Made by a program: the position numbers and the translations under genes | From: Spirochaetia bacterium | GTDB taxonomy: Bacteria; Spirochaetota; Spirochaetia; UBA9216 | Assembly: GCA_963677925.2 (NCBI GenBank) | Contig: CAXXYH010000004.1 | Span: forward strand, 256,001 to 320,000 | Reading direction: 5' to 3' | DNA: 64,000 bases | Part shown: positions 1 through 64,000 of the stretch, piece by piece | Layout of the letters: every line of letters begins with the position of its first letter | How positions within the stretch are numbered: the first letter of the stretch is position 1 | Notes under the pieces: generated by a model | What the model saw: only the letters and a program-made list of their open reading frames with translations | Told to the model about the DNA's origin: nothing | Databases searched by the model: none

Positions 1-342
1 AGTATCAGCATTTCCGAAGTATCCGTCAAGCGAGTTTGTAGTAAAAGGGTTAACACCTGTTACAGGAGCAGTTATTGGTACTCCGACAGGAAAGTAATTA
101 TATGACTGATAGTTTCCATAAGCAGTGAATAGTGAAACACCTTCAAAATCTGAAAGTTCAGCCGGGGAGGTAATAAGAACGTCTATTGCATCATAGAGCA
201 TTCCATTCGAGACAACACTTATCATTGATCTTGGAATTAGAAAGGTGTTTGTGTCATAGGGGTTTGTCCAGGTTGTTTCCTGCGCGCTTACGAAAGAAAC
301 AGCGAGAACCAGAAGAAGGCAGATCATGAGTAGTTTTTTCAT
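1..342 (-). CDS. Secreted/outer-envelope protein, partial (runs off window start)
   Basis: Hand translation from ATG at 342: MKKLLMICLLLVLAVSFVSAQETTWTNPYDTNTFLIPRSM..., open to position 1. Signal-peptide-like N-terminus (VSA/Q) and AGGAG RBS (ctcct 350-354). Not in the ORF track because it lacks a stop. Confidence 0.8.
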   Translation of the reverse strand, partial: MKKLLMICLLLVLAVSFVSAQETTWTNPYDTNTFLIPRSMISVVSNGMLYDAIDVLITSPAELSDFEGVSLFTAYGNYQSYNYFPVGVPITAPVTGVNPFTTNSLDGYFGNADT

Positions 343-415
343 ACGTTTTCTCCTAACAAATTTTTATATTAATTATAACACATTGGTTTTCAAATGATAG
401 AGCCGGACAAAAGTT

Positions 416-1033
416 TTATATTTCAAACTTTATAGTAAATCTCATACGCACAGCAACTGGATTTCCCCCGGTTCTTGCAGGACTGAACGTTGAATCATGA
501 ATCATCTTCTCAGCAGCTTCATCAAAACCGAATCCGGCTGACTTGAGGACTCTGATTTCATGTACTGTACCGTTTTCATCAATATCCGCCTCAAGAATTA
601 CGGTCCCTTCAATGCGCTCACGCTCAGCCTGAATTGGATAATCAAGCCCAGCCTTTATTAAAAACTCAGGACGGATATCAACCCGGTAGAAGGGAAGGTA
701 TTCTCTTGCAGGCACCCCGCCTTCATCGGCCGCAGATTCAGTTTTCTGAGGAGGAGCCTGTACCGGTTCGGGCACTTCGGCGGCTGGTTCTTCAACAGGA
801 ATTACAGCCTCATTTACCATTTCCTGTATTTCGGGTTCCGGTTCAATCACCGGCTCAGGCTGCTGGGGGATTACCGGCTGTTCAACCAGAACTACATCAA
901 CCATCTCTATAAATTCGGCTTTTTTCTTAACGGTTTCCTCTGCTGTTATTTGAAAGTGACGGGTAAGAAGCAGAACATGAATTAAGACAGAGACTATAAC
1001 TGCTGCAGCCCAGGCATAACGCTTCGGTTTCAT
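416..1033 (-). CDS. tonB: TonB family energy transducer
   Basis: N-terminal TM anchor (SVLIH), Pro/Glu-rich linker, C-terminal YPxxA...EGTV...G.V...S.G.GFDEAA...FSPA TonB_C pattern. Confidence 0.9.
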   Translation of the reverse strand: MKPKRYAWAAAVIVSVLIHVLLLTRHFQITAEETVKKKAEFIEMVDVVLVEQPVIPQQPEPVIEPEPEIQEMVNEAVIPVEEPAAEVPEPVQAPPQKTESAADEGGVPAREYLPFYRVDIRPEFLIKAGLDYPIQAERERIEGTVILEADIDENGTVHEIRVLKSAGFGFDEAAEKMIHDSTFSPARTGGNPVAVRMRFTIKFEI

Positions 1034-1425
1034 TCACTCACCGTTTCATCATCCATAATCAGGACAATATCTGTAAGTCCCGAGGCTTGAAGGATATCCA
1101 GGGTTTTATCAATATTACTGTAGAATGTATTTTTATCGGCAACAAGATTTATTACTGTACCGGAAGGAACCTGATTCAAAGTCCTTTCAAAACGTTCAGA
1201 CGTCATATACTCACCGCTGATACCGTTACTGCCGTCGGAAGCTACATTAACTGTCAGGGTAGCGGGGAATTCAGTCTGCTGCATAAATCGGAATTGCGGC
1301 AGCTGAATCTCGCCATACTCATCAACACTTGCAGTGAGTATCAGAAAAATGAGCAGAAGAAATGCAATATCCGGCATAGCAAACATCGTTATTGAAGATT
1401 TTCTCTGTCTGATGCGTATTTTCAT
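1030..1425 (-). CDS. exbD: ExbD/TolR biopolymer transporter
   Basis: MPDIAFLLLIFLI TM segment with the conserved Asp; ADK..Y periplasmic motif; adjacent to tonB. Confidence 0.88.
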   Translation of the reverse strand: MKIRIRQRKSSITMFAMPDIAFLLLIFLILTASVDEYGEIQLPQFRFMQQTEFPATLTVNVASDGSNGISGEYMTSERFERTLNQVPSGTVINLVADKNTFYSNIDKTLDILQASGLTDIVLIMDDETVSE

Positions 1426-1865
1426 TCCGCAGCCTCCCCTAGCTTTAAACCTATTGGTTCACCCTCGAGGTAACGGATTGTAAACTTCGAAATTCCTGAT
1501 TCCTTAGTTATTTCCATTATACTGATGATGCTCTGATATTTCACATCAGCGTCTACATTCAGAATCATCACGGGATCCGGGAGAGGCCCTGCTGCCTTAC
1601 TGATAAGTTCTGAGAGTATCGTCTTACCTGACGCAGGCTGTTTATTCACCAGGAATTCATCTTCTGAAAGTACATCAACAATAACCACCTCGTCTGCAGT
1701 CATGGTTCTGGGGCTGGAATCTTTTGCAGGCAGTTTCAGGACAATCCCGGCTGTCGACATAAAAACTGCTGATACAAGAAAAAAGATAATGAGAAGAAAT
1801 GAGATATCAGTCATTGCACCGGTAAAATCACTCACACTACCGGATTTCCTGGTGTTAATCTTCAT
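1422..1865 (-). CDS. exbD: ExbD/TolR biopolymer transporter (second copy)
   Basis: MTDISFLLIIFFLV TM motif followed by LKLP. Confidence 0.88.
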   Translation of the reverse strand: MKINTRKSGSVSDFTGAMTDISFLLIIFFLVSAVFMSTAGIVLKLPAKDSSPRTMTADEVVIVDVLSEDEFLVNKQPASGKTILSELISKAAGPLPDPVMILNVDADVKYQSIISIMEITKESGISKFTIRYLEGEPIGLKLGEAAE

Positions 1866-1870
1866 TATTT

Positions 1871-2437
1871 CTAATCGTTTCTGCTTCTTGCAGTCCTGGT
1901 GACAAGTTCTTCAACACCGTGGGCTGAAGCAGTGAGTACAAAACGGAACAGATGCTCGGAAGCGAGGCAGATAACAGCAATTATAAGCCCGAAGCCTGTT
2001 GTAATAAGAGCCTCTGAAATACCCCCTGCAACAAGATTAACCGACACCTTATTGGCATCTGCAATAGTCTGGAAGGAGGCAATCATGCCGGAAACGGTTC
2101 CTATAAAGCCGAGAAGGGGCGCTACCGCACTTATCGCTGAAATATATTCCAGCCTCCGGAACATCCGGTCATAGACAAGCTGAACTTCCTGACTGATATA
2201 CTTTTCAAAATCATCAGCACTCTGAGAAAAAAGATCTGTTCCGTCAAAACCGGAAAACAGAAGTCCCTCTTTTCCGGAACTTTTTAAATATATCTGAAAC
2301 TGCGAGATACTCTTATTAAAGCAAAACATCTGTATAAGGCATTCAATGATCAGAGCGACTCCGGCTGCTGATAAAACCAGAAGCGGCCACATAAAGATAC
2401 CGCCGGAAAGAAATAATGCTGAAATTGTAGTATTCAT
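1871..2437 (-). CDS. exbB: MotA/TolQ/ExbB proton channel
   Basis: GGIFMWPL, APLLGFIGTVSGMI and GISEALITTGFGL motifs. Confidence 0.92.
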   Translation of the reverse strand: MNTTISALFLSGGIFMWPLLVLSAAGVALIIECLIQMFCFNKSISQFQIYLKSSGKEGLLFSGFDGTDLFSQSADDFEKYISQEVQLVYDRMFRRLEYISAISAVAPLLGFIGTVSGMIASFQTIADANKVSVNLVAGGISEALITTGFGLIIAVICLASEHLFRFVLTASAHGVEELVTRTARSRND

Positions 2438-2445
2438 AGTTGCTC

Positions 2446-4887
2446 CTAAAATGAAATGCTTAAGCCGAGTTCACAGGTCAGCAGGGTTATAAGAAGATCG
2501 GTCCATGTATATTCATATGTATAGTTTCTAGATGCAAAATCAGCTGTAGTAGAGCCGGGAGATTCCTGCAGAGATTCTTTTAACTCCATTCCTGCATAAT
2601 TCAATCCATCAATAAGGTTAGCGGTTTTAAAGAAAAAATTCAGATCATCATCACCGAAACTCATGTTAGCAGTCAGTTCATAGGTCGGGACATAATTATA
2701 AGCCGTATTATAGTCACCATAACTGATAGTCGTTCCCAAGCCTGACTCTTCAACAATCTGAGGAGTAAAGGGCTGACCGCTGTAGATGAAGAGATTAAGA
2801 TTCAGCCTGAATTTTCCATTTTTATATGATCCGCTTCCTTTTAAAGCATTCTGAACTTCGGTATTGGGGATAACCCATCCGTATTCCTCTGTCATATACC
2901 TGGTCCAGGAAAAGGCATAAGACAGACTCCAGTCAAAAAACTCTCCGGCATTATTTTTCCAGGTCAAATCAATACCTGTTGAATATCCGTATTCCGGATC
3001 AAGGGCAACCAGCTGTGAATCAGTATCCGAATAGGATGTGTTCATATTGATTCCGTTCAAATCATAATACCAGGCAAAGTATGGAGAAGCCTTCAAGGAA
3101 GAATCATCACTAAGCATATAAACAGCCTGTACCGCCCCAATTGCTGCCATTGGAGGTTCTTCAAGAACAGTTTCAGAATCTACTTCGTAGTATATTTCAT
3201 CAATCCGTCTTTCAATAAGTGAGACTTCATCGATTATTCCCGGGGACCAGCCGGCAGTCAGGGCAATTGATGTCTTTTCAAGAGACCAGACTATTTCGCC
3301 TTCCACCGACGGACGGAAGATATTGGATTGGGGATACCATAAAACTCCTCCGCCTGCATTATAATCAAGATTATCAGTATCACCTAAAATCTTACTGTAC
3401 AGATAGGCAGTGAAAAGCAGATCTTCATAATTGAGATTTGAATGACTGTAGTTAGTATATACAGTGCCCTCGCTGTCTTCTGCATACTGTGAATCAGAAT
3501 AGAGGCCGTACAGACCGGAAAGCCGTGAGTTAAGACCGGAGATAAAAAGTAGGTCCGGACCGAGATAAAAGCCCGCCTCATCGCCGGCCTGTATAGACTG
3601 ATAATTGTACTTATATGAAGCTTCATAATTGCTTGTAAAGCCGAAATTTTCACCTGAAAAACTGTAGGAAAGGTCCGCAGTATCCTGATAAAGGGAGCCG
3701 AAAACATAGAGCTTATTTCCGAATGACGGATTTACCGACCACGCCCACTTGCTTCCTGCGGCAGCAAAATACGGCAGATATGAGGAATTAAAAAAAGCCT
3801 CTTCAAAGGACAGGTCCCATCCGTAGGAATCATAAAAACCTATCACATCAAAGCTGAAATCATGATTTGGAGGAGTGTATCTGAGGCTTGCAAGGATATC
3901 CCCATATGAAATATCAGTGGGCATGTCATCTTCATTAAGCTGATCCTCGCTGGCAATCTCAATAACAAGACCCATTAATGGAAGAGTAGTAAAATTAAGA
4001 ATCGACTGGGTCAGTGAAACAAGCAGACTTAATTCGGGGGTAAAACGCATTGTAGACAAACCCGAAATTTCTGAGGTTGAAGGTGTGAGGGTGAAATTCC
4101 AGCCGTCCTCAGCCCTTTTCGGGTTAAGCACAAAGACTCCGCCTATCCCGGGTCCATATTCAACCGGACTTGCACCCTTGTAGACTTCAATTGAATCTAC
4201 AGCCTCACGTGGAATTACTGCTTCTGCCTCCGGAGAGCCGTAAACATGTTTGTTGGAAGGAAGTCTGATATAATCATAGTAATAGTTATTCCAGTCACTT
4301 TCTCCGCCATATACTGTAACCTCTGATCTTTCTGCTGTTTTCATCCTTCTCTCCGGAAGAACCAGAGGGGAGCCCTCGGAAGTATCACTCATCGACATGG
4401 ATTCGGAAACAGCAGCACTCATAATATCAAGCTCTTTGATGATCCCGTCTTCTTTGGCCAGAGCATCAAAGGGATCGGCTCCTACCGGTTCGCTCTCCAG
4501 CTCTTCAGAAGTCACACCGTCATTTATTTCAGCTGCGGCTTTCTGAGGTTCAGCCTTTACTGTTATCGTATCCATCTCGACAACTTCAGGTTCAATTATC
4601 AGAGTAAGCGGTACACTGGAGAGTTCCAATTCCGGAAACTCCTTCTCGATAAATCCGGGAACAGAAACAAGGATGGTAAACGGTGTATCAGGAATCAGGT
4701 AAAGGGTGAAGCTTCCGTCAGCTTCGGTTATGGTAATATCATCTGTTTCAAGAAGCACTACAGTGGCATCGGCAACAGGGTTTCCGGTATCAGCAACAAC
4801 TTTACCGGTTAGCTCCCTGGAAAAAACAGCGGATACCAGTATCAGGTTAATGATTATAATACTCAATAATATTTTTACATTTTTCAT
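2446..4887 (-). CDS. TonB-dependent receptor-like outer-membrane protein
   Basis: Signal peptide, carboxypeptidase-regulatory-like N-domain (LTGKVV...PVADATV), TonB-box-like EMDTITV, plug-end motif IEVYKGASPVEYG..GGV, aromatic-rich barrel, C-terminal Phe (LGLSISF). First gene of the exbBD-tonB run. Confidence 0.8.
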   Translation of the reverse strand: MKNVKILLSIIIINLILVSAVFSRELTGKVVADTGNPVADATVVLLETDDITITEADGSFTLYLIPDTPFTILVSVPGFIEKEFPELELSSVPLTLIIEPEVVEMDTITVKAEPQKAAAEINDGVTSEELESEPVGADPFDALAKEDGIIKELDIMSAAVSESMSMSDTSEGSPLVLPERRMKTAERSEVTVYGGESDWNNYYYDYIRLPSNKHVYGSPEAEAVIPREAVDSIEVYKGASPVEYGPGIGGVFVLNPKRAEDGWNFTLTPSTSEISGLSTMRFTPELSLLVSLTQSILNFTTLPLMGLVIEIASEDQLNEDDMPTDISYGDILASLRYTPPNHDFSFDVIGFYDSYGWDLSFEEAFFNSSYLPYFAAAGSKWAWSVNPSFGNKLYVFGSLYQDTADLSYSFSGENFGFTSNYEASYKYNYQSIQAGDEAGFYLGPDLLFISGLNSRLSGLYGLYSDSQYAEDSEGTVYTNYSHSNLNYEDLLFTAYLYSKILGDTDNLDYNAGGGVLWYPQSNIFRPSVEGEIVWSLEKTSIALTAGWSPGIIDEVSLIERRIDEIYYEVDSETVLEEPPMAAIGAVQAVYMLSDDSSLKASPYFAWYYDLNGINMNTSYSDTDSQLVALDPEYGYSTGIDLTWKNNAGEFFDWSLSYAFSWTRYMTEEYGWVIPNTEVQNALKGSGSYKNGKFRLNLNLFIYSGQPFTPQIVEESGLGTTISYGDYNTAYNYVPTYELTANMSFGDDDLNFFFKTANLIDGLNYAGMELKESLQESPGSTTADFASRNYTYEYTWTDLLITLLTCELGLSISF

Positions 4888-4926
4888 GCTGGTATTATAT
4901 ATGCTGCCAGAAGCTGTTTCAACATT

Positions 4927-4967
4927 AAAAAAGCCTCCGGAGAAACGCTGAAGGCTTCCCCGGAGGC
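4927..4967 (-). terminator. Probable intrinsic terminator after tkt
   Basis: gcctccgg (4933-4940) pairs with ccggaggc (4960-4967); A6 at 4927-4932 is a U-tract on the minus strand. Confidence 0.7.
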
Positions 4968-4989
4968 CTGTTATAGGCTGTCAAGCTTC

Positions 4990-6960
4990 TTATTTTTCGA
5001 TAAGAGCCTTAAGGTATGGTGCTGTAAAATGAAAGTGCTCGGCAACTTTTGCAGCAGGTCCGCATTCACCGAATCTTTCGATGCAGAACATATCGTCTGC
5101 TGATGTTGCAAGTTTTTCCCATCCGTATGAGCTTCCTGCTTCAGCGGCAATTACCCTGCAGCCCGGAGTTACGATAGAATCCCTGAAAGCCTTGTCCTGC
5201 TTGAGGAAGGTTCCAAGATCCGAGATCGAAACAACCCTTACCTTCTTTGAAGAGGTTTCAGCGGCTTCAACTGCAAGTGAAACTTCAGAACCGGTTGCAA
5301 CAACAATTACATCAGGTGTTCCATCGCAGTCTACTGCCACGTATCCGCCCTTTCTGTAGTTGGCTTTCCAGTTTTTGTCAGCCTTTTCATAGACCTTGAG
5401 GTTCTGTCTTGTAAGCGCAATTGATGTAGGACCGTCTTTTTTCTCGATAGCCATCTGCCATGCTACGTTTGTTTCCTCCGCATCTCCGGGTCTGAGAGCC
5501 TGAAGATTAGGAATAACACGGAGCGATGCCATGTGTTCAATAGGCTGATGGGTCGGTCCGTCTTCACCGACAAAAATTGAATCGTGAGTGAAAACCCATA
5601 CTGAGGGAATTCCCATGAGTGCGGCAAGCCTGATTGGAGGTCTCATGTAGTCGGCAAACACAAGGAAGGTTGCACCGTAGGATCTGAGGCCGCCGTGAAG
5701 GACCATACCGTTTACGATACCGCCCATTCCGTGTTCCCTGATTCCAAAGTGAAGGTTTCTTCCGCTTCGGTCTGATTTTGAGAAATCACCCATTCCCTTA
5801 AGAACAGTCTTATTTGAGGGACCGAGGTCCGCAGAACCGCCGATAAGGTTGGGAATAACTGCAGCAACAGCATTTATTGCCTTTTCTCCAGCTACACGGG
5901 TTGCAACACTGTCGCCGGCCTTGTACTCGGGCATTGCGGAATCTGCAACACTTAAGTCCTCGGCAAACCACTGGTCCCACTCTGCCTTGAGAGCTGCATT
6001 TTCACTGCTCCAGTTTTTGAAAGCATCCTGCCATGCATCATATGCAGAAGCACAGCGCTTTTTAACATCGTTGAAGTATGTTACAGCATCCGGATCGACA
6101 TAGAAATCCTGATCTTCGGGGATTCCGAGCTTCTTTCTGGTTGCTATGATTTCTTCCTGACCCAGGGGTGCTCCGTGAGTATTATGATCGCCTTCCATGT
6201 TGGCGGAACCCTTTCCGATTACACCTTTCATAATAACCAGAGTCGGTTTTCCTGTTTCAGCCTTTGCCTTTTCAACTGCGGAATAGAGCTCATCAACATT
6301 GAATGCATCAGCATTGAGGACCTGCCAGCCGTAGGCTTCGAATCTCTTGCCTACATCTTCTGAAAAAGCGATATCGGTATCACCTTCGATAGTAATTCCG
6401 TTTGAGTCATAGAACATAATAAGCTTGCCCAGGCCCAGATGGCCTGCAAGGGATGCAGCCTCTGAAGAAACGCCCTCCATCAGACAGCCGTCACCATTAA
6501 TTACATAAGTATAATGATCGACAATCTTGTGCTTATCGGTGTTGAATTTTTTGGCCAGAATAGTCTCGGCCATTGCCATACCTACGGCGTTGCTGATACC
6601 GGCGCCAAGAGGTCCGGTTGTTGTATCAACACCTTCGGTATAATTATATTCAGGATGACCCGGAGTCATAGAGCCAAGCTGTCTGAAATTTTTCAGGTCA
6701 TCCAGAGTTACCTTGAATCCTGCAAGATGCAGAATAGAATAGAGAAGCATTGAACCGTGTCCCGCAGACAGCACGAACCGGTCTCTGTTGATCCACTTCG
6801 GATCTGCAGGGTTGTAGTTCATTACTTCACCGTAGAGGACTGAGGCTACCTCAGCATTTCCCATAGGCATACCCGGATGTCCCGAGTTAGCCTTCTGTAC
6901 GGCATCCATTGCAAGGGCTCTTATGCTCTTTGCTGATGCACTTAATCCTTTGTTATTCAT
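4990..6960 (-). CDS. tkt: Transketolase
   Basis: SGHPGMPMG, RDRFVLSAGHGS, GDGCLMEG TPP motif, THDSIFVGEDGPTHQP. Confidence 0.97.
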   Translation of the reverse strand: MNNKGLSASAKSIRALAMDAVQKANSGHPGMPMGNAEVASVLYGEVMNYNPADPKWINRDRFVLSAGHGSMLLYSILHLAGFKVTLDDLKNFRQLGSMTPGHPEYNYTEGVDTTTGPLGAGISNAVGMAMAETILAKKFNTDKHKIVDHYTYVINGDGCLMEGVSSEAASLAGHLGLGKLIMFYDSNGITIEGDTDIAFSEDVGKRFEAYGWQVLNADAFNVDELYSAVEKAKAETGKPTLVIMKGVIGKGSANMEGDHNTHGAPLGQEEIIATRKKLGIPEDQDFYVDPDAVTYFNDVKKRCASAYDAWQDAFKNWSSENAALKAEWDQWFAEDLSVADSAMPEYKAGDSVATRVAGEKAINAVAAVIPNLIGGSADLGPSNKTVLKGMGDFSKSDRSGRNLHFGIREHGMGGIVNGMVLHGGLRSYGATFLVFADYMRPPIRLAALMGIPSVWVFTHDSIFVGEDGPTHQPIEHMASLRVIPNLQALRPGDAEETNVAWQMAIEKKDGPTSIALTRQNLKVYEKADKNWKANYRKGGYVAVDCDGTPDVIVVATGSEVSLAVEAAETSSKKVRVVSISDLGTFLKQDKAFRDSIVTPGCRVIAAEAGSSYGWEKLATSADDMFCIERFGECGPAAKVAEHFHFTAPYLKALIEK

Positions 6961-6984
6961 TTTTCACCTCGTTTTGTGAGCTGC

Positions 6985-9030
6985 TTATTTCATCATTACT
7001 GCCGCAGTAGGACAGACCTTGACGCATTCTCCGCAGCCGTCACATGTCGTATTAACCAGAGATTTGCCGAAAGGAGCCCGCATCCTTGTAACAAAACCTC
7101 TGTTCACATAGGCCAGAACATCCAGCCCCTTTACTTCGGCACATGCACGCACACAGCTTCCGCAATTGATACATTTACCGAATTCCATTTTAACAAGTTC
7201 ATGAGTTCTGTCGACCTCATATTCCCTTCTTTCACCGAGGAAGTAGGACTGATCAGCACCGTAGCGGCCCGAATAATCACGAAGCTTACAGTCGTCTGCA
7301 GAATCACATCCGCATTTTAGACAGCGCTCTGCTTCCTTTCTGGCAAGTTCAGTACTGAAGCCGGTCTCAATCTCTGTGAAAGTTGTATTTCTGGTCTTAT
7401 CGTCGATAAGCGGCATTTCAATCTTTGCCTGCTTTTCATAACCTTCGAAGAGCTTTTCGCTTACATCCTTGAGTTCACCCATCTTTGAATTAAAAAGAAC
7501 CGGTTCCCCTGTTACAGCTTCACCGGCAAGGAATTGATTGATGGAGTATGCGGCTTTTCTTCCGGCTCCAACTGCCCTTACAGCAATATCAGCACCGGTC
7601 TGACAGTCACCGCAGGCAAAAACGCCGGGTCGGCCGGTCATGTATGTTTTTTCATCAGTAAGGATTGAGCCCCATCTTGTAAGTTCTATTCCAAGCTCTG
7701 CGACAGACTCGGGAACGACCTTCTGGCCGATGGCTCCGATAACCGCGGATGCTTCAATTTTAAACTCCGAGCCCTTAATCTGTACAGGACTGCGGCGGCC
7801 GCTTGCATCAGGTTCACCAAGCTCCATTCTGATGCACTCAACCATCAGCTTGTCGCCTTCCTTTGAGATACCCACCGGAGCAGCAAGATACTCGATGTTA
7901 ACGCCTTCATGAAGTGCTTCATCGATTTCAAAGTCGCTCGCAGGCATTTCAGCACGGGTTCTTCTGTAGAGGATGGTTACATTTGCACCCTTTCTGAGTG
8001 CCGAACGCGCAACGTCGATAGCGGTGTTTCCGCCTCCGACAACAACTACATTTGAGCCGACATCGGGATCTTCATCTTCGGCAAGCTGACCAAGGTATTC
8101 GATACCTGAAAGCACACCGGGAAGATCTTCACCGGGAACCCTGATAGAAGAGGCCCCCTGTGCGCCGATTGCAAGAAGAACAGAATCGAACTCCTTCTCC
8201 AGATCCTTTGCACTGATGTCTTTACCCACTGTTGTTTCATATTTTACGGTTGCACCCATATCCTCTACAACACCGAGTTCGTCCATCAGGACTTCGTCAG
8301 GAAGTCTGTAGTAGGGAATACCGTAGCGGAGCATACCACCTGATTTTTTATGTGATTCGAATACGGTTACATCGTGTCCGTTGAGCCTTAAAAAGTAGGC
8401 AGCTGACATACCCGCAGGTCCGGCACCGATAACTGCAACCTTTTTGCCTGTTGATGCTGCCGGGGCAGGAATTGAACGCCTGCCAAGCTCCTTCTTCTCA
8501 AAGTCGGAGATGTATCGCTTCATGTAGCAGATGGACATGGCATCTTCCACACGGTTTCTGCGGCAGGCATCTTCACAGGGTCTCGGGCAGATTCGGCCGA
8601 GGATTCCCGGAATGGGGGCTTTTTCCCTGATTAGTTTTGCCGCTTCGAGTTCTTTACCCTCAGCAACAAAGCCCATAAAGCCCTTGATGTCGATTGATGA
8701 GGGACATGCATCCTCACATGGAGGGAGACAGTCTCCGCAGTGGTCGGAAAGAAGCAGGTTCAGACACATACGTCTGGCTGCATCGATCTCTTCTGATTCG
8801 ACAGTTACCACCATTCCGTCTCTGACCTTGGTTGCACAGGAAGGAACAAGGTTTCCCTTTCCGCCCTCAACTTTTACCGCACATACAAAGCAGCTTGTAA
8901 AAGGTTTGAGGTTTTCGGCATGACAGAATGTCGGAACGTCAAATCCCGCTGTTCTGGCGGCTTCAAGGATTGTGGAATCCGGGGCCACCTTTACTTCTAT
9001 ATCATTTATCTTAACTGAAACTTCAGACAT
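6985..9030 (-). CDS. Fe-S flavoprotein: NuoG/HydA-like [2Fe-2S] N-domain + GltD/NfnB-like FAD/NADPH domain + 2x[4Fe-4S] (StnC/NsoC/SfrB-like)
   Basis: PTFCH..SCFVC..PSC, HCGDC.PPC..ACP, GRICPRPCE..C, GAGPAG, GGGNTAID.AR, YRRTR, RCLKCGC, CINCGSC and CDGCGEC..CP. No H-cluster motifs. Confidence 0.85.
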   Translation of the reverse strand: MSEVSVKINDIEVKVAPDSTILEAARTAGFDVPTFCHAENLKPFTSCFVCAVKVEGGKGNLVPSCATKVRDGMVVTVESEEIDAARRMCLNLLLSDHCGDCLPPCEDACPSSIDIKGFMGFVAEGKELEAAKLIREKAPIPGILGRICPRPCEDACRRNRVEDAMSICYMKRYISDFEKKELGRRSIPAPAASTGKKVAVIGAGPAGMSAAYFLRLNGHDVTVFESHKKSGGMLRYGIPYYRLPDEVLMDELGVVEDMGATVKYETTVGKDISAKDLEKEFDSVLLAIGAQGASSIRVPGEDLPGVLSGIEYLGQLAEDEDPDVGSNVVVVGGGNTAIDVARSALRKGANVTILYRRTRAEMPASDFEIDEALHEGVNIEYLAAPVGISKEGDKLMVECIRMELGEPDASGRRSPVQIKGSEFKIEASAVIGAIGQKVVPESVAELGIELTRWGSILTDEKTYMTGRPGVFACGDCQTGADIAVRAVGAGRKAAYSINQFLAGEAVTGEPVLFNSKMGELKDVSEKLFEGYEKQAKIEMPLIDDKTRNTTFTEIETGFSTELARKEAERCLKCGCDSADDCKLRDYSGRYGADQSYFLGERREYEVDRTHELVKMEFGKCINCGSCVRACAEVKGLDVLAYVNRGFVTRMRAPFGKSLVNTTCDGCGECVKVCPTAAVMMK

Positions 9031-9041
9031 TATTCTTTCCT

Positions 9042-10799
9042 CTACTCCACATCGATGGCGTCAAATTTACAGGTGTCACGGCAGATACCGCATTTAACGC
9101 ATTTTTCAGGATCAATAAAGTGAACACCCTTTCTTTCGCCGCTGATACATTTGGTAGGACAGGCCTTTGCACAGGCTGTACAGCCGATACACTTATCCGC
9201 ATTCACTGTGAACTTGATAAGCGGCTTACATACTCCGGCAGGACATTTCTTGTCGAAGATGTGGGCTTCATACTCATCTCTGAAGTACTTCAGGGTTGTA
9301 AGAACCGGATTCGGCGCAAGCTGCCCCAGACCGCAGAGTGATGTTTTGTTGATATGGCCTGCGAGCTCTTCAAGCAGGGTAATATCACGTTCAACACCCT
9401 TACCCTCGGTAATCCTTGTCAGGATTTCAAGCATCCGCTTGGTGCCGATTCGGCAGAAGGTGCACTTACCGCAGCTTTCCTTCTGGGTAAAATTTAAAAA
9501 GTACCGTGCAACATCCACCATACAGGTCTGGTCATCCATAACAACCATTCCGCCGGAACCCATGATAGCACCGGTAGCGTTAATTGCATCATAGTCGATC
9601 GGAGTATCAAAGAGGCTTTCTGGGATACATCCGCCTGCAGGTCCGCCCATCTGGACAGCCTTTATAGGCCTTCCGGTTGAACTTCCGCCGCCGATTTCTT
9701 CTATTACTTCACGAAGAGTAAGCCCCATCGGTACTTCAACGAGCCCTACTCTTTTAATTTTACCGGCAAGAGCAAAAACCTTTGTTCCGACACTCTTTCC
9801 GTAGGAATATTTGTTAAAAGCAGAAGGTCCCTCACGAAGAATGAAAGGAACGTTCGAATATGTTTCAACATTATTGATGTTAGTAGGCTTCTGATTGATA
9901 CCTGCTTCAGCAGGAAAGGGAGGTCTGAGCGCCGGCATTCCGCGGCGGCCTTCAATCGAAGCCATAAGAGCAGTTTCTTCACCGCAGACAAAGGCTCCTG
10001 CACCTTCCTTAACCTTGAGATGGAAGGAAAAGTCTGTTCCAAGGATGTTATCACCCATCAGGTTCTTCGCTTCAGCATCCTTGATCGCAATTTTAAGCCT
10101 CTTGATTGCAAGCGGATATTCAGCACGGCAGTAAACGTAACCGTAGCTTGCGCCTGTTGAGTAGGCGGCAATCAGCATACCCTCGATTACTGCATGCGGG
10201 TCGCCTTCAAGTACAGCACGATCCATGAACGCACCGGGGTCTCCCTCATCAGCATTGCAGACAAGGTATTTGGGCTCATTCTTTGCGCCGGCAAGAAATG
10301 ACCACTTAAGCCCGGTAGTAAAACCTGCACCGCCGCGGCCTCTCAGGCCTGATTCCTTGACAGCTTCGATAACCTCCGCCGGCTTCATGGTTTTAACGCA
10401 CTTTTCAATTGCAGAATAACCGCCTGCAGCAATGTAGTCATCAATGCTTTCGGGATTAATAACACCGCAGTTTTTAAGCGCGATTTTTACCTGACGATCC
10501 AGATATTTTTTACCTGTTTCATCCTCTTTAATCCTGTTTTCAACAGGAAGATCTTCAAAATTATTTTTTACAGCCTCGATAAGCCTTTCTGTAAATTTTG
10601 AATCAACATTACCGTACATAATCCGTTCGGTACCATTGTCCAGTTCTACTATCGGCTCAGCGTAGCACATTCCTACACATGAAGTAACACTGAGTTCTGT
10701 ACTCAGTTCAGCCTTTTCAAGCTGCTCATATACAGCCTTCGCACCTGCAGCAATACCGCAGGAACCCATTCCTACAATTACCCTGCTGTTATTTACCAT
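9042..10799 (-). CDS. NuoF/HydB-like NADH-binding flavoprotein subunit
   Basis: N-terminal [2Fe-2S] (GSCGIAAGA..SCVGMCYAEP), GRGGAGF, CNADEGDPGAFMDR, GAGAFVCGEETAL, ESCGKCTFCRIG, C-terminal 2x[4Fe-4S]. Start placed at ATG 10799 (ORF track starts at 10814). Confidence 0.92.
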   Translation of the reverse strand: MVNNSRVIVGMGSCGIAAGAKAVYEQLEKAELSTELSVTSCVGMCYAEPIVELDNGTERIMYGNVDSKFTERLIEAVKNNFEDLPVENRIKEDETGKKYLDRQVKIALKNCGVINPESIDDYIAAGGYSAIEKCVKTMKPAEVIEAVKESGLRGRGGAGFTTGLKWSFLAGAKNEPKYLVCNADEGDPGAFMDRAVLEGDPHAVIEGMLIAAYSTGASYGYVYCRAEYPLAIKRLKIAIKDAEAKNLMGDNILGTDFSFHLKVKEGAGAFVCGEETALMASIEGRRGMPALRPPFPAEAGINQKPTNINNVETYSNVPFILREGPSAFNKYSYGKSVGTKVFALAGKIKRVGLVEVPMGLTLREVIEEIGGGSSTGRPIKAVQMGGPAGGCIPESLFDTPIDYDAINATGAIMGSGGMVVMDDQTCMVDVARYFLNFTQKESCGKCTFCRIGTKRMLEILTRITEGKGVERDITLLEELAGHINKTSLCGLGQLAPNPVLTTLKYFRDEYEAHIFDKKCPAGVCKPLIKFTVNADKCIGCTACAKACPTKCISGERKGVHFIDPEKCVKCGICRDTCKFDAIDVE

Positions 10800-11274
10800 T
10801 GGCGTATTCCTCAAGAATTTTTGTCATTTTCGCGGGTGTGAGCTTTCCGTAGATGTTGTCGTTTATCATAACGACCGGTGCAAGCGAACAGCATCCCAGA
10901 CAGGCTACTGATTCTACAGTGAACATGCCGTCTTCTGTAGTTTCACCCTCATCTACTTTGAGATTTTCAGTGATAATGGAAAACACCTTTTCGGCTCCTG
11001 CAACATGACAGGCAGTCCCTTTACATACTTTCACGAGATATTTACCCATTGGTGTAAAACGGAACTGTGAGTAAAAAGTTGCGACTCCATAGAGCCTTGA
11101 AACAGGAAGATTAACTTCCGCAGCTACAGCTTCCACAAGTTCCTGTGAAAGATAACCATGCCGGACCTGAATTTCCTGTAAAAGAGGAATGACCTTCTCC
11201 GGTTCAGAACCGACTTTCTGGACGATTTCGCGGGCTTCCTCTACGATTGCGTTTCCGCAGTCAGCACAAGACAT
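10789..11274 (-). CDS. NuoE/HydC-like [2Fe-2S] subunit
   Basis: GVATFYSQF, CKGTACHV, CLGCCSLAP; GGAGG RBS upstream. Confidence 0.93.
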   Translation of the reverse strand: MSCADCGNAIVEEAREIVQKVGSEPEKVIPLLQEIQVRHGYLSQELVEAVAAEVNLPVSRLYGVATFYSQFRFTPMGKYLVKVCKGTACHVAGAEKVFSIITENLKVDEGETTEDGMFTVESVACLGCCSLAPVVMINDNIYGKLTPAKMTKILEEYANGK

Positions 11275-11397
11275 ATGCCCTCCTTTCTCTTAGATATAAT
11301 ATTTGGGGACTGGTTAGTGTACCGTAACTATATAAAAGTTTCAAATTTTATTCTATAATTGAGACATGGAAAATAAAAACATTAATATGGATATAAA

Positions 11398-12426
11398 ATG
11401 AAGGAATCTATAGCAATTCTATGGGATATTGAGAATGTTACCCCGCGTTCTGACTCACTTTTTGTGAACGGACTAATCGAATATGCAAACGACATAGGAA
11501 AGGTTTCGGTAGCCACAGCCTACGGCGACTGGGCAAGACCCCAGATAAGAAAAACCTCCGAGGCCCTGGCCGAGCACTCCTTTGAAATGGTCCATGTTCC
11601 AACCAACAAGAAACAGAAAAACAGTGCTGATATGGCACTGAGCACTCATGCTGTGGAGCTCATCTATCAGTACCCTCATATAAGAAAACTGATACTGGTA
11701 ACAGGTGATGCGGATTTCAGACCGCTGCTTCAGAGCCTTCGAAAGCATGGTATTGAAACAATAATTATCTGTGATTCCCAGTCTGCAAGTGAAGATCTGC
11801 TGCTGCTTGCAGATGAGTACAAGGACTTCCGCGACCTCATTCCGGATCCTGATGAGGATTATCATGATACCAGCAGCACAAGCGCCGAAGTTGAGAAACA
11901 CGCTATCAGCCTTCCCGAGGCAGTAAACCTTCTTAAGGAAGCAATAGTACTGATGAACCGCCGGAAAAAGCTCACAACGATGGGCGCAGTGAAAATCAGG
12001 ATGAAACTGCTCAACGATACCTTTGATGAAAACCGGCTTGGTTTCAGATCCTGGAAGAAGTTCATCCTTTTTGCAGAACAGCAGAAGGCCATTGAGCTTG
12101 AGCATACCGAGAATGACGTAATCCTGCGCCTGCCCGAATCGGACAGTAAAGAGGTTGAGAAACAGGGCGTTCGCCTGCCTCAGATAATGTACAACATGCT
12201 CAAGGCAATTCGTGAAAGCAGTCAGAAATCGGGCAAATCGCTTATACCCTTCTCTACCGTAAATAACCGCATGCTCGAACAGAATATAGACATCAAGAAA
12301 TCAGGATATTCCCAGATGAAAAAGCTTGTACAGGATGCGGAAAAGCGCGGCCTGGTCAGGGCAGAGAACCAGGGTAAATTCTGGTATGTTGAGATGACAG
12401 ATGACGGAGACGCCTACTTCCGGTAG
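11398..12426 (+). CDS. NYN-domain protein with C-terminal OST-HTH/LOTUS-like repeats
   Basis: AILWDIEN, AYGDW, KNSAD, LVTGDADFRPL NYN motifs; FDENRLGFRSWKKF and DIKKSGYSQMKKL LOTUS-like motifs. Confidence 0.85.
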   Translation: MKESIAILWDIENVTPRSDSLFVNGLIEYANDIGKVSVATAYGDWARPQIRKTSEALAEHSFEMVHVPTNKKQKNSADMALSTHAVELIYQYPHIRKLILVTGDADFRPLLQSLRKHGIETIIICDSQSASEDLLLLADEYKDFRDLIPDPDEDYHDTSSTSAEVEKHAISLPEAVNLLKEAIVLMNRRKKLTTMGAVKIRMKLLNDTFDENRLGFRSWKKFILFAEQQKAIELEHTENDVILRLPESDSKEVEKQGVRLPQIMYNMLKAIRESSQKSGKSLIPFSTVNNRMLEQNIDIKKSGYSQMKKLVQDAEKRGLVRAENQGKFWYVEMTDDGDAYFR

Positions 12427-12438
12427 GCGTTTTCAGGC

Positions 12439-13464
12439 TTAGAAGATAATATTCTGCTCCTGCACAGCCCGTTTAATCTGGTCGTGCTGGGTGTTCAGAT
12501 CTTCAATTTCCTTCTGCCAGAAGGCCCGGCTTCCCCAGTCGGGAAAATGCTGCTGAAACTTGTAGTCATGGCGCTGCGAACCGCACCAGCAGAGAAAGTA
12601 GATCATCCGCATTGCGCGCAGAGGTTCAATCAGCATAAGGGTTTCGGTGTTGAAGGACCGGAACTCACGGTAGCCTTCGAGGATAAGGGCTATTTCTTTT
12701 CCTGAGTCGGAGGCATGATCAGGAAGCAGAAGCCAGAGGTCCTGGACCGGAAGCGACATGGACATATCATCAAAATCTATCACCATCAGTCCTTCTCCGG
12801 GCCGTTCGAGAAGGTTGCCGCTGTGAAAATCACCGTGAACACGAATGAGTTCATCGTTTCCGTATTCGCCGAAGAGATTATCCACCGATTCCTGTATTCT
12901 GGTAATGGTGGACTTCAGATCAGTATACAATTCCTGCGGAACCCAGTCTGAACAAAGCAGTTTATTCACATCGGCAGCAAAGCCTTCTGAAGCCGTAAGG
13001 GTAATACGGTTTTTTGCCTTCCGTTCCGCCCCGGCATTGTGTATTCTGGCAAGAAGTGCGCCTACCCTGCCCCAGGCCTCATCATCAGAGGACTCCCAGA
13101 GACGGCCCCCCTTGCGGGGAAATACAGCAAAAGGCATTCCTTCAATGCGCCCAAGTGTAGGAGCTGATGACTCATCACCCTCGTCAACCAGACCTGTAAG
13201 CCTCAGCGGGGCTGCGACGGGGATATCAGATTCGGCACAGTCCAGGATAAAGCGGTGCTCTTCGAGTATAGCCTTATCGGACCAGCGGCCGGGACGGTAG
13301 AATTTTACTATATAGTAGTCGCCATCATCATCCTTCAGTTCAAAGACACGGTTGATGTAGCTGGGCATAGGCTGGGTGTAGCCGGTAAGATCGATATCAA
13401 GTCCTGCTTCAACAGCATCAATCACGAGATCGGGTGAAAGGTTTTCAAATTCTGATTTGTTCAT
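12439..13464 (-). CDS. srkA: Stress-response Ser/Thr kinase, SrkA/RdoA (YihE) family
   Basis: SYINRV, KFYRPGRWS..AILEEH, HGDFHSGN, IDFDD, QDLWLLL, IEPLRAMRMI. Confidence 0.92.
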   Translation of the reverse strand: MNKSEFENLSPDLVIDAVEAGLDIDLTGYTQPMPSYINRVFELKDDDGDYYIVKFYRPGRWSDKAILEEHRFILDCAESDIPVAAPLRLTGLVDEGDESSAPTLGRIEGMPFAVFPRKGGRLWESSDDEAWGRVGALLARIHNAGAERKAKNRITLTASEGFAADVNKLLCSDWVPQELYTDLKSTITRIQESVDNLFGEYGNDELIRVHGDFHSGNLLERPGEGLMVIDFDDMSMSLPVQDLWLLLPDHASDSGKEIALILEGYREFRSFNTETLMLIEPLRAMRMIYFLCWCGSQRHDYKFQQHFPDWGSRAFWQKEIEDLNTQHDQIKRAVQEQNIIF

Positions 13465-13511
13465 ACAGAAACAAGATAATAATTTGCAGGTTTGTTATCA
13501 AGCGTAAAGCC

Positions 13512-14711
13512 TCATGCGTTGAATTTAATGGTGCAGGAGGTTCCTCCATCATTAACGAGAGAAACTTCACCCTCGAGCTGATTCACCATCATATCAATCA
13601 GAAATAATCCGAAGCCGGACTTCTTCCCGGAAATATAATCGTCAGAAAGGCCCAAGCCGTTATCTCTGATCTTTAAAATGACTTTATCATCAATTTGACG
13701 CAGGCTCAGTTCTATATGTCCTGAATCTCTTCCGGTGAAAGCATATTTCATAGCATTTGTTATCAGCTCATTTACAATAATCCCGATAAGAAACAGTTTT
13801 TTCACATCCATAGTGAAATCGTCTATATGTTTTTCGAGTCTTACGTGATCAGTATCGGAAAAAATTTCCATAACGGCCTGCAGCAGATCTTCAAGATATT
13901 CCCTGACCGAGACCTCGCTGAAACTTTCATTAAGCAGCATCTTTTCATACAGCTTGCCCATACTCTCAACCCTGCCGATTGCGTCATAAAGTGCAGCCTT
14001 TCCTCCTCCCTCCGGCATATTATTTGCCTGAAGGCCCAGGAGGGTTTCCATGTATACAAAATTATTCTTTATCCGGTGATGAACCTCACGCAGAATGATT
14101 TCCTTCTGCTCAAGCTGCTGTCTTATTATTTCCTCATCTTCCTTCACTTTCAGACGGGCCTGCTCATGAGCAGAAGATTCCTTTGCAAGCTGTATGTTGG
14201 AATAGCTTAGATCTGAAACGAGTTTGAAAAACCTGACAAGGAAGGACATCAGATCATCAACATACTCTCTGCTGTACCTCGGAACCCTGTGTAATGCGTC
14301 AAGATAGGAATCTCTGTCAAAACCGAAATCTTCCGCCTGCCTGATAAAGAAATCCTCATCTACAACATCATTTTCATAAAAAAACTGACCCGTAAAAATG
14401 TTTCCTATGTGTTTTCCGCCAATATGCAGCGGTGTCACAACATCCCAGAGACCGTTTTTACATTTATACGACGCAACTTCGCCCGGTTTGATTCTGCTGG
14501 ACAGATTAAGATCACTTTCGATACAGTTTTTTGCTGATTTTTCATTAACCCTGTGAAACTTTGTGCATATATCCTGCCACCCGGTTGCAACAAGAATATT
14601 TCCTTTTATATCCAGAAGTGCAGAAACCATACCTGTAAATTTGTAAAGAAGTTCCATAACCGACTGAATTTCTTCGCGGTTTATTATTTCATTGAGGTTG
14701 ATTTCATCCAT
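13512..14711 (-). CDS. PocR-sensor histidine kinase (HisKA_2 type)
   Basis: GWQDICTKFHR..C..YKCKNGLWD..P..GQFF PocR motif; REVHHRIKNN, NELITNAMKYAF, DNGLG, GFGL. Confidence 0.92.
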   Translation of the reverse strand: MDEINLNEIINREEIQSVMELLYKFTGMVSALLDIKGNILVATGWQDICTKFHRVNEKSAKNCIESDLNLSSRIKPGEVASYKCKNGLWDVVTPLHIGGKHIGNIFTGQFFYENDVVDEDFFIRQAEDFGFDRDSYLDALHRVPRYSREYVDDLMSFLVRFFKLVSDLSYSNIQLAKESSAHEQARLKVKEDEEIIRQQLEQKEIILREVHHRIKNNFVYMETLLGLQANNMPEGGGKAALYDAIGRVESMGKLYEKMLLNESFSEVSVREYLEDLLQAVMEIFSDTDHVRLEKHIDDFTMDVKKLFLIGIIVNELITNAMKYAFTGRDSGHIELSLRQIDDKVILKIRDNGLGLSDDYISGKKSGFGLFLIDMMVNQLEGEVSLVNDGGTSCTIKFNA

Positions 14712-14788
14712 AATAACTAAAATGATAAGGTATTTTCATCTCAGATCAAATAGAAACCATAGTTTTTAGTTATTTCGGTAAAATATTA

Positions 14789-14817
14789 TTGACATTATAT
14801 AGAACTTATTATATATT
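14789..14817 (+). promoter_or_regulatory. Sigma70-type promoter for the MarR cluster
   Basis: TTGACA (14789-14794), 17 nt spacer, TATATT (14812-14817). Confidence 0.7.
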
Positions 14818-14824
14818 ACTTAAA

Positions 14825-14850
14825 GCAAATGTTGCTAAGCGCAAATATTT
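14825..14850. promoter_or_regulatory. Candidate MarR operator
   Basis: GCAA-atg-TTGC-taagc-GCAA overlapping inverted repeats (TTGC 14832-14835 / GCAA 14841-14844) just downstream of the -10 box. Confidence 0.45.
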
Positions 14851-14864
14851 CATTATAATTACTA

Positions 14865-15272
14865 TTGGAGAGCATTTTGATCGACCAGATACTTGAGTTG
14901 AAAAAAAAGTGTAATTTCGACCGCGAAATAGGAGAGGCTTTAAACCTTAAGGATAAGGAAATCTCTGCCATCGCCGCCATTGCTGAATGCAGTGAACTTA
15001 CATCAAAAGAAGTATCAGATCAGATATCACTGTCACCCTCAAGAGGAAGCAGGGTGATAACCGGCCTTATGGAAAAGGGCCTTGTTGAACTAAACCACAA
15101 CAGTGACGACAGAAGGGTTATCAATATCACACTTACCCGGGCCGGAGAAGCATGCTACTTAAATATGGTGGAAGAAATAAAAAAATGCGAACGGCGCCTT
15201 ACAGAGAATCTTACTGAACAGGAAAAACTGATTATTTCAGAAGGCCTGCAGATATTACTTAAAACTATATAG
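14865..15272 (+). CDS. MarR family transcriptional regulator
   Basis: LSPSRGSRVITGLMEKGLV...DDRRVINITLTRAG winged-helix motif; four Cys. The start may be TTG 14877 (GGAG at 14867-14870). Confidence 0.9.
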   Translation: MESILIDQILELKKKCNFDREIGEALNLKDKEISAIAAIAECSELTSKEVSDQISLSPSRGSRVITGLMEKGLVELNHNSDDRRVINITLTRAGEACYLNMVEEIKKCERRLTENLTEQEKLIISEGLQILLKTI

Positions 15273-15280
15273 GAGAGAAG

Positions 15281-15943
15281 ATGGCTGAGACAAAAACTTC
15301 AAACGCAATAAATATAAGGTATTCCGATCTGGCGGAAACAAGCTGCTGCCTTTCATGCGGCGGTGCCGTAAACCACAGCAAGGCTAAAACCGGTGAGGTA
15401 TGTGTAGACCTTGGAAGCGGAAGAGGTACCGACGTCCTCAGGCTTGCGGAAGATGTAGGGGAAACAGGGTTTGTATACGGCATCGATCTTTCAGACGGAA
15501 TGATCCGAAAGGCTGAAAAAACCGCAGAAAGGCTCGGTGTTAAAAACGTAAAATTTGAGCAGGCGGATCTTGAAGCTCTACCGGTTGAAGATTCTACAGT
15601 GAATCTGGTTATCTCAAACTGTGTAATAAATCATGCTGAAAACAAGCAGAATGTATGGAACGAAGTTTACAGAATTCTGAAAAAGGGCGGACGCTTTGTT
15701 GTAAGCGATATCTATTCGAGTGCACCAGTTCCTGAAGAATACAAGAATGATCCTGAAGCAGTTGCTGAGTGCTGGGCGGGTTCTGTAACCCGGGAAGTAT
15801 ACCTGAATCAGCTGGCAGCAGCAGGATTTAAGGATGTAGAGATTCTTGAAGAAAGCAATCCCTACCCCAAGGGCAAAATCGAAGTTAGCAGCTGGACCAT
15901 CCTGGGCAAAAAACCGGGTGGCTGCAGCTGTAACAATATTTAA
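15281..15943 (+). CDS. ArsM-like (arsenite methyltransferase family) SAM-dependent methyltransferase
   Basis: CCLSCG, VDLGSGRG, YGIDLS, LVISNCVIN, RILKKGGRFVVSD, AECWAGS and a C-terminal CSC. The Cys positions match ArsM motifs. AGGAG RBS. Confidence 0.82.
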   Translation: MAETKTSNAINIRYSDLAETSCCLSCGGAVNHSKAKTGEVCVDLGSGRGTDVLRLAEDVGETGFVYGIDLSDGMIRKAEKTAERLGVKNVKFEQADLEALPVEDSTVNLVISNCVINHAENKQNVWNEVYRILKKGGRFVVSDIYSSAPVPEEYKNDPEAVAECWAGSVTREVYLNQLAAAGFKDVEILEESNPYPKGKIEVSSWTILGKKPGGCSCNNI

Positions 15944-15954
15944 AGGAGTGGTAG

Positions 15955-16050
15955 ATGAAATCACTTATCAAGAAGAAACCGGAAGGCAAAAAAGAAGTAG
16001 CTCAGTGCTGCGCTAAGCTTTCCAAAGTTGTGGCCGGCTGCCACGATTAA
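15955..16050 (+). CDS. 31-aa Cys-containing peptide, putative RiPP precursor (MKSLIKKKPEGKKEVAQCCAKLSKVVAGCHD)
   Basis: AGGAG at 15944-15948, ATG at 15955, TAA at 16048-16050. Lys-rich N-half and CC...C C-half. Sits between the methyltransferase and the rSAM/SPASM gene and is followed by a stem-loop. Below the ORF-track length cutoff. Confidence 0.85.
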   Translation: MKSLIKKKPEGKKEVAQCCAKLSKVVAGCHD

Positions 16051-16057
16051 TCCTTTA

Positions 16058-16088
16058 CCGGAACGGAGGGTTTAATCCTCCGTTCCGG
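16058..16088 (+). terminator. Intra-operon stem-loop after the peptide gene (mRNA stabiliser or partial terminator)
   Basis: Perfect 12-bp stem ccggaacggagg / cctccgttccgg with a 7-nt loop. The T-run starts about 14 nt later rather than immediately. Confidence 0.75.
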
Positions 16089-16113
16089 ATCCTAACAGGG
16101 GCTTTTTTAATTT

Positions 16114-17436
16114 ATGGAATATACATTATCTAAACATAATATTATCGGGAAACTTGCGGACTCTGAAAACTGGTACATAGTAAATCCTTTAAGCAGAAAC
16201 GCCGACATAATTACTTCAGAAACTGCGGATACTTTGACCAATGGATCCTACACCAATGCAGATGAACTTCTGGAAAAGGGATATATCGTTGACGCGGCAG
16301 CAGAAGATAAGACATTCAAGGCTGAATACCTGAGTTTTATCGACAACCGTGAAACTGATGAAATTCAGATTTTTTATGTGCCGACCTACGCGTGCAATTT
16401 TGCATGTTCATACTGCTATCAGGAAGGTTATTCCCATGATAAGAATGAAAAGCCGCTGGAAGTAATCGACGCATTTTTCAGCTACATCGATAAGGAATTC
16501 GCCGGACGTAGAAAGTACATAACTGTTTTCGGCGGCGAACCGATGCTGCCGGACCCGCTGACCCGGGAAAAAATCGGTCATATAATCAAGAATGCCAATG
16601 ACAGAAATCTGTCTCTTGCATTTGTAACCAACGGCTATACGCTTGAATCCTACGTTCCAATGCTGCAGATGGCAAGCATACGGGAAGTACAGGTTACCCT
16701 TGACGGACCGGCTGAAGTGCATGATAAGCGCAGAATGCTAAGAGGCGGTAAGGGCACTTTCAGTGAAATTGCCGACGGAATAAATGCAGCGCTTAGAGCA
16801 GACATTCCTATAAACCTGAGGGCGGTAATAGACAGGGATAATCTTCCATCACTGCCGGCACTTGCAGAGTTTGCAGTATCACAGGGCTGGACTAATAACA
16901 AACTTTTTAAAACACAGCTTGGCCGAAATTATGAACTGCACTACTGCCAGGCTGATGAGAACAGGCTTTACGACAGACTGACGATGTATGCAGATCTGTA
17001 TGAGCTTATAAAGAAAAATCCGGTGATAATGCAGTTTCACCGTCCGGCATATTCGATTTCAAGATTTCTGTTTGACAACGGAGAGATGCCTGAACCGCTG
17101 TTTGACTCATGTCCGGGCTGTAAAACCGAGTGGGCCTTTGACTACACCGGTAACATTTATTCCTGCACAGCCACAGTAGGAAAGAGCGGTGAAGAACTTG
17201 GAACTTTTTATCCTTCAGTTACAAGGAAGGAAGAAATAATTGAAGAATGGCAGGAGCGCGATGTTACAGCAATAAGTGAATGCGCCGACTGTTCACTCAA
17301 GCTGGCATGCGGCGGAGGCTGTGCTTCCGTAGCAAAGAACAAATCCGGCAGGATTTGCTCCCCGGACTGCCGACCGGTAGACGGACTTTTATCATACGGA
17401 CTTTCACTTTACTTCGGAGAGGAAGCGGAAGCCTAA
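16114..17436 (+). CDS. Radical SAM / SPASM domain peptide maturase
   Basis: CNFACSYC (CxxxCxxC), FGGEP, TNG, QVTLDG..VHDKRR; SPASM C..GNIYSC and CADCSLKLACGGGC...C; ~80-aa N-terminal extension of RRE-like character. Confidence 0.92.
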   Translation: MEYTLSKHNIIGKLADSENWYIVNPLSRNADIITSETADTLTNGSYTNADELLEKGYIVDAAAEDKTFKAEYLSFIDNRETDEIQIFYVPTYACNFACSYCYQEGYSHDKNEKPLEVIDAFFSYIDKEFAGRRKYITVFGGEPMLPDPLTREKIGHIIKNANDRNLSLAFVTNGYTLESYVPMLQMASIREVQVTLDGPAEVHDKRRMLRGGKGTFSEIADGINAALRADIPINLRAVIDRDNLPSLPALAEFAVSQGWTNNKLFKTQLGRNYELHYCQADENRLYDRLTMYADLYELIKKNPVIMQFHRPAYSISRFLFDNGEMPEPLFDSCPGCKTEWAFDYTGNIYSCTATVGKSGEELGTFYPSVTRKEEIIEEWQERDVTAISECADCSLKLACGGGCASVAKNKSGRICSPDCRPVDGLLSYGLSLYFGEEAEA

Positions 17437-17472
17437 ATTTGAAAATAATTAACCACACTAAAGGAGTTGGAT

Positions 17473-18756
17473 ATGGCAGGAAAAATTAAAGAGATTCAGC
17501 AGGCGGATTTTGAGAATGAAGTACTTAAGGCAGATAAGGTAGTTGTTGATTTCTACTCAACCGAGTGTCCGCCCTGCGAGGCGCTTGCAGCAAAGTATGA
17601 AAGCCTCAGCATGATATACGGGGATGATATAAAATTCATCAAGATATTCCGTCAGGGAAACAGGGAGCTGGCACAGGAACTTGATATCAGCGGTTCACCT
17701 ACAGTTATATTCTATAATAACGGAGAGAGAACCGGAGCAACACTTACTGGCGGGATAAAAAGATCTGAGCTTATGGAAAACCTTGATGCTCTTCTTTCCG
17801 CAGAAAAAGTGGAAGAAATTCATTCAAAGATTACTCCCGTGGTTACCAACGCTGATGTTGTAATCCTCGGCGGCGGTCCTGCAGGTCTTACCGCTGGAGT
17901 ATATCTGGCTCAGGCTCATCTTAAAACGATACTCGTTGATACCGCACTTCCCGGAGGATACGTAGCAACTACACACCAGGTATCCAACTACCCCGGTTTC
18001 ATTGAACCGCAGCAGGGATTCATGCTCAGCCATTATATGAGCGAACAGGCAAAGGCAAACGGTGTTGAGTTCAGAAGTGCTGTTGAAGTAACAAAGGTCG
18101 ATCTTGCAAACAAGAGTATTCTTGTTGACGGATTTGAAACAATAGAAGCCAAAAAAGTTGTAATATCTACAGGCTCAAGACCAAGACCACTGGGAATCCC
18201 GGGCGAGAAGGAATACGCAGGTCAGGGAATCAGCTACTGTGCAACATGTGACGGAAAATACTTCGAAGGCAAAGAGATTGTCGTTATCGGCGGCGGAAAC
18301 TCAGCGATTGAGGAATCGCTCTTCCTCTCAAAATTCGCAAGTAAAATAACCATTGTTCACCAGTTCGATACTCTGCAGGCTAACAAGGAAGCTCAGCAGA
18401 AGATCTTTGATGACCCTAAGGTAAACATCATGTTTGAACATGAGCCGAGAGAGTTCAAGAAATACGGCAACATGGACATGGCTGTAGTAGTTGAGGATCT
18501 TAAAACCGGTGAAAAGAAAGAGGTCAAGACCAACGGTATATTCGTATTCGTAGGTTTTATACCAAATCTTGAAAGCTTCCATGACAAACTTGAGACAGAT
18601 CAGTGGGGATACCTGAAGACCAACGAAAACATGGAAACCAACATTCCCGGCGTTTTTGCAGTAGGCGATGTTAAAACAAAGGCATACCGCCAGATTACAA
18701 CAGCTGTTTCTGACGGAACAATTGCCGCAATTACAATATCAAAAGAACTTTCCTGA
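17473..18756 (+). CDS. Thioredoxin (CPPC) - thioredoxin reductase fusion
   Basis: N-domain VVVDFYSTECPPC...GSPT; C-domain GGGPAGLTAG, NYPG, ISYCATCDG, GGGNSA, PGVFAVGD, RQITTAVSDG. AAGGAG RBS before ATG 17473. Confidence 0.92.
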   Translation: MAGKIKEIQQADFENEVLKADKVVVDFYSTECPPCEALAAKYESLSMIYGDDIKFIKIFRQGNRELAQELDISGSPTVIFYNNGERTGATLTGGIKRSELMENLDALLSAEKVEEIHSKITPVVTNADVVILGGGPAGLTAGVYLAQAHLKTILVDTALPGGYVATTHQVSNYPGFIEPQQGFMLSHYMSEQAKANGVEFRSAVEVTKVDLANKSILVDGFETIEAKKVVISTGSRPRPLGIPGEKEYAGQGISYCATCDGKYFEGKEIVVIGGGNSAIEESLFLSKFASKITIVHQFDTLQANKEAQQKIFDDPKVNIMFEHEPREFKKYGNMDMAVVVEDLKTGEKKEVKTNGIFVFVGFIPNLESFHDKLETDQWGYLKTNENMETNIPGVFAVGDVKTKAYRQITTAVSDGTIAAITISKELS

Positions 18757-18758
18757 TT

Positions 18759-19787
18759 TTAATAGTTTAAATTAGAGAGAAGGTTCCATCCATCATTGAT
18801 AAACTGATCGGTTGTCCGGTTGGCAGAACCAAAGGTGATGAAATCTTCTCTCTTCATTCCATCGGGCTCGTAGGCCTTCCTGAACTCAGATATGGTCATA
18901 AGCCGGTCAATAACAGCCGGGTCCACAGGTTCATCAATCATTTCATTGAAGTCAGAAACTTCAACCAGAAGATCTGCAATTTTCGGAGAGATAGACATTA
19001 TCATCTCGGCCCCTGCAAGATCTATAATTTGATGTGCCCCGCGGCAGCCTGCAGGCATCAGATATGTGTCATAGTCTTTTTCCCTGAAAATTTGATATGC
19101 CCTTTTTATACAGGCTGTTCCCGCTTTTATAATATCTGATTCAGAAACAGAAGCTTTTCGATCCTGGGCTACATCACGCAGATAATCGTCCAGTCGTCCT
19201 ACCATCATTACAGCGATAGCCAAACCGGGTTTAATTCCGGCAGCCTCTGCTCTTTTTTTTCCTCTGACCCGGGCCTCTGCCACAGCAAGAACCTGAGGTA
19301 CAGTAAAACTTACAGTCGCAGCTACATTCAGACCGGCTGCAGCACACTCCTCATAAGCCTCTATTCCTGCATTGGTAGCAGGCAGTTTAATAACAATATT
19401 TTCCGCCAGCATTGAAAATCTTTTTGCCTGGTCAGTCATATAGAAGGCATCACCGGTTTTCAGCGGATTGGTTTGAATACACACATAACCTTTTCCCGGA
19501 ATCCCCTGCTTATATACAGGCATAACTTCCGCTGCGTAGAAGCCTGCAACCATACGGCAAAGAGCCTCTACTTTTTCATCACCCTTTAATCCTTTGGGCA
19601 GACCAGCCAGTTTATCCTCCCAGAAATCCCGATTATTGCAGAGTGTAGCACCAATCAGAAACGGGTTGGTTGTCATTCCGCAGGCACCGTTGATGAAGGC
19701 GGACTCCTGCTCGAATTTTACAGCGGAATCATGCCAGTAGATTGATGCGGTTGAACTGCTGAGCCATGAAAGGTATTTATTATGCAT
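18759..19787 (-). CDS. Transaldolase family protein (divergent)
   Basis: WHDS, TTNP, IKLPAT.AG (Schiff-base Lys), ATVSF, MVGRLDD. Confidence 0.85.
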   Translation of the reverse strand: MHNKYLSWLSSSTASIYWHDSAVKFEQESAFINGACGMTTNPFLIGATLCNNRDFWEDKLAGLPKGLKGDEKVEALCRMVAGFYAAEVMPVYKQGIPGKGYVCIQTNPLKTGDAFYMTDQAKRFSMLAENIVIKLPATNAGIEAYEECAAAGLNVAATVSFTVPQVLAVAEARVRGKKRAEAAGIKPGLAIAVMMVGRLDDYLRDVAQDRKASVSESDIIKAGTACIKRAYQIFREKDYDTYLMPAGCRGAHQIIDLAGAEMIMSISPKIADLLVEVSDFNEMIDEPVDPAVIDRLMTISEFRKAYEPDGMKREDFITFGSANRTTDQFINDGWNLLSNLNY

Positions 19788-19844
19788 TTTGAGTGTCTCC
19801 TATTAATAATTATCATCACTTGAAAAGGTCGATCACCGAATCAG

Positions 19845-20612
19845 TTACAAACTCGCCTGCCAGCCACCATCAATATAAATGGATTGCCCTGAGAGATAGT
19901 TTGATGCTTCGGAAGCAAGAAATACTGCACAGCCTATCAGATCTTCTGTTCGCCCCCATCGCTGAAGAGGAACCTCACTTTTAACCCAGGAATCAAATTC
20001 AGGGTCTTCGGATAATGCGGATGTCATTTCTGTAAGGATATAGCCCGGTCCTATGGCATTGACGTTGATGTTGTATTTTCCCCATTCTGAGGCCATTGAT
20101 TTAGTCAGCATCTTAAGACCGCCCTTCGCGGTGCAGTATGCGCCAATGTCAGGCCGGGCCATTTCTGCGTTAATTGATGAAATATTGATAATTTTACCGT
20201 ATTTACGTGACTTCATACTTTTAACTACAGCTTTCCCCATTATAAAGGCACTAGTCAGGTTAATATCCAGAACCTTCTTCCAGTCCTCTGTTGAAAGCTC
20301 TTCAAGTGCGGTCCGCTTCTGAATGCCCGCATTATTCAATAGAATATCCACGGGTCCTGCATCTTCTTCTATCTGTGAAATATTAGCTATAACCTGCTTT
20401 TCATCGGAAATATCAAAACAGTATCCGCAGGCATCGTAACCTTCTGCTTTTAACCGATTAACAGATTCTGAAAGAAGTTCTTCCCTGATATCATTAAGAA
20501 CAACTTTTGCACCCTGTTTCAAAAATCCTTCTGCAAAACTGTTGCCTATTCCCCGCGCCGCGCCTGTTATTAAAACTACTTTCCCTTTTATATCGAATAA
20601 ATTATTTTCCAT
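19845..20612 (-). CDS. idnO: Gluconate 5-dehydrogenase-type SDR
   Basis: LFDIKGKVVLITGAARGIG, NNAGIQKR, ARPDIGAYCTAKGGLKMLTKSMASEW, NAIGPGY, P..RWG. Alternative start at 20630. Confidence 0.8.
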   Translation of the reverse strand: MENNLFDIKGKVVLITGAARGIGNSFAEGFLKQGAKVVLNDIREELLSESVNRLKAEGYDACGYCFDISDEKQVIANISQIEEDAGPVDILLNNAGIQKRTALEELSTEDWKKVLDINLTSAFIMGKAVVKSMKSRKYGKIINISSINAEMARPDIGAYCTAKGGLKMLTKSMASEWGKYNINVNAIGPGYILTEMTSALSEDPEFDSWVKSEVPLQRWGRTEDLIGCAVFLASEASNYLSGQSIYIDGGWQASL

Positions 20613-20641
20613 TATTCTACCGATCGACATGTATTATGTAT

Positions 20642-20654
20642 CTTGTATTACAAG
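20642..20654. promoter_or_regulatory. FadR/GntR-type operator
   Basis: Palindrome CTTGTA-T-TACAAG upstream of idnO; a near-identical 19-mer lies upstream of the gntR gene. Confidence 0.65.
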
Positions 20655-20734
20655 TATTATAATTACGATGTTATATAATCCCTCTTTTGTCAAGGCGGCT
20701 GATATATTCTTCCGTGAAAAATTAACAGTGATGT

Positions 20735-21445
20735 TTAGTTCTGATTTCCTGAATTATAGAATTCACGCATTCTTTCTATGGTTCTTTCAACGTGCTCATG
20801 CATAAGATCTTTAGCCCGGACTGCATTACGTTCCTTGATAGCATTTATAATATCTTTATGATATTTAATACCGTCTTTACTACCAAGAATCTTAGTAAGC
20901 TCGAACCAGGTTGTATGAAATATTTCAAACAGCATTTTATACATATTACAGATGATATTATTAGAGAGTATCTCTATCATATGCAGATGAAACTTTTCAT
21001 CAATGCTGGAAAAAATCCGGATATCATTAGTATGCTCAATCATGTCATTATAGAGTTCTTCAAGTTTTTTTATATCATCTTCTTTAGCTTTTTCGACTAC
21101 CAAAGGCATTATATTGGGTTCGATTATCAGTCTGTATTCAAGAACATCCATTACATCACAATTATCCAGAACAACAAAAGGCATAAGCAGATTAAGCTGT
21201 GCTGATAAGTCATAACTTTTTACAAAACTTCCTTCACCCCGTTTGATTTCAATAAACCCCTGGGCGGCCAGAGACTGGAGTGCGGCTCGAACAGAGACCC
21301 TGCTCACCCCCATCTGTTCACACAATTGAGATTCTGACGGCAATCTATCACCGGGAGCCCATTTTCCGAGTATTATCATGCTTCGGCATTGTTCATAAAC
21401 TTGATTTTTTATCTGCGAAGTCTCAATTTTTCCTAAACCTGTCAT
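20735..21445 (-). CDS. GntR family (FadR subfamily) regulator
   Basis: PGDRLPSE.QL...GVSRVSVRAAL..L...G..EIKRGEGSFV; FCD domain (DEKFH, H..I..AI). Confidence 0.93.
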   Translation of the reverse strand: MTGLGKIETSQIKNQVYEQCRSMIILGKWAPGDRLPSESQLCEQMGVSRVSVRAALQSLAAQGFIEIKRGEGSFVKSYDLSAQLNLLMPFVVLDNCDVMDVLEYRLIIEPNIMPLVVEKAKEDDIKKLEELYNDMIEHTNDIRIFSSIDEKFHLHMIEILSNNIICNMYKMLFEIFHTTWFELTKILGSKDGIKYHKDIINAIKERNAVRAKDLMHEHVERTIERMREFYNSGNQN

Positions 21446-21451
21446 ATGTAT

Positions 21452-21483
21452 CTTATATTATAAGGACACATAACAGCTGTCAA
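21452..21483 (-). promoter_or_regulatory. gntR promoter with overlapping operator
   Basis: TTGACA (21483-21478), 17 nt spacer, TAATAT, overlapped by the palindrome CTTATA-T-TATAAG (21452-21464). Confidence 0.6.
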
Positions 21484-21540
21484 TTATTCAGATGTTATAG
21501 AACCATAGGTGCAGTATCTTATTCTAAAACATCGCTTGAA

Positions 21541-22719
21541 TCAAAAAACTTTTTTCTTCCGGGAACTGATTATATAGGCAATAAATATTAAAAAGGCAAT
21601 CAGGCCGGAGCCTTTGAAAATGTTTTCAAGACCCAGAACATCCCCGATAACACCCCAGGACAGGGCCCCTATTCCTATACCGGCATCCATTGCCAGATAA
21701 TATGTCGCATTTGCACCGGCTCTTTCCTCTTTGGTAGTGTGGACTACCGCACTCACATTTAGAAGAAGATGACTAAGGCCGAAACCGGCTCCGAATATGA
21801 AAGCAAGAGGAATGAGGGCATAGATATCTCTAATAAAATTTATTGCTGTAACACAGAGGAAAACTACAAATAATCCAACACCTAATAATTTATACTTTGA
21901 AACCTTTTCTGAAATCTTTCCCGCAAACAATCTGGAAAATGCTACACCTAAGGCCCTTGAAGTGTAATAAAAACCAATGCCGGTGATTCCCACAAATCTT
22001 GCGTAGGGAATCAGAAAAGTTGAGATTGAGGAGCTGACGAAAGAAAGAACCCCGACAAACAGCGAAGCATAAGCAGCCTTCTTTTCTATAAGACGACCGG
22101 GAAGGTCTTTAATCTCTTCAGGAGGGGCTCCATGAATCATGTTCTTTTCATATCTGATAAAAAAAGCAGCGATGACTGAAATAAATGCAACAATACCGGT
22201 TATTAAAAAACCGATGGAGAATCCTAAATTATCAGAAATAAAAAGTGCTGTTGCCGGGCCCAGAGCCTGTGCAAGCGTTGCTGTCAGACCGAAATACCCC
22301 AGGCCTTCAAGAAGACGGTTCTGAGGAACAATATCCGTAACCATAGTGGTGTTTGCTACTGACTGAAACGAAAAACCGAAACCGCAGAGTATCTGAAAGC
22401 AATAGAGAAGCGGAAGATTATGTACAAATCCGAATGGAACCGTTGTGACTGCAAAAAGAATAGTCCCCGCTGAAAAAACTGTTTTCCTACCATATTTATC
22501 GATTATCTTTCCGGAGAAGGGTCTCAGCACAAGAGCCGAAACTGTAAAAACAGTCATTGCCGAGCCGGCTATTGTTTTTGATGAATACAGATCAAGCAGA
22601 TACAGGGGCTGAAGGGTTGTCTTTATAAACATTGAGAACCTGAAAAGAAGCCCGACGATTGAAACAAGGATAAAATCCGGACTGAATAATTTTTCCTTTA
22701 CAGGCTCAGAGTTCAGCAT
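21541..22719 (-). CDS. MFS transporter
   Basis: About 12 hydrophobic segments; GKIIDKYGRK motif A. Confidence 0.9.
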   Translation of the reverse strand: MLNSEPVKEKLFSPDFILVSIVGLLFRFSMFIKTTLQPLYLLDLYSSKTIAGSAMTVFTVSALVLRPFSGKIIDKYGRKTVFSAGTILFAVTTVPFGFVHNLPLLYCFQILCGFGFSFQSVANTTMVTDIVPQNRLLEGLGYFGLTATLAQALGPATALFISDNLGFSIGFLITGIVAFISVIAAFFIRYEKNMIHGAPPEEIKDLPGRLIEKKAAYASLFVGVLSFVSSSISTFLIPYARFVGITGIGFYYTSRALGVAFSRLFAGKISEKVSKYKLLGVGLFVVFLCVTAINFIRDIYALIPLAFIFGAGFGLSHLLLNVSAVVHTTKEERAGANATYYLAMDAGIGIGALSWGVIGDVLGLENIFKGSGLIAFLIFIAYIISSRKKKVF

Positions 22720-22736
22720 TGTATTTCAGTTGTCAA

Positions 22737-23621
22737 TTATCGTGTTACTTCAATATTTGCAATCTTCTCATAGAACTTAACTATACTTGCATGGTCCTGA
22801 ACTCCGCAGCCGTCCTGCTTGATTGCCTGCATTATTTCCATAGCCTGAGCAGCAAGAGGAAGAGGAACACCTACAGCTCTTGATGTTTCAAGTGCGTTTG
22901 CCATATCCTTGATGTGAAGATCAATTCTGAAACCGGGATCGAACTTTCTGTCCATCATCATCGGAGCCTTTGCATCCATTACAGTGCTGCCTGCAAGACC
23001 GCCGCGAATAGCCTGATAAACAAGATCGGGACTTACACCGGCCTTTTTGGCAAGGACCATTGCTTCTGATACTGCAGCGATGTTGAGAGCGACAACAACC
23101 TGGTTGCAAAGCTTTGTTGTATTTCCGGCACCGAGGTCTCCGACATATACAACAGAACTTCCCATTACAGCCATTATTTCCTGATACTTGTCGAAGATAA
23201 CCTTCTTTCCGCCTACCATAATGGCAATTGTTCCGTCAATAGCCTTGGGTTCACCTCCGCTTACAGGAGCATCTAGCATATCCATTCCTTTTTCAGCAAG
23301 TGCTGCGCCAATCTCCTGGCTTGCTCCCGGTGCTATGGAACTCATATCTATAAGAACCTTTCCAGGTGCTGCAGCTTCAATAAGTCCGCCGGCATCAAGA
23401 GCAACGGCCTTTACATGCGGTGAATTGGGAAGCATTGTAATTACAAGATCGGTTTTTGAAAGTACTTCGGCAGGTGTAGAGCAGGCTTCCGCACCCATTG
23501 AAACAAGTTCAGCTACTGCGGCTTCATTGATATCTCTAACAAGCAGTTTATGCCCTGCGTTAACAAGGTTTTTTGCCATTGGCTTTCCCATAATCCCAAG
23601 CCCTACAAATCCAATAGTCAT
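22737..23621 (-). CDS. garR: 2-hydroxy-3-oxopropionate (tartronate semialdehyde) reductase
   Basis: GFVGLGIMGKPMAKNL, MLPNSPHV, DAPVSGGEPKAIDG, IRGGLAGSTV, PGFRIDLHIKD. Confidence 0.92.
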   Translation of the reverse strand: MTIGFVGLGIMGKPMAKNLVNAGHKLLVRDINEAAVAELVSMGAEACSTPAEVLSKTDLVITMLPNSPHVKAVALDAGGLIEAAAPGKVLIDMSSIAPGASQEIGAALAEKGMDMLDAPVSGGEPKAIDGTIAIMVGGKKVIFDKYQEIMAVMGSSVVYVGDLGAGNTTKLCNQVVVALNIAAVSEAMVLAKKAGVSPDLVYQAIRGGLAGSTVMDAKAPMMMDRKFDPGFRIDLHIKDMANALETSRAVGVPLPLAAQAMEIMQAIKQDGCGVQDHASIVKFYEKIANIEVTR

Positions 23622-23644
23622 ATTAAACTCCTTAAAAAGATTTC

Positions 23645-23773
23645 TTATTTAAAACAGACTGACTTTTTAAGTCCCTGCTTAGCCTTTTCTTTTATTTAAT
23701 CTGAAACATCCATGACAGGATGAATAGGCTCTCCGGCATCGATACCCATAAGGTCCAGGCGGACCTTCATCAT
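23645..23773 (-). pseudogene. Remnant resembling the C-terminus of a DHDPS/NAL-family aldolase
   Basis: Hand translation MMKVRLDLMGIDAGEPIHPVMDVSD*IKEKAKQGLKKSVCFK* resembles the K..L.L.G...G.P..P tail of DHDPS-family enzymes; in-frame TAA at 23698-23696. Confidence 0.5.
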
Positions 23774-23901
23774 TTCTCAGAGATTTTATAAGTTCCAAAT
23801 TTATCATAATCAGACTAACACCTGATCGGGATACAGGATATGTTTCGGTATTACAAATATTAAATAAATTTCTGTACTGAAGATACAGCGAAGTCAGCGG
23901 C

Positions 23902-25044
23902 TCAGCATTTCTCCAGAAAAAAGCCAAGTTCGGTGAGAAATTCCCGATCGGCACTGTTTGTAATGGGATCAATCTGAAGAAGGTCTTTCAGTTTGTTCAG
24001 CCTGAAAACAATCGTATTGCGGTGAACGCAGAGGTCCTGGCTGGTCTTCACAATATTATAGTTATTCTCACTCAGGGTTTTTATAGTTTCAACCATAATT
24101 TTACGTTCCTGAGTAAAAAAAAGATTCTGATAAATAGAAAAAGCTTCAAAATAGAGACGTGTAGTTACAGAGTTACGGATGTAATCCTGAATATGATCAT
24201 AAAAATAATTCAGCTGCTGTTTTTTCTTCACAAGCATGCTGTTCTTTAATGCGTGCTTGTAGGAGTCACGATAGTTGTCAATTTTTTCCTGAAGACTTCC
24301 AATAAAAAATACAAGCTCGTCTTCCTCAAAATCAGGCTGTGCAGAACTTATTACTGAATCAAGATATTCCTGTACGAGGGTTTTAAAATTCCGGAGAAGG
24401 TATTCTGTATTGCCGGATCTAAAAAGTTTGAGGATGATAATATCATCATTCCGGCCTACTACAGCAATCCGGTCATTATGAATTTCAGCGCCTCTTGTAA
24501 GGATAGGAAGAATCTTTGAATTGGGAATTTTAAATGACTTTCGCAGAAGAATTATAACTGCCGGAGTTTTTTCATCCAGGCTGAATTCCTTTGCAAGTCT
24601 GACGGCCTCATCAGAATTGTAGTCATCATCAAAAAGAAGATAATATAAAAACCGTTCAGTTTTTCCCCGGGACCTTAGATCCTGTGCGGCCTGTACTTCG
24701 TAGTCGAGCATTGTTTCAATTGATGTTTTCACGAAGCCGGCAAAACTCTGGACGTTTTCCGGATCACCGGTTACACAGATTACTCCGACCTTCTCACCCT
24801 TATGCTCTATGAACATATTAATTCCGGGCTTAGTGCCGATGTACTTATCCTTCCTGGTAACAACTCCGGTATCGATTGTCCCGTTGAGCATCTTACTGGC
24901 AACCTCATGAAAATCACCGATGCGGCTGGCATCCTTGCTTGCAATAATAATGCCGGCCTGGTCCATGATGTTGACATTGTAGGGAAGGTTTTTAACCGTA
25001 CGCTGAATAAATTTCTGTGCAAACTCCGGATTCAATGCAAACAA
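23902..25044 (-). CDS. CdaR/SdaR-like sugar diacid regulator
   Basis: NVNIMD..G.IIAS.D..RIGDFHE, KPGIN, GVICVTGDP diacid-recognition domain; C-terminal VHRNTIVFRL PucR-type HTH. Confidence 0.9.
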   Translation of the reverse strand: MFALNPEFAQKFIQRTVKNLPYNVNIMDQAGIIIASKDASRIGDFHEVASKMLNGTIDTGVVTRKDKYIGTKPGINMFIEHKGEKVGVICVTGDPENVQSFAGFVKTSIETMLDYEVQAAQDLRSRGKTERFLYYLLFDDDYNSDEAVRLAKEFSLDEKTPAVIILLRKSFKIPNSKILPILTRGAEIHNDRIAVVGRNDDIIILKLFRSGNTEYLLRNFKTLVQEYLDSVISSAQPDFEEDELVFFIGSLQEKIDNYRDSYKHALKNSMLVKKKQQLNYFYDHIQDYIRNSVTTRLYFEAFSIYQNLFFTQERKIMVETIKTLSENNYNIVKTSQDLCVHRNTIVFRLNKLKDLLQIDPITNSADREFLTELGFFLEKC

Positions 25045-25251
25045 GACTCTTTCCCTTTTCTCGACAATATGATCTCAGACTATCATTGCTGTAGCATAGG
25101 GTCAATAAATTCAAACTTAAGATACTTTATCAGGAATTCTTACAACCGCCGAAGTTCTGGGTATCGATAGAAGAGCTTTGTGGAGAAAAAATCCGGAATC
25201 ATCAGATTGATTGCAGGTTACTTATAAATTAGAATAACTGCGGAGATACAT

Positions 25252-26208
25252 ATGAAAAGACCAAAGGTCCTTGTTGGATTAAACGTTCCTGATTCTGTTA
25301 AACAGTACCTCGATACTTTCTGTGATTGTGAATACTTCACCCTGCGCGGTGTTCCGCGGCCTGAAATACTGTCCCGGATAAAAGACAAAGAGGGGCTTCT
25401 GATTGGCGGAACTAAAATTGACAAACAGCTTCTGGATGCGGCGCCGGAACTGAAGGCTGTATGCTGCGCATCTGTCGGATACAATAATGTTGATATCGAA
25501 GAAACACGCAGGCGCAGAATTATCGTAACAAACACTCCCGGTGTTCTCAATGAAACAGTAGCCGATCTTATTCTTGCCCTCATGCTCTCTGTCTCACGCA
25601 GGATAGTTGAGCTTGACGGATACCTTAGAGAGGGCTTATGGAAACCGTCCGACAATGAAAATCTATTCGGTCTGGATGTACATCATAAAACGCTTGGAAT
25701 AATCGGTATGGGACGGATCGGTGAAGCCGTCGCCGAACGGGCTGTAGGCGGTTTTTCGATGAAGGTTCTCTATAACAACAGAAACAGAAAACCCGAAACA
25801 GAGCAGAGGCTTGGTGTAACATACAGCGGGTTCGATCAGCTGCTTGAAGAATCCGATTTTGTGCTTGTTATGACTCCGCTCACTGAACAGACCAGCAGGA
25901 TGTTCGGCAGCAGGGAGTTTTCTCTGATGAAAAATACTGCCTATTTTATCAATGCATCACGGGGTCAGACAGTTGATGAAACAGCTCTGGTGAAGGCCCT
26001 GCAGAACGGCAGTATTGCAGGTGCAGGACTTGATGTTTTTGACCGGGAACCTGTAGCTCCGGACAATCCGCTTTTAGAATTAAAGAATACTGTTTTAGTT
26101 CCCCATATCGGCTCAGCCTCGTATCAGACCAGAGGCGACATGGCCATGCTGGCGGCAGAAAATCTGAATGCAATTTTTAAAACAGGAAAGGGAATAACCG
26201 CAGTTTAA
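25252..26208 (+). CDS. ghrB: D-2-hydroxyacid dehydrogenase, GhrB / 2-ketogluconate reductase type
   Basis: SVGYNN, TNTPGVLNETVAD, DVHHKTLGIIGMGRIG, INASRG, GLDVF..EP, PHIGSA. Confidence 0.8.
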   Translation: MKRPKVLVGLNVPDSVKQYLDTFCDCEYFTLRGVPRPEILSRIKDKEGLLIGGTKIDKQLLDAAPELKAVCCASVGYNNVDIEETRRRRIIVTNTPGVLNETVADLILALMLSVSRRIVELDGYLREGLWKPSDNENLFGLDVHHKTLGIIGMGRIGEAVAERAVGGFSMKVLYNNRNRKPETEQRLGVTYSGFDQLLEESDFVLVMTPLTEQTSRMFGSREFSLMKNTAYFINASRGQTVDETALVKALQNGSIAGAGLDVFDREPVAPDNPLLELKNTVLVPHIGSASYQTRGDMAMLAAENLNAIFKTGKGITAV

Positions 26209-26251
26209 ATTAGATCTAAATATCTATTAATTGTTCCAGGACAGACTCAGA

Positions 26252-27373
26252 TTAGAGAGACTGCACAGGCTCAGGCTTTCCGGTAGCTGCACTTCGGTAA
26301 GCAGCATCCAGAATCAACTGTGCTTTAACACCCTCCTCCACACCCGGTTTGAAAGTTGAACATTCAGCAACTGATTTCAGAAATCGGTACTGATTTTCAC
26401 AGTGAAAGCGCTGCCATCCGATGACAGAACGGGGGGTCGGTATAACGGCACCCTGATAATGCTGGGCTGTTTCAAGCCGTTTCCATCCGTCTTCTTTCTG
26501 TGCCTCATCAAACCAGTAAAGATACCCCGGGTCCATAAGGTTGAACCTGAAAGATCCCCTGCTGCCGAAAACCGTGATATTCAGCTCATCAAGGGTCCCG
26601 GTAGCGAAACGTGAAACCTCAATCGTACCTGTACCGCCTGATACAAGTTCACAATGCATCCAGGCTGCATCATCAACAGTGACCGGCATTTTATTAGAAG
26701 CTCCTGCATATTCAGGCCTTTCATTTATATAAGTTTTAACATCAGCCCTGACAGTTTTAAAATCGCCAAGCAGATAACTCAGCAGATCAATCACATGTAC
26801 TCCAAGGTCCGCCATTGCACCTCCGCCTGAACGGCTGAAATCCATCCGCCATGACCAGGGCTTTTCGGCATTCTGATACCCGGTGTGGAAATATTCACCC
26901 CTGAAAGAGTAAACCTCACCCAGTCGTCCCTGCTCTATGAGCTCTCTGGCTTTAAGAATTGCAGGCACAAAACGGTAATTGAAGATCATTCCAAGTGTTT
27001 TATCGGAGCGCCGGGAGGCTTCAAGCACTTCGGAAGCCTCGGCGGCATTTAATGCCAGGGGCTTTTCACACAGAACATGCTTTCCGGCTTCCAGTGATTT
27101 GAGAATCTGCTCTTTATGCAGATAATTCGGAGAAACAATATCTACAACATCCACCTCCGGATCTGTAAGAACCTCATCGAGGCTGCCGTAACCTATCTCC
27201 ATACCGGCGGCCTCTGCAGTTACTGCAGCCCTCTGCGGAGTTGAAGCGAGCAGCCCCTTAATCCTCACCGGAGGAATACTCCCCGGATAATATTCCCTGA
27301 TATCACGGTATCCAAGAAGATGGATCCGCCCAATCGAACCAAAACCTAAAAAAGCAATATTGATTGTTTTCAT
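26252..27373 (-). CDS. Gfo/Idh/MocA family oxidoreductase
   Basis: GFGSIG, AGKHVLCEKPLA, FNYRF.PA, GGGAMADLGVH. Start placed at ATG 27373. Confidence 0.9.
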   Translation of the reverse strand: MKTINIAFLGFGSIGRIHLLGYRDIREYYPGSIPPVRIKGLLASTPQRAAVTAEAAGMEIGYGSLDEVLTDPEVDVVDIVSPNYLHKEQILKSLEAGKHVLCEKPLALNAAEASEVLEASRRSDKTLGMIFNYRFVPAILKARELIEQGRLGEVYSFRGEYFHTGYQNAEKPWSWRMDFSRSGGGAMADLGVHVIDLLSYLLGDFKTVRADVKTYINERPEYAGASNKMPVTVDDAAWMHCELVSGGTGTIEVSRFATGTLDELNITVFGSRGSFRFNLMDPGYLYWFDEAQKEDGWKRLETAQHYQGAVIPTPRSVIGWQRFHCENQYRFLKSVAECSTFKPGVEEGVKAQLILDAAYRSAATGKPEPVQSL

Positions 27374-27489
27374 CCCATTTATCGTAACCATATAAGCCCG
27401 TTTTCTCAAGATTTAAATGAGGATATTTCAAAGATCCGTTTTAATTACCTATCCTTGACTTTCCGCCAGATTATGCCACAATTAAGTTC

Positions 27490-28311
27490 ATGTATGATCT
27501 AAGTGGAAAAACAGCTGTTGTAACCGGAGGGGCCGGGGGTATAGGCTTTGACACAGTAGTCCGGCTTCTAAAAGAAGAATGCCGGGTTGCAGTCTGGGAC
27601 GCGTCAGAAGCAGGAATGAAGGAGGCATCAGTTAAACTGATCGACTATTCAGACAAGCTGCAGTGGAGAAAGGTCGATATTGCCGATCCGGAAGAGACCA
27701 ATGAAGCCGCGGAAGAACTGAAAGCCTCATGGGGCTCACCGGATATCCTGATAAACAACGCAGGAGTAATGCGCAGGGGAACATTTCTGGAAGGAAAAGA
27801 TGCAGACTGGCCTCTGACTATTGATGTAAACCTTAACGGCGTCATGAATACAATAAAGGAATTTCTGCCTGATATGTATCAAAAAAATTCCGGACACATT
27901 GTAAACATTTCCTCCGCTGCTGGAATGCTCGGAGTGTCCGGTCTGGCAGTATATTCAGCCAGCAAATGGGCCGTACACGGACTCACCGACTCGCTGCGTG
28001 AAGAAGCCTACACAGCCGGTAAGAACGTCAGATTCAGTTCAGTACATCCGTTCTACATTGCCACCGGCCTGTTCGAAGGAGCGCAGATTAAGGGCCTGGG
28101 GAACATTCTTGTCCCCAGAGTTAAAAACCATGATGTAATTGCAAAGGCTATAGTTGATGATGCGCTTCGGCGAGGAAGAATGAAAATTTACAGACCGCGA
28201 TCACTTTTTCTGATAGACCTGCTTAAAGGAATTCTGCCCTATCCAGCCTTCGCACAATTCATACGCCTTTTAAAGGTCCAGGACAGCATGATTTATCATA
28301 AGGGGAAATAA
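27490..28311 (+). CDS. SDR family oxidoreductase
   Basis: TGGAGGIG, NNAG, YSASK. Confidence 0.92.
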   Translation: MYDLSGKTAVVTGGAGGIGFDTVVRLLKEECRVAVWDASEAGMKEASVKLIDYSDKLQWRKVDIADPEETNEAAEELKASWGSPDILINNAGVMRRGTFLEGKDADWPLTIDVNLNGVMNTIKEFLPDMYQKNSGHIVNISSAAGMLGVSGLAVYSASKWAVHGLTDSLREEAYTAGKNVRFSSVHPFYIATGLFEGAQIKGLGNILVPRVKNHDVIAKAIVDDALRRGRMKIYRPRSLFLIDLLKGILPYPAFAQFIRLLKVQDSMIYHKGK

Positions 28312-28315
28312 TTTT

Positions 28316-28340
28316 TCAACCTTTTCAAACTTCAAACGTA
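28316..28340 (+). promoter_or_regulatory. ECF-type promoter (AAC-N16-CGTA) in front of the ECF sigma gene
   Basis: aac at 28318-28320, cgta at 28337-28340, ATG 9 nt later with no SD. Confidence 0.55.
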
Positions 28341-28349
28341 TATAAAAGT

Positions 28350-28919
28350 ATGAATGGTTTAAAAGAGCAGCTGAAAATATTCAGCTGTTCATTCAGCGAA
28401 AGAAAACTCAGAGAAATATTCGAGAAAATATGGTTCGAATACTACCCTAAGCTCACTGTATACATTCAGATCACCTTCAATATCAGCGACTATGAAGACC
28501 TTGTTCAGGAAATAATGCTGAAAGTCTTTAAAAACCTTTCGGGTTATAATCCGGTTTTTTCATTCAACACCTGGATTTTTTCCATTGCGCGGAATCATGT
28601 TATTGACAATTTAAAAAAAGCAGCAACTGCAGAAAAAACAGTCAGCAGGCTCAAATCAGACTACAACAGTATAGAGTTCACCAAATACGGTTCGCCTGAA
28701 AGCCTGCAGCTTCGGGAAGTTTTAAAAAAAGATATACAGCTTTTTATAGAAAGACTGCCTGCTCCGGAAAGGCAGATTTCATATCTTAGATTTTACGAGG
28801 AACTTAAGTACTCAGAAATTTCAAAAATAACAGAAATACCTGAAGGCTCGGTTAAAAGCCATGTGCACAATATCAGGAAGAAACTCAAACAATACTACGG
28901 GGATGAATATGAAGACTGA
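28350..28919 (+). CDS. ECF RNA polymerase sigma factor
   Basis: EDLVQEI, FNTWIFSIARN, LKYSEIS..T.IPEGSVKS. Confidence 0.93.
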   Translation: MNGLKEQLKIFSCSFSERKLREIFEKIWFEYYPKLTVYIQITFNISDYEDLVQEIMLKVFKNLSGYNPVFSFNTWIFSIARNHVIDNLKKAATAEKTVSRLKSDYNSIEFTKYGSPESLQLREVLKKDIQLFIERLPAPERQISYLRFYEELKYSEISKITEIPEGSVKSHVHNIRKKLKQYYGDEYED

Positions 28920-29220
28920 AAAGTTAATACATGATGAATTCAGACGGATGATCGAGGAAGTACACGTCCCTGATTTACCGAAAGAAATTGAGGGAAGACT
29001 CTCGGGGAGAAAAAATCGAAGTCTTCCGTCACTGCTTGCAGCAGCCCTTATTGCCTTAAGTTTCATACCCTTCATAAGCAGTGCGGACAGGCCTTCCGCT
29101 CTCGCCATAAAAACAGCCGGCTTCAGCCGGAACACTGAATTTGGAAAAACACTTACCAGACAGCTTATCAGTCTGCAGAACATTGCAGAAAACTCATTTA
29201 ACACAGGAGAAAAAAAATGA
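28909..29220 (+). CDS. Probable single-TM anti-sigma factor
   Basis: Overlaps the sigma stop; short cytoplasmic N-terminus, basic patch, one TM (LPSLLAAALIALSFIPFI). Confidence 0.6.
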   Translation: MKTEKLIHDEFRRMIEEVHVPDLPKEIEGRLSGRKNRSLPSLLAAALIALSFIPFISSADRPSALAIKTAGFSRNTEFGKTLTRQLISLQNIAENSFNTGEKK

Positions 29221-29663
29221 GGAAAACATATTTTATAAGTTTAATTCTTTATACAGCCATTCTCATTCTTGCTATGTTTATAGTCGGATGTATAGCCTGC
29301 TTCTTTGACATTCCAAGCCTTTTAATGGTTCTGCTGCCTACACTGTTGATGCTTTTAACCTGTTACAGGCTTTCAGAGATGGGACAGTATTTTTCTATCG
29401 CATTTTCTGATAAGAAAGCAGACCCTGTAGAACTTGAAAAAGGCATAGGTTTCTTTAAGGCAATGCAGAAATATCTTTTCATCGCCAGCGGTGTTGGGGT
29501 AATGATGGGACTAATCGCTATGCTTGCAACGCTTGATGATCCGGAGTATATAGGCAAAGGCCTTGCGCTTGCCTTACTAACAATGCTTTACAGCCTGTAT
29601 TTCACAATAATAATTGCAGTCCCACTCCGAAGCGCCCTCGAGAAAAAACGGACAGACAATTAG
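29217..29663 (+). CDS. Membrane protein with MotA/ExbB-like TM motifs
   Basis: FFDIPSLLMV and G...GLIAMLATLDDP..IGKGLALALLTMLY resemble MotA TM segments without the cytoplasmic loop. Confidence 0.7.
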   Translation: MRKTYFISLILYTAILILAMFIVGCIACFFDIPSLLMVLLPTLLMLLTCYRLSEMGQYFSIAFSDKKADPVELEKGIGFFKAMQKYLFIASGVGVMMGLIAMLATLDDPEYIGKGLALALLTMLYSLYFTIIIAVPLRSALEKKRTDN

Positions 29664-29701
29664 CAGGATTAATTATAAATCCTGTTATTTTTCACTTTTG
29701 T

Positions 29702-29738
29702 TTATATCCGTCTGCAGTTTCACAGCAGGCGGATATAA
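29702..29738. terminator. Stem-loop between convergent genes
   Basis: ttatatccgtctgc / gcaggcggatataa, 14-bp stem with one G-U pair, AT-rich flanks. Confidence 0.65.
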
Positions 29739-29892
29739 TAATTTAAATAATTTTTTTGATATCTTTCCCGGCTGGTCCATAAAAACTGATATTCAGTGAA
29801 AGCATGTGAACAGAAAGTTTTATTATCTGCGGAACACTCGAAAGCAGCCGGTTCAATAGGTCTTTATGCTGTTAAGCGTTGTCTGAATAGTA

Positions 29893-30411
29893 CTAGGACT
29901 GCTCTGAAGCATCCTGAACCTCTTCAACCTTTTTCGGCTGCAGCAGGATAAAGGCTACCGCCCCGAATGTAATTGAAAGATCCGCTACATTAAGAATCCC
30001 GGTACGCAGATTACCAATACCGAAGTTCATAAAATCAACAACAATACCGTTATTGAATATCCTGTCCCAGAGGTTTCCGACTCCTCCGCCTATTATGCAT
30101 GCAAGACTTATCACCTGTCCAGCTGTAAGATTTTTACTTACCACAACATAGACCAGGGCGGCACCAGTCAGCAGTACCGGAAACAGAACAAGAAGCAGAG
30201 TTTTAAAAGGCTCAGGCAGGTCACCGCCCATCCCTAGAAAGGCCCCGTCATTTTCAGCATAGTGCAGAATAAAAACCTCTCCGACAACCTTTACAGTCCC
30301 ATGTCCTCTCAGATCATTTTCAGCAGCGATTTTAGTAACCCGGTCAACAGTAAAATTAGCGGCTGCAATTATAAGTATAAGCACCGCAAACAGATATTTC
30401 TTATTCTTCAT
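29893..30411 (-). CDS. lspA: Lipoprotein signal peptidase II
   Basis: DRVTK, ENDGAF, GNLWDR..G.VVDF, NVAD. Confidence 0.95.
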   Translation of the reverse strand: MKNKKYLFAVLILIIAAANFTVDRVTKIAAENDLRGHGTVKVVGEVFILHYAENDGAFLGMGGDLPEPFKTLLLVLFPVLLTGAALVYVVVSKNLTAGQVISLACIIGGGVGNLWDRIFNNGIVVDFMNFGIGNLRTGILNVADLSITFGAVAFILLQPKKVEEVQDASEQS

Positions 30412-30482
30412 GACTGAACAATAACATCATTCTGTAAAATAAAAAATACCCGGGCATTAAAACCCTGTATTATAATAGGTCT

Positions 30483-31622
30483 ATGAAATACAGAAAATTC
30501 GGAAAAACAAATCTTGAGGTATCTGTTTTAGGCTTCGGCTGTATGCGGCTGCCGCTAGCGCAGGGCTCTGAAACTGAGGTTGACAGAAAGGAAAGTATCA
30601 GACTGATACGCGAAGGAATAGACCGGGGTATAAACTATATTGATACAGCCTATCCCTACCACAACGGTGAAAGTGAAATCATAACCGGGGAAGCCCTGAA
30701 AGACGGCTACAGGGATCGGGCATACCTTGCAACAAAACTTCCGTCCTGGCTTGTAAAAACCAGAGCAGATATGGACAACCTGCTTGATGAGCAGCTTAAA
30801 AAGCTTGGTACGGACCACATCGATATGTACCTGCTTCATGCCCTGAATACTGATCTCTGGGAAAACCTTCAGAAACATGAAGTCTTTGATTTTATAGAAA
30901 AAGCAAAAGCTTCAGGCAGGATAAAGCATATCGGCTTTTCATTTCATGATGAGCTGCCTCTTTTTAAAACAATTGTTGACGCCTATGACTGGGAGTTCTG
31001 CCAGATTCAATACAACCTGATGGATGTTGATTATCAGGCAGGCCGCAGCGGCCTTGAATACGCTGCAAAAAAAGATCTTGGTATAGTAATTATGGAACCG
31101 CTTCGGGGAGGCAGCCTGGTAAGAAATATTCCTGATGATATAAACAGCCTTTGGAAAAGCAGCGCTACGCTGAAATCGCCGGTCGAAGCGGCTTTCCGTT
31201 TTGCCTGGAATCATCCCGGTGTCGGAACCGTTCTAAGCGGGATGAACTCACAGCAGCAGCTTGATGAAAACCTTGAAGCCGCAGATAATTCGATGCCGGA
31301 ATCGCTGACAGAGGAGGAATCCGCACTGCTCAAGACTATCCGTAAAGAATACCGGGATAGAATAGCCGCAGACTGCACAAACTGTAAATACTGTATGCCC
31401 TGCCCGTCCGGAGTGGATATTCCCGCAAACCTCGGGTTCCTGAATAATGTTTCAATGTACGGAAACCTTGAGCCCTTTAAAACCGGGTATACAAGATTTT
31501 TTGCAGAGGAAAAAAAGGCCCACAACTGCACCGAGTGCGGAAGCTGTGAACCTTCCTGTCCTCAGAAGATCGAAATAATCAGGCACCTTAAAGAGCTTGA
31601 TAAAATAATGAATCCTGCTTAA
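30483..31622 (+). CDS. Aldo/keto reductase with C-terminal 4Fe-4S domain
   Basis: LGFGCMRLP, YIDTAYPY, ATKLP, GFSFH, MEPLRGG, CTNCKYCMPCP, CTECGSCEPSCPQ. Confidence 0.93.
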   Translation: MKYRKFGKTNLEVSVLGFGCMRLPLAQGSETEVDRKESIRLIREGIDRGINYIDTAYPYHNGESEIITGEALKDGYRDRAYLATKLPSWLVKTRADMDNLLDEQLKKLGTDHIDMYLLHALNTDLWENLQKHEVFDFIEKAKASGRIKHIGFSFHDELPLFKTIVDAYDWEFCQIQYNLMDVDYQAGRSGLEYAAKKDLGIVIMEPLRGGSLVRNIPDDINSLWKSSATLKSPVEAAFRFAWNHPGVGTVLSGMNSQQQLDENLEAADNSMPESLTEEESALLKTIRKEYRDRIAADCTNCKYCMPCPSGVDIPANLGFLNNVSMYGNLEPFKTGYTRFFAEEKKAHNCTECGSCEPSCPQKIEIIRHLKELDKIMNPA

Positions 31623-32326
31623 TGCACAGTCATCATTGCCCTCCACTTATCGTAGGGGGTATCAAGCTGCATTTTCAGCTTCCCGCGATAGGAATCCAGC
31701 CGGCCGTCGTGCCAGCTCACGAAGGGATTCACTTTTTTCTCCAGACCGATAGTTGAAAAAAGCTGCTTCCTGTTTCTTATTCGAAGGTAGGCTTCAAAAT
31801 CAGTGTTGTCCGGATCAATTTCACGGATGACACCGGTTGCATATTCAAAGATATCATGCCCGCAGTAGATTTCAGTTTCATCCGGATAAGCCATTACCGC
31901 TGAAAGCGACTTAAAATACAGAGGATAATCCTTCGTGTAGCAGTTGCCCACTGTTCCGGTGAACAGTGTATCTCCTGTAATCAGCTTTCCATCGGTATAA
32001 AAAACCACAGAATCTGCCGAATGACCTGGTGTCCGTAGAACCTCAACGCGGTCATCCCCCAGTGTAAAAGATTCCGGAATATCCTTGGAAGATGGATCAA
32101 TTAATACTGCTGCATGTGCTGATAATTTTTCATTACCGGCTATATGATCGGAATGCATATGTGTATTTGTCATCACTTTCAGCTTCAGACCGTTTTTATC
32201 ACAGAAACCAAGTATTTCTTCTGCAGCACAGCCGTCTATGACAGCAGCTTCAAAACCTGACCATATGAGATATCCGAAGACAAAGCCAAGTCCGGGATAA
32301 TCAAATTTAAACTGTTCAATATTCAT
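31619..32326 (-). CDS. MBL-fold hydrolase (glyoxalase II-like)
   Basis: THMHSDH, TPGHS, TGDTLF, CGH, EK.VNPF. Confidence 0.88.
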   Translation of the reverse strand: MNIEQFKFDYPGLGFVFGYLIWSGFEAAVIDGCAAEEILGFCDKNGLKLKVMTNTHMHSDHIAGNEKLSAHAAVLIDPSSKDIPESFTLGDDRVEVLRTPGHSADSVVFYTDGKLITGDTLFTGTVGNCYTKDYPLYFKSLSAVMAYPDETEIYCGHDIFEYATGVIREIDPDNTDFEAYLRIRNRKQLFSTIGLEKKVNPFVSWHDGRLDSYRGKLKMQLDTPYDKWRAMMTVH

Positions 32327-32453
32327 GCTTATAAAATACTACCATTATCAGCATATAGTAAATATTTACATAGGGGTAAAATATAGAACTCCCTTTTGTT
32401 TTGGATTTTATTGAATTGACGCAGGAACATATTAGAGTTAATATTTTCGAACC

Positions 32454-32527
32454 GGGGCTGTAGCTCAGCTGGCTAGAGCGGTTGGTTCGCAATCAACAGG
32501 CCGTGGGTTCGACTCCCATCAGCTCCA
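32454..32527 (+). tRNA. tRNA-Ala(CGC)
   Basis: Acceptor stem GGGGCTG/CAGCTCC with G3:U70, D-arm AGCTCAGCTGGCTAGAGC, anticodon arm GTTGG-TTCGCAA-TCAAC, T-loop GTTCGAC. CCA not encoded. Upstream TTGACG-17-TAATAT. Confidence 0.96.
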
Positions 32528-32723
32528 GAATCCTTATATTTTCAATTAATCCCGCTCAAAGCATTATAACTATCACTAATGAGTTCTTCCGGGAGTCGAT
32601 CCGGAATGAGCGCTGTCGCAAGACAGGAAGCGAGGCAGGATGCCGAGCGCGAGTGAATGAAGGCGGCCTGGAGCCGGACAACACGAAGTTGGGCGGCGGA
32701 AGGGACTCCCATCAGCTCCAGAA
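32511..32723 (+). repeat. 20-bp direct repeat of the tRNA 3' end flanking a 173-nt insert
   Basis: gactcccatcagctccagaa at 32511-32530 and 32704-32723; internal gggagtcga (32591-32599) is complementary to the T-arm sequence. Confidence 0.85.
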
Positions 32724-32770
32724 ATATTTCTTGCGGAATCAGCAGCTAACACCTTATAATTCTGTTAGTT

Positions 32771-34564
32771 ATGAAAAAAAAGATCCTGCTTGTTGAGGAT
32801 GAAGCAATTCTGGCTATGTCGGAAGCTTCATCCCTTGAAATGGCCGGATTTGATGTGATCACTGCAGCCGACGGAGATGAAGCCCTCAGTTATATCAAAA
32901 CCGACCATGAAATATCCCTCGTACTGATGGATATTGACCTGGGTTCCGGTATCGACGGAACAGAAACCTCACGTCTCATTCTAAGCTTCAAGCAGATTCC
33001 TATTATTTTTCTCACAAGTCATTCCGAAAAGGCAATGGTTGAGAAAGTTAAGGATATTACAAAATACGGTTATGTTCTTAAAAACTGCGGCGAATTCGTT
33101 CTAATTGAAGCTATCAAAATGGCGTATGAACTTTTTGAAGCGAACAGCAGCATCACCACAAGGGAAATTGAATACAGGGAAATTGTAAATGATCTTGAGG
33201 CTGCTATTCTTAAATTCAACGAACAGGGAGAAATAATATTCTTCAGCCGCGGAGCGGAAAACATCTTCGGCTATAAGGCTGAGGAAGTGATTGGAAAAAA
33301 AAGCATTGAAACAATAAATCCCAGAATTGATAAATTTGGAAACGACCATTCGTTAATGATAAAAAACATTTTCTCCTCCCCTGATAAATTCCGATTCCAC
33401 CGAAACGAAAACCGGACTAAGGACGGCACCAATTTATGGATGAGCTGGAACAATAAACTTGTAAAGGATCAGTACGGAAATAATCTTTACATGCTGTGCA
33501 TCGGTAATGATTTGAGTGATCAGAAAAGGGCAAGAGAAACACTCAAATATACCGAGGATATTCTCTCAAAGATATCTGAAAGTGAAAGAGTCTGGCAGGC
33601 TGCAATTGAAAGTGCAGGCGACGGAGTCTGGGACTGGAACACAATCACAAATAAAGTGTTCTTTTCAAAAACCTGGAAAAATATGCTTGGATATTCCGAA
33701 GAGGAAATCGAGGACAACGTTGAAGAATGGATTTCAAGGATCCATCCGGATGATAAGGAAAGGAGTCTTGAAGCCGTCAGGAATTACATTTCAGGAATAA
33801 CCGATCACTATGAGAGCATCCATCGTCTGAGAGGCAAATACGGAAAATACCACTGGATCCTGGACAGAGGTAGGATTATAGAAAGAGATCCCGAAGGAAG
33901 AGTTCTCCGAATGGTCGGAACGCATACCGATATATCAGCCCAGAAAGAAACGGAAAAACAGCTTCTTCAGCTCAATGATGAAAAGGGTTTTTTATTAAAA
34001 GAAATCCACCACCGGGTTAAAAATAACCTGTTGATTATATCATCACTTATCAGTCTTAAAGAGGGCGTGAGCGGAGATAATCTTGCAGATATTAAAAACC
34101 AGATTGACGCCATCCGTATCATCCACGATAAGCTCTACAGGGGAAATTCGCAAACAAACGTACTCTTCGGTGAATATTGCACCGATCTTCTGTATACAAT
34201 TTTTGAAACATTTCTTGATACAGGAATCAAAATAAACATAGACTCAGAAGAAATCTCTATACCCGAAGATAAAATAGTCTCTTTAGGATTGTTTATAAAT
34301 GAAATAGCAACAAATGCAGTCAAATATGCATTTCAGAACAACGAAGATCCGGAATTTTCAGTAAGTCTGAAGCCGGATGAAAAGACAGATGCGCATATTC
34401 TTAAAATTAATAATAACGGGCCAGAACTGCCTGACAGCCTCATAATAGAAGAAGCGGAAACGCTGGGAATGAGGCTTATGACCTCTCTGGCACTGCAGCT
34501 GAAAGCTGATCTGAGGGTGGAAAAATCTCCTCATCCGCAGTTTTCACTAACCTTTAAATTATAA
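32771..34564 (+). CDS. REC-PAS-PAS histidine kinase (HisKA_2 type)
   Basis: ILLVEDE..LMDI..DG REC domain; two PAS domains (GVWDWN, IHPDD); KEIHHRVKNN, NEIATNAVKYAF. Confidence 0.92.
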   Translation: MKKKILLVEDEAILAMSEASSLEMAGFDVITAADGDEALSYIKTDHEISLVLMDIDLGSGIDGTETSRLILSFKQIPIIFLTSHSEKAMVEKVKDITKYGYVLKNCGEFVLIEAIKMAYELFEANSSITTREIEYREIVNDLEAAILKFNEQGEIIFFSRGAENIFGYKAEEVIGKKSIETINPRIDKFGNDHSLMIKNIFSSPDKFRFHRNENRTKDGTNLWMSWNNKLVKDQYGNNLYMLCIGNDLSDQKRARETLKYTEDILSKISESERVWQAAIESAGDGVWDWNTITNKVFFSKTWKNMLGYSEEEIEDNVEEWISRIHPDDKERSLEAVRNYISGITDHYESIHRLRGKYGKYHWILDRGRIIERDPEGRVLRMVGTHTDISAQKETEKQLLQLNDEKGFLLKEIHHRVKNNLLIISSLISLKEGVSGDNLADIKNQIDAIRIIHDKLYRGNSQTNVLFGEYCTDLLYTIFETFLDTGIKINIDSEEISIPEDKIVSLGLFINEIATNAVKYAFQNNEDPEFSVSLKPDEKTDAHILKINNNGPELPDSLIIEEAETLGMRLMTSLALQLKADLRVEKSPHPQFSLTFKL

Positions 34565-34644
34565 ATAAAAAACATTAAAAATTTGAATGCTTAATTCCCG
34601 TTTACTACAATTAAAGCAAACGCATAATCCAGGGGGATTAAAGA

Positions 34645-36717
34645 ATGTTGAAAAACCTGCGGATGTCAGGAAAAATGCTGATTGGTTTCGGCGGTGTATT
34701 ACTAATAGTAGCTGCGGTAGTAGTTATCACTGGTCTAAATCTGTTAAAAATTGAGAATCTTGCCGAATCAATGGAGAATGAATACATACCTGAAGTAAAA
34801 ACTGCCAATTCGCTTGAAAGAGACACCCTGCATATGATGCTTGGAACAAGAAGTTACGGTCTCTCTTTTAAAAATGAATATCTTAAAGAATCTGAAAACT
34901 TTTCAAAAAAGATCGAAGAAGAACTGATAAACGCGAAAAATCTCGCTGAACAGTACCCGGAACTGGTAAAACTGAACCAGAACGTCACCAGGGCTGAAAA
35001 CAGTTACAGCAGTTATAAAAACAGTACCGTTAATACCAACAATATTATTCTTGAAATCCTTGCTGAAAGAAGAGAACTTGATTCTTCTGCTGCCGAGTTT
35101 ATGAAAGAAACTGAATCTTTTCTCAGCAGCCAGCATGAACAGTTTAATGAAGATCTGGTACTTAACAAGACAGATGCGGCAATGAGGGAAAGACTGACAA
35201 AAATTGACCTTATAACTGAAGTTACAAATCACGGGAATGAAGCCCGGGTGAAAGCTTTCAAGGGTCAGTTAAATGCTGATGTAAACATCATATCTGAAGC
35301 TGTTGCTGAACTGGATAATGCCCTTGAGAATATCACCGATACCAGATCGCTAACCCGTAAACAGCAGAATATTAACGAGCTTAATAACATTTATTCCGCT
35401 GCGGAGCGATATAAGACTGCACTTCTCAAGATGGTCGGATTTTACAAAGAAATGGATTCAATATTTGCTGAGCGCAACAAAACTGCCGATGAGTTTCTTT
35501 CCGCAGTGCAGACAATAAGTACTGCAGGACTTACAGAAACAGCAACCAGAGCGGGCCTTACTTCTGAAACCATTGCATCAACACTGCAGGTGCTGATGTT
35601 CGGTTTCATCACGGCTCTTGCTGTTTCAATACTTATTGCAGTACTTATTACAGTTTCAATAGTTAAGGCTCTCAAAAAGGGGGTGGAATTCGCTACAAGC
35701 ATGTCAGACGGTGATCTAATGGCCGTTCTTGATATTGATCAGAAGGATGAAATCGGCATACTTTCAGAAGCATTGAAAACGATGCGGAACAGGCTTAAGG
35801 ATGTAGTTGTAGAAGTACGTGATTCAGCGAGAATGGTTTCACAGGGCAGTCAGCAGCTTGCGACAACTGCAGAACAGATCTCACAGGGAGCAACGGAACA
35901 GGCATCAACCGCCGAGGAAGTATCCTCTTCAATGGAGGAAATCGGGGCTTCAATCAGACAGAACACCGACAATGCCTCACAAACCGAAAAAATTGCATCA
36001 AAGGCTGCTGAAGATGCAGAGACCGGCGGAGGTGCAGTACTTGATGCAGTTGAGGCCATGAATTTAATTGCAGAAAAGATCAAGGTAATAGAAGAGCTTG
36101 CCAGAAACACCAATCTGCTTTCTCTAAATGCCGCTATAGAAGCAGCCCGAGCCGGAGAGCATGGAAAAGGCTTTGCAGTAGTAGCGTCAGAGGTTGGTAA
36201 ACTTGCCGCAAACAGCCAGAGCGCGGCGAACGAAATTCTTGAACTGGCCAATTCAAGCGTTTCAAAAGCTAACACTGCAGGAGAAAAAATTCAGGAAATT
36301 ATCCCTGATATAAGAAGAACTGCAGATCTGGTTCAGGAAATCAGTGCCACCAGTATTGAACAGAATACCGGTGCTGATCAGGTGAACCAGGTAATGCTCC
36401 AGCTTGACCAGGTTATTCAGATGAATGCCGCCTCAGCCGAAGAAAGCTCATCAATGTCTGAAGAATTATCAAGCCAGGCGGAGAAGCTTCTGGATATGAT
36501 AGGATTTTTCAAGGTTGATGAAGGCCGCAGCACCTCATTAAAACCGCCAAAACCGAAAAAAACAGAACAGACATCAGTAACATTAAAAAAAGAATCGCCG
36601 GCATTGCCGCAAAAAAAGGAACCGGAACCGCTTAAGAATGATGACGAATCCTTTTTCAGGCCGGAAAAAAACAGTATCCAGGCAGACAGTCTGGACGATA
36701 ACTTCGAAGATTTTTAA
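34645..36717 (+). CDS. Methyl-accepting chemotaxis protein
   Basis: Two TMs, helical periplasmic domain, HAMP (DEIG.L), [29 protein letters not shown]. Confidence 0.96.
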
Positions 36718-36747
36718 TCTGCTATAATTAAGACCAGGAGGTAAGTA

Positions 36748-37233
36748 ATGCAGGAAAATAAGATTAGCAATCAGTTTGTGACTTTCAGGATTGAAGAGGA
36801 AACCTATGCAATTGATGTCTTCAAGATCAGAGAAATTCTGGAGGTTCCTGATATAACAAAAGTACCCGGAATGCCAAAAATGATTAGGGGTGTAATAAAT
36901 ATCCGCGGAGCGGTTGTGCCGGTTCTGGATTTAAAGATGAAATTCGGGCAGACAGAGACATCAAAAACTCAGGATACCGCCGTAATAGTAACAGAGATAG
37001 ATTCGGAAGGTGAAACTGTCCTGATGGGGATTATGGTTGACGCTGCTCAGGAAGTTATAACCCTGGAGCAGGAAAATATTGAAGAACCGCCAAAGCTGGG
37101 AATCTTCATTGATAATAAATACCTTCTTGGAATGGGGAAAATAGGAGATAACTTTGTCATTATACTCAACATAGATAAACTGATGTCTAATGAAGAGCTA
37201 AGCATGGTTAACGCTCCGAAGGCAGAAGATTAG
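36748..37233 (+). CDS. cheW: Chemotaxis protein CheW
   Basis: ITKVP..P..IRGVINIRGAVVPVLDL, GIMVD. Confidence 0.95.
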   Translation: MQENKISNQFVTFRIEEETYAIDVFKIREILEVPDITKVPGMPKMIRGVINIRGAVVPVLDLKMKFGQTETSKTQDTAVIVTEIDSEGETVLMGIMVDAAQEVITLEQENIEEPPKLGIFIDNKYLLGMGKIGDNFVIILNIDKLMSNEELSMVNAPKAED

Positions 37234-37236
37234 ACA

Positions 37237-37268
37237 ATAAAACCGGCTGTAAAAACAGCCGGTTTTAT
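37237..37268. terminator. Intrinsic terminator after cheW (possibly bidirectional)
   Basis: Perfect 14-bp inverted repeat ataaaaccggctgt-aaaa-acagccggttttat. Confidence 0.85.
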
Positions 37269-37334
37269 ATAAAAATCGGAGAAAATGGAGAAAGATCCAT
37301 CTAAAGAAAAATTGTGATAAGTCGAAATATAACT

Positions 37335-37844
37335 ATGACTACTGTCAAAGAAGATAAGATTGCTAAAGCCTGTAACATCCTTTTTGGCGAAGATTTTACA
37401 GTAGATAAAGACACTATAAATTACATCCAGATCTCCGGTATAAAAAGAGCATTCAGAACAAAAGTAAAGGAATGCCATCCGGATATAGCCATCCAGCGGG
37501 GTGAACCGGAAAATGCTGAGAAGCAGTTTATTACGCTTAAAGCTGCATATGATTTTCTGGTCTCTGTAAAAACAACACCTGCAGCGGAACGCTCCTACGC
37601 TAAAAAAGAAAGTTCAGCACGCAGCGTTCCCAGACGAAGACTTAGACTTGGAGAATACCTTTACTATGCAGGAAAAATTGACTGGAACCAGTTTATTTCA
37701 GCAATGGCATGGCAGAACATCTCTGAAAAAAAGAACAGCCGTAAACCAAGAATCGGAGACTACTTCATTATTAATAGTATTCTCTCACCATCAGAGATCG
37801 GTTTTTCAGTTTTCAAGATGAATATTCATAATTCTAATTATTAA
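37335..37844 (+). CDS. J-domain protein with C-terminal MshEN-like motifs
   Basis: IKRAFR....CHPD...F..L..AY..L J-domain; RLGEYL..AGKI...WQ and RIGDYF repeats. Start placed at ATG 37335. Confidence 0.8.
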   Translation: MTTVKEDKIAKACNILFGEDFTVDKDTINYIQISGIKRAFRTKVKECHPDIAIQRGEPENAEKQFITLKAAYDFLVSVKTTPAAERSYAKKESSARSVPRRRLRLGEYLYYAGKIDWNQFISAMAWQNISEKKNSRKPRIGDYFIINSILSPSEIGFSVFKMNIHNSNY

Positions 37845-38431
37845 AAAAGGACTACCCGACCACCGTCTTCCGTACCGCTTAAACGTTCCTTGTATTCTTT
37901 CATGAGTCTGTCGAGGTTTGTTCGGTCGGTTTTTATTTTTCTAACTTTAACCCGGAAATCCTTAACATCCAGATAAATTTTTCTGGCCAAAACCCCGCCG
38001 GTATCTTCAGCAGCTACAGGGATTCTTTCAGTTTTAAGAAATTCGAAGGCAAACTTGATGTTTTCTTTTCCAATTTCCATGTGACTTGATTTGGTTTCAA
38101 GAACACTGCTGCCGCCGAATACCTTGGCTACAAAATTACTTTTCCGCCCTCCGGCTTTCAGAAGCAGATTTATAAGTGCCTCCATAGCAAAGACTCCGTA
38201 TCTTTCCAGGTTAAAATATTTTTCACGGCTTTTTATTGATTCCATATCAACAGTCTTTGTAAGCATGAAATGATTAAGCCCGCTGAATTTTATTGAAGGG
38301 TCTGTCAGCGCCACAGCTACACATGAGCCAAGAACAGTATTTATCATTATATCTTCCCCGGAAGCAAAGAATTCTCCCGGGGCAATGTTCATTGTCTGTT
38401 TCTGAAACTTGCTGTCAAAATACTGATACAT
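37841..38431 (-). CDS. cheD: Chemoreceptor glutamine deamidase CheD
   Basis: TVLGSCVAV, GLNHFML, AKVFGG, IG.EN, EDTGG..ARK. Confidence 0.95.
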   Translation of the reverse strand: MYQYFDSKFQKQTMNIAPGEFFASGEDIMINTVLGSCVAVALTDPSIKFSGLNHFMLTKTVDMESIKSREKYFNLERYGVFAMEALINLLLKAGGRKSNFVAKVFGGSSVLETKSSHMEIGKENIKFAFEFLKTERIPVAAEDTGGVLARKIYLDVKDFRVKVRKIKTDRTNLDRLMKEYKERLSGTEDGGRVVLF

Positions 38432-38447
38432 TATCTGATTACTTTTT

Positions 38448-38813
38448 TCAGCCTATAACCTTTTTCACAGTGGCAATAAGTTTGTCGTTGGAAAAAGGCT
38501 TTACTATCCATCCGGTTGCACCGGCATTTTTGCCTTCCTGCATTATAGAAGCCTGAGATTCAGTTGTAAGAACCAGAATAGGTGTAAATTTATGTATATC
38601 CGTAGCCCTCAATTCTTTTACCATGGTTATACCGTCCATATTAGGCATGTTCACATCTGTAATTATCAAATCAACCTTTTCAGACTTCAGCTTGTTAAGC
38701 CCATCCTGCCCGTCACAGGCTTCCATGGTTTCATATCCATTCTCTTTCAGTATAAAACTGACACTCTGTCTTATAGCATTTGAGTCATCTACTATTATTA
38801 TTTTCTGGGCCAT
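38448..38813 (-). CDS. cheY: CheY response regulator
   Basis: Stand-alone REC domain: VDDS, TDVNMPNMDG, LTTES, GWIVKPF. Confidence 0.93.
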   Translation of the reverse strand: MAQKIIIVDDSNAIRQSVSFILKENGYETMEACDGQDGLNKLKSEKVDLIITDVNMPNMDGITMVKELRATDIHKFTPILVLTTESQASIMQEGKNAGATGWIVKPFSNDKLIATVKKVIG

Positions 38814-38827
38814 TCTGTACTCCTTAT

Positions 38828-40603
38828 TTAAAACAATGTAATCTCACCTGCTTCCAGAGCAGATTCTTCAACTTCAAAGCCGCTGATATCACCGGCCGTC
38901 TTTTTATGAGTGTATATAGTAAATTTGTTTATAACCGTATTCAGCGAATCATTTTCAATCCGCCATTCGGAAAGCCCCCGGCTTTTCAGATTATTCAGAT
39001 AAACCGGTTCGACAGTCTGTTTCAGTTTTGAAAGCTGAGTAATAACATCACCCATATCCTTTGCCAGAACCTTCAAATCTTCCATTTCCTGCACTGAGAG
39101 ACTGAACAGATCCCTGAACTCCTGAGTAAAAAAATTGAGTTTATTCAGCGTAGAAGAGAAGTTTACATTTATTTCATGAAAATTAGCAGAATGCACTTCT
39201 ACATCCTTTGTAAACAGACCTAAAAACTGTTTTTCTACTTTCAGATATTCATTGTATTCCGAATATATTTCACCTGTTGTGCCTATGAATTTTCCTGTAA
39301 ATCTCTGCCCATCCTTTATCTGCTCCTGAATTCTGGTTACAAGCTCAGTCATATCGTCTACAGATCCGACCATCTCACTCAGCATTCTACTCTTTGTTAG
39401 CTCAATACGGGAAAGAACAGTAACGTTCTGCAGCCAATCTGAAATTTTTTCGAAATTAACAATATCATCGGATATGCTGCGGACATGAGACAGAATTTCT
39501 GTAATTATCTTAAGATGCTCTCTCCGTTTTTCAGACAGGCTGTTGATATTATTCTGAAGTTTAAGAAATATATCTTTTGCCAGACCAATGGTAGAGACTT
39601 TCTGTTCAAAAGAACTCACAGCCCTGCTTTTATCAGTCTGGATAGATTCGAGTTTGTTACTTGCATTATTAAAATTTTCAATAAAAACGCTTATCGTAGC
39701 ATTTAGCCTTTCAGTAACCTCTTCAACCATCGATACCGCAAGATCAATAAGTCTCAATCCAAACATAACCCTGTCCATCTGCTCATCTGAAAGAGGCTGC
39801 GCAGAGTTCAGCACCGGATCAAAATCAGGAAGCTCTTTAATAGAAAGCAGGATCTGGTCTATAGTCTGCCGGATTATATCCTGCTGCTGAAGTTCCTGCA
39901 TGATGCGCAGAATATCTGCTCGGACATCATCAGATTCTCTTCTGAGCTGAAGCAGAAGAGTACTGATTATTTCCGACTCATTCTGAAAAGTATCCAGATT
40001 TGCCATTATTTGTCTTTCAACAGTATCCAGAAGAACTTTACGATCTTCATTAAGAGCCTTGTCTATAAGCAGAAACTCATCAAGATGCCGTTTCACCTCT
40101 TTACCCTTAAGCTCAAGCAAATCTGTGTTGTTTATTGTGTCGCCGGTTACCTTTTTCAGGTTATCCGTTATTACCGAAAAGCCTTCTCCGCCTTTCCCTG
40201 CCCTCACAGCATTAATCAGGGCATTCAGCGAAACTATCTGAAGAGATTCTGAAATTTCCCGTATTTCATCAATGTAAATCTGGGAATCCGCATACTCCTG
40301 TATAGAGGAAGTCAGCCTGTCGGTTATATCCTTGTCCTTCTTTTTATTCTCGTCCAGCTCAAGAAGGTAATTTCTTGATGAAGACTTCTGCTCCTCGATA
40401 TAGGAGAGTAAGGTTTTTGATTTTTCAAATTCACTATTGCCGCCCGAAATCTGAATAATTGATAAATTCTGAATAAGCGATTCGGCAGTTTTTATTCCCG
40501 ACTCCAGAGTGCGCAGCAGCTCGGGATAATGTTCAGCAATCCTGCCGAAAATATCTTCAGTTTCTTTTACAACTTTTTCCAGGCTCACGTCAGTTAATTT
40601 CAT
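38828..40603 (-). CDS. Soluble chemoreceptor-like coiled-coil protein with a divergent signalling tip
   Basis: No TM segments; VSLNALINAVRAGKGGEGFSVI hairpin-tip motif; LQQQDIIRQ motif; located inside the che operon. Confidence 0.7.
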   Translation of the reverse strand: MKLTDVSLEKVVKETEDIFGRIAEHYPELLRTLESGIKTAESLIQNLSIIQISGGNSEFEKSKTLLSYIEEQKSSSRNYLLELDENKKKDKDITDRLTSSIQEYADSQIYIDEIREISESLQIVSLNALINAVRAGKGGEGFSVITDNLKKVTGDTINNTDLLELKGKEVKRHLDEFLLIDKALNEDRKVLLDTVERQIMANLDTFQNESEIISTLLLQLRRESDDVRADILRIMQELQQQDIIRQTIDQILLSIKELPDFDPVLNSAQPLSDEQMDRVMFGLRLIDLAVSMVEEVTERLNATISVFIENFNNASNKLESIQTDKSRAVSSFEQKVSTIGLAKDIFLKLQNNINSLSEKRREHLKIITEILSHVRSISDDIVNFEKISDWLQNVTVLSRIELTKSRMLSEMVGSVDDMTELVTRIQEQIKDGQRFTGKFIGTTGEIYSEYNEYLKVEKQFLGLFTKDVEVHSANFHEINVNFSSTLNKLNFFTQEFRDLFSLSVQEMEDLKVLAKDMGDVITQLSKLKQTVEPVYLNNLKSRGLSEWRIENDSLNTVINKFTIYTHKKTAGDISGFEVEESALEAGEITLF

Positions 40604-41706
40604 TATGATTTAATCATCGCCTCCCTCAGCATATCCTGAGCAATTTTAGTAAGCGGAAGGATATTATCCACCCCTCCTTTTTTAACAGCCTCATTGGGCA
40701 TGCCGTATACAACACAGCTTGCTTCATCCTGAGCAATATTGTATGCTCCCGCCTGCTTCATTTCAAGCATCCCTGCAGCTCCATCGTCACCCATGCCGGT
40801 CATGATAATACCTATAGCATTCTTGCCTGCATACCTTGCTGTTGATCTGAAAAGTACATCTACCGACGGCCGGTGCCTGCTGACAAGCGGACCGTCCTTT
40901 ATTTCTACATAATATCTTGCGCCGCTTCGTTTAAGAAGCATATGCTTATTACCAGGTGCAATTAAAGCATGTCCGCGAAGGACCGTATCGTTATTCTCTG
41001 CTTCCTTAACTGTTATGGCACAAAGGGTATTAAGTCTCTCGGCAAAACTTCTGGTAAATTTCTCAGGCATATGCTGAACAATCACAATTCCGGGACTGTT
41101 TGCCGGCAGAGATTCAAGAAAAAGTTTCAGCGCCTCAGTACCTCCGGTGGAAGCCCCAACTGAAACGACCTTTTCAGTTGTTTCAATAACCTTGTAGTTT
41201 GCCTGCCCGGGGATGATTACATCTGCCGTAAGTTTCGGGGCAACCCTGTGCTTGTCCATTACAGCGGTCGGTGTAATAGTTCCGCCTGATTTTCTGCTGA
41301 CACGAGAGGCGGCAGCGCTCCTTACGGCATCACTGATTATTATTTTCGACTCTTCAATAAACTGTTTTGTCCCCAGCTTGGGTTTTCTGATAATATCCAC
41401 AGCCCCTGCTTCAAGTGCATTTATTGCATTCTGGGAATTAGATTCCGCCTGACTTGAACATATTATCACAGGAAGAGGGTTTGTGCTCATTACCTGACGC
41501 AAAAAGGTTATCCCATCCATCCTCGGCATTTCAATATCCAGAGTAATTACGTCCGGCTTTACAGTCTTCAGCTTATCTGCGGCGACCAGAGGATCCCTTG
41601 CAACACCGATTACTTCAATATCATCAGTGCTGTTCAGTATTTCGGTCATTGACTGTCTGACTACAGCTGAATCATCAACTACAAGCACTTTAATCTTGTC
41701 TTTCAT
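40603..41706 (-). CDS. cheB: Chemotaxis methylesterase CheB
   Basis: REC domain plus [27 protein letters not shown]. Confidence 0.97.
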
Positions 41707-41713
41707 ATTTTAA

Positions 41714-42556
41714 CTACTCCTTAAGATAGACAGAAGATCCGACAGTCTCAAGATTATTTCTCATACCGGCAAGACTTTCTGAATGGCCGAGAAAAAGATA
41801 AGAATGCGGATTCATATGGTTTACAAGTCTTCTGATAACATCGGTCTGATTTTCCTTACTGAAATAGATCAGGACATTCCTGCAGAAAACAATATCGTAA
41901 TGATCTTTGAGTCCATACTGTTCCTTCTTAAGATTAATCTCCCGAAACCTGACCCGGTTACGGATAAAAGGCTTAACCCTTACAAATGACGAGTTTTCAC
42001 CCTTACCGCGCATAAAATATTTTTTCTTGAATGCATCTGAAACTACATCAATTTCATGCATCGGATAGATAGCTTTTTTTGCCTTCTCCAGCACCGTCGG
42101 GCTTATATCCGTGGCTGTTATTGAATAATCCAGATGCCCGTGTTTTTCTATAAATTCTTCCATGAACATCGCCATGTTATAAGGCTCCGGTCCCGTGGAA
42201 CAGGCTACCGACCATAGCTTTATCTCACGTCTGGTTTTTACAATCTCGGGAAGTGCCGTATGAAGCATAAACTCAAAGTGAGCAGGCTCCCTCATGAAGT
42301 CCGTCTTGTTAGTCGTGATGGCATCTATCATCTCAATGATTTCTGACTCACCCTGAGGAGTGTTGAAGACAAAATCAACATATTCCTTAAATGTCGGTAT
42401 ATTCAGGAGCTTCAGTCTTTTCTGAAGCCTTGATTCAAGCAGAGTTCTCTTTACCGGAGGAAGTTTAATTCCTACTTCCTCTTCAATGAAAGCACTCAGT
42501 CTGGAAAATTCCTTATCTCCAATTTTTTTAATTCCAAGTTCAGCTGTGTTTTCCAT
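41714..42556 (-). CDS. cheR: Chemotaxis methyltransferase CheR
   Basis: TTNKT.F.RE..HF, WS.ACSTG.EPY, ATDIS, FCRNVLIYF, LGHSE. Confidence 0.96.
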   Translation of the reverse strand: MENTAELGIKKIGDKEFSRLSAFIEEEVGIKLPPVKRTLLESRLQKRLKLLNIPTFKEYVDFVFNTPQGESEIIEMIDAITTNKTDFMREPAHFEFMLHTALPEIVKTRREIKLWSVACSTGPEPYNMAMFMEEFIEKHGHLDYSITATDISPTVLEKAKKAIYPMHEIDVVSDAFKKKYFMRGKGENSSFVRVKPFIRNRVRFREINLKKEQYGLKDHYDIVFCRNVLIYFSKENQTDVIRRLVNHMNPHSYLFLGHSESLAGMRNNLETVGSSVYLKE

Positions 42557-44690
42557 TTACAAAGTTCTCTTCTTTAAGCTTTGATGTTTTTATCAAACCT
42601 TCCGTATCAAGTATTAAAGCAACCGTCCCGTCTCCAAGAATTGTTGCTCCCGAAAATCCTTTTGCATTCTTAAAAATTGATGATAATGACTTTATAACTG
42701 TCTGATTTTCACCTATTACCCTGTCTACACAGAAACCTACCTGCTGGCCTTCAGATTTCACTACTACAATCTGTTCAATCTCAGGCCGTTCGTCATCAAT
42801 ACCGAATTCTGTTCTTAAATCGATATAAGGAAGCAATGCCCCTCTGAACGGAATCATTTTTCTGCTGGAACTGCTGGGCCTGTCTTCGGCCTTGCTTTCA
42901 ATACAGGCTTCAACAACACCAAGCGGGAATATATAGTTGTGGTCTGAAACACTGACTAGAAATCCGTCGATAATGGCCAGGGTAAGAGGCAGAGACAATG
43001 ATATTCTTGTAAACTCGCCTTCTGAACTCTCTATACGGACAGTACCGTTCAAACTCTCGATCTGCCTTTTTACAACATCCATACCTACTCCGCGGCCTGA
43101 CACATTGGTAACCTGGGCCGCGGTTGAAAATCCCGGAGCAAAAATCATCTGAAAAATTTCTTCTTCAGTAAGACCGTTCTCGGTAGTTATAATCTTGTTT
43201 TTTAAAGCCTTGTCCAGTATTTTACGTTTATTGAGTCCAGCCCCGTCATCTTCAATTATGATGCGTACCGAAGCTCCTGCATGTTCAGCCTTTAAGGTCA
43301 GCGTTCCCTCAGCAGGCTTCCCGGCAGCTCGGCGGATATCAGGGGCTTCAATTCCGTGATCCAGTGAATTTCTGATAAGATGAACCAGCGGGTCATTGAG
43401 TTTCTCGATAACTGTCTTATCGAGCTCTGTTTCCTCACCCTCTGTTACCAGATTTACAGTTTTTCCCATATCATTTGAAAGATCACGAACCAGACGCTTG
43501 AATCTGCTGAATGTAGTTCCAATCGGAAGAAGTCTCATACTCATTGTATTCTCACGCAGACTCTCGGTTATCCTTCCAAGCTGTTCAACCATCGAATGCA
43601 GTTCCGCATTAGTACTGGCACTTTCACGGTCAATCCTTGCGTGAACAGTTACAAGCTCACCTACCAGATTTACCAGCTCATCAAGCTTGTCGGAATTAAC
43701 CCTGAGTGAAGCGGTTCCGGCTTTTTCCTTCTCCGCCCGTTTTTCGTTTACGGTTTTTATAAAGTTCTGTTCTGAAAGAGCCTTTTCAACAGCCTCCTCG
43801 GTAGCAATGTTATTTTCAAGTATCAGCTCTCCCAGCCTTTTCTGTTTGCCAAGAAGGTTTCTGAGTGCATCCTCATCAATATCGCCTCGATCAAGAAGTA
43901 TCTGGCCCAGCTTGGGAGTTGAGCCGTCTACGCCTTCAAGGTTTGCATCCGGAACCATTTCAATGATCAGCTCGGATTCATTTTCAACAAAGATAAATAC
44001 ATCCCTTATTTCATTGCCGCCTTTGGAGGAAAGAAGAAGAATATCCCAGAAGATATAGCATTTTTCCGGATCAATTGAATCAAGATCCGGAATACCGTTG
44101 ATGTCGGGAAGAACCAGGGTTTCCCCGAGTTCCGCCAGCTCCTGGATAAGCAGAATTGGATTAGTCCCGTTCATAAAGATATCTTCTGACGGCTTGAATT
44201 TTATGCGCCACAAATTTTCAGGTTCTTTCCGCAGTTCGGGCTCAGATTTCTTTGCAGGGCTGCCGCCTTTCTCATCCCCGGAGTCCTTTCCTGCAATATC
44301 CTGAAAATTAACCGCAGCCTGAAACTTTGCAACTATTTCAGATGATTTTTCAATCAAAGCCTTCCTGACGTCAGGAAGCTCATCGGCCTCAATAAGTGCG
44401 GTTATGTGATCTCCCGATTTAAGGGTCCAGTCAATAAGTTCCCTGCTCACTGCAAGCTTATCTTCCCTGACAGCATCAAGGATATTTTCAATGTGATGGG
44501 TAAACTCCGATACATATTCAAAGCCGAACATGGCCGAAGACCCCTTAATCGTGTGAATTATTCTGAATACAGCTGAAACTTTCTCTTTATCATCCGGGAA
44601 CTCTTCCATCTCCAGAAGTTTAGATTCAAGCGAGCTTAGTAACTCTGTGGCTTCTTCAATAAATGCCGTTTTAAACTGATCAGCGTTCAT
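42540..44690 (-). CDS. cheA: Chemotaxis histidine kinase CheA
   Basis: FR..HTIKGS Hpt domain, LDELVNLVGELV, DPLVHLIRNSLDHGIE, FAPGFSTA, SGRGVGMDVV, LPLTLAI, CheW-like P5. Start placed at ATG 44690. Confidence 0.97.
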   Translation of the reverse strand: MNADQFKTAFIEEATELLSSLESKLLEMEEFPDDKEKVSAVFRIIHTIKGSSAMFGFEYVSEFTHHIENILDAVREDKLAVSRELIDWTLKSGDHITALIEADELPDVRKALIEKSSEIVAKFQAAVNFQDIAGKDSGDEKGGSPAKKSEPELRKEPENLWRIKFKPSEDIFMNGTNPILLIQELAELGETLVLPDINGIPDLDSIDPEKCYIFWDILLLSSKGGNEIRDVFIFVENESELIIEMVPDANLEGVDGSTPKLGQILLDRGDIDEDALRNLLGKQKRLGELILENNIATEEAVEKALSEQNFIKTVNEKRAEKEKAGTASLRVNSDKLDELVNLVGELVTVHARIDRESASTNAELHSMVEQLGRITESLRENTMSMRLLPIGTTFSRFKRLVRDLSNDMGKTVNLVTEGEETELDKTVIEKLNDPLVHLIRNSLDHGIEAPDIRRAAGKPAEGTLTLKAEHAGASVRIIIEDDGAGLNKRKILDKALKNKIITTENGLTEEEIFQMIFAPGFSTAAQVTNVSGRGVGMDVVKRQIESLNGTVRIESSEGEFTRISLSLPLTLAIIDGFLVSVSDHNYIFPLGVVEACIESKAEDRPSSSSRKMIPFRGALLPYIDLRTEFGIDDERPEIEQIVVVKSEGQQVGFCVDRVIGENQTVIKSLSSIFKNAKGFSGATILGDGTVALILDTEGLIKTSKLKEENFVNGKHS

Positions 44691-44997
44691 ATCCGGTTCT
44701 CCTGATGTTATAACAGTCATCCTGCCCCGATTTACTGCAGAGACAGAATCCGTTTGCAACTACCTTCTGATAGATGTCTTCGTTCAGCTCTCCGGTAAAA
44801 CAGTAAGCAGAACCGCCCTTTTCAGCTGATTTTTGAGCAGATATCAGCAGCTGAATCCCTGATAAATCTATTTTTTCAACCTCACTGAGGTTTATTGATC
44901 CTTCCTTAGCCTTTTTCAGGCCTTCCTTTAAAACATCAAGGACTTCGGCTGTATTGGCAACAGTAAGATCTCTAAGGATTTTGCCCTTTTTCATCAA
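44680..44997 (-). CDS. STAS domain protein
   Basis: DLTV, INLSEVEKIDLSGIQLL; first gene of the che operon. Confidence 0.85.
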   Translation of the reverse strand: MMKKGKILRDLTVANTAEVLDVLKEGLKKAKEGSINLSEVEKIDLSGIQLLISAQKSAEKGGSAYCFTGELNEDIYQKVVANGFCLCSKSGQDDCYNIRRTGYER

Positions 44998-45064
44998 AAT
45001 TTCTCCATCGAAAATCTCAGAAATCTACGATTTCTGAAGTTCCCTATTATTATTCCTGACTTAA

Positions 45065-45093
45065 ATTATGGTGGATCCAAATTCCAATGTCAA
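45065..45093 (-). promoter_or_regulatory. Sigma70-type promoter of the che operon
   Basis: TTGACA (45093-45088), 17 nt spacer, CATAAT (45070-45065). Confidence 0.65.
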
Positions 45094-45096
45094 AGA

Positions 45097-45132
45097 AAGA
45101 GGATCCTAAAAAAATAATTTTAGAATCCTCTT
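45097..45132 (-). terminator. Probable terminator after the vWA gene
   Basis: aagaggat.ctaaaa / ttttag.atcctctt stem, U-rich on the minus-strand 3' side. Confidence 0.5.
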
Positions 45133-45211
45133 GTAATAATTTTAAATTTCTATGGCGCAAATAAATATTTAAAGACCCCAATGCTGAAAATACGGCACAG
45201 AGGTCCTTATT

Positions 45212-47248
45212 TTAATATTCTGACGCTTCCATCAGAGCCCTGGTTTTATATAGCAGGGTCAGAAACTCTGCACGGTATCCGTAAGGATCTTCGCCAAGGG
45301 ATTTCTTGACAGCATTGATTACATGCTCAATCGAAGCCTCCGGAGCATGTTCCGAATGCCTTAATATCATACCCCATTCGGCAACAGCCGAGGCAAACCT
45401 AAGATTTTCAGAAGGATTTTCAGCCATGCTGCTGCCGATCACTTTTTCGCTAAGAAGACTTTCTATTTCACCCGGATTTTTATACCTGAACTTAAGGTAT
45501 CCAAGCTCGCCGTTGCCTTCAGCTCCGTCTGCGGTTTTCAGAGTCTGATATCTCAACTCAGAGGTTTCCATGCCGGCAGCAGGCTTAATCTCATAAAGAG
45601 CTGTAACGCTGTGTCCGGCACCTATTTCACCGGCATCTTTTTTATCATCATCAAAATCCCGGGCATCCATAACCCTGTTTTCATAACCGATGAGCCTGTA
45701 TTCGCCGACATATGCCGGGTTGAACTCTATCTGAATCTTTACATCAGAAGCTATTGTGAACATGGTTCCGGAAAGACCTTCAACAAGAACCTTTCTGGCT
45801 TCATTCAGGGTATCAATATATGCATAGTTTCCATTGCCCTTGTCCGCAAGGCTTTCCATTCTGGAATCCTTATAGTTTCCCATACCGAAACCAAGAACCG
45901 TAAGATAGATGCCCTGATCCCGCTTGCTTTCAATAAGCCTTGTAAGTTCACCCTCTGATGATGCGCCGACATTGAAATCACCGTCGGTAGCAAGGATAAT
46001 CCGGTTATTGCCGTTTTTAAAAAGATTTTCGGTTGCCACACTGTAGGCAAGCTCAATTCCTTCGCCGCCGGCTGTAGATCCGCCCGCATCGAGGTTATCA
46101 ATTGCCTCAAAAATCGCATCCTTATCATTTCCTGAAACAGGCGGGAGGACAAGACCGGCAGACCCAGCATAAGCAACAATTGAAACACGATCTTCCGGAC
46201 GAAGCTGCTCTGTAAGCATGGCCATAGCCTGTTTGAGAAGAGGAAGCTTGTTTTCATCCTGCATGGAGCCGGAAGAATCTATCAGGAAAACTATATTAGA
46301 TTCGGGAATCTCTTCGAACTCCACGGTTTTTCCCTGAAGACCGACCATCAGCAGCAGACTTTCCTCATTCCAGGGACAGGCGGCCAGTTCGGTATTCAGA
46401 CTGAAGGGAGAGCTTCCCTCCGGCTGGGGATAGTCGTAGTCAAAGTAGTTTATAAGCTCCTCAATCCGGACTGAATCGGGATAAGGAAGACTTCCGTTAT
46501 TAAGAAACCGCCGCACATTTGAATATGATGCAGTATCAACATCTATCGAAAAAGTTGAGAGCGGCTGTTCTGCAGGGCTATAGAACGAATTCTCATAGAT
46601 TCTGCGGTATTCCTCGGTATTAAAATCCTCAGGTTCTGCTGCACCAATCATGCCTTCGTCAAAATAGTCGGCAGATATCTCTTCATCAGCCATAACCAGA
46701 CCCATAGGCGAATTCATCCGCTTCATCTCTGCTGCAGGCACTGGTGCTTCGGAAAGGTATACCGCTTCAGGAGCCGACAACTGTTTGGCCGGCTTATCAG
46801 CCGCTTCCTCTTTTCTCTGGGCGTTTTTGTTCTCTGTCCGGACAGCAGGCAGGGAATCCTCTGCAGCAGTATAATCACGCTCCTGTCCGGATAATCCTAC
46901 TTCGGCTGACTCGGCAGCCCCTGAGCCCCTGAAAACCCGGCTGAGTTCAGGCCTTACGGCAAAGGTTAGTACGAGAACAAGCGCTGCGGCAAGTCCTGCG
47001 GCACCGACAAAGGCTTTTCTGTGCATTATGAAAAATGAAACTTTCTTATGATCTTTTTTTTCCATTTTTGAGAGAAGCTCAGCCTTAAGCCTGGCCTTGA
47101 AATCGGCGTCAGGTTCAGCATCCGGTCTGCTTTTTATAAGTTCGTCTATCAGCTTTTTCAATTCAGCCTCCTCATTTCTGAGTGAAGGGTCTATACGGTA
47201 TAAATCTTCAAGAATCTCATTGATATTCATCATCAGCTCCTTATTCAA
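45212..47248 (-). CDS. YfbK-like vWA domain membrane protein with anti-sigma-like N-terminus
   Basis: One TM; STFSIDVDTASY..VRRFL, VRIEELINYF, MIDAS motif DSSGSM, LATDGDFNVG, IAxDVKIQIEFNP, YRLIGYENR, DAGEIGAGH.VTALYE. Confidence 0.9.
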   Translation of the reverse strand: MNKELMMNINEILEDLYRIDPSLRNEEAELKKLIDELIKSRPDAEPDADFKARLKAELLSKMEKKDHKKVSFFIMHRKAFVGAAGLAAALVLVLTFAVRPELSRVFRGSGAAESAEVGLSGQERDYTAAEDSLPAVRTENKNAQRKEEAADKPAKQLSAPEAVYLSEAPVPAAEMKRMNSPMGLVMADEEISADYFDEGMIGAAEPEDFNTEEYRRIYENSFYSPAEQPLSTFSIDVDTASYSNVRRFLNNGSLPYPDSVRIEELINYFDYDYPQPEGSSPFSLNTELAACPWNEESLLLMVGLQGKTVEFEEIPESNIVFLIDSSGSMQDENKLPLLKQAMAMLTEQLRPEDRVSIVAYAGSAGLVLPPVSGNDKDAIFEAIDNLDAGGSTAGGEGIELAYSVATENLFKNGNNRIILATDGDFNVGASSEGELTRLIESKRDQGIYLTVLGFGMGNYKDSRMESLADKGNGNYAYIDTLNEARKVLVEGLSGTMFTIASDVKIQIEFNPAYVGEYRLIGYENRVMDARDFDDDKKDAGEIGAGHSVTALYEIKPAAGMETSELRYQTLKTADGAEGNGELGYLKFRYKNPGEIESLLSEKVIGSSMAENPSENLRFASAVAEWGMILRHSEHAPEASIEHVINAVKKSLGEDPYGYRAEFLTLLYKTRALMEASEY

Positions 47249-47840
47249 TGAATGTTGTGAAACCGATGAACAACAGGTAAAGAGAAAGCGGTGCGGTATC
47301 TTTGAGGTGCTTTAGAGTTCTTCCGAAATTCATCTTGCAGGAAGCTTCGGACTTTCCTGTTACCGCAGCAATTTCAGTAAAGCTAAGGTCATCCCATATT
47401 CGAAGCATGATCAGCTCACGTTTGCCCGCAGGAAGTTCCATCAGTACAGGCTTCAGTTTTTCCCAGTAGATACGGTTATGTACATCAACTACATGATCTT
47501 CTTCAGAAGGAATTTCCCAGACATCGGCAGGGCTTTCCCTTCTTTCAGCAGATCTGAAGTGGTCGCTTACAGTATTGGCTGCAATCCTGTAAAGCCAGGT
47601 ACTGAAACTCCCCCTTCCGGGCTTAAAACTATCAAGACTGTCCAGAGCCTTCAGAAATGTTTTTGAGCACAGATCTTCGGCCGTTTCTCTGTGCATTGTC
47701 CGGTAGTAAATGTAGCGGTAAATTCTGTCAAAAAACAGTTCATACAGCCTGCCGAATGAATCTGTCGATCCGTCCTGAGCAGCCTTGACCAGTTTTTCCG
47801 TTTCTCTAACCATAACAATATTCCTTTTGTCGTTCATCAC
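47241..47840 (-). CDS. ECF RNA polymerase sigma factor
   Basis: FGRLYE, AEDL, FSTWLYRIAAN, LSFTEIA..GKSEASCK. Confidence 0.93.
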   Translation of the reverse strand: MMNDKRNIVMVRETEKLVKAAQDGSTDSFGRLYELFFDRIYRYIYYRTMHRETAEDLCSKTFLKALDSLDSFKPGRGSFSTWLYRIAANTVSDHFRSAERRESPADVWEIPSEEDHVVDVHNRIYWEKLKPVLMELPAGKRELIMLRIWDDLSFTEIAAVTGKSEASCKMNFGRTLKHLKDTAPLSLYLLFIGFTTFIE

Positions 47841-47847
47841 AGAATAC

Positions 47848-47873
47848 TACGGAGCTGTCTGAAAAAGGTAACA
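47848..47873 (-). promoter_or_regulatory. ECF-type promoter (TGTTAC-N16-CGTA) in front of the second ECF sigma gene
   Basis: Minus strand reads tgttac-ctttttcagacagctc-cgta-gtattct-GTG(47840). Confidence 0.5.
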
Positions 47874-48033
47874 GAAATATTTGAAAAAAAACTCGACCGT
47901 TTTTTCTATATAGACCATTTCCTATGTTGCTTTTTTTTCGTATATTGATATACAAGCTTATATTAAAACAAACCATTATTCTTCTTATTTGAAAGGATTT
48001 GTGTTAAATTAATTCTATACAGGAGTGTTATCT

Positions 48034-48975
48034 ATGAAAAAAATTATCATTGTCGGATCGGGACCTGCCGGTCATACTGCAGCAATATACAGCGCCCGGG
48101 CAGGAATGGACCCGCTTATGTACGAAGGCTGGATGGCCGGAGGTATAGCCCCGGGGGGACAGCTTACAACTACCGGAACAGTAGAAAACTTCCCCGGATT
48201 TCCGGACGGAGTAGGCGGAACAGAACTTATGATGATGATGCGTGCACAGGCTGTTAATACCGGTGTTGAGATTCTTACCGAAACAGTTGATTCTGTTGAC
48301 CTCTCAAAACGCCCCTTCAAAGTGGTCACATCTGAAGGAGAACAGGAGGCGGAAGTTCTCATAATATCAACAGGAGCAATTGCTAAACGGATGAGAGTTC
48401 CGCATGAAGATGATTTCTGGCAGAGAGGAATTTCAGCATGCGCCGTCTGTGACGGAGCCCTTCCGGTATTCAGAAATCAGCCCCTCGTTGTTGTAGGCGG
48501 CGGAGATTCGGCCATGGAAGAGGCCATGCATCTTTCCAAATTCGGAAGCAAGGTTTATATCGTTCACCGGAGAGACGAATTAAGAGCCAGCAAGGCAATG
48601 CAGGAGAGAGTTTTAGCCAACCCGAAGATCGAAGTACTATGGAGTACCACCCTGGTTGATGTTAAGGGTGATAATGCACTGACTCATGTGGTTCTTGAAG
48701 ATGTAAAAACCGGCGAACAGCGGGATCACGAGGCAAAGGGTCTTTTCTATGCAATAGGACACAAGCCCAACACTGATTTTCTTGCAGGACAGCTTGAACT
48801 TGATTCGGAAGGGTATATAATAACAAAAACCGGAACAACAGAAACATCGGTAGAAGGCGTTTTTGCCGCCGGTGATGTTCAGGATAAAAAGTACAGACAG
48901 GCTATTACATCTGCCGGGTCCGGCTGCATGGCCGCGCTTGAAGCAGAAAAATATATATCAGCTAACCCTCTTTAA
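48034..48975 (+). CDS. trxB: Thioredoxin-disulfide reductase
   Basis: [52 protein letters not shown]. Start placed at ATG 48034 after AGGAG. Confidence 0.96.
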
Positions 48976-48993
48976 AAGAAGGCGATAGAAATT

Positions 48994-50925
48994 ATGGGCA
49001 AGAGGCCTCCGGAAAGATACAATCCGGGAGAACTTGACAAAACCAGAGCAAATCTCGGATCTCTTTCCAAGGAAGAAGCGGCCAGAATGGCCGCCCTTCT
49101 GGGCGGAGAGGTCGGCGTTGAAAAAACTTCAGATAAAATGAAGGAAAAATACGACGATCTTAAAAAACGCACCGAAAAAAAGAGACAGGTCAGCTATAAA
49201 CCGGCCTCCCAGTTTAAGGCGCCTAAAGTTCATACAGGCGGCTATAAATCGGTTTCCGCCCGCAAACGGAAGATAAGCTATATAGACCGTATCAGAATGG
49301 ATCTGCTGGCAGCCCGTCCCGAACACCGTATTAAAACCAGGGGTTCAATTATCCATGCCTATCTCAGGTTCATTTCCGGAGGTAAGGACATAATAAACCC
49401 CAACTTCCTGATACACGGAGACAGGTACTTCTTCAGCCATATCCAGACCCTTCAGGCCTCAACAGCAAAACTGCTGGCCTTTGTTGAACCGGCTACCCTG
49501 AATATCTACGTGAACCCGTTTTACCGAAATATCCTTAAAAGCCTTGTCAGGTGGGATCTTGAATATCTCAACAATGAAATGGGCAGCCTTCAACGCTCTC
49601 CTCGGAACAAGAATATTATTGAATGTTCCGAACTCTGCCGTCTCATCTACAAACCTATAATCAGACTGAGCAGAATAAATATCGATCACATCTTCGCGGC
49701 TCTGGATAGACTGAACAGCCTTATCCTTATCCTTACTAAATTTACCCCTGATGAATATAAGAACCTTGAACCATATTACCTGAACGCCCGTGACAAGATT
49801 CCGGTTGTATTCAAGGATGTGGCCTACACCTGCTACCCTCTTCTGCTTAAACTCTCAGGATCACAGTTTCATTTTTACAAGGATTTTCTTAAAAAGGACC
49901 GGCGGCATATCACAGGATTTCTGGCCCTTGCAAAAGAAGACCTTATTTCACCTCCGATGGATCTGAATGCGGAGCTCAAAAAACAGAAACCGCTGGGACA
50001 GCTTGAAGAAATCCTTAAAAAGCAGGAAGAAGAGCGGCTGATGAAAAACAGCATTCAGGATATGGAGAGGGATGAATCTGAAATCGTACCCGGCATAGAA
50101 CTGCTTGAAAAACTTTTTCCTGAAGCAGGCTGGAAACAGTACAGGGAGTTTCCTGATCTTTACCAGTATTTTCAGCCTCTTTATGACTTCCCCAAGGGTG
50201 TGGAACTTATTCCGCCTGATGACCCGCTGCATCAGATAATAACCCTGGCTGACACAGTGCAGGAGCTTCTATACGGCTTCAGAAATGTGAATATACTTTC
50301 CTCGCTGGGAGCCGATATCGATGAAATAACCGATAAGTGGCATCTGTTTATCGACGAAATGATTCAGAAAAGCTACTGCAAAATGCTTCTTGAATACGCA
50401 AGGGCTGTTGAAAAAGGAGCCGCCCAGAACTCGGACAGCTTCGGTATGAGGCTTCTTACCGACCTGCTCTGGTACAGAAGAAGGTTCATCCTTCCTAAGC
50501 AGAAATTCAAGACTCTGTACAAATCACAGGTCATTACAATGAAGGCGCCTAAATTCTACCTGTCAGTCAGAAAACTCTACAGCCTTCTTGATACCCTGCT
50601 CAAAGATTTTGACGAGAGTCATGATAAATCAATGGTTATAGAAAACTTCGCCGGACCCTTCAAGTTCGAGATAAAAAATATTACTGCAATCAGGCTTAAA
50701 CAATACCTGAACAGAGAAAAGGTTGCTGCAACCAACGAAAACCTCCTGAGATACACCCTGATGATCCTCTCTGTCCTTGATTTTCTCATCAACAGCGAAA
50801 AAAGTATTACCTATCAGGACTTTGCCGAAGACCTTGTGCTGTTCCGTCATGATCCCGTTTACCAGAACAAACCCTTATATTCTGTTAATCTCCTGGACAC
50901 CCACGAGATTCTGAAAAAATACTGA
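48994..50925 (+). CDS. Conserved hypothetical protein (spirochaete-type)
   Basis: 643-aa ORF; the N-terminal PGELDKTRANLG...EEAARM..LGGEVGVE pattern is one I recall from spirochaete hypotheticals. No catalytic motif seen. Confidence 0.75.
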   Translation: MGKRPPERYNPGELDKTRANLGSLSKEEAARMAALLGGEVGVEKTSDKMKEKYDDLKKRTEKKRQVSYKPASQFKAPKVHTGGYKSVSARKRKISYIDRIRMDLLAARPEHRIKTRGSIIHAYLRFISGGKDIINPNFLIHGDRYFFSHIQTLQASTAKLLAFVEPATLNIYVNPFYRNILKSLVRWDLEYLNNEMGSLQRSPRNKNIIECSELCRLIYKPIIRLSRINIDHIFAALDRLNSLILILTKFTPDEYKNLEPYYLNARDKIPVVFKDVAYTCYPLLLKLSGSQFHFYKDFLKKDRRHITGFLALAKEDLISPPMDLNAELKKQKPLGQLEEILKKQEEERLMKNSIQDMERDESEIVPGIELLEKLFPEAGWKQYREFPDLYQYFQPLYDFPKGVELIPPDDPLHQIITLADTVQELLYGFRNVNILSSLGADIDEITDKWHLFIDEMIQKSYCKMLLEYARAVEKGAAQNSDSFGMRLLTDLLWYRRRFILPKQKFKTLYKSQVITMKAPKFYLSVRKLYSLLDTLLKDFDESHDKSMVIENFAGPFKFEIKNITAIRLKQYLNREKVAATNENLLRYTLMILSVLDFLINSEKSITYQDFAEDLVLFRHDPVYQNKPLYSVNLLDTHEILKKY

Positions 50926-51061
50926 ACACCAAATCACACTTCCCCTGCACTTAATACACATAGTCCTATAGCATCTTTGCTTTTCTGTTGTTAATATTTA
51001 TGTTAATATTTTTTAATATTTCGAAAAATATACAGGCTGTGATAAGCCGGGGAGAATTAGC

Positions 51062-51925
51062 TTGAAAGAATATCTTGATCTTGTTAAGTACGTTATGGAA
51101 AACGGACAGCTGAAAAAGAACCGGACAGGGGTAGACACCCTGAGCTGTTTTTCATATTTCTACCGCCTGGATCTACAGAAAGGCTATCCTCTGCTTACTA
51201 CAAAGAAGGTATTCTTCAACTCAATGCTCCATGAACTTATCTGGTACCTCTCAGGAGAGGAACATATCAAAAACCTCAGAACCCATACCAAGATTTGGGA
51301 TTCCTGGGCCGATGAGGAAGGAAGGCTGCAGACAGCATACGGCAGGTTCTGGAGAAGATACCCTGTACCGGAAAACGGTCTGCCCGGGGAAAACTGGGGT
51401 AAAAAATGGGTTCATCGTGACGAGCAGTCCGGCGGACTGGTCTTCGATCAGATCAGCTACATCATCGATACTCTTAAAGAACTTAAAACCAATCCTGAAT
51501 CACCCAACCTGAGGCGGATGATTGTAGTCGCCTGGCATCCCGGAAACGCCGCGGAGAGCCTGCTGCCGCCCTGTCACTATACATTCTGCTTTAATGTTAC
51601 TGACGGAAAACTCAACTGCCACCTTACCCAGCGCTCAGCCGATATAGCACTGGGTGTGCCCTTTAATATCGCCTGCTACAGCCTTCTAACCTTCATGCTG
51701 GCAAAAGAAACAGGCTTCGAAGTGGGTGAATTTGCCCACACAATGATAGATGCTCATATCTATGTCGATCAGATCGAAGGGCTTAAGGAACAGCTGACAA
51801 GAACTCCGAAAGAACTGCCCCGATTGAATATAGCAGATAAACCGATGCTGGAACTTACAGTTGATGATATCAAAGTTGAAGGTTACGATCCTTATCCTGT
51901 TATAAAGTTTCCGGTGGCTGTATGA
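51062..51925 (+). CDS. thyA: Thymidylate synthase
   Basis: NRTG, PLLTTKKV, ELIW, IWD.W, LPPCH, QRSAD..LGVPFNI, DAHIY. TTG start after GGAG. Confidence 0.97.
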   Translation: MKEYLDLVKYVMENGQLKKNRTGVDTLSCFSYFYRLDLQKGYPLLTTKKVFFNSMLHELIWYLSGEEHIKNLRTHTKIWDSWADEEGRLQTAYGRFWRRYPVPENGLPGENWGKKWVHRDEQSGGLVFDQISYIIDTLKELKTNPESPNLRRMIVVAWHPGNAAESLLPPCHYTFCFNVTDGKLNCHLTQRSADIALGVPFNIACYSLLTFMLAKETGFEVGEFAHTMIDAHIYVDQIEGLKEQLTRTPKELPRLNIADKPMLELTVDDIKVEGYDPYPVIKFPVAV

Positions 51926-53187
51926 ATACTCTGGTGCTGCTGATCATAATTCATTCAGTTGTTACTGCAGCATTAATTGTTTTACTGGTTATTTTTTATT
52001 TGAAATCAAGAATGCTCAAAAACCTCAGCTCGATGGTCAACCATGATCTGCGCTCACCGCTGAATGCAATTCTCGGATTCAGCAATCTCCTTATGCAGAC
52101 AGAAAAAGACGAGGAGAAGATTAAATTTCTCACGGCAATAAATTCCGGAGGGAAAACTCTGCTTTCAACCCTGGAGGATGTTGAACACCGATTGAAGAAA
52201 AAATACAGCCCGATGGTTTTCAGCGGTATCAGAGAAATTCCTGAAAGAAGAATATTTTCAGGCAGTCTCGAATTTGACAACTCAAAAGAGCCACAGATAA
52301 TGATTGTAGATGACGTTTCCGAGAATATTGACTTTCTTGAAAACATCCTGCAGAAATCCGGGTTCAGAACTATTTCGGCATCCAGCGGCGAGCAGGCTAT
52401 TGAACTGCTGAAAGAGCACACCCCAGATCTGATACTCCTTGATATTGTAATGCCCGGCCTTTCAGGGTTTGAAACCTGTGCCAAGATTCAAAGCAACCGG
52501 GACTTCATAGATATACCGGTAATCTTTTTAAGCGCAAAAAAGGACGAGAAAACAATAATTGAAAGTTTCATCTACGGCGGAATCGACTATGTAGTCAAAC
52601 CCTTCAACAGCCCCGAGCTGCTTGCAAGAGTAAACACACATCTTCAGCTTAAATCAGCCAAGGAAAAACTCAATATACTCGCTTTTTCAGACAGCCTGAC
52701 AGGGCTCTATAACCGCAGAAAAATAATTGAAACCCTTGATCATGAAATGGCCCGCTCAAAACGCTATGGAGAGAACATGTCTTTTATCATGATCGATATT
52801 GACCTCTTCAAAAAAGTAAATGATACTTACGGCCATAATATCGGCGACAAAGCCCTCATACGCTTCGCGGAAATTGTAAGAAGCAGTCTTAGAGAAACCG
52901 ACTTTGCAGGACGGCTGGGAGGTGAGGAATTCGGAATAATCCTTCCTCAGACAAACAGGGATCAGGCGATGATCGTAGCAGAACGAATCAGGAGCAGAAT
53001 TGAAAAAGAAGCTGCAAACAAGGCTAAAGGAATCCCGCCGTTTACCGCAAGTTTCGGTGTTGCCGAATATGAAAAGAAAAACATCAGCTCCGATCTGCTG
53101 ACACAGAAGGCGGATAAAGCCTTATACAGGGCTAAAGAACTGGGCAGGAACAGGGTTGAATGCTTTATACAGGAGACAGCAGAGTGA
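51922..53187 (+). CDS. TM-HisKA-REC-GGDEF diguanylate cyclase (no HATPase domain)
   Basis: NHDLRSPLNAILGFS; REC (IVDD, LLDIVMP, KPF); DSLTGLYNRR, DIDLFK.VND.YGH.GD, RETD I-site, RLGGEEF. Confidence 0.9.
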   Translation: MNTLVLLIIIHSVVTAALIVLLVIFYLKSRMLKNLSSMVNHDLRSPLNAILGFSNLLMQTEKDEEKIKFLTAINSGGKTLLSTLEDVEHRLKKKYSPMVFSGIREIPERRIFSGSLEFDNSKEPQIMIVDDVSENIDFLENILQKSGFRTISASSGEQAIELLKEHTPDLILLDIVMPGLSGFETCAKIQSNRDFIDIPVIFLSAKKDEKTIIESFIYGGIDYVVKPFNSPELLARVNTHLQLKSAKEKLNILAFSDSLTGLYNRRKIIETLDHEMARSKRYGENMSFIMIDIDLFKKVNDTYGHNIGDKALIRFAEIVRSSLRETDFAGRLGGEEFGIILPQTNRDQAMIVAERIRSRIEKEAANKAKGIPPFTASFGVAEYEKKNISSDLLTQKADKALYRAKELGRNRVECFIQETAE

Positions 53188-53696
53188 AAAAATACAGCCT
53201 GATATGCGCAGTGGCGGAAAACATGGTCATTGGAAAAGACAACAAAATTCCCTGGCATATCTCTGAAGATCTGAAACACTTTAAAAGGCTTACTACCGGA
53301 AATATTGTTGTAATGGGAAGAAAAACCTTCGAATCAATCGGAAAGCCTCTCCCGGGAAGAATATCAATCGTTATATCTTCTTCATATAAAGAACCGCAGA
53401 ACTACACATCCGATACTCAGCTTTATAAATGCGGTTCGCTTGAAGAGGCTCTTAATACTGCATCAGAAATTGTAGAAAAATCGGCCGAAAAAGATTCTGC
53501 TGATAAGGAAATTTTTGTCGCCGGAGGCGCGAGCATCTATAAACAGGCAATCGAAGGTGCCGAAAAACTTTATATCTCGAGAATTCCGGGAACTTTTGAG
53601 GGCGACACATTTTTTCCGGAGATTCAGGATCATATCTGGAACCTTACTTCTGAAACAGATTATGAAAAGTTCAGGTTTCAGATATATTCAAGGTAA
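53184..53696 (+). CDS. folA: Dihydrofolate reductase
   Basis: VIGKDNKIPW...DLKHFK..T.G..VVMGRKTFESIGKPLPGR, GGASIY, GDTFFP. GTG start at 53184 after AGGAG. Confidence 0.96.
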   Translation: MKKYSLICAVAENMVIGKDNKIPWHISEDLKHFKRLTTGNIVVMGRKTFESIGKPLPGRISIVISSSYKEPQNYTSDTQLYKCGSLEEALNTASEIVEKSAEKDSADKEIFVAGGASIYKQAIEGAEKLYISRIPGTFEGDTFFPEIQDHIWNLTSETDYEKFRFQIYSR

Positions 53697-53708
53697 TTCG
53701 GCAGTACT

Positions 53709-54302
53709 TTAAATTATCTCAATTTCAGCAGTTCCGTTTGTTAAATCAATACAACGGGATTCAAACTCTGAGGCCTTATCCTCCGGAACATTTCCCGTTA
53801 TCCTGATATCAGTTCCGAAATTCTCTTCGAGGTCGGCAGTTTCAAGTTCTTCAAGCAGACTCTTTATAAGATTGAAAAACTGATAATCAGCCTTCAGTTC
53901 AAATCTGCTGTAATGAATAAGCTCAGCGGTCTTAAGTTTGTCCAGAACCCCGGAAGCAGCCTCTGAATAAGCCCTTACAAGTCCGCCTGTCCCGAGCTTT
54001 GTTCCGCCGAAGTAACGGACAACCGTGATAATAATATTGGTGATACCCCTGCCTTTTAGAATTTCAAGAACAGGCTTTCCTGATGTCCCGGAAGGCTCAC
54101 CGTCATCACTCATCCCCATAAACTGCCTCTGGTCGCCGCAGATAAATGCATGTACAACATGAGCAGCATCGGGATGTTCCGCCTTCTTTGCTTTCAGTAC
54201 AGCTCTTGCTTCCTCAGGATCCGTTACAGGTGTGATCTCGGAAATGAATCGGGATTTTTTAATAATTATCTCATGAATTCCTGAGCCGGCCGGTACGAGC
54301 AT
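53709..54302 (-). CDS. yigZ: YigZ/IMPACT family protein
   Basis: IKKSRFI, HP.A.H, SDDGEPSGT, VVRYFGGTKLGTGGLVRAY. Start placed at ATG 54302. Confidence 0.92.
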   Translation of the reverse strand: MLVPAGSGIHEIIIKKSRFISEITPVTDPEEARAVLKAKKAEHPDAAHVVHAFICGDQRQFMGMSDDGEPSGTSGKPVLEILKGRGITNIIITVVRYFGGTKLGTGGLVRAYSEAASGVLDKLKTAELIHYSRFELKADYQFFNLIKSLLEELETADLEENFGTDIRITGNVPEDKASEFESRCIDLTNGTAEIEII

Positions 54303-54387
54303 AGGCCATACTAACCTGATTACACTTAAACTGAAAAGAGCGGGCACCTTGCCTCACTATTATTTTTCAGATATTGTAAAACCGCAG

Positions 54388-56079
54388 ATGAAAAGAAACA
54401 GAATTATCATCTTCATTTCACTTCTATTCAGTATTGCAGCAATAGCCGCACTGCCTTTCCACCCGGAGGGACTGATATACCGGATAATTGCCGAATCATT
54501 TGATTACGCGGCAGTTTTTTTCATGCTCTTTTATCTTACAGCTGAACTGACCGCGGCTGTTTATAAAAAGCAGTACCTTATAAGAAATCTTTTCACTGTT
54601 ATCTTTATAATTTTTTATACTATCGTTTTTATTACATTGAAACTTCTGCCGGGACTGCCTGAGGAACTGAAAACAGCAGTCTTTACATTACGGGGCCTTT
54701 TCCTTGTTTTTAAGGCAGTGGAAGAGATACGCTCAGTCAGAACCCTGATCCAGAATATTTCCGAACATCCTGCAGGCTCAATACTGCTGAGTTTTCAGCT
54801 TGTAATAATAACCGGCACTCTGCTCCTTATGCTTCCCTTTGCCTCTGCAGACGGAAGCGGTCTCAATTTTATTGATTCCTGGTTTACCGCAACCTCGGCT
54901 GTGTGTGTAACAGGCCTTATAGTTGTCGATACTGCTGTATATTTCAGCTTCTGGGGAAAACTGATTATCCTCGTTCTTATACAGATAGGCGGACTGGGGA
55001 TTATGATAATGTCATATTTCTCTGCATTTATTCTGAGAAGAAAGATGAGTTTTACAGAAAAAAGAAGACTCTCCTTTGCGATCAGTGATAATGATTATTC
55101 AGGGATAATAAGACAGCTGAAATCTATCATATACCTCACCTTTACCATTGAGTCTGTCGGTGCGCTTGTCCTGTTTGCAGGACTCGGAGGAAGACTCGGA
55201 TACACTGCAGAAACGCTTTTCAACGCAGTTTTCCACTCAATCAGCGCCTTCTGCAACGCCGGGTTTTCGCTGTTCTCAAACAGTCTGGAAGACTTTTTTG
55301 CAAGTCCGCTGGTCATGCTCACCGTCAGTCTTCTGATTATTCTCGGCGGGCTCAGTTTTGCTGTAATCATAAATATTGGAACAAGTATCACAGGCAGAAA
55401 AAAGGGATTGCGCCTGAGTATTAACAGCAGGATTGTTCTAATCTGGTCTATTGTGCTTATCGTAACCGGTATGTACCTCTTTTACGGTACAGAGCACCGG
55501 AACACACTTCTTCATCTGAAACCGGGAGAACAGCTGCTTGCAGCCTTCTTTCAGTCGGTTACTCTCAGAACCGCCGGATTCAACTCAGTCCCATTTTCGG
55601 GGCTGACAACAGGAACTCTGCTTATAATGTGTTTTTTCATGTTCACCGGAGGTGCTTCCGGCAGCACGGCCGGAGGAATAAAGGTAAATACCATGGCGGT
55701 CCTGACAGCATACATCAAAAGCCTTTTTACAGGCTCCCCAAGAACAACCATTTACCGATATCAGCTGTCCAAAACAAATGTCCTCAGGGCTTTTTCAATT
55801 TTTCAGTACGGTCTTACAGCAGTATTTCTGGGTGTGGTCGGTCTTGTCCTTACGCAGGACCTGCCGCTTGATAAAATTATATTTGAAACAGTGTCCGCCT
55901 TCGGAACGGTAGGGCTTTCCGCGGGAATAACAGCCGCGTTAAACACACCTGGAAAGCTTATAATAATACTTCTGATGTTCAACGGACGAATCGGTCCGCT
56001 GACAATTATTGCCTCATTCTCCAACAGGCAGAAAACCGGCACAATTCAGTATCCGCAGGCGGATATTTCAATAGGATAA
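54388..56079 (+). CDS. TrkH/KtrB potassium uptake membrane subunit
   Basis: TSAVCVTGL, SAFCNAGF, RTAGF, GSTAGGIK, SAFGTVGLS pore loops; extra N-terminal TMs; start uncertain (54349 or 54388). Confidence 0.93.
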   Translation: MKRNRIIIFISLLFSIAAIAALPFHPEGLIYRIIAESFDYAAVFFMLFYLTAELTAAVYKKQYLIRNLFTVIFIIFYTIVFITLKLLPGLPEELKTAVFTLRGLFLVFKAVEEIRSVRTLIQNISEHPAGSILLSFQLVIITGTLLLMLPFASADGSGLNFIDSWFTATSAVCVTGLIVVDTAVYFSFWGKLIILVLIQIGGLGIMIMSYFSAFILRRKMSFTEKRRLSFAISDNDYSGIIRQLKSIIYLTFTIESVGALVLFAGLGGRLGYTAETLFNAVFHSISAFCNAGFSLFSNSLEDFFASPLVMLTVSLLIILGGLSFAVIINIGTSITGRKKGLRLSINSRIVLIWSIVLIVTGMYLFYGTEHRNTLLHLKPGEQLLAAFFQSVTLRTAGFNSVPFSGLTTGTLLIMCFFMFTGGASGSTAGGIKVNTMAVLTAYIKSLFTGSPRTTIYRYQLSKTNVLRAFSIFQYGLTAVFLGVVGLVLTQDLPLDKIIFETVSAFGTVGLSAGITAALNTPGKLIIILLMFNGRIGPLTIIASFSNRQKTGTIQYPQADISIG

Positions 56080-56089
56080 GGATTTAGCT

Positions 56090-56779
56090 ATGAATGAAAA
56101 TGTTTTTCTTGTTATAGGACTCGGAACCTTCGGTTGGGAAACCTGCGAGGAGCTGGCCGCCCGCGGTGCAAAGGTAATAGCCGTGGACAACAAACCGGGC
56201 CGGATTGAAAAAATTAAGGAGATCGTTACCCAGGCAATCCTTCTCGATTCAACCGACGAGGAAACTCTGTCCACCCTTCCATTTGAAGATGTTGATCTTG
56301 CAGTAATCGCAATCGGAGATAACATTGAGGCAAATATCCTTACAACAGCGCTTCTTAAAAAATCCGGAGTACCATACATCATAGCCAGAGCTGCAACGGA
56401 ACTGCACGAGCAGGTTCTTAAACAGGTAGGAGCAAATGAAATAATCAATGTTGAAAAGGAAGCTGGGATTCAGCTTGCCGAGAAGATAATTGCGCCTGAC
56501 ATCCTCGATAAGGTTCCGGTAACTGCAGACATCAGCGTTGCCGAAGTTTATGTTCCGGAAGCCTTCATCGGTAAAACCCTTCAGAATGTAGACCTTCCGG
56601 GAAAACTGGAACTGACAATAACCGCAATCAAGAGGACTGCCTTTACTGTTGATGAAGAGGGAAACCCGATTATGAATGAATCGGTAGTTTTTCCCGACGG
56701 AACAACCGAATTCAAAACCGGCGACATCCTGCTGGTCGTCGGAAAGAACGATAAGATAGATTCTTTAAAGGGCATTTAA
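56090..56779 (+). CDS. TrkA/KtrA RCK regulatory subunit
   Basis: VIGLGTFG, IARA...H..VL..VGA, TrkA_C tail. Confidence 0.93.
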   Translation: MNENVFLVIGLGTFGWETCEELAARGAKVIAVDNKPGRIEKIKEIVTQAILLDSTDEETLSTLPFEDVDLAVIAIGDNIEANILTTALLKKSGVPYIIARAATELHEQVLKQVGANEIINVEKEAGIQLAEKIIAPDILDKVPVTADISVAEVYVPEAFIGKTLQNVDLPGKLELTITAIKRTAFTVDEEGNPIMNESVVFPDGTTEFKTGDILLVVGKNDKIDSLKGI

Positions 56780-56780
56780 A

Positions 56781-57578
56781 ATGATCCAGATAAGAAAAAG
56801 CGTACTGATAATCCTTATAGTAATGGCAGCTGCATCAGTCTGCGGAATCGCCCTGTATGCCTGGTCGCTGCTGAATAATTCCGCCGGGTTTTCAGCAGAT
56901 GATATTAAATACTATTCCGAACAGATCGTCTTCGCCGCGGTTGTTCTTGCAAGCCTGCTTATCCTGTTTGTCATCTTAATCTTTTTAAGAAACCGTAATT
57001 TCAACAGGGATCTGGATCGTCTGATTAAACTTGATACAATCAACCCGGCATCAACTGAGAACAACCTCAGACGGCTGGGCAGTCTTGGAAAAAAACTGAG
57101 CCTCCTCTACAGGCAGATAAACGACATCAGCGAGAAAAGAGGCCTCAAGATCGGGGCGCTGACCGCTCTTACTGAATTTCTCTGCATGAACACACAGCTT
57201 CACATCATTCTTACCGACATCACAGGCAGAATCCTCCAGGTCAGCCGCGGATATCTCGATGAAAAGCAGGCTGTCCGTTCTGAACTTGTACTGAAAAATA
57301 TTAGAGCCGTGATGCCGGAAGTCAATTTTCCGGGAATCGTTTCGGAGCTTGAAAAGAGACACCTTCCGGTTGAAGCCGAATCAGGGAATGAAAAAATCAG
57401 GTGGGTACCCATTCACAACCGCAATAATGAAATCAGTTATATTGCTGCAATACCATCCAAAGTTGAGCTGAAACTTCCTCAGTTCAATCCCCAGACAAAA
57501 AAGCCGGCGGACAGAAGACATAATTCTGTTTCCGATTTTATTCACAGGGTAAGAGGAGTCTCAAAAAAGGTCTTTTAA
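56781..57578 (+). CDS. Two-TM hypothetical protein with a possible PAS-like cytoplasmic region
   Basis: Two TMs, then IILTDITGRILQVS...L.LKNI..V.P PAS-like pattern. Confidence 0.65.
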   Translation: MIQIRKSVLIILIVMAAASVCGIALYAWSLLNNSAGFSADDIKYYSEQIVFAAVVLASLLILFVILIFLRNRNFNRDLDRLIKLDTINPASTENNLRRLGSLGKKLSLLYRQINDISEKRGLKIGALTALTEFLCMNTQLHIILTDITGRILQVSRGYLDEKQAVRSELVLKNIRAVMPEVNFPGIVSELEKRHLPVEAESGNEKIRWVPIHNRNNEISYIAAIPSKVELKLPQFNPQTKKPADRRHNSVSDFIHRVRGVSKKVF

Positions 57579-57594
57579 AGAATAACGGCAGCGG

Positions 57595-59370
57595 CTATTC
57601 CCCGAACTGAAGCGAGTACAGACTGCTGTAAAGACCCTCCGATGCCAGCAGCTCATCGTGACTGCCGCTCTCTGCAATCCGCCCTCCGGAAAGAACGATT
57701 ATACGATCAGAATCTGTTATTGTTGAAAGCCGGTGTGCAATGACTATTGATGTGCGGTTTTCAAGGATGTTCTTCAGACCCTTCTGAATATATTTTTCGG
57801 TTTCTGTATCAATGCTCGCAGTTGCTTCATCCAGAATCAGGATCGGCGGATCATGGGCAAGTATACGGGTAAAGGCAATCAGCTGTCTCTGGCCGGCGGA
57901 TAGATTAGAACCGCCTTCCGTCAGCTCAAAATCAAAACCGTAGCCAAGCTTTTCAAGCACGGGTTTCAGGCAGGCAGTTTCTGCGGCCTGTTCCAGTGCC
58001 TCATCAGAAATATCCTTTCCAAGAGTAATATTATCCCTTATTGAGCCTGAGAATATAAAAACGTCCTGGGCAACAGCCTGTACAGTCTGCCTCAGTTTTT
58101 TCAGCGGAAATTTTCGGATATCCTCACCGTCAATCTTTATGCAGCCCGAATCGACATCCCAGAACCTGGCTGCCAGGTTTGCTATCGTTGACTTTCCGGC
58201 TCCGGTATATCCGACAATAGCTACTGTCTCTCCGTGTCCGGCAGAAAAACTCACATGCTTAAGCACAGGTTCGCCCTCTTTGTATCCGAAGCTTACATCA
58301 TTGAAAGTCAGCCTTGATTCTTCTGCCGGGACCGTTTCCGGACATCCTTCCGGCTCTTTTCCGGAGTAATCGGGAATATGATCTTCAGTTTCAAGAAGTT
58401 CAAATATTCGCTCGGCACCGGCCATTGCGGACTGCATAACCGTGAACTGTTCAGACAGCTGCTGAAGCGGCCGGTAAAATTTCTGAACTAAATCCAGATA
58501 GGCGATAAGAACTCCCAGGGTAAGAATTCCCTTTGCATGCATTCCGGCACCGAAGTAGATAATTACCGCAAGAGAAACTGTCCCAAGCATACTTATGAGG
58601 GGCCGGAAAACCGCAAATACATACATCTCACCCATATTTGCCCCAAGCAGTTTGTCATTGTTTTTTCTGAAGTTCTCATCTGTGTAATCTTCGTGGGCAA
58701 AGGACTGAACAACCCTTATCCCGGAGATTCTTTCCGACAGAAATGCATTAAGCATAGACACACGCTTTCTGACCCTGCGGTAGGCATCACGCGCCTTTAC
58801 CCTGAAAAAAACAGTAATCAGGATTACCGGAGGCAGAGTCAGTACAGTCAGAGCACCCAGCCTTACATTCAGAAAAAAGAGGACACCTATTACGCCGGCC
58901 ATTACTACAAAATTCTTGATTAACGTCATAACCACCGAAGAGAAGAATTCACTTATTGTCTCAACATCATTCGTTGCCCTCGTCACAAGTGTTCCGACCG
59001 GACTCTTCCCGAAAAAAGACAGGGACTGCCCGGCAGTATGGGAAAGAAGCTCCATCCTGAGAGTTTTCATAATTCCCTGGGCTGCTGCTGACATCAGATA
59101 AACCTGAGCGAATGATGCTATAAGACCTAGCCCCAGAAGGCCTAAGAGAATCAGACTGTTTCCGGCAAGTCCTGAAACAGAGGGGTTTTCACTTAAAATA
59201 TTGGTATCCACACTCCTCTGAATAATCACCGGGGCAAGCAGTTCGGAAACAGTTACCGCGACAAGGGCTGCCAGAGATACAGCGGTATGCACAGAATAGG
59301 GCTTAAGATATGCCAGAAGCTTGCGCATCAAATGAGGGTTATATTTTACAATTATTTTCTCATCTTCCAT
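57595..59370 (-). CDS. ABC exporter half-transporter (MdlB-like)
   Basis: TMD plus GYTGAGKS, LSAGQRQ, ILDEATA, IAHRLST. Start placed at ATG 59370. Confidence 0.94.
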   Translation of the reverse strand: MEDEKIIVKYNPHLMRKLLAYLKPYSVHTAVSLAALVAVTVSELLAPVIIQRSVDTNILSENPSVSGLAGNSLILLGLLGLGLIASFAQVYLMSAAAQGIMKTLRMELLSHTAGQSLSFFGKSPVGTLVTRATNDVETISEFFSSVVMTLIKNFVVMAGVIGVLFFLNVRLGALTVLTLPPVILITVFFRVKARDAYRRVRKRVSMLNAFLSERISGIRVVQSFAHEDYTDENFRKNNDKLLGANMGEMYVFAVFRPLISMLGTVSLAVIIYFGAGMHAKGILTLGVLIAYLDLVQKFYRPLQQLSEQFTVMQSAMAGAERIFELLETEDHIPDYSGKEPEGCPETVPAEESRLTFNDVSFGYKEGEPVLKHVSFSAGHGETVAIVGYTGAGKSTIANLAARFWDVDSGCIKIDGEDIRKFPLKKLRQTVQAVAQDVFIFSGSIRDNITLGKDISDEALEQAAETACLKPVLEKLGYGFDFELTEGGSNLSAGQRQLIAFTRILAHDPPILILDEATASIDTETEKYIQKGLKNILENRTSIVIAHRLSTITDSDRIIVLSGGRIAESGSHDELLASEGLYSSLYSLQFGE

Positions 59371-61123
59371 TTTCAGCCTGCTGCAGATTATAAATTGTCC
59401 TGTACAGCCCCTTCTCTGACAGAAGCTGCTCATGCGTGCCCTGCTGCGTAATGCAGCCGTCTTCGAGCACTATTATGTTATCGGTATGTGAAAGGGTACC
59501 GATCCTGTTTGAAATAATAATAGAAGTCCTCCCGGCTCTCTTTTCAAGAAAACTCCGGATTATTGAAGCCTCGGTCTCGGAATCAACCGCGGAAAGGCAG
59601 TCGTCGAATATCAGTATTTCCGGATTGGTCAGATAAGCTCTTGATATTGCAACCCTCTGCTTCTGACCGCCGCTTAAAGTATGGCCCCTCTCGCCGACCA
59701 TGGTATCCCAGCCGAAGGGAAATTCTTTAAGATCCCTGCTGATGGTTGAAAAATCCGCGGCCTCCCTTATAAGCTCATCCCCGGCATCAGGAACTGCAAA
59801 CCTGATATTCTCCTTGATTGTCTCGGAAAACAGAAAAGTATCCTGCATAACCACACCGACGTTTTTACGGAGTTCTGAAAGGTTATAATCCCTTATATCC
59901 CGGCCGCCTATAAAAACGGTTCCGGCAGGGACTTCATAAAGCCTTGGAAGCAGACTTATCAGGCTGGTTTTTCCCGAACCGGTCCGGCCGAGTATTCCCA
60001 GCGAATGCCCCTGCTTAAGCTGAAAACTGATATCGGTTAAAACCGGAACGGTAACAATTTCTTCCTTTTTTTCATTATAAAAATCACGTGAATATGAAAG
60101 GCCCCGGACTTCAACATCACCCGCCGGTTTAACATCTATTCCCGCACCGGAGACTATATCCGGCTTCTCATCCAGAAATTCTCCTATTCTTGCAAGTGAA
60201 GCTCCGCCGCGTTCGAGCCAGTTGATGGTAAACCCCGCGCCCATCATCGGCCAGACAAGAAGCCCCAGATAGCTCAGCACCGCGGCAAAGTCACCCGGAG
60301 AGATAATTCCGTTAATTACCTGCTGCCCTCCGAACCAGAGAAGCAGAAGGGAGGTAACTCCGGAAAGAAAGTTGATAAGCGGAAAGAAAAATCCCCATAC
60401 CCTGATAAGAGACATTGCGCGCTGCAGATAAATATCATTTGCAGTTTTAAATTTTTTAGCCGCAAAATCTTCACAGGCGAAGGTTTTGTATACCCTGATT
60501 CCTGCAAAAGTTTCCTGGGTATGAGCGCTCAGGTTTGAAAATCCTTCCTGAACAAGCTTCGATCTTCTGCCCAGCAGTCTTCCTGCGCCAACTACAAGGA
60601 TAAACAGAAGCGGCAGTGGTATCGCAATCCATCCGGCAAGGCCGGGATAATCCCTGAAAAGGATGACAAGAATTAAGGTTGCCATGAACAGCCCGTCAAC
60701 AATAGAGACAACCGCCATCCCGCAGGCCATTCTTATTGCATTCATATCATTTGTGAACCTCGACATTATATCGCCGGTCCTTCTTTTTTCATAAAACCCG
60801 GGAGAAAGTCCCAGAAGATGACGGAAAAGTTTCTGCCTTAGATCACTTTCAATTCGTCTCGCAGTCCCGCCTATAAAAAAGCGCCATCCGAATCGCCCCG
60901 CTGCAATAAAAACGGCAATCACAACCATAATTACCGCAATGTTTAAAATGAGACCGGTACTGCCCTCGCCCGAAGAGATCAAATTTACGGCCCTCTTTGT
61001 AAGCTGGGGAATGTAAATCTGTCCGGCATCTGTTACAACCAGACAGATCAGCCCGGGAATGTAGAAAAGAAGATTCTTTCTGAGAAATGGAAGAAGTCGT
61101 TTGTATTCACCAAGATAAGACAC
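59360..61123 (-). CDS. ABC exporter half-transporter (MdlA-like, degenerate site)
   Basis: TMD plus GRTGSGKT, LSGGQKQR, IFDDCLSAVD (E to D), ISNR (H to N). Confidence 0.94.
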   Translation of the reverse strand: MSYLGEYKRLLPFLRKNLLFYIPGLICLVVTDAGQIYIPQLTKRAVNLISSGEGSTGLILNIAVIMVVIAVFIAAGRFGWRFFIGGTARRIESDLRQKLFRHLLGLSPGFYEKRRTGDIMSRFTNDMNAIRMACGMAVVSIVDGLFMATLILVILFRDYPGLAGWIAIPLPLLFILVVGAGRLLGRRSKLVQEGFSNLSAHTQETFAGIRVYKTFACEDFAAKKFKTANDIYLQRAMSLIRVWGFFFPLINFLSGVTSLLLLWFGGQQVINGIISPGDFAAVLSYLGLLVWPMMGAGFTINWLERGGASLARIGEFLDEKPDIVSGAGIDVKPAGDVEVRGLSYSRDFYNEKKEEIVTVPVLTDISFQLKQGHSLGILGRTGSGKTSLISLLPRLYEVPAGTVFIGGRDIRDYNLSELRKNVGVVMQDTFLFSETIKENIRFAVPDAGDELIREAADFSTISRDLKEFPFGWDTMVGERGHTLSGGQKQRVAISRAYLTNPEILIFDDCLSAVDSETEASIIRSFLEKRAGRTSIIISNRIGTLSHTDNIIVLEDGCITQQGTHEQLLSEKGLYRTIYNLQQAENGR

Positions 61124-61209
61124 ATGCTACTTTACACATTATATCGGGCAGAATCAACAAACAGAAAAAAAACCTTGATTTATTGTTTTTCTGCTAATAT
61201 AAATATTGA

Positions 61210-62370
61210 ATGATTATAGAAAAAGCGTTTATCCACTATTTGAACATCCCTTTTAAAATGACATTCAGCCACTCTAAAGCAGACAGAGCCCACTCGGATT
61301 CCATAATTCTTGAAATACAGGCCAAATCTGCCAGCGGTAAAGAGATATTCGGTTACGGCGAAGCTGTAATACGTGAATATGTTTCCGGAACTATTGAGAA
61401 TTCAGACACCGAAGAAGAGGCGGTTACTTCGGTATTCAATGAATTCCTTAACGAATTCAGAAGCAGGGAACTTTCTCCCGACAATGTTCTGAATGAGCTT
61501 AAGGCTTTCAATCCCGAAGCTGAAAAACTGCCTGTCCTCTGCGCAGTTGAAACCGCAATGCTGGACCTCCTCTGCACCGAGACCGGCTCGGATATTTATA
61601 ATCTGCTTGGAGTCGAGCCGCAGAGAGAAACAATCGTATACGGCGGTACGCTGCCTGTCCTCCCGATTCCGGCGGCCCGCAAACTTATGGGCGCATATAA
61701 ACAGATGCAGATTCCTAACCTGCGCATCAAGGTCCTTGATGATACCGCCTACAATACCGAAATACTGGCTCTGGGCCGTGAAATCTTCGGTGATGATTAC
61801 CCGCTTAAAATTGACGCCAATGCGGCCTGGACAGCAGAGACTGCAGTAGAAAATTTTCCGCTGCTGAAAAAGTTCGGAATAACGATCATTGAAGAACCCT
61901 TCGGCAGAAATGAGTCCGAAATGGATAAGATCAAAAAGCATGAGGCATTTGATGATTTTATTTTTATGGCGGACGAATCGGCACTTAACATGGAAGATCT
62001 GAAGGCTGCAGTCAAAAACAAAACATATAAAATGATAAATATCCGGCTCGCAAAAAACGGAGGCCTTTTAAAAGCTCTTGACTTAGCCGCTTTTTCTGAC
62101 AAAAATGGTATGAAATATATGTCCGGATGTCATGTCGGAGAAACAGGAGTACTCAGTGCTGCCGGAAGAGCGGCCGCATCCATAATGAAAAATCCTGTCT
62201 TTACCGACGGGTCGTTCGATGCCCATTTACTTGAAGGAAATGTAACCGAAGATGATTTAAGCTTCGGCCTCGGCGGTATCGCCGGTATAATAAGGAATAA
62301 AAACCTGGGTTTTAAACTCAGCAGAAAAAATCTGGAAGGGTACACTATTGAAAAAAGAACTTGTTTTTGA
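61210..62370 (+). CDS. Enolase superfamily protein (muconate cycloisomerase / dipeptide epimerase-like)
   Basis: GYGE, ETAMLD, RIKV, IDAN.AW, EEP, ADES, NIRLAKNGG, GCHVGE. Confidence 0.85.
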   Translation: MIIEKAFIHYLNIPFKMTFSHSKADRAHSDSIILEIQAKSASGKEIFGYGEAVIREYVSGTIENSDTEEEAVTSVFNEFLNEFRSRELSPDNVLNELKAFNPEAEKLPVLCAVETAMLDLLCTETGSDIYNLLGVEPQRETIVYGGTLPVLPIPAARKLMGAYKQMQIPNLRIKVLDDTAYNTEILALGREIFGDDYPLKIDANAAWTAETAVENFPLLKKFGITIIEEPFGRNESEMDKIKKHEAFDDFIFMADESALNMEDLKAAVKNKTYKMINIRLAKNGGLLKALDLAAFSDKNGMKYMSGCHVGETGVLSAAGRAAASIMKNPVFTDGSFDAHLLEGNVTEDDLSFGLGGIAGIIRNKNLGFKLSRKNLEGYTIEKRTCF

Positions 62371-63163
62371 ATTCTGGCTTGAAAGCAACCGGAATTGGCT
62401 GGAAAAATGCGACGGTAAAACTCTCGGAATGACTTTCTCTGCAGGCAAGGACTCATCTGTCTGCCAGTATTTTCTTAATGAGGTAAAAGAACAGTTCAAT
62501 TTTAAGCTGAAATCCTACCTCTGCGCATATCCGAGGCACAGATATTCTGATGAAGTGAATAAAAAGCTTCAGGACTACTGGGCTTCAAAGGGTGTCGATA
62601 TCTATGTACAAATACCCGAAGAGGGCGATGATCTCATGGAAAACACAAAAAACCCCTGCAGACCATGTCAGAATATTAGAAAAAGCGCTCTTCCGGAAAT
62701 TTTCAGCCTGATGAAAACTCCGGTATCAGATATTGTAATTGTTTCCGGTCACAGCCTTTGGGATATAGCAGCCTATGCCTTAAATGCCAACATTGCAAAA
62801 GAACTGGCGATCCCAAACGAAGACGATGAAACCCTAACAGACAAGCGCCTTCTTGAGGTTTCACAGAGGTTTTATCCCTTCTTTACAATGCCGGAAGGCT
62901 ACTCAGTTTACCGCCCCCTGCTGTACCTGAATCAGGCTGATATTCATCAGTTCTGCAGCGAATTTTCAATTCCAGTTATTGAGGAAGAATGCCGATATTC
63001 GTCTTGGAGGCCTAAGAACAAATTATCCGAATATTTCAGTATGTTCGGTTACAATTTTGAATATGAGCAGGTTTTTAATTACGCACAGAAATATCTTAAC
63101 ATTATTCCTCTTGACCATATTCAGACTATCAAAAGCAAAGAATATCTGTCTGAGCATTTTTAA
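62348..63163 (+). CDS. TtcA-like PP-loop ATPase (divergent)
   Basis: SAGKDS PP-loop, NPCRPC...RK, GHSLWD, YRPL, distal Cys. Confidence 0.75.
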   Translation: MKKELVFEFWLESNRNWLEKCDGKTLGMTFSAGKDSSVCQYFLNEVKEQFNFKLKSYLCAYPRHRYSDEVNKKLQDYWASKGVDIYVQIPEEGDDLMENTKNPCRPCQNIRKSALPEIFSLMKTPVSDIVIVSGHSLWDIAAYALNANIAKELAIPNEDDETLTDKRLLEVSQRFYPFFTMPEGYSVYRPLLYLNQADIHQFCSEFSIPVIEEECRYSSWRPKNKLSEYFSMFGYNFEYEQVFNYAQKYLNIIPLDHIQTIKSKEYLSEHF

Positions 63164-63184
63164 TACAGGAAAAGGTCCCGGCAG

Positions 63185-64000
63185 ATGGTGATAAATACGT
63201 CCTTTGTCGAAAACCGGCAGGAAAATGATATAAAGTTTACAGCAACAACAGAGCAGGCCCTGAATGAGGTAAACTGTACAAACAGCAAGGCTGTATATCA
63301 CTATGTCAGAAGGCATAAGCCGGACAGACTAAAGGACCTTTTTACGAATCTGCCCGAACCATATGATTCAATATCAAATATTGAAGCTTATCTGACCGAT
63401 GAGAACAACTGGGTCTCCTCCGAACTGATTACAAAACTGTTTGATAACGCATCAGATATTTTTGAGGATCCCGGTGTTGCATTCAATATCGGAATGGAAA
63501 CAATCACCACAAAAACAATAGGAACCCTTCAGAGCTTCTTTCTTACAACCTTTGCTACACCAAAAAGTGTAATTAAAAGACTGAATCAGATTAATCAGCA
63601 GTTCAATACAACCAAGGTTATCGAAACAGTATATATCTCAAGCAAACGGACAGTTGTAAGGCTTCACTGGAAGGAAAACAGCAAGCTGAGCAAGAATATC
63701 TGCCTTTACAATCAGGGTGTATATGCTGCAATCCCTACACTCTGGGGACAGCCGCCGCAGACGGTTACAGAAACAGAATGCTACTTCAACGGAGCCCCCT
63801 ACTGTCAGTACAACGTCACCTTCAATAAAAAAAATATATTCAAGTTCAGCTTCAAGAATCAGATTAAATCACGGAAATCCAGACTTCTGTTAGCCCTTGA
63901 AGAGATTGAAAACGACAAGCTTCTGCTTAAAAAGAAGAATGATGAAGTTATAAAACTCAACCTGGAACTGAAAGAGAAAGTCGAGCGGCTTAAAGCCATT
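63185..64000 (+). CDS. Signal-transduction protein with an N-terminal V4R-like sensor, partial
   Basis: Hand translation MVINTSFVENRQ...YLTDENNWVS...ICLYNQGVYAAIPTLWG...ETECYFNGAPYCQYNV..., then a coiled coil; open to the window end. Confidence 0.75.
   Translation, partial: MVINTSFVENRQENDIKFTATTEQALNEVNCTNSKAVYHYVRRHKPDRLKDLFTNLPEPYDSISNIEAYLTDENNWVSSELITKLFDNASDIFEDPGVAFNIGMETITTKTIGTLQSFFLTTFATPKSVIKRLNQINQQFNTTKVIETVYISSKRTVVRLHWKENSKLSKNICLYNQGVYAAIPTLWGQPPQTVTETECYFNGAPYCQYNVTFNKKNIFKFSFKNQIKSRKSRLLLALEEIENDKLLLKKKNDEVIKLNLELKEKVERLKAI

What the first reader, a model, noticed from the sequence alone, without database searches (positions are those of the whole stretch)
14865..18756. Candidate new RiPP-type system: ArsM-like methyltransferase + 3-Cys peptide + rSAM/SPASM + Trx-TrxR fusion under MarR
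Seen: five tightly packed co-directional genes behind one sigma70 promoter. They are MarR, a methyltransferase keeping the ArsM-type cysteines (CCLSCG, SNCV, ECW), a 31-aa peptide gene, a radical SAM enzyme with a full SPASM Cys set and RRE-like N-terminus, and a thioredoxin fused to its reductase. No protease, exporter, arsR, arsC or acr3 is in the cluster. Known: SPASM rSAM enzymes next to short Cys peptides typically form thioether or other crosslinks (sactipeptides, ranthipeptides). ArsM needs a thiol reductant such as Trx/TrxR. ArsM is paired with radical SAM enzymes in arsenosugar (ArsS) and arsinothricin (ArsL) biosynthesis, which use no peptide precursor. Inference: this is a peptide-modification pathway with an intracellular product, either a methylated thioether peptide or a peptide scaffold that binds or incorporates As(III) or another soft metalloid through its three thiols. 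I do not recognise this combination as a described family.
Basis: partly seen in the sequence, partly recalled or inferred. Interest (0 to 1): 0.92.

Follow-up and report, generated by a model that had tools for sequence, protein, structure and literature searches.

The report
Conserved three-cysteine peptide modification module
A tiny 31-residue peptide gene with an invariant three-cysteine tail sits between an arsenic-methyltransferase-like enzyme, a radical SAM peptide-modifying enzyme and a fused thioredoxin/thioredoxin reductase, and the same set recurs in hundreds of anaerobic bacteria from several phyla, pointing to an undescribed and probably important piece of thiol or metalloid biochemistry.

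Summary
Window 14865-18756 holds five co-directional genes: MarR, a compact ArsM-like methyltransferase, a 31-aa peptide, an RRE/radical-SAM/SPASM enzyme and a Trx-TrxR fusion. The conserved unit is four genes; MarR is a lineage-specific add-on (26 of 80 loci). In 80 of 80 genome loci fetched through the rSAM, a peptide ORF ends in AQCCAK-x6-GCHD-stop. MT is present in 78 of 80 and Trx-TrxR in 77 of 80. The invariant residues use all their synonymous codons. Two diverged clades keep the same core. A scan for the peptide motif alone recovered the enzymes: rSAM in 37 of 41 loci, MT in 54 of 62. A complex model puts the conserved leader MKSLIKKK on the rSAM's RRE domain (ipSAE 0.83, best control 0.02). 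No curated NCBIfam model reaches its cut-off, and ten literature searches found no description. The peptide is most likely a leader-guided rSAM substrate. Its Cys-rich product probably stays in the cell and works with the ArsM-type enzyme and its own reductase on a thiol-bound soft element. The chemistry and the substrate are not shown. No arsenic-resistance gene is linked, which weakens the arsenic-specific reading. This is a new variant of rSAM-modified peptide systems, of high interest.

The parts
14789..14859 (+). Two overlapping sigma70-like promoter matches upstream of the cluster: TTGACA-17-TATATT at 14789-14817 and TTGCTA-16-TATAAT at 14832-14859
   Evidence: One search gives 11/12 and 10/12 matches. 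These are consensus matches only. The count of such sites in the region is not above shuffles (11 against 8.2 +/- 2.8).
14865..15272 (+). MarR-family regulator (135 aa; start codon uncertain). Lineage-specific accessory of the module.
   Evidence: MarR_2 28.8 bits, cut-off 27. A MarR-like gene lies upstream in 26 of 80 related loci.
15281..15943 (+). Compact ArsM-like SAM methyltransferase (220 aa). Cysteines C22, C23, C26, C114 and C164, plus a Cys-rich C-terminal tail.
   Evidence: NF008823 199.9 bits, below the cut-off of 263; aligned to CmArsM with C26=Cys72, C114=Cys174, C164=Cys224; these cysteines are kept in 90-94% of 71 sequences; present upstream of the peptide in 78 of 80 loci.
15955..16050 (+). 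31-aa precursor peptide: leader MKSLIKKK, Lys-rich linker, invariant core AQCCAK-x6-GCHD at the free C-terminus.
   Evidence: AGGAG RBS; found in 80 of 80 loci; invariant M1 A16 Q17 C18 C19 K21 G28 C29 H30 D31 in 45 sequences; all synonymous codons and all three stop codons are used.
16058..16088 (+). Stem-loop with a 14-bp stem directly after the peptide stop codon. Probable attenuator or transcript-stabilising hairpin.
   Evidence: -28.0 kcal/mol, z = -5.9. A hairpin of -10 kcal/mol or stronger is in 55 of the 58 intergenic regions tested, with no sequence conservation.
16114..17436 (+). Radical SAM/SPASM peptide maturase (440 aa). N-terminal RRE-like domain at residues 1-80, CX3CX2C at C94/C98/C101, and eight further invariant cysteines: C278, C333, C351, C390, C393, C399, C403, C419.
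   Evidence: best fold match CteB 5wgg, TM 0.66; leader docks on residues 21-33.
17473..18756 (+). Thioredoxin (CPPC) fused to a low-Mr thioredoxin reductase (CATC). AhpF-like order of domains. The NADPH motif HRRDxLR is replaced by HQFDxLQ. An alternative TTG start lies at 17467.
   Evidence: Present in 77 of 80 loci: 73 downstream and 4 upstream.

Best explanation
This is a self-contained, horizontally spread four-gene module. The genes are an ArsM-like methyltransferase, a precursor peptide, an rSAM/SPASM maturase and a Trx-TrxR fusion. In this lineage the module sits under a MarR regulator.

Shown or strongly supported:
- The 31-aa ORF is a real gene under strong protein-level selection.
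- Its N-terminal MKSLIKKK behaves as a leader. It is predicted to extend the beta-sheet of the maturase's RRE domain.
- The four genes travel together across phyla.

Inferred:
- The CteB-like maturase modifies the invariant C-terminal core AQCCAK-x6-GCHD. A cysteine-centred cross-link (thioether) is the most likely product.
- The product is not cleaved or exported. It acts inside the cell as a small thiol-bearing partner of the methyltransferase.
- The methyltransferase keeps the metalloid-binding and redox cysteines of As(III) SAM methyltransferases. It therefore probably methylates a soft element held on thiols. Candidates are As(III) or Sb(III), or a chalcogen such as Se, Te or sulfane sulfur carried as a per(seleno)sulfide.
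- The dedicated AhpF-like Trx-TrxR re-reduces the disulfides formed in each turnover.
- The three-thiol peptide would play the part that As(GS)3 plays for ArsM, in organisms that appear to lack glutathione.

The element handled and the nature of the cross-link are open.
For: Conservation of the peptide:
- A peptide ORF was found in 80 of 80 rSAM-anchored loci.
- The exact motif AQCC[AS]K-x6-GCHD-stop is in 84 of 84 loci. There are 83 distinct DNA versions, and every invariant residue is encoded by all of its synonymous codons.

Linkage of the genes:
- MT is present in 78 of 80 loci and Trx-TrxR in 77 of 80. Gene order varies (4 loci have Trx-TrxR upstream) but the linkage is kept.
- A sister clade, with an rSAM only 37-38% identical, keeps the same four genes and the same core.
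- A motif-only scan of metagenomes recovered the rSAM in 37 of 41 loci and MT in 54 of 62 loci that had enough flank.
- In a sample of 401 Spirochaetota genomes, 36 of 38 genomes with a close MT also have the rSAM.

Leader binding:
- ipSAE was 0.83 in three runs, against a best control of 0.02. The mark was reached by 58 of 80 solved complexes and 2 of 110 mismatched pairs.
- The runs agree in at least 48% of contacts, and partner pLDDT is 48-49.
- Peptide residues 1-8 sit on rSAM residues 21-33. That stretch holds the invariant N24, L26, A30 and D31.
- The rSAM N-terminus is beta-beta-beta-alpha-alpha-alpha, and the best fold match is CteB. CteB binds its leader on the RRE sheet (PMC6231123 passages).
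- The pass may partly reflect likeness to that solved complex.

ArsM logic:
- C26, C114 and C164 align to CmArsM Cys72, Cys174 and Cys224.
- AsMTs have four conserved cysteines, prefer As(GS)3 delivered by three thiol transfers, and need Trx to reduce their disulfides (PMC6138428 passages).
- The own genome shows no GshB or GshF above cut-off.

Intracellular product: no conserved protease or exporter was found.

Hairpin: one follows the peptide gene in 55 of 58 regions tested.
Against: No chemistry is shown.

The core was not placed with confidence in the complex model; only residue 31 was.

The maturase has eight invariant cysteines beyond the SAM cluster, including C278. Both auxiliary clusters may therefore be fully ligated, and a CteB-type open site for a substrate cysteine cannot be inferred.

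If all three cysteines became thioethers, no thiol would be left to bind a metalloid.

No ArsR, Acr3, ArsB or ArsC family is among the 25 most frequent families of the 135 nearest neighbour ORFs. The own genome's ArsB-like and ArsC-like genes lie on other contigs.

The MT falls below the curated ArsM cut-off, 199.9 against 263.

Some loci break the four-gene pattern:
- L110 and L159 have MT and the peptide followed by other genes and no rSAM. L159 holds only about 1.3 kb past the peptide, so its absence is weakly tested. L093 has MT and the peptide but no rSAM hit and no convincing ORF in the 1.6 kb downstream.
- Five high-GC contigs hold the peptide with no partner gene in the 0.1-2 kb available on either side.
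- L079 lacks Trx-TrxR within 6 kb.
Confidence: 0.45

Rival explanations
1. An ordinary tailored RiPP natural product, either an antibiotic or a signal. The maturase cross-links the core. The methyltransferase simply S-, N- or O-methylates the peptide, for example a cysteine, Lys21, His30 or the C-terminal Asp carboxylate. Trx-TrxR only keeps the cysteines reduced. Cleavage and export are done by unlinked housekeeping genes.
For: The layout of leader, RRE, rSAM/SPASM and a hairpin after the precursor gene is the standard RiPP design. The best NCBIfam matches of the maturase are Cys-rich-peptide maturases: TIGR04463, CefB, PapB and SCIFF. Class I methyltransferases of RiPP pathways, LahSB (6uak) and MccD (5fcd), are weak hits of the MT.
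Against: The core is invariant across at least five named phylum-level groups, unlike antibiotic RiPPs. No exporter or leader protease is conserved. The MT keeps the ArsM cysteine set at 90-94%, which a peptide O/N-methyltransferase would not need. A dedicated reductase is kept in 77 of 80 loci. ArsM structures match the MT far better (E 6e-23) than RiPP methyltransferases do (E 1e-6 to 1e-7).
Confidence: 0.2
2. A peptide-derived redox cofactor or low-molecular-weight dithiol, in the manner of mycofactocin or PQQ. The maturase and methyltransferase build a small redox-active molecule, or the intact cross-linked peptide itself. Its disulfide form is recycled by the dedicated AhpF-like Trx-TrxR. 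This would serve thiol, peroxide or sulfide stress defence in anaerobes.
For: The core is invariant and sits at a strictly conserved free C-terminus: 84 of 84 loci end in GCHD-stop. Cofactor precursors behave this way (recalled for MftA and PqqA). The reductase has AhpF-like domain order and lacks the NADPH motif. The recurrent neighbours are thiol-redox genes: thioredoxin 15, DUF1847 15, AhpC/TSA 4 and DUF302 5 of 135. DsrE2-like, rhodanese-like, SQR-like and YeeE/YedE-like genes occur in single loci. A MarR regulator is present.
Against: This does not explain why the methyltransferase keeps the metalloid-binding cysteine pair of ArsM. No partner oxidoreductase that would use such a cofactor is conserved nearby.
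Confidence: 0.2
3. A plain arsenic-resistance ArsM operon that happens to lie beside an unrelated rSAM gene, with the short ORF a chance open frame.
For: Some sources name the MT 'arsenite methyltransferase'. ArsM is known to need Trx.
Against: The short ORF is conserved in 80 of 80 loci with synonymous codon turnover. The genes stay linked through rearrangements and in clades at 37-40% identity. The peptide is predicted to bind the rSAM, 0.83 against 0.02. No ars genes are linked. A separate, longer ArsM-like paralogue coexists in 9 module-bearing genomes.
Confidence: 0.03

Closest known systems
CteB/SCIFF and other Cys-rich-peptide rSAM/SPASM maturases (sactipeptide and ranthipeptide type; PapB, CefB, TIGR04463)
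   Same: The domain order is N-terminal RRE, radical SAM core and SPASM domain. CteB is the best sequence and fold match (E 3e-16; TM 0.66). The leader is predicted on the RRE sheet, as in CteB. The substrate is a short Cys-containing peptide encoded next door.
   Different: All curated family cut-offs are missed by a wide margin: 132 against 525, 131 against 600, 112 against 340, 79 against 425. An extra invariant Cys278 lies in a GRNYELHxC motif that CteB lacks. The core peptide is invariant across phyla and ends at a fixed C-terminus. The obligatory partners are an ArsM-like enzyme and a Trx-TrxR fusion. The product chemistry is unknown.
As(III) S-adenosylmethionine methyltransferase (ArsM/AS3MT; CmArsM structures 4fr0, 4kw7)
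   Same: It is the best family and structure match. Cysteines equivalent to Cys72, Cys174 and Cys224 are kept, and a CC pair sits just upstream where a Cys44 equivalent could be. ArsM's need for a thioredoxin system is matched here by a linked Trx-TrxR.
   Different: It is only 220 aa and lacks the C-terminal domain and the spacer between the first two cysteine sites. It scores below the curated cut-off (199.9 against 263). It forms a separate subfamily at 46-83% identity that is tied to the rSAM. Canonical-length ArsM-like paralogues (35-44% identity, 256-320 aa frames) coexist in the same genomes. It is never beside ars genes in the loci examined.
AhpF and Trx-TrxR fusion reductases
   Same: An N-terminal thioredoxin fold with CxxC is fused to a low-Mr TrxR with CATC. 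AhpF aligns over residues 20-423. It looks like a dedicated reductase for one partner.
   Different: It has one Trx fold rather than AhpF's two. No AhpC is linked as a rule (4 of 135 neighbours). It is below the TrxR and AhpF cut-offs: 318 against 343, and 237 against 503. The motif is HQFDxLQ in place of HRRDxLR.
Peptide-derived cofactor systems (mycofactocin MftA/B/C, PQQ PqqA/D/E)
   Same: A short precursor with an invariant C-terminal end is modified by an RRE-guided rSAM/SPASM enzyme, and the product is used inside the cell. The properties of Mft and PQQ are recalled.
   Different: The residues are different (Cys, His, Asp rather than Val-Tyr or Glu-Tyr). The partner enzymes are different. 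The mycofactocin maturase model scores 66 against a cut-off of 265.
Three-thiol As(III) carriers: As(GS)3 and the ArsD metallochaperone
   Same: Three cysteine thiols arranged as CC plus C could bind As(III) and pass it on by thiol transfer. ArsM takes As(III) from As(GS)3 in three thiol transfers. The ArsD Cys12-Cys13-Cys18 site is recalled.
   Different: There is no sequence relation. Here the carrier would be a ribosomal peptide that needs a radical SAM enzyme. Binding is untested.

Membership tests
Radical SAM/SPASM RiPP maturase (general class) | CX3CX2C radical SAM motif and the SPASM cysteine set | tested here: met
   C94/C98/C101, C333, C351, C390-x2-C393-x5-C399-x3-C403 and C419 are invariant in 16 diverse sequences. 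Pfam Radical_SAM 70.7 bits and Fer4_12 38.7 bits.
Radical SAM/SPASM RiPP maturase (general class) | RRE (PqqD-like) peptide-recognition domain that binds a leader | tested here: met
   The model shows three strands (10-13, 20-24, 29-33) followed by helices 35-42, 49-55 and 61-79, at pLDDT 87-93. The complex model puts peptide residues 1-8 on residues 21-33: 0.83 against a best control of 0.02. No Pfam PqqD hit at E <= 0.01.
Curated maturase families (TIGR04463, CefB NF038107, PapB NF047865, SCIFF TIGR03974, mycofactocin TIGR03962) | Score at or above the curated cut-off | tested here: not met
   132.1/525, 131/600, 111.6/340, 79/425 and 66/265 bits.
Sactipeptide / ranthipeptide | Cys sulfur to acceptor-carbon thioether in the mature peptide | not testable with these tools
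   This needs mass spectrometry of the modified peptide. Here there is only homology to thioether-forming enzymes.
As(III) SAM methyltransferase (ArsM) | Four conserved cysteines (CmArsM Cys44, 72, 174, 224; PMC6138428) | tested here: inconclusive
   Cys72, Cys174 and Cys224 equivalents align (C26, C114, C164) and are kept in 94% of 71 sequences. A CC pair at 22-23 could stand for Cys44, but it lies outside the alignment.
As(III) SAM methyltransferase (ArsM) | Curated NCBIfam score (NF008823, cut-off 263) | tested here: not met
   199.9 bits, covering profile positions 59-233 of 272.
As(III) SAM methyltransferase (ArsM) | Methylates arsenite | not testable with these tools
   This needs an enzyme assay.
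Thioredoxin-disulfide reductase (TIGR01292) | Redox-active CATC, FAD/NAD(P)H fold, curated score | tested here: inconclusive
   CATC is in 64 of 64 sequences. Pyr_redox_2 193.5 bits. The score is 318 against a cut-off of 343.45. The HRRDxLR of solved TrxRs is replaced by HQFDxLQ (Q299 in 60 of 64, F300 in 58 of 64).
AhpF | Curated score and the two-fold N-terminal domain | tested here: not met
   237.2 against 502.9 bits. Only profile positions 115-507 are covered, which is one Trx fold.
MarR family | Winged-helix MarR domain at Pfam's cut-off | tested here: met
   MarR_2 28.8 bits against 27. MarR (PF01047) 22.7 bits is below 24.6.

The most novel reading that the evidence does not exclude
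The module carries out peptide-templated metalloid chemistry. As(III), or Sb, Se or Te, is held by the three thiols of a radical-SAM-shaped ribosomal peptide and is methylated there by the ArsM-like enzyme. In the boldest form, a maturase-generated carbon radical bonds it to the peptide. That would give the first metalloid-bearing RiPP, or a ribosomal metallochaperone dedicated to an ArsM. It would be a glutathione-independent route of metalloid methylation in anoxic, sulfidic habitats.
Probability: 0.15. Interest if true: 0.95.

Novelty: new variant of a known kind. Interest (0 to 1): 0.85.

Why it matters
A ribosomal peptide with a 16-residue core invariant across Spirochaetota, Bacteroidota, Ignavibacteriota, Margulisbacteria, Latescibacterota and a Syntrophomonadaceae genome is not a typical variable antibiotic. 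It looks like a conserved piece of cell chemistry.

It is common. At least 582 species-level genomes hold the rSAM. At least 120 metagenome contigs hold the peptide motif.

It has no curated family, and no paper on it was found in the library searched.

It joins three enzyme types not known to work together: a peptide-modifying rSAM/SPASM enzyme, an ArsM-type methyltransferase and a private AhpF-like reductase. Working it out could yield any of the following:
- a new post-translational modification;
- a new thiol cofactor or carrier for glutathione-free anaerobes;
- a new route of arsenic, antimony, selenium or sulfur methylation in anoxic sediments.

A methylation route would bear on how 'arsM' genes are counted in environmental surveys. 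Some sources already name this MT arsenite methyltransferase.

The system is small (four genes, 31-aa substrate). It occurs in cultured, harmless species named, Spirochaeta isovalerica and Marispirochaeta aestuarii, so it can be tested directly.

Tried and rejected
Chance ORF: rejected on conservation and codon turnover.

Selenium-cofactor link: the own genome has no SelD above cut-off, 23.6 against 125 bits, so a selenophosphate-dependent role is unlikely here. Selenium detoxification is not excluded.

Arsenic operon context:
- No Acr3 above cut-off.
- An ArsB-family hit and an ArsC-like hit (161.7 against 174.3) lie on other contigs.
- No ArsM above cut-off anywhere in the genome.
- These results are neutral.

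Expression: no RNA holder was listed for the stretch.

ESM Atlas search with the peptide returned only 'hypothetical protein' clusters, scores 0.84-0.87.

- None returned a paper on this gene set, on the motif strings AQCCAK, QCCAK, AGCHD or VAGCHD, or on DUF1847.
- The DUF5714/MbdU search returned only unrelated uses of the letters 'MBDU'.
- The library leaves out most subscription papers, and supplements were closed. A bioinformatic atlas of rSAM RiPP clusters could therefore list this family without my seeing it.

Papers seen:
- PMC13188914: passages.
- PMC6231123: passages.
- PMC13692751: abstract and outline only. It describes a different system, Crp of Methanococcus voltae.
- PMC6138428: passages.

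Clustering artefact: DUF1847, rhodanese and small thioredoxins were chained into the Trx-TrxR cluster. I separated them by reading the sequences and by Pfam.

Rows left out:
- One search tested only the window plus the 57 of 80 loci whose peptide-to-rSAM gap was at least 57 nt.
- One search used 70 MT ORFs of 190-280 aa plus the window's own MT, and 63 Trx-TrxR ORFs of 400-460 aa plus the window's own.
- One search scanned 135 ORFs of 80-700 aa: the nearest ORF on each side of the core plus those intercalated. Two antisense-artefact clusters were dropped.

Full report
WHAT IS IN THE WINDOW

Five co-directional ORFs occupy 14865-18756 on the + strand.
- A MarR-family regulator, 14865-15272.
- A 220-aa methyltransferase, 15281-15943.
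- A 31-aa ORF, 15955-16050.
- A 440-aa radical SAM enzyme, 16114-17436.
- A thioredoxin fused to a thioredoxin reductase, 17467-18756.

The gaps between them are 8, 11, 63 and 30 nt.

The neighbours on both sides are on the other strand and are unrelated. They are a PocR-sensor histidine kinase, an APH-type kinase, a transaldolase, an SDR, a GntR regulator and an MFS transporter.

The peptide ORF has an AGGAG site 6 nt before its ATG.

Two strong sigma70-like matches lie upstream of MarR. Such matches are not more frequent in the region than in shuffled sequence, so the promoter is plausible but not demonstrated.

The Trx-TrxR gene more likely starts at ATG 17473, behind AAAGGAG.

WHAT THE PROTEINS ARE

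Methyltransferase.
- Its best NCBIfam match is arsenite methyltransferase: NF008823, 199.9 bits, under the cut-off of 263.
- Its best solved relatives are the CmArsM structures, E 6e-23.
- In that alignment C26, C114 and C164 fall on Cys72, Cys174 and Cys224. A CC pair sits three residues before C26.
- Passages of PMC6138428 state four things: all AsMTs have four conserved cysteines; Cys174/Cys224 bind the arsenical; the N-terminal pair forms a disulfide that keeps arsenic reduced; and As(GS)3, delivered by three thiol transfers, is the preferred substrate, with thioredoxin as the suggested reductant.

Radical SAM enzyme.
- It matches only peptide maturases of Cys-rich peptides, and all far below their cut-offs: TIGR04463 132/525, CefB 131/600, PapB 112/340, SCIFF 79/425.
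- Its closest solved relative by sequence and by predicted fold is CteB (5wgg; E 3e-16; TM 0.66).
- The AlphaFold model has mean pLDDT 80.6. It begins with three strands and three helices, the RRE layout.
- Besides CX3CX2C, eight cysteines are invariant in 16 diverse homologues.

Reductase.
- It has Trx CPPC and TrxR CATC in 64 of 64 family members.
- AhpF aligns over residues 20-423.
- The HRRDxLR stretch seen in solved TrxRs is replaced by HQFDxLQ throughout the family. From recalled knowledge, that stretch binds the 2'-phosphate of NADPH. NADH or another donor is therefore likely.

CONSERVATION: THE DECISIVE RESULT

The best 80 loci carry titles from Spirochaetia, Bacteroidales, Ignavibacteriota/Melioribacter, Margulisbacteria, Latescibacterota and Syntrophomonadaceae.

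In these 80 loci:
- MT lies upstream in 78. The two misses have under 250 nt of contig upstream.
- Trx-TrxR is present in 77: 73 downstream and 4 upstream. Two misses are contig ends. L079 truly lacks it within 6 kb.
- A short ORF like the window's lies before the rSAM in 80 of 80.

The exact motif AQCC[AS]K-x6-GCHD followed by a stop codon occurs in all 84 loci examined, that is 80 plus 4 sister loci. There are 83 distinct DNA versions. Ala16 and Gly28 each use four codons, every Cys uses both, and the stop is TAA, TAG or TGA. The selection is therefore on the protein. The N-terminal M-K/R-S-L-I/V-K-K is also conserved, while the middle is variable and basic.

MarR-like genes are upstream in only 26 of 80 loci. 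A group of Bacteroidales loci has a co-directional histidine kinase pair instead.

DIVERGED CLADES AND REVERSE TESTS

Sister clade. Four Spirochaetota genomes carry an rSAM only 37-38% identical. They have the same MT-peptide-rSAM-Trx-TrxR order and 39-aa peptides. Those peptides add a second CC motif but keep VAQCCSK-x6-GCHD-stop. Three of these four loci (L084-L086) add a DUF5714 gene, and one of them (L085) also a DsrE2-like gene.

Motif-only scan. Scanning metagenome contigs for the back-translated motif alone gave at least 120 stretches, of which 80 were kept.
- Of 41 with at least 1500 nt downstream, 37 hold an rSAM homologue.
- Of 62 with at least 800 nt upstream, 54 hold the MT on the same strand.

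Exceptions, which matter:
- A high-GC clade has a peptide with an added CC and the tail AAQCCAKASRLVSGCHD. Its order is MT-peptide-Trx-TrxR, with the rSAM on the other strand or before the peptide (L163, L138).
- Five contigs of that clade show no partner gene in the 0.1-2 kb held on either side.
- L110 and L159 have MT-peptide followed by DUF1847 or an SQR-like gene and no rSAM. L159 holds only about 1.3 kb past the peptide. L093 has MT-peptide with no rSAM hit in 1.6 kb downstream.
- The MT-peptide pair is thus the tightest link.

Spirochaetota sample of 401 genomes.
- The rSAM orthologue is patchy: 41 genomes, 24 of 153 genera.
- MT hits are bimodal. In 38 genomes the copy is 46-100% identical, and 36 of these also have the rSAM. 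The two exceptions are assemblies that are 85% and 92% complete.
- A distinct class at 35-44% identity has 256-320-aa frames. It looks like ordinary ArsM and coexists with the module in nine genomes.
- The module's MT is therefore a dedicated paralogue, not the organism's general ArsM.

DOES THE PEPTIDE MEET THE MATURASE?

I ran a complex prediction with the rSAM alignment, three 4Fe-4S clusters, SAM and the peptide alignment.
- ipSAE was 0.83 in three runs, against 0.02 for the best of three controls.
- The mark was reached by 58 of 80 solved complexes and by 2 of 110 mismatched pairs in the tool's calibration. That calibration used no ligands and did not use my alignments.
- The runs share at least 48% of contacts, and partner pLDDT is 48-49.
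- The confident interface is peptide residues 1-8 against rSAM residues 21-33, 37, 48, 51 and 55, plus 269-271, 319-325 and 430-437.
- Residues 24, 26, 30 and 31 are invariant in the family.
- This is the mode seen for CteA on CteB (PMC6231123 passages), so part of the score may come from likeness to that structure.
- The core was not placed with confidence.

OTHER ANATOMY

A stable hairpin follows the peptide stop codon in the window (-28 kcal/mol, z -5.9). A hairpin occurs in 55 of the 58 regions tested, with no sequence similarity among them. This is the usual device for making more precursor, and here more MT, than downstream enzymes.

Among 135 nearest non-core ORFs, the commonest Pfam families were MarR 16, DUF1847 15, thioredoxin 15, histidine kinase 12, YceI 9, DUF302 5 and AhpC/TSA 4. 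No arsenic-resistance family, exporter or leader protease appears in the top 25.

INTERPRETATION

Firm:
- This is a real, widespread, mobile four-gene module.
- It is built around a ribosomal peptide whose leader is read by an RRE/rSAM/SPASM enzyme.

Likely:
- The enzyme modifies the invariant C-terminal core, by homology at or through cysteine.
- The product stays intracellular.

Inferred from the retained ArsM cysteines and the private reductase:
- The methyltransferase acts on a lone-pair element held by thiols.
- Each turnover costs a disulfide that Trx-TrxR repairs.
- The three-thiol peptide is the carrier or donor.
- The own genome shows no glutathione synthetase (73 against 299 bits) and no GshF. 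This fits a need for another thiol carrier.

Which element is open. The neighbours point to thiol or sulfur redox rather than to arsenic. I therefore give the metalloid reading only moderate weight, and keep a tailored-RiPP rival and a redox-cofactor rival at about 0.2 each.

COMPARISON AND NOVELTY

- The maturase works like CteB-type enzymes but fails every curated family test.
- The MT works like ArsM on the cysteine evidence but fails its cut-off and forms its own subfamily.
- The reductase resembles a one-fold AhpF.
- No NCBIfam model names the peptide or the rSAM.
- Public names are generic: 'radical SAM protein', 'methyltransferase domain-containing protein', and sometimes 'arsenite methyltransferase'.
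- Ten full-text searches found nothing on the set. This holds within the limits of a library without most subscription journals or supplements.

I class it as a new variant of a known kind, an rSAM-modified ribosomal peptide system. There is a modest chance that the chemistry is categorically new.

Noticed in passing
L005, L006, L008, L014-L016, L021, L022, L028, L034, L049, L057, L069, L080 and others; own genome L088:1438-1983: A Cys-rich DUF1847 gene (Pfam E 1.6e-36) often follows Trx-TrxR: 15 of 135 nearest neighbour ORFs. The window's genome keeps its only copy elsewhere (G000:C3:1736948-1737373), overlapping the stop of an ORF I read by eye as an M3 oligoendopeptidase (not scanned). DUF1847 has no paper in the library searched.
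   Followed up: partly
L084-L087 (G104, G006, G044, G154): A sister clade has an rSAM 37-38% identical and 39-aa peptides that carry a second CC motif upstream of the same AQCCSK-x6-GCHD tail. L084-L086 add a DUF5714 gene (related to the 'metal-binding double selenoprotein MbdU' model); L085 also has a DsrE2-like gene.
   Followed up: partly
L102, L116, L118, L130, L132, L138, L141, L144, L152, L155, L163: A high-GC (0.68-0.74) third clade has peptides of the form ..CCAPE..AAQCCAKASRLVSGCHD. The gene order is rearranged (peptide directly before Trx-TrxR, rSAM on the other strand or upstream). Five contigs hold the peptide alone in the short stretch held. In L132 the peptide ORF overlaps, antisense, the end of an ORF I read by eye as an anti-sigma-factor (not scanned).
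   Followed up: partly
L110:7572-13367 and L159:12474-14624 (oriented as): MT-peptide pairs lack an rSAM downstream. In L110 they are followed by a DUF1847 gene (by likeness to the Pfam-scanned copies) and by ORFs I read by eye as TsaA/YaeB-like, a second methyltransferase, a multihaem cytochrome and YeeE/YedE-like genes (none scanned). In L159 an SQR-like flavoprotein (by eye) follows.
   Followed up: no
L027, L052, L054, L057, L072, L075: In several Bacteroidales loci a thioredoxin with a signal-peptide-like N-terminus (read by eye) is inserted between the MT and the peptide gene. TM-anchored-looking thioredoxins and rhodanese-like ORFs (both by eye) and DUF302 and DUF6132 (Pfam) are nearby.
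   Followed up: partly
G015, G042, G065, G085, G215 (genus g2): The longer ArsM-like paralogue of one Spirochaetota genus has a single in-frame TGA. This fits the known selenocysteine form of arsenite methyltransferase listed in PMC13188914.
   Followed up: no
window 18355-18381 (Trx-TrxR residues 297-305): The family-wide motif HQFDxLQ replaces the HRRDxLR of solved thioredoxin reductases. This suggests a change of electron donor.
   Followed up: partly
G057:C75:4248-8868: In one genome a canonical-length ArsM-like gene lies about 2 kb from the module on the opposite strand. This is the only case seen of the two paralogues side by side.
   Followed up: no
L079: A Bacteroidales locus has MT, peptide and rSAM but no Trx-TrxR within 6 kb on either side. 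A YceI gene follows the rSAM directly.
   Followed up: no

Follow-up and report, generated by a model that had tools for sequence, protein, structure and literature searches.

The window, i.e. the whole stretch of 64,000 nucleotides of Spirochaetia DNA that was analysed, contains six genes in a row on the minus strand, followed by a flanking gene on the plus strand (Table 1). All seven genes listed in the initial annotation were found at their positions. Similarly, its statement that the cluster lacks a sugar-acid kinase or dehydratase held, in that neither a kinase nor a dehydratase was detected between positions 16114 and 28919 of the window.

Table 1. Genes and features of the six-gene island and its flank (positions in the window)
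Feature	Position	Strand	Basis or remark
Divergent transaldolase-family protein, 342 aa	18759-19787	-	PF00923
SDR oxidoreductase, gluconate-5-dehydrogenase-like	19845-20630	-	NF005488 (best model)
GntR/FCD transcriptional regulator (FadR subfamily)	20735-21445	-	PF00392 + PF07729
MFS transporter (MFS_1)	21541-22719	-	PF07690 at 153.8 bits
GarR, tartronate semialdehyde (2-hydroxy-3-oxopropionate) reductase	22737-23621	-	NF008592
CdaR-like sugar-diacid regulator	23902-25044	-	Diacid_rec PF05651 + HTH_30 PF13556
Insertion/deletion unit with the six genes from transaldolase to CdaR	18758-25188		6431 bp
GhrB/glyoxylate-reductase-like 2-hydroxyacid dehydrogenase	25252-26208	+	NF011938; flanking core gene

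The genome G001 from the same genus is collinear with the window up to position 18757 and again from position 25189, with 79 bp in between; thus, the six genes represent one insertion/deletion unit. The GC content of this unit is 41.3% vs 44.0% in the remaining window, and orthologues of the transaldolase and of GarR were detected neither in G001 nor in nine genomes of the same family. The initial annotation had included GhrB in the cluster; this gene lies outside the unit and in the conserved flank, and a GhrB-like gene is present beside the empty site in G001 (84% DNA identity). Its product scored 327.9 bits against NF011938 (cut-off 492), and only 4 of the 80 related loci described below had a GhrB-like gene in the vicinity of the transaldolase. 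We conclude that the GhrB-like gene is probably not part of the module. Based on same-genus synteny, a GFO-family gene also belongs to the conserved flank.

The transaldolase-family protein scored 114.4 bits against PF00923 (gathering score 27), while its score with the best NCBIfam transaldolase model was 76.8 bits (cut-off 367), in agreement with its earlier labelling as divergent; all nine transaldolase models (TIGR00874, TIGR00876, NF002881 and others) remained far below their equivalog cut-offs. An AlphaFold2 model of the protein (pLDDT 92.5) matched the transaldolases of N. gonorrhoeae and C. glutamicum in Foldseek with TM scores of 0.78-0.82 at 18-20% sequence identity. The protein is a member of a large unnamed clade. 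Among 106 clade sequences, the Schiff-base residue Lys134, which aligns with TalB Lys132, as well as Arg198 and Arg249 are present in all and Asp20 is present in 105. The equivalents of TalB Asn35, Thr156, Arg181 and Arg228 are also retained in the window protein.

TalB-type catalysis is characterised by Glu96, the acid-base residue that acts with the catalytic water, and by Phe178. The window protein has Gln105 at the position of Glu96, as do all 106 clade sequences, and Met195 at the position of Phe178, where the clade has Met (80 sequences), Gln (23 sequences; Gln is the residue in the second paralogue) or Val (three sequences) and never Tyr. Further substitutions relative to TalB are Asn154 to Ala, Ser176 to Val and Ser226 to Gly. 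Because the catalytic Glu is replaced by Gln throughout the clade and Phe178 is changed, the chemistry may differ from classical transfer. These two replacements and the missed equivalog cut-offs speak against the window protein being a classical TalB-type transaldolase.

Fructose-6-phosphate aldolase (FSA) of E. coli has Gln at the position matching TalB Glu96, and its acid-base residue Tyr131 is located at the position of TalB Phe178; TalB E96Q/F178Y entries were among the Foldseek matches, consistent with the Gln of FSA. FSA itself was rejected as an identity for the window protein because Tyr is missing at the TalB 178 position and the TIGR00875 score is 39.6 bits vs 245.95. An FSA-like aldolase that cleaves a keto sugar acid to free dihydroxyacetone and tartronate semialdehyde with no transfer would be in line with the invariant Gln and would accommodate the linkage to GarR described below equally well; however, neither the residues found at the TalB Phe178 position nor the presence of a dihydroxyacetone kinase homologue in only one of 80 loci fits this activity, which we consider quite improbable.

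The reductase encoded in the island scored above the cut-offs of both GarR models (NF008592, 474.2 bits vs 397; TIGR01505, 404 bits vs 340.75), and matched the protein in PDB entry 1VPD at 418.7 bits. As judged from these scores, it is a bona fide GarR. Its closest relative, which is 82% identical, is encoded in a canonical CdaR/GudD/GarD operon in genome G018. The genome to which the window belongs is 99.6% complete; of the known sources of tartronate semialdehyde, GarL and GudD were not found in this genome, no Gcl scored above the cut-off (best match 355 bits vs 711), and the only GarD-like gene encodes a protein with 31% identity. No other use for GarR was found in this genome.

The SDR scored below the cut-offs of NF005488 (gluconate 5-dehydrogenase; 308.6 bits vs 369) and NF005983 (275.8 bits vs 408); its best match in the PDB, at 311.8 bits, was 4G81, which is annotated as a "putative hexonate dehydrogenase", and gluconate 5-dehydrogenases ranked next. 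We propose that the SDR, as a relative of gluconate 5-dehydrogenases, is a candidate aldonate 5-dehydrogenase that would generate a keto acid. An SKI-type gluconokinase was not found in the genome to which the window belongs. For the MFS protein, drug/H+ antiporter-like models matched best, all far below their cut-offs, and it does not belong to the anion:cation symporters, the usual type for sugar acids. The CdaR-like protein has the Diacid_rec and PucR-type HTH architecture, scored 101.6 bits against NF008550 (cut-off 612) and is 51% identical to its counterpart in the G018 glucarate/galactarate operon. Homologues of the MFS protein and of the CdaR-like protein were not found adjoining the transaldolase in 160 related loci.

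The GarR/CdaR pair closest to that of the island is located in a canonical GudD/GarD operon, which raises the question of whether the genes of the island lack a common function and form a mosaic, in which a decayed CdaR-GarR glucarate module lies beside an unrelated GntR-SDR-transaldolase module. Consistent with such an arrangement, a sigma-70-like site is present ahead of gntR (21483-21455), although the counts of such sites are no higher than in shuffled sequences, and the exact gene layout of the window was not met in any other locus examined. However, the six genes were gained or lost together as one block, pairing of the transaldolase with GarR recurs independently elsewhere, and GarR lacks any other use found in the genome. 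In total, we regard a mosaic without joint function as very unlikely; its CdaR-GarR part may nevertheless be left over from a glucarate/galactarate operon.

From 156 candidate genome loci encoding members of the transaldolase clade, 143 were confirmed and 80 were kept. A GarR orthologue (49-63% identity) was encoded within 10 kb of the transaldolase in 43 of these 80 loci, and was the immediate neighbour in 22, although these counts overstate the independence of the loci because many derive from related MAGs. GarR was not seen within 10 kb in 37 loci, and flanks of at least 5 kb on both sides were available for only 36 of the 80. The GarR-linked loci, in records from Oscillospiraceae, Lachnospiraceae, Christensenellaceae, Spirochaetales, Actinomycetaceae, Chloroflexota and Acidobacteriota, represent several phyla and at least five operon layouts. 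Among metagenome loci encoding a transaldolase with at least 55% identity, GarR was present in 25 of 39, and in 17 of the 23 with a length of at least 8 kb. As controls, GarR was found in none of 12 loci encoding the 37-40%-identical paralogue in relatives and in none of 31 metagenome loci encoding a 35-39%-identical transaldolase. Linkage of the clade to both idnO and garR had been put forward as a check of the initial annotation; these observations strongly support the garR part, while the idnO part is weaker, i.e. an SDR of any type was encoded within 10 kb of the transaldolase in 49 of the 80 loci but orthologues of the window SDR (56-60% identity) in only six.

Transporter genes in the 80 loci point to carboxylates, with TRAP or TTT carboxylate transporters encoded in 17 loci and GntP permeases in three loci of Actinomycetaceae. 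Glycerate kinases (PF02595, or DUF4147+MOFRL) were encoded in 14 loci; their presence, along with that of carboxylate transporters, in the same operons is consistent with conversion of tartronate semialdehyde to glycerate. Sugar kinases are rare around the clade transaldolases (FGGY in one locus, DhaK in one, DUF1537 in none and PfkB in seven). A gene similar to that for 5-keto-L-gluconate epimerase was present in 29 loci (NF041099, 217.7 bits vs 300), and a Zn-dehydrogenase similar to IdnD/IolM in 23.

The epimerase-like protein also matches D-psicose 3-epimerase (96 bits), the Zn-dehydrogenases are similar to polyol dehydrogenases, and some loci encode sugar-type ABC systems. These features would be compatible with a neutral ketose donor that the dehydrogenases and the epimerase-like protein generate from a polyol, and with release of glyceraldehyde in place of tartronate semialdehyde. 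By contrast, the window reductase is above the GarR equivalog cut-off with its closest relative in a glucarate operon, and the TRAP, TTT and GntP transporters indicate carboxylates. Moreover, a glycerate kinase beside GarR would call for an extra oxidation, and an aldehyde dehydrogenase adjoins the transaldolase in only two loci. A neutral donor is, in our assessment, the least probable of the alternatives.

The protein could also be an ordinary transaldolase of the pentose phosphate pathway that acts on F6P/S7P and occurs in sugar-acid operons since the products of these operons enter that pathway, with GarR being unrelated. The transaldolase fold, the Schiff-base Lys and both phosphate-binding arginines are as expected for such an enzyme, and split transketolase genes and 6-phosphogluconate dehydrogenase genes were present in 14 and 4 of the 80 loci, respectively. 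Moreover, the genome to which the window belongs encodes no classical transaldolase, only the window protein and one 37.5%-identical paralogue. However, this paralogue is widely conserved, i.e. it is encoded in 7 of 10 genomes of the same family, all of which lack the window type, and would cover the housekeeping function. Also, an ordinary transaldolase would leave unexplained both the adjacency to GarR and the absence of GarR at the paralogue loci, and does not sit well with the rarity of sugar kinases for a phosphorylated product, the low model scores or the replaced catalytic Glu. Altogether, we consider an ordinary pentose phosphate function unlikely; the donor may still be phosphorylated because the two conserved arginines would suit either a phosphate or a carboxylate.

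The reading that we prefer, and to which we assign a probability of roughly one half, is that the island encodes a kinase-free route for C6 sugar acids that would be the carboxylate analogue of the sulfofructose transaldolase pathway. Overall, a 5-keto-aldonate and glyceraldehyde 3-phosphate (GAP) would yield fructose 6-phosphate (F6P) and tartronate semialdehyde, and the latter would be converted to glycerate. An aldonate would be taken up, possibly by the MFS protein, whose role as an importer is uncertain, and oxidised at C5 by the IdnO-like SDR, in the simplest case D-gluconate to 5-keto-D-gluconate. Lys134 of the transaldolase-like enzyme would then form a Schiff base with the keto group, the C3-C4 bond would be cleaved, and the dihydroxyacetone unit would be transferred to GAP, giving F6P; Arg198 and Arg249 may form an anion pocket that accommodates both the carboxylate of the donor and the phosphate of the acceptor. 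The leftover aldehyde would be tartronate semialdehyde, which GarR would reduce to D-glycerate; this would enter glycolysis through a glycerate kinase whose gene lies at another site in the genome. Expression would be controlled by the CdaR-like and GntR regulators. In this scheme, we infer which substrate is used, that a transfer takes place and in which direction the flux runs. Because many operons contain in addition the epimerase-like gene and the Zn-dehydrogenase gene, the route may in reality start from other aldonates or from keto-uronates. A description of such a transaldolase-GarR route was not found in the literature searched, and the recurrent transaldolase-GarR pairing suggests an undescribed, kinase-free mode of splitting keto sugar acids.

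The island shares features with several known systems. Its transaldolase-family protein has the TIM-barrel fold of classical transaldolases (TalB and those of N. gonorrhoeae and C. glutamicum; TM about 0.8), to which it is only distantly related in sequence. With the glucarate/galactarate pathway (GudD/GarD, GarL, GarR, GarK, CdaR), the island shares the GarR step and has a CdaR-like regulator; however, it lacks the dehydratases and the aldolase of that pathway and encodes an SDR and a transaldolase-like enzyme instead. The IdnO-like SDR, together with the IdnD-like Zn-dehydrogenases and GntP-family permeases in related loci, is reminiscent of the L-idonate/5-ketogluconate pathway (IdnD, IdnO, IdnK), but the island lacks a gluconokinase. 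In the classical L-idonate pathway, 5-ketogluconate is reduced to gluconate and not cleaved.

Sulfofructose transaldolases are short decameric proteins of the TalC/FSA type, while the window protein has 342 residues and matches BmSF-TAL (8bc3) with 26.9 bits over 72 residues only (residues 103-174). Moreover, the island reductase scores as GarR (474 bits) rather than as sulfolactaldehyde reductase (208 bits). A GH31 sulfoquinovosidase was not found among the neighbour families that were annotated. Based on its length, the weak match and the lack of a sulfoquinovosidase among the annotated neighbours, SftT/BmSF-TAL was rejected as an identity for the window protein. In the sulfo-TAL pathway (SF transaldolase with a sulfolactaldehyde reductase or dehydrogenase) and the bifurcated sulfo-TK/TAL pathway (Faecalicatena), a transaldolase cleaves a non-phosphorylated ketohexose that is anionic at C6, the dihydroxyacetone unit is transferred to GAP to give F6P, and the C3 aldehyde is reduced by a GarR/YihU-family reductase; no sugar kinase is needed and transketolase genes can be part of the same cluster (PMC11659671). 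The route proposed for the island would follow the same logic with a carboxylate instead of a sulfonate.

We compared the DNA of window positions 12000-31900 with that of G001, a genome of the same genus. G001 was collinear with the window up to 18757 and again from 25189, at 84-94% identity, and carried 79 bp in place of 6431 bp in the window. These breakpoints therefore delimit an island that spans from the stop codon of the transaldolase-like gene (encoding the 342-residue protein TAL) to the region upstream of the gene for the CdaR-like regulator; its GC content is 41.3% vs 44.0% in the rest of the window. Among G001 and nine genomes of the same family, the transaldolase query retrieved only a 37-40%-identical paralogue, and the GarR query only paralogues with at most 33% identity. 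Thus, relative to these relatives the six genes of the island are jointly present or absent, and we conclude that they were gained or lost together, which speaks independently for a single module.

The ORF listing and the family scans bore out the genes named in the initial annotation. The GhrB-like gene had also been counted as part of the module; however, in the comparison with G001, this gene and the adjacent GFO/IDH/MocA gene belong to the conserved flank and lie outside the island. In transcription order, the six genes are separated by 280, 17, 95, 104 and 57 bp. A promoter and terminator scan gave site counts that were not above those of shuffled sequences and is therefore uninformative on operon structure. 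In a scan with curated models, GarR was the sole protein over an equivalog cut-off, and it matched the solved Salmonella tartronate semialdehyde reductase 1VPD with 418.7 bits. The SDR remained under the cut-off for gluconate 5-dehydrogenase, and its best solved relatives were 4G81, a 'putative hexonate dehydrogenase' (311.8 bits), and several gluconate 5-dehydrogenases. Family scans of window positions 16114-28919 found no kinase and no dehydratase.

Features of the island, its flanks and related transaldolase loci (window coordinates unless a contig or locus is named; island genes in transcription order)
Feature	Position	Strand	Remarks
CdaR-like regulator	23902-25044	-	Diacid_rec + HTH_30; first
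GarR	22737-23621	-	NF008592, 474.2 bits vs cut-off 397; second
MFS transporter	21541-22719	-	third
GntR/FCD regulator	20735-21445	-	fourth
SDR	19845-20630	-	gluconate 5-dehydrogenase NF005488, 308.6 bits vs cut-off 369; fifth
Transaldolase-family protein (TAL)	18759-19787	-	PF00923, 114 bits; best transaldolase model 76.8 bits vs cut-off 367; last
GhrB/glyoxylate-reductase-like gene	25252-26208		divergent from island
GFO/IDH/MocA oxidoreductase	26252-27409		next after GhrB-like gene
Thioredoxin-thioredoxin-reductase fusion	17467-18756		abuts island directly
Radical SAM/SPASM peptide maturase	16114-17436		
Small ORFs	14865-15943		
Second transaldolase-family gene, own genome, outside the window	C4:1618748-1619743 (L083:9701-10777)	-	37.5% identical
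Transaldolase of locus L104 (G021:C29)	9741-10766		49% identical

A database search with TAL returned, from 6372 candidates, 2460 proteins at E <= 0.001; identity to TAL is 64-75% for the best 120, none of which is named beyond 'transaldolase'. Similarly, a search of the ESM Atlas returned only nameless 'putative transaldolase' clusters. An AlphaFold2 model built from 21 clade sequences was confident (pLDDT 92.5) and matched the transaldolases of N. gonorrhoeae and C. glutamicum with TM scores of 0.78-0.82 at 18-20% identity. TAL was under the cut-off of every transaldolase equivalog model, and its match to the sulfofructose transaldolase 8bc3 was weak (26.9 bits over residues 103-174). Altogether, TAL belongs to the transaldolase/FSA superfamily and fails the tests for a classical transaldolase, an FSA and a sulfofructose transaldolase. 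In a maximum-likelihood tree, it fell inside its clade, beside sequences from Oscillospiraceae and other Bacillota.

Residues were mapped by aligning E. coli TalB to the clade profile. Asn35, Lys132, Thr156, Arg181 and Arg228 of TalB correspond to Asn41, Lys134, Thr158, Arg198 and Arg249 of the window protein, and Glu96, Asn154, Ser176, Phe178 and Ser226 to Gln105, Ala156, Val193, Met195 and Gly247. In a set of 106 sequences from the TAL clade, its tandem paralogue and the second copy in this genome, Gln105, Lys134, Arg198 and Arg249 were each present in 106/106, Asp20 in 105/106 and His19, directly before it, in 99/106. By this alignment, TAL retains both the Schiff-base lysine and its anion-binding arginines but lacks the classical acid-base glutamate. 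The Glu-to-Gln change at the Glu96 position could mean that TAL catalyses a different type of reaction. Position 195 is Met in 80 sequences, Gln in 23, Val in three and Tyr in none; from the FSA and TalB literature, we take a Tyr at the FSA-type position to turn such a barrel into an aldolase, and that Tyr is missing in TAL.

The neighbours of the clade were surveyed by a pattern scan with one genome per species, which gave 156 candidates, 143 of which were confirmed and 80 kept with flanks of up to 10 kb; ORFs were picked by conservation and clustered, and cluster representatives were annotated. All counts refer to 10 kb around the transaldolase gene in these 80 loci, only 36 of which have at least 5 kb on both sides. 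A GarR orthologue (49-63% identity to the window GarR) was present in 43 loci and immediately adjoined a transaldolase gene in 22, confirming the expected linkage of this clade with garR. The linkage with idnO that had also been expected held only in its broad form: an SDR of any kind was present in 49 loci, but an orthologue of the window SDR (56-60% identity) in only six. In metagenome contigs with a transaldolase at least 55% identical to that of the window, GarR was present in 25/39 loci and in 17/23 of those at least 8 kb long, although near-identity among many of these loci, and with MAGs in the genome set, means that they are not independent. By contrast, GarR was found in none of 31 metagenome loci with only 35-39% identity (L177-L207) and in none of 12 relatives' loci around the 37-40%-identical paralogue. 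GarR is absent from both paralogue sets, and the link is therefore specific to the clade of the window. The CdaR or MFS of the window was beside the transaldolase in 0/160 related loci from genomes and metagenomes, and a search of metagenome contigs for relatives above 72% identity that share the layout of six genes found none. We conclude that the window layout is unique and that only the TAL-GarR(-SDR) core recurs.

Other neighbours included a TIM-barrel gene like the 5-keto-L-gluconate epimerase IolO (29/80; 217.7 bits vs 300), a Zn-dehydrogenase like IdnD/IolM/Tdh (23/80), a TRAP or TTT carboxylate transporter (17/80), both halves of a split transketolase (TKn and TKc; 14/80) and, in Actinomycetaceae loci L049, L052 and L061, GntP-family permeases adjoining the transaldolase gene. 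Recurrent layouts were: SDR - epimerase-like - TAL - TAL2 - GarR; GarR - Zn-dehydrogenase - ABC transporter - epimerase-like - TAL - SDR (- GhrB-like - glycerate kinase); TAL - TctCBA - SDR - TKn - TKc - GarR - SDR - glycerate kinase; SDR - TKn - TKc - GarR - metallo-beta-lactamase-fold gene - TAL; and plain TAL - GarR. Record labels included Oscillospiraceae, Lachnospiraceae, Christensenellaceae, Clostridiaceae, Spirochaetales/Sphaerochaeta/Treponema, Actinomyces/Schaalia, Limnocylindria and Acidobacteriota. The company of transketolase genes also fits a pentose-phosphate role of the transaldolase. Glycerate kinase, of either type, was present in 14/80 loci. In a phmmer census with kinase seeds, this count was the same, and PfkB-type kinases were found in 7/80, an FGGY kinase and a dihydroxyacetone kinase in 1/80 each and a DUF1537 kinase in 0/80; each seed was a single sequence, and this census might therefore miss remote kinases. 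For the TRAP binding proteins of related loci, even the best PDB matches, to sialic-acid and assorted DctP proteins, were remote (141-171 bits) and do not point to a ligand.

Several variations on these layouts were observed. At least two transaldolase genes, mainly in tandem, occurred in 27/80 loci; the second, TAL2 (~43% identical), lies directly after the first in L002, L005, L012, L013, L015, L019, L026, L029, L030, L036-L038, L060, L064, L065 and others. The TAL2 pocket differs from that of the first copy (C103L, N154P, S160N, M194Q/M195Q, C248L), and the two copies may differ in substrate specificity or form a hetero-oligomer. In the spirochaete loci L032, L033 and L034, and also in L031 and L040, GarR and transaldolase are separated by metallo-beta-lactamase-fold genes, which may encode lactonases for sugar-acid lactones. 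More distant transaldolases of the clade (L063, L076, L078, L080, L025) are beside fused E1, E2 and E3 of a 2-oxoacid-dehydrogenase-like complex; a GarR orthologue occurs with E1/E2 in L106 (G024), and in L107 (G033) with a split transketolase and a TRAP transporter, with no transaldolase in 12 kb. From these neighbourhoods, GarR seems to have several distinct C-C-cleaving partner enzymes. In L104, the transaldolase gene is followed by genes for an acylating aldehyde dehydrogenase (SauS-like, 527.5 bits vs 600) and a carboxyltransferase like the alpha subunit of methylmalonyl-CoA decarboxylase; this set would fit oxidation of an aldehyde-acid product to (hydroxy)malonyl-CoA followed by decarboxylation.

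Among class-level relatives, the nearest GarR (82% identity) is in G018, in an operon of a CdaR-like regulator (51% identity), a DapA/KdgD-family protein, GarR, glucarate dehydratase (798 bits vs cut-off 828.7) and galactarate dehydratase (750 bits vs 731). This context anchors the window GarR and CdaR in sugar-diacid metabolism, and the CdaR-GarR half of the island might be what is left of a glucarate operon. In the window's own genome, which is 99.6% complete, GarR is single-copy; GarL and GudD were not found, the only related gene being a 31%-identical member of the GarD family, and no glyoxylate carboligase was over the cut-off (best 355 bits vs 711). The SDR/transaldolase pair of the island is the only visible candidate source of the GarR substrate in this genome. 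Elsewhere, the contig carries a gene for a homologue of glycerate 2-kinase (43% identity to the operon type). A search of the genome for an SKI-type gluconokinase (TIGR01313) found none; FGGY-type candidates were many.

Transaldolase chemistry needs a 2-ketose with the D-threo (fructose-type) configuration at C3-C4. 5-Keto-D-gluconate, read from its keto end, is L-sorburonate and has this configuration, as does D-fructuronate; from these known structures, cleavage of such a keto acid would free the acid C1-C3 as tartronate semialdehyde. In the proposed route, the SDR would oxidise an aldonate to the 5-keto-aldonate, with Zn-dehydrogenase and epimerase adjusting the configuration in other loci; TAL would convert the keto acid and GAP to F6P and tartronate semialdehyde; GarR would reduce the latter to D-glycerate; and glycerate kinase would form phosphoglycerate. 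Overall, the route would be redox-neutral and cost one ATP. The arginines of TAL, which fit a carboxylate and a phosphate alike, count against this route, as do the Glu-to-Gln change, the company of transketolase genes, the possible origin of the CdaR-GarR half in a glucarate operon, the MFS transporter, in which the curated models recognised no sugar-acid carrier, and the weak link to idnO-type orthologues. From the sequence evidence, we put the probability of the pathway as stated at about 0.5; that its substrate in this organism would be gluconate via 5-ketogluconate, as first suggested, we consider rather unlikely.

The second transaldolase-family gene of this genome also has Gln at the Glu96 position and is divergent from an inositol operon (ABC transporter, iolG, LacI, iolE, iolG, iolB). 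Its orthologues are beside iol genes in L110, L112, L114 and L117 and beside an aldehyde dehydrogenase gene in L116, L119 and L121. No IolC and no malonate-semialdehyde dehydrogenase was over the cut-off in the genome, and no class-II aldolase was found around the inositol operon. This context and these absences fit a possible bypass of IolC/IolJ in which the transaldolase would act on 2-deoxy-5-keto-D-gluconate, which is likewise a 5-keto sugar acid. In Dysosmobacter, canonical IolJ and malonate-semialdehyde dehydrogenase have been reported missing; the available passages of that paper propose other enzymes, among them an oxoacid dehydrogenase complex, and make no mention of transaldolase (PMC13311982, 2026).

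We tentatively propose, with less confidence than for the route itself, an unrecognised kinase-free 'carboxy-TAL/TK' class, in which non-phosphorylated omega-1-keto aldonic acids would be cleaved by Gln-type transaldolases and, in sister operons, by split transketolases or E1/E2 complexes, with transfer of the ketol unit to GAP, giving F6P or Xu5P and tartronate semialdehyde. A sister clade would convert 2-deoxy-5-keto-D-gluconate to malonate semialdehyde, replacing IolC and IolJ in inositol catabolism, and the island would represent a minimal form, acquired horizontally, that acts on gluconate or a related hexonate. If true, this would be a third entry of sugar acids into glycolysis, besides those by a kinase or by a dehydratase and an aldolase. 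It would cover gluconate, idonate, gulonate and keto acids derived from uronates, all of them common substances of gut, plant and fermentation habitats. Moreover, it would give a function to the large nameless clade of transaldolases, often encountered in gut and digester genomes of Oscillospiraceae, Lachnospiraceae and spirochaetes, and would account for orphan garR genes in genomes without glucarate or glyoxylate-carboligase pathways. An enzyme converting 5-ketogluconate to F6P and tartronate semialdehyde would also be of biocatalytic interest.

Searches of the main texts of open-access and bioRxiv papers found no transaldolase or aldolase of the TAL family reported to act on a keto sugar acid, and no pathway joining a transaldolase to GarR. 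What would be new is the enzyme clade and the substrate class, whereas transaldolase-dependent, kinase-free cleavage is already known as a principle, which the proposed route would widen from sulfonates to carboxylates. The mutant transketolase described as able to make tartaric semialdehyde (PMC12016104) bears on the transketolase genes of the sister loci. The proposed route would be the carboxylate counterpart of the sulfofructose transaldolase pathway, in which, as described, sulfofructose and GAP give F6P and sulfolactaldehyde, which is then reduced by a GarR-family reductase, and of which a version combining transketolase and transaldolase is known from Lachnospiraceae (PMC11659671).
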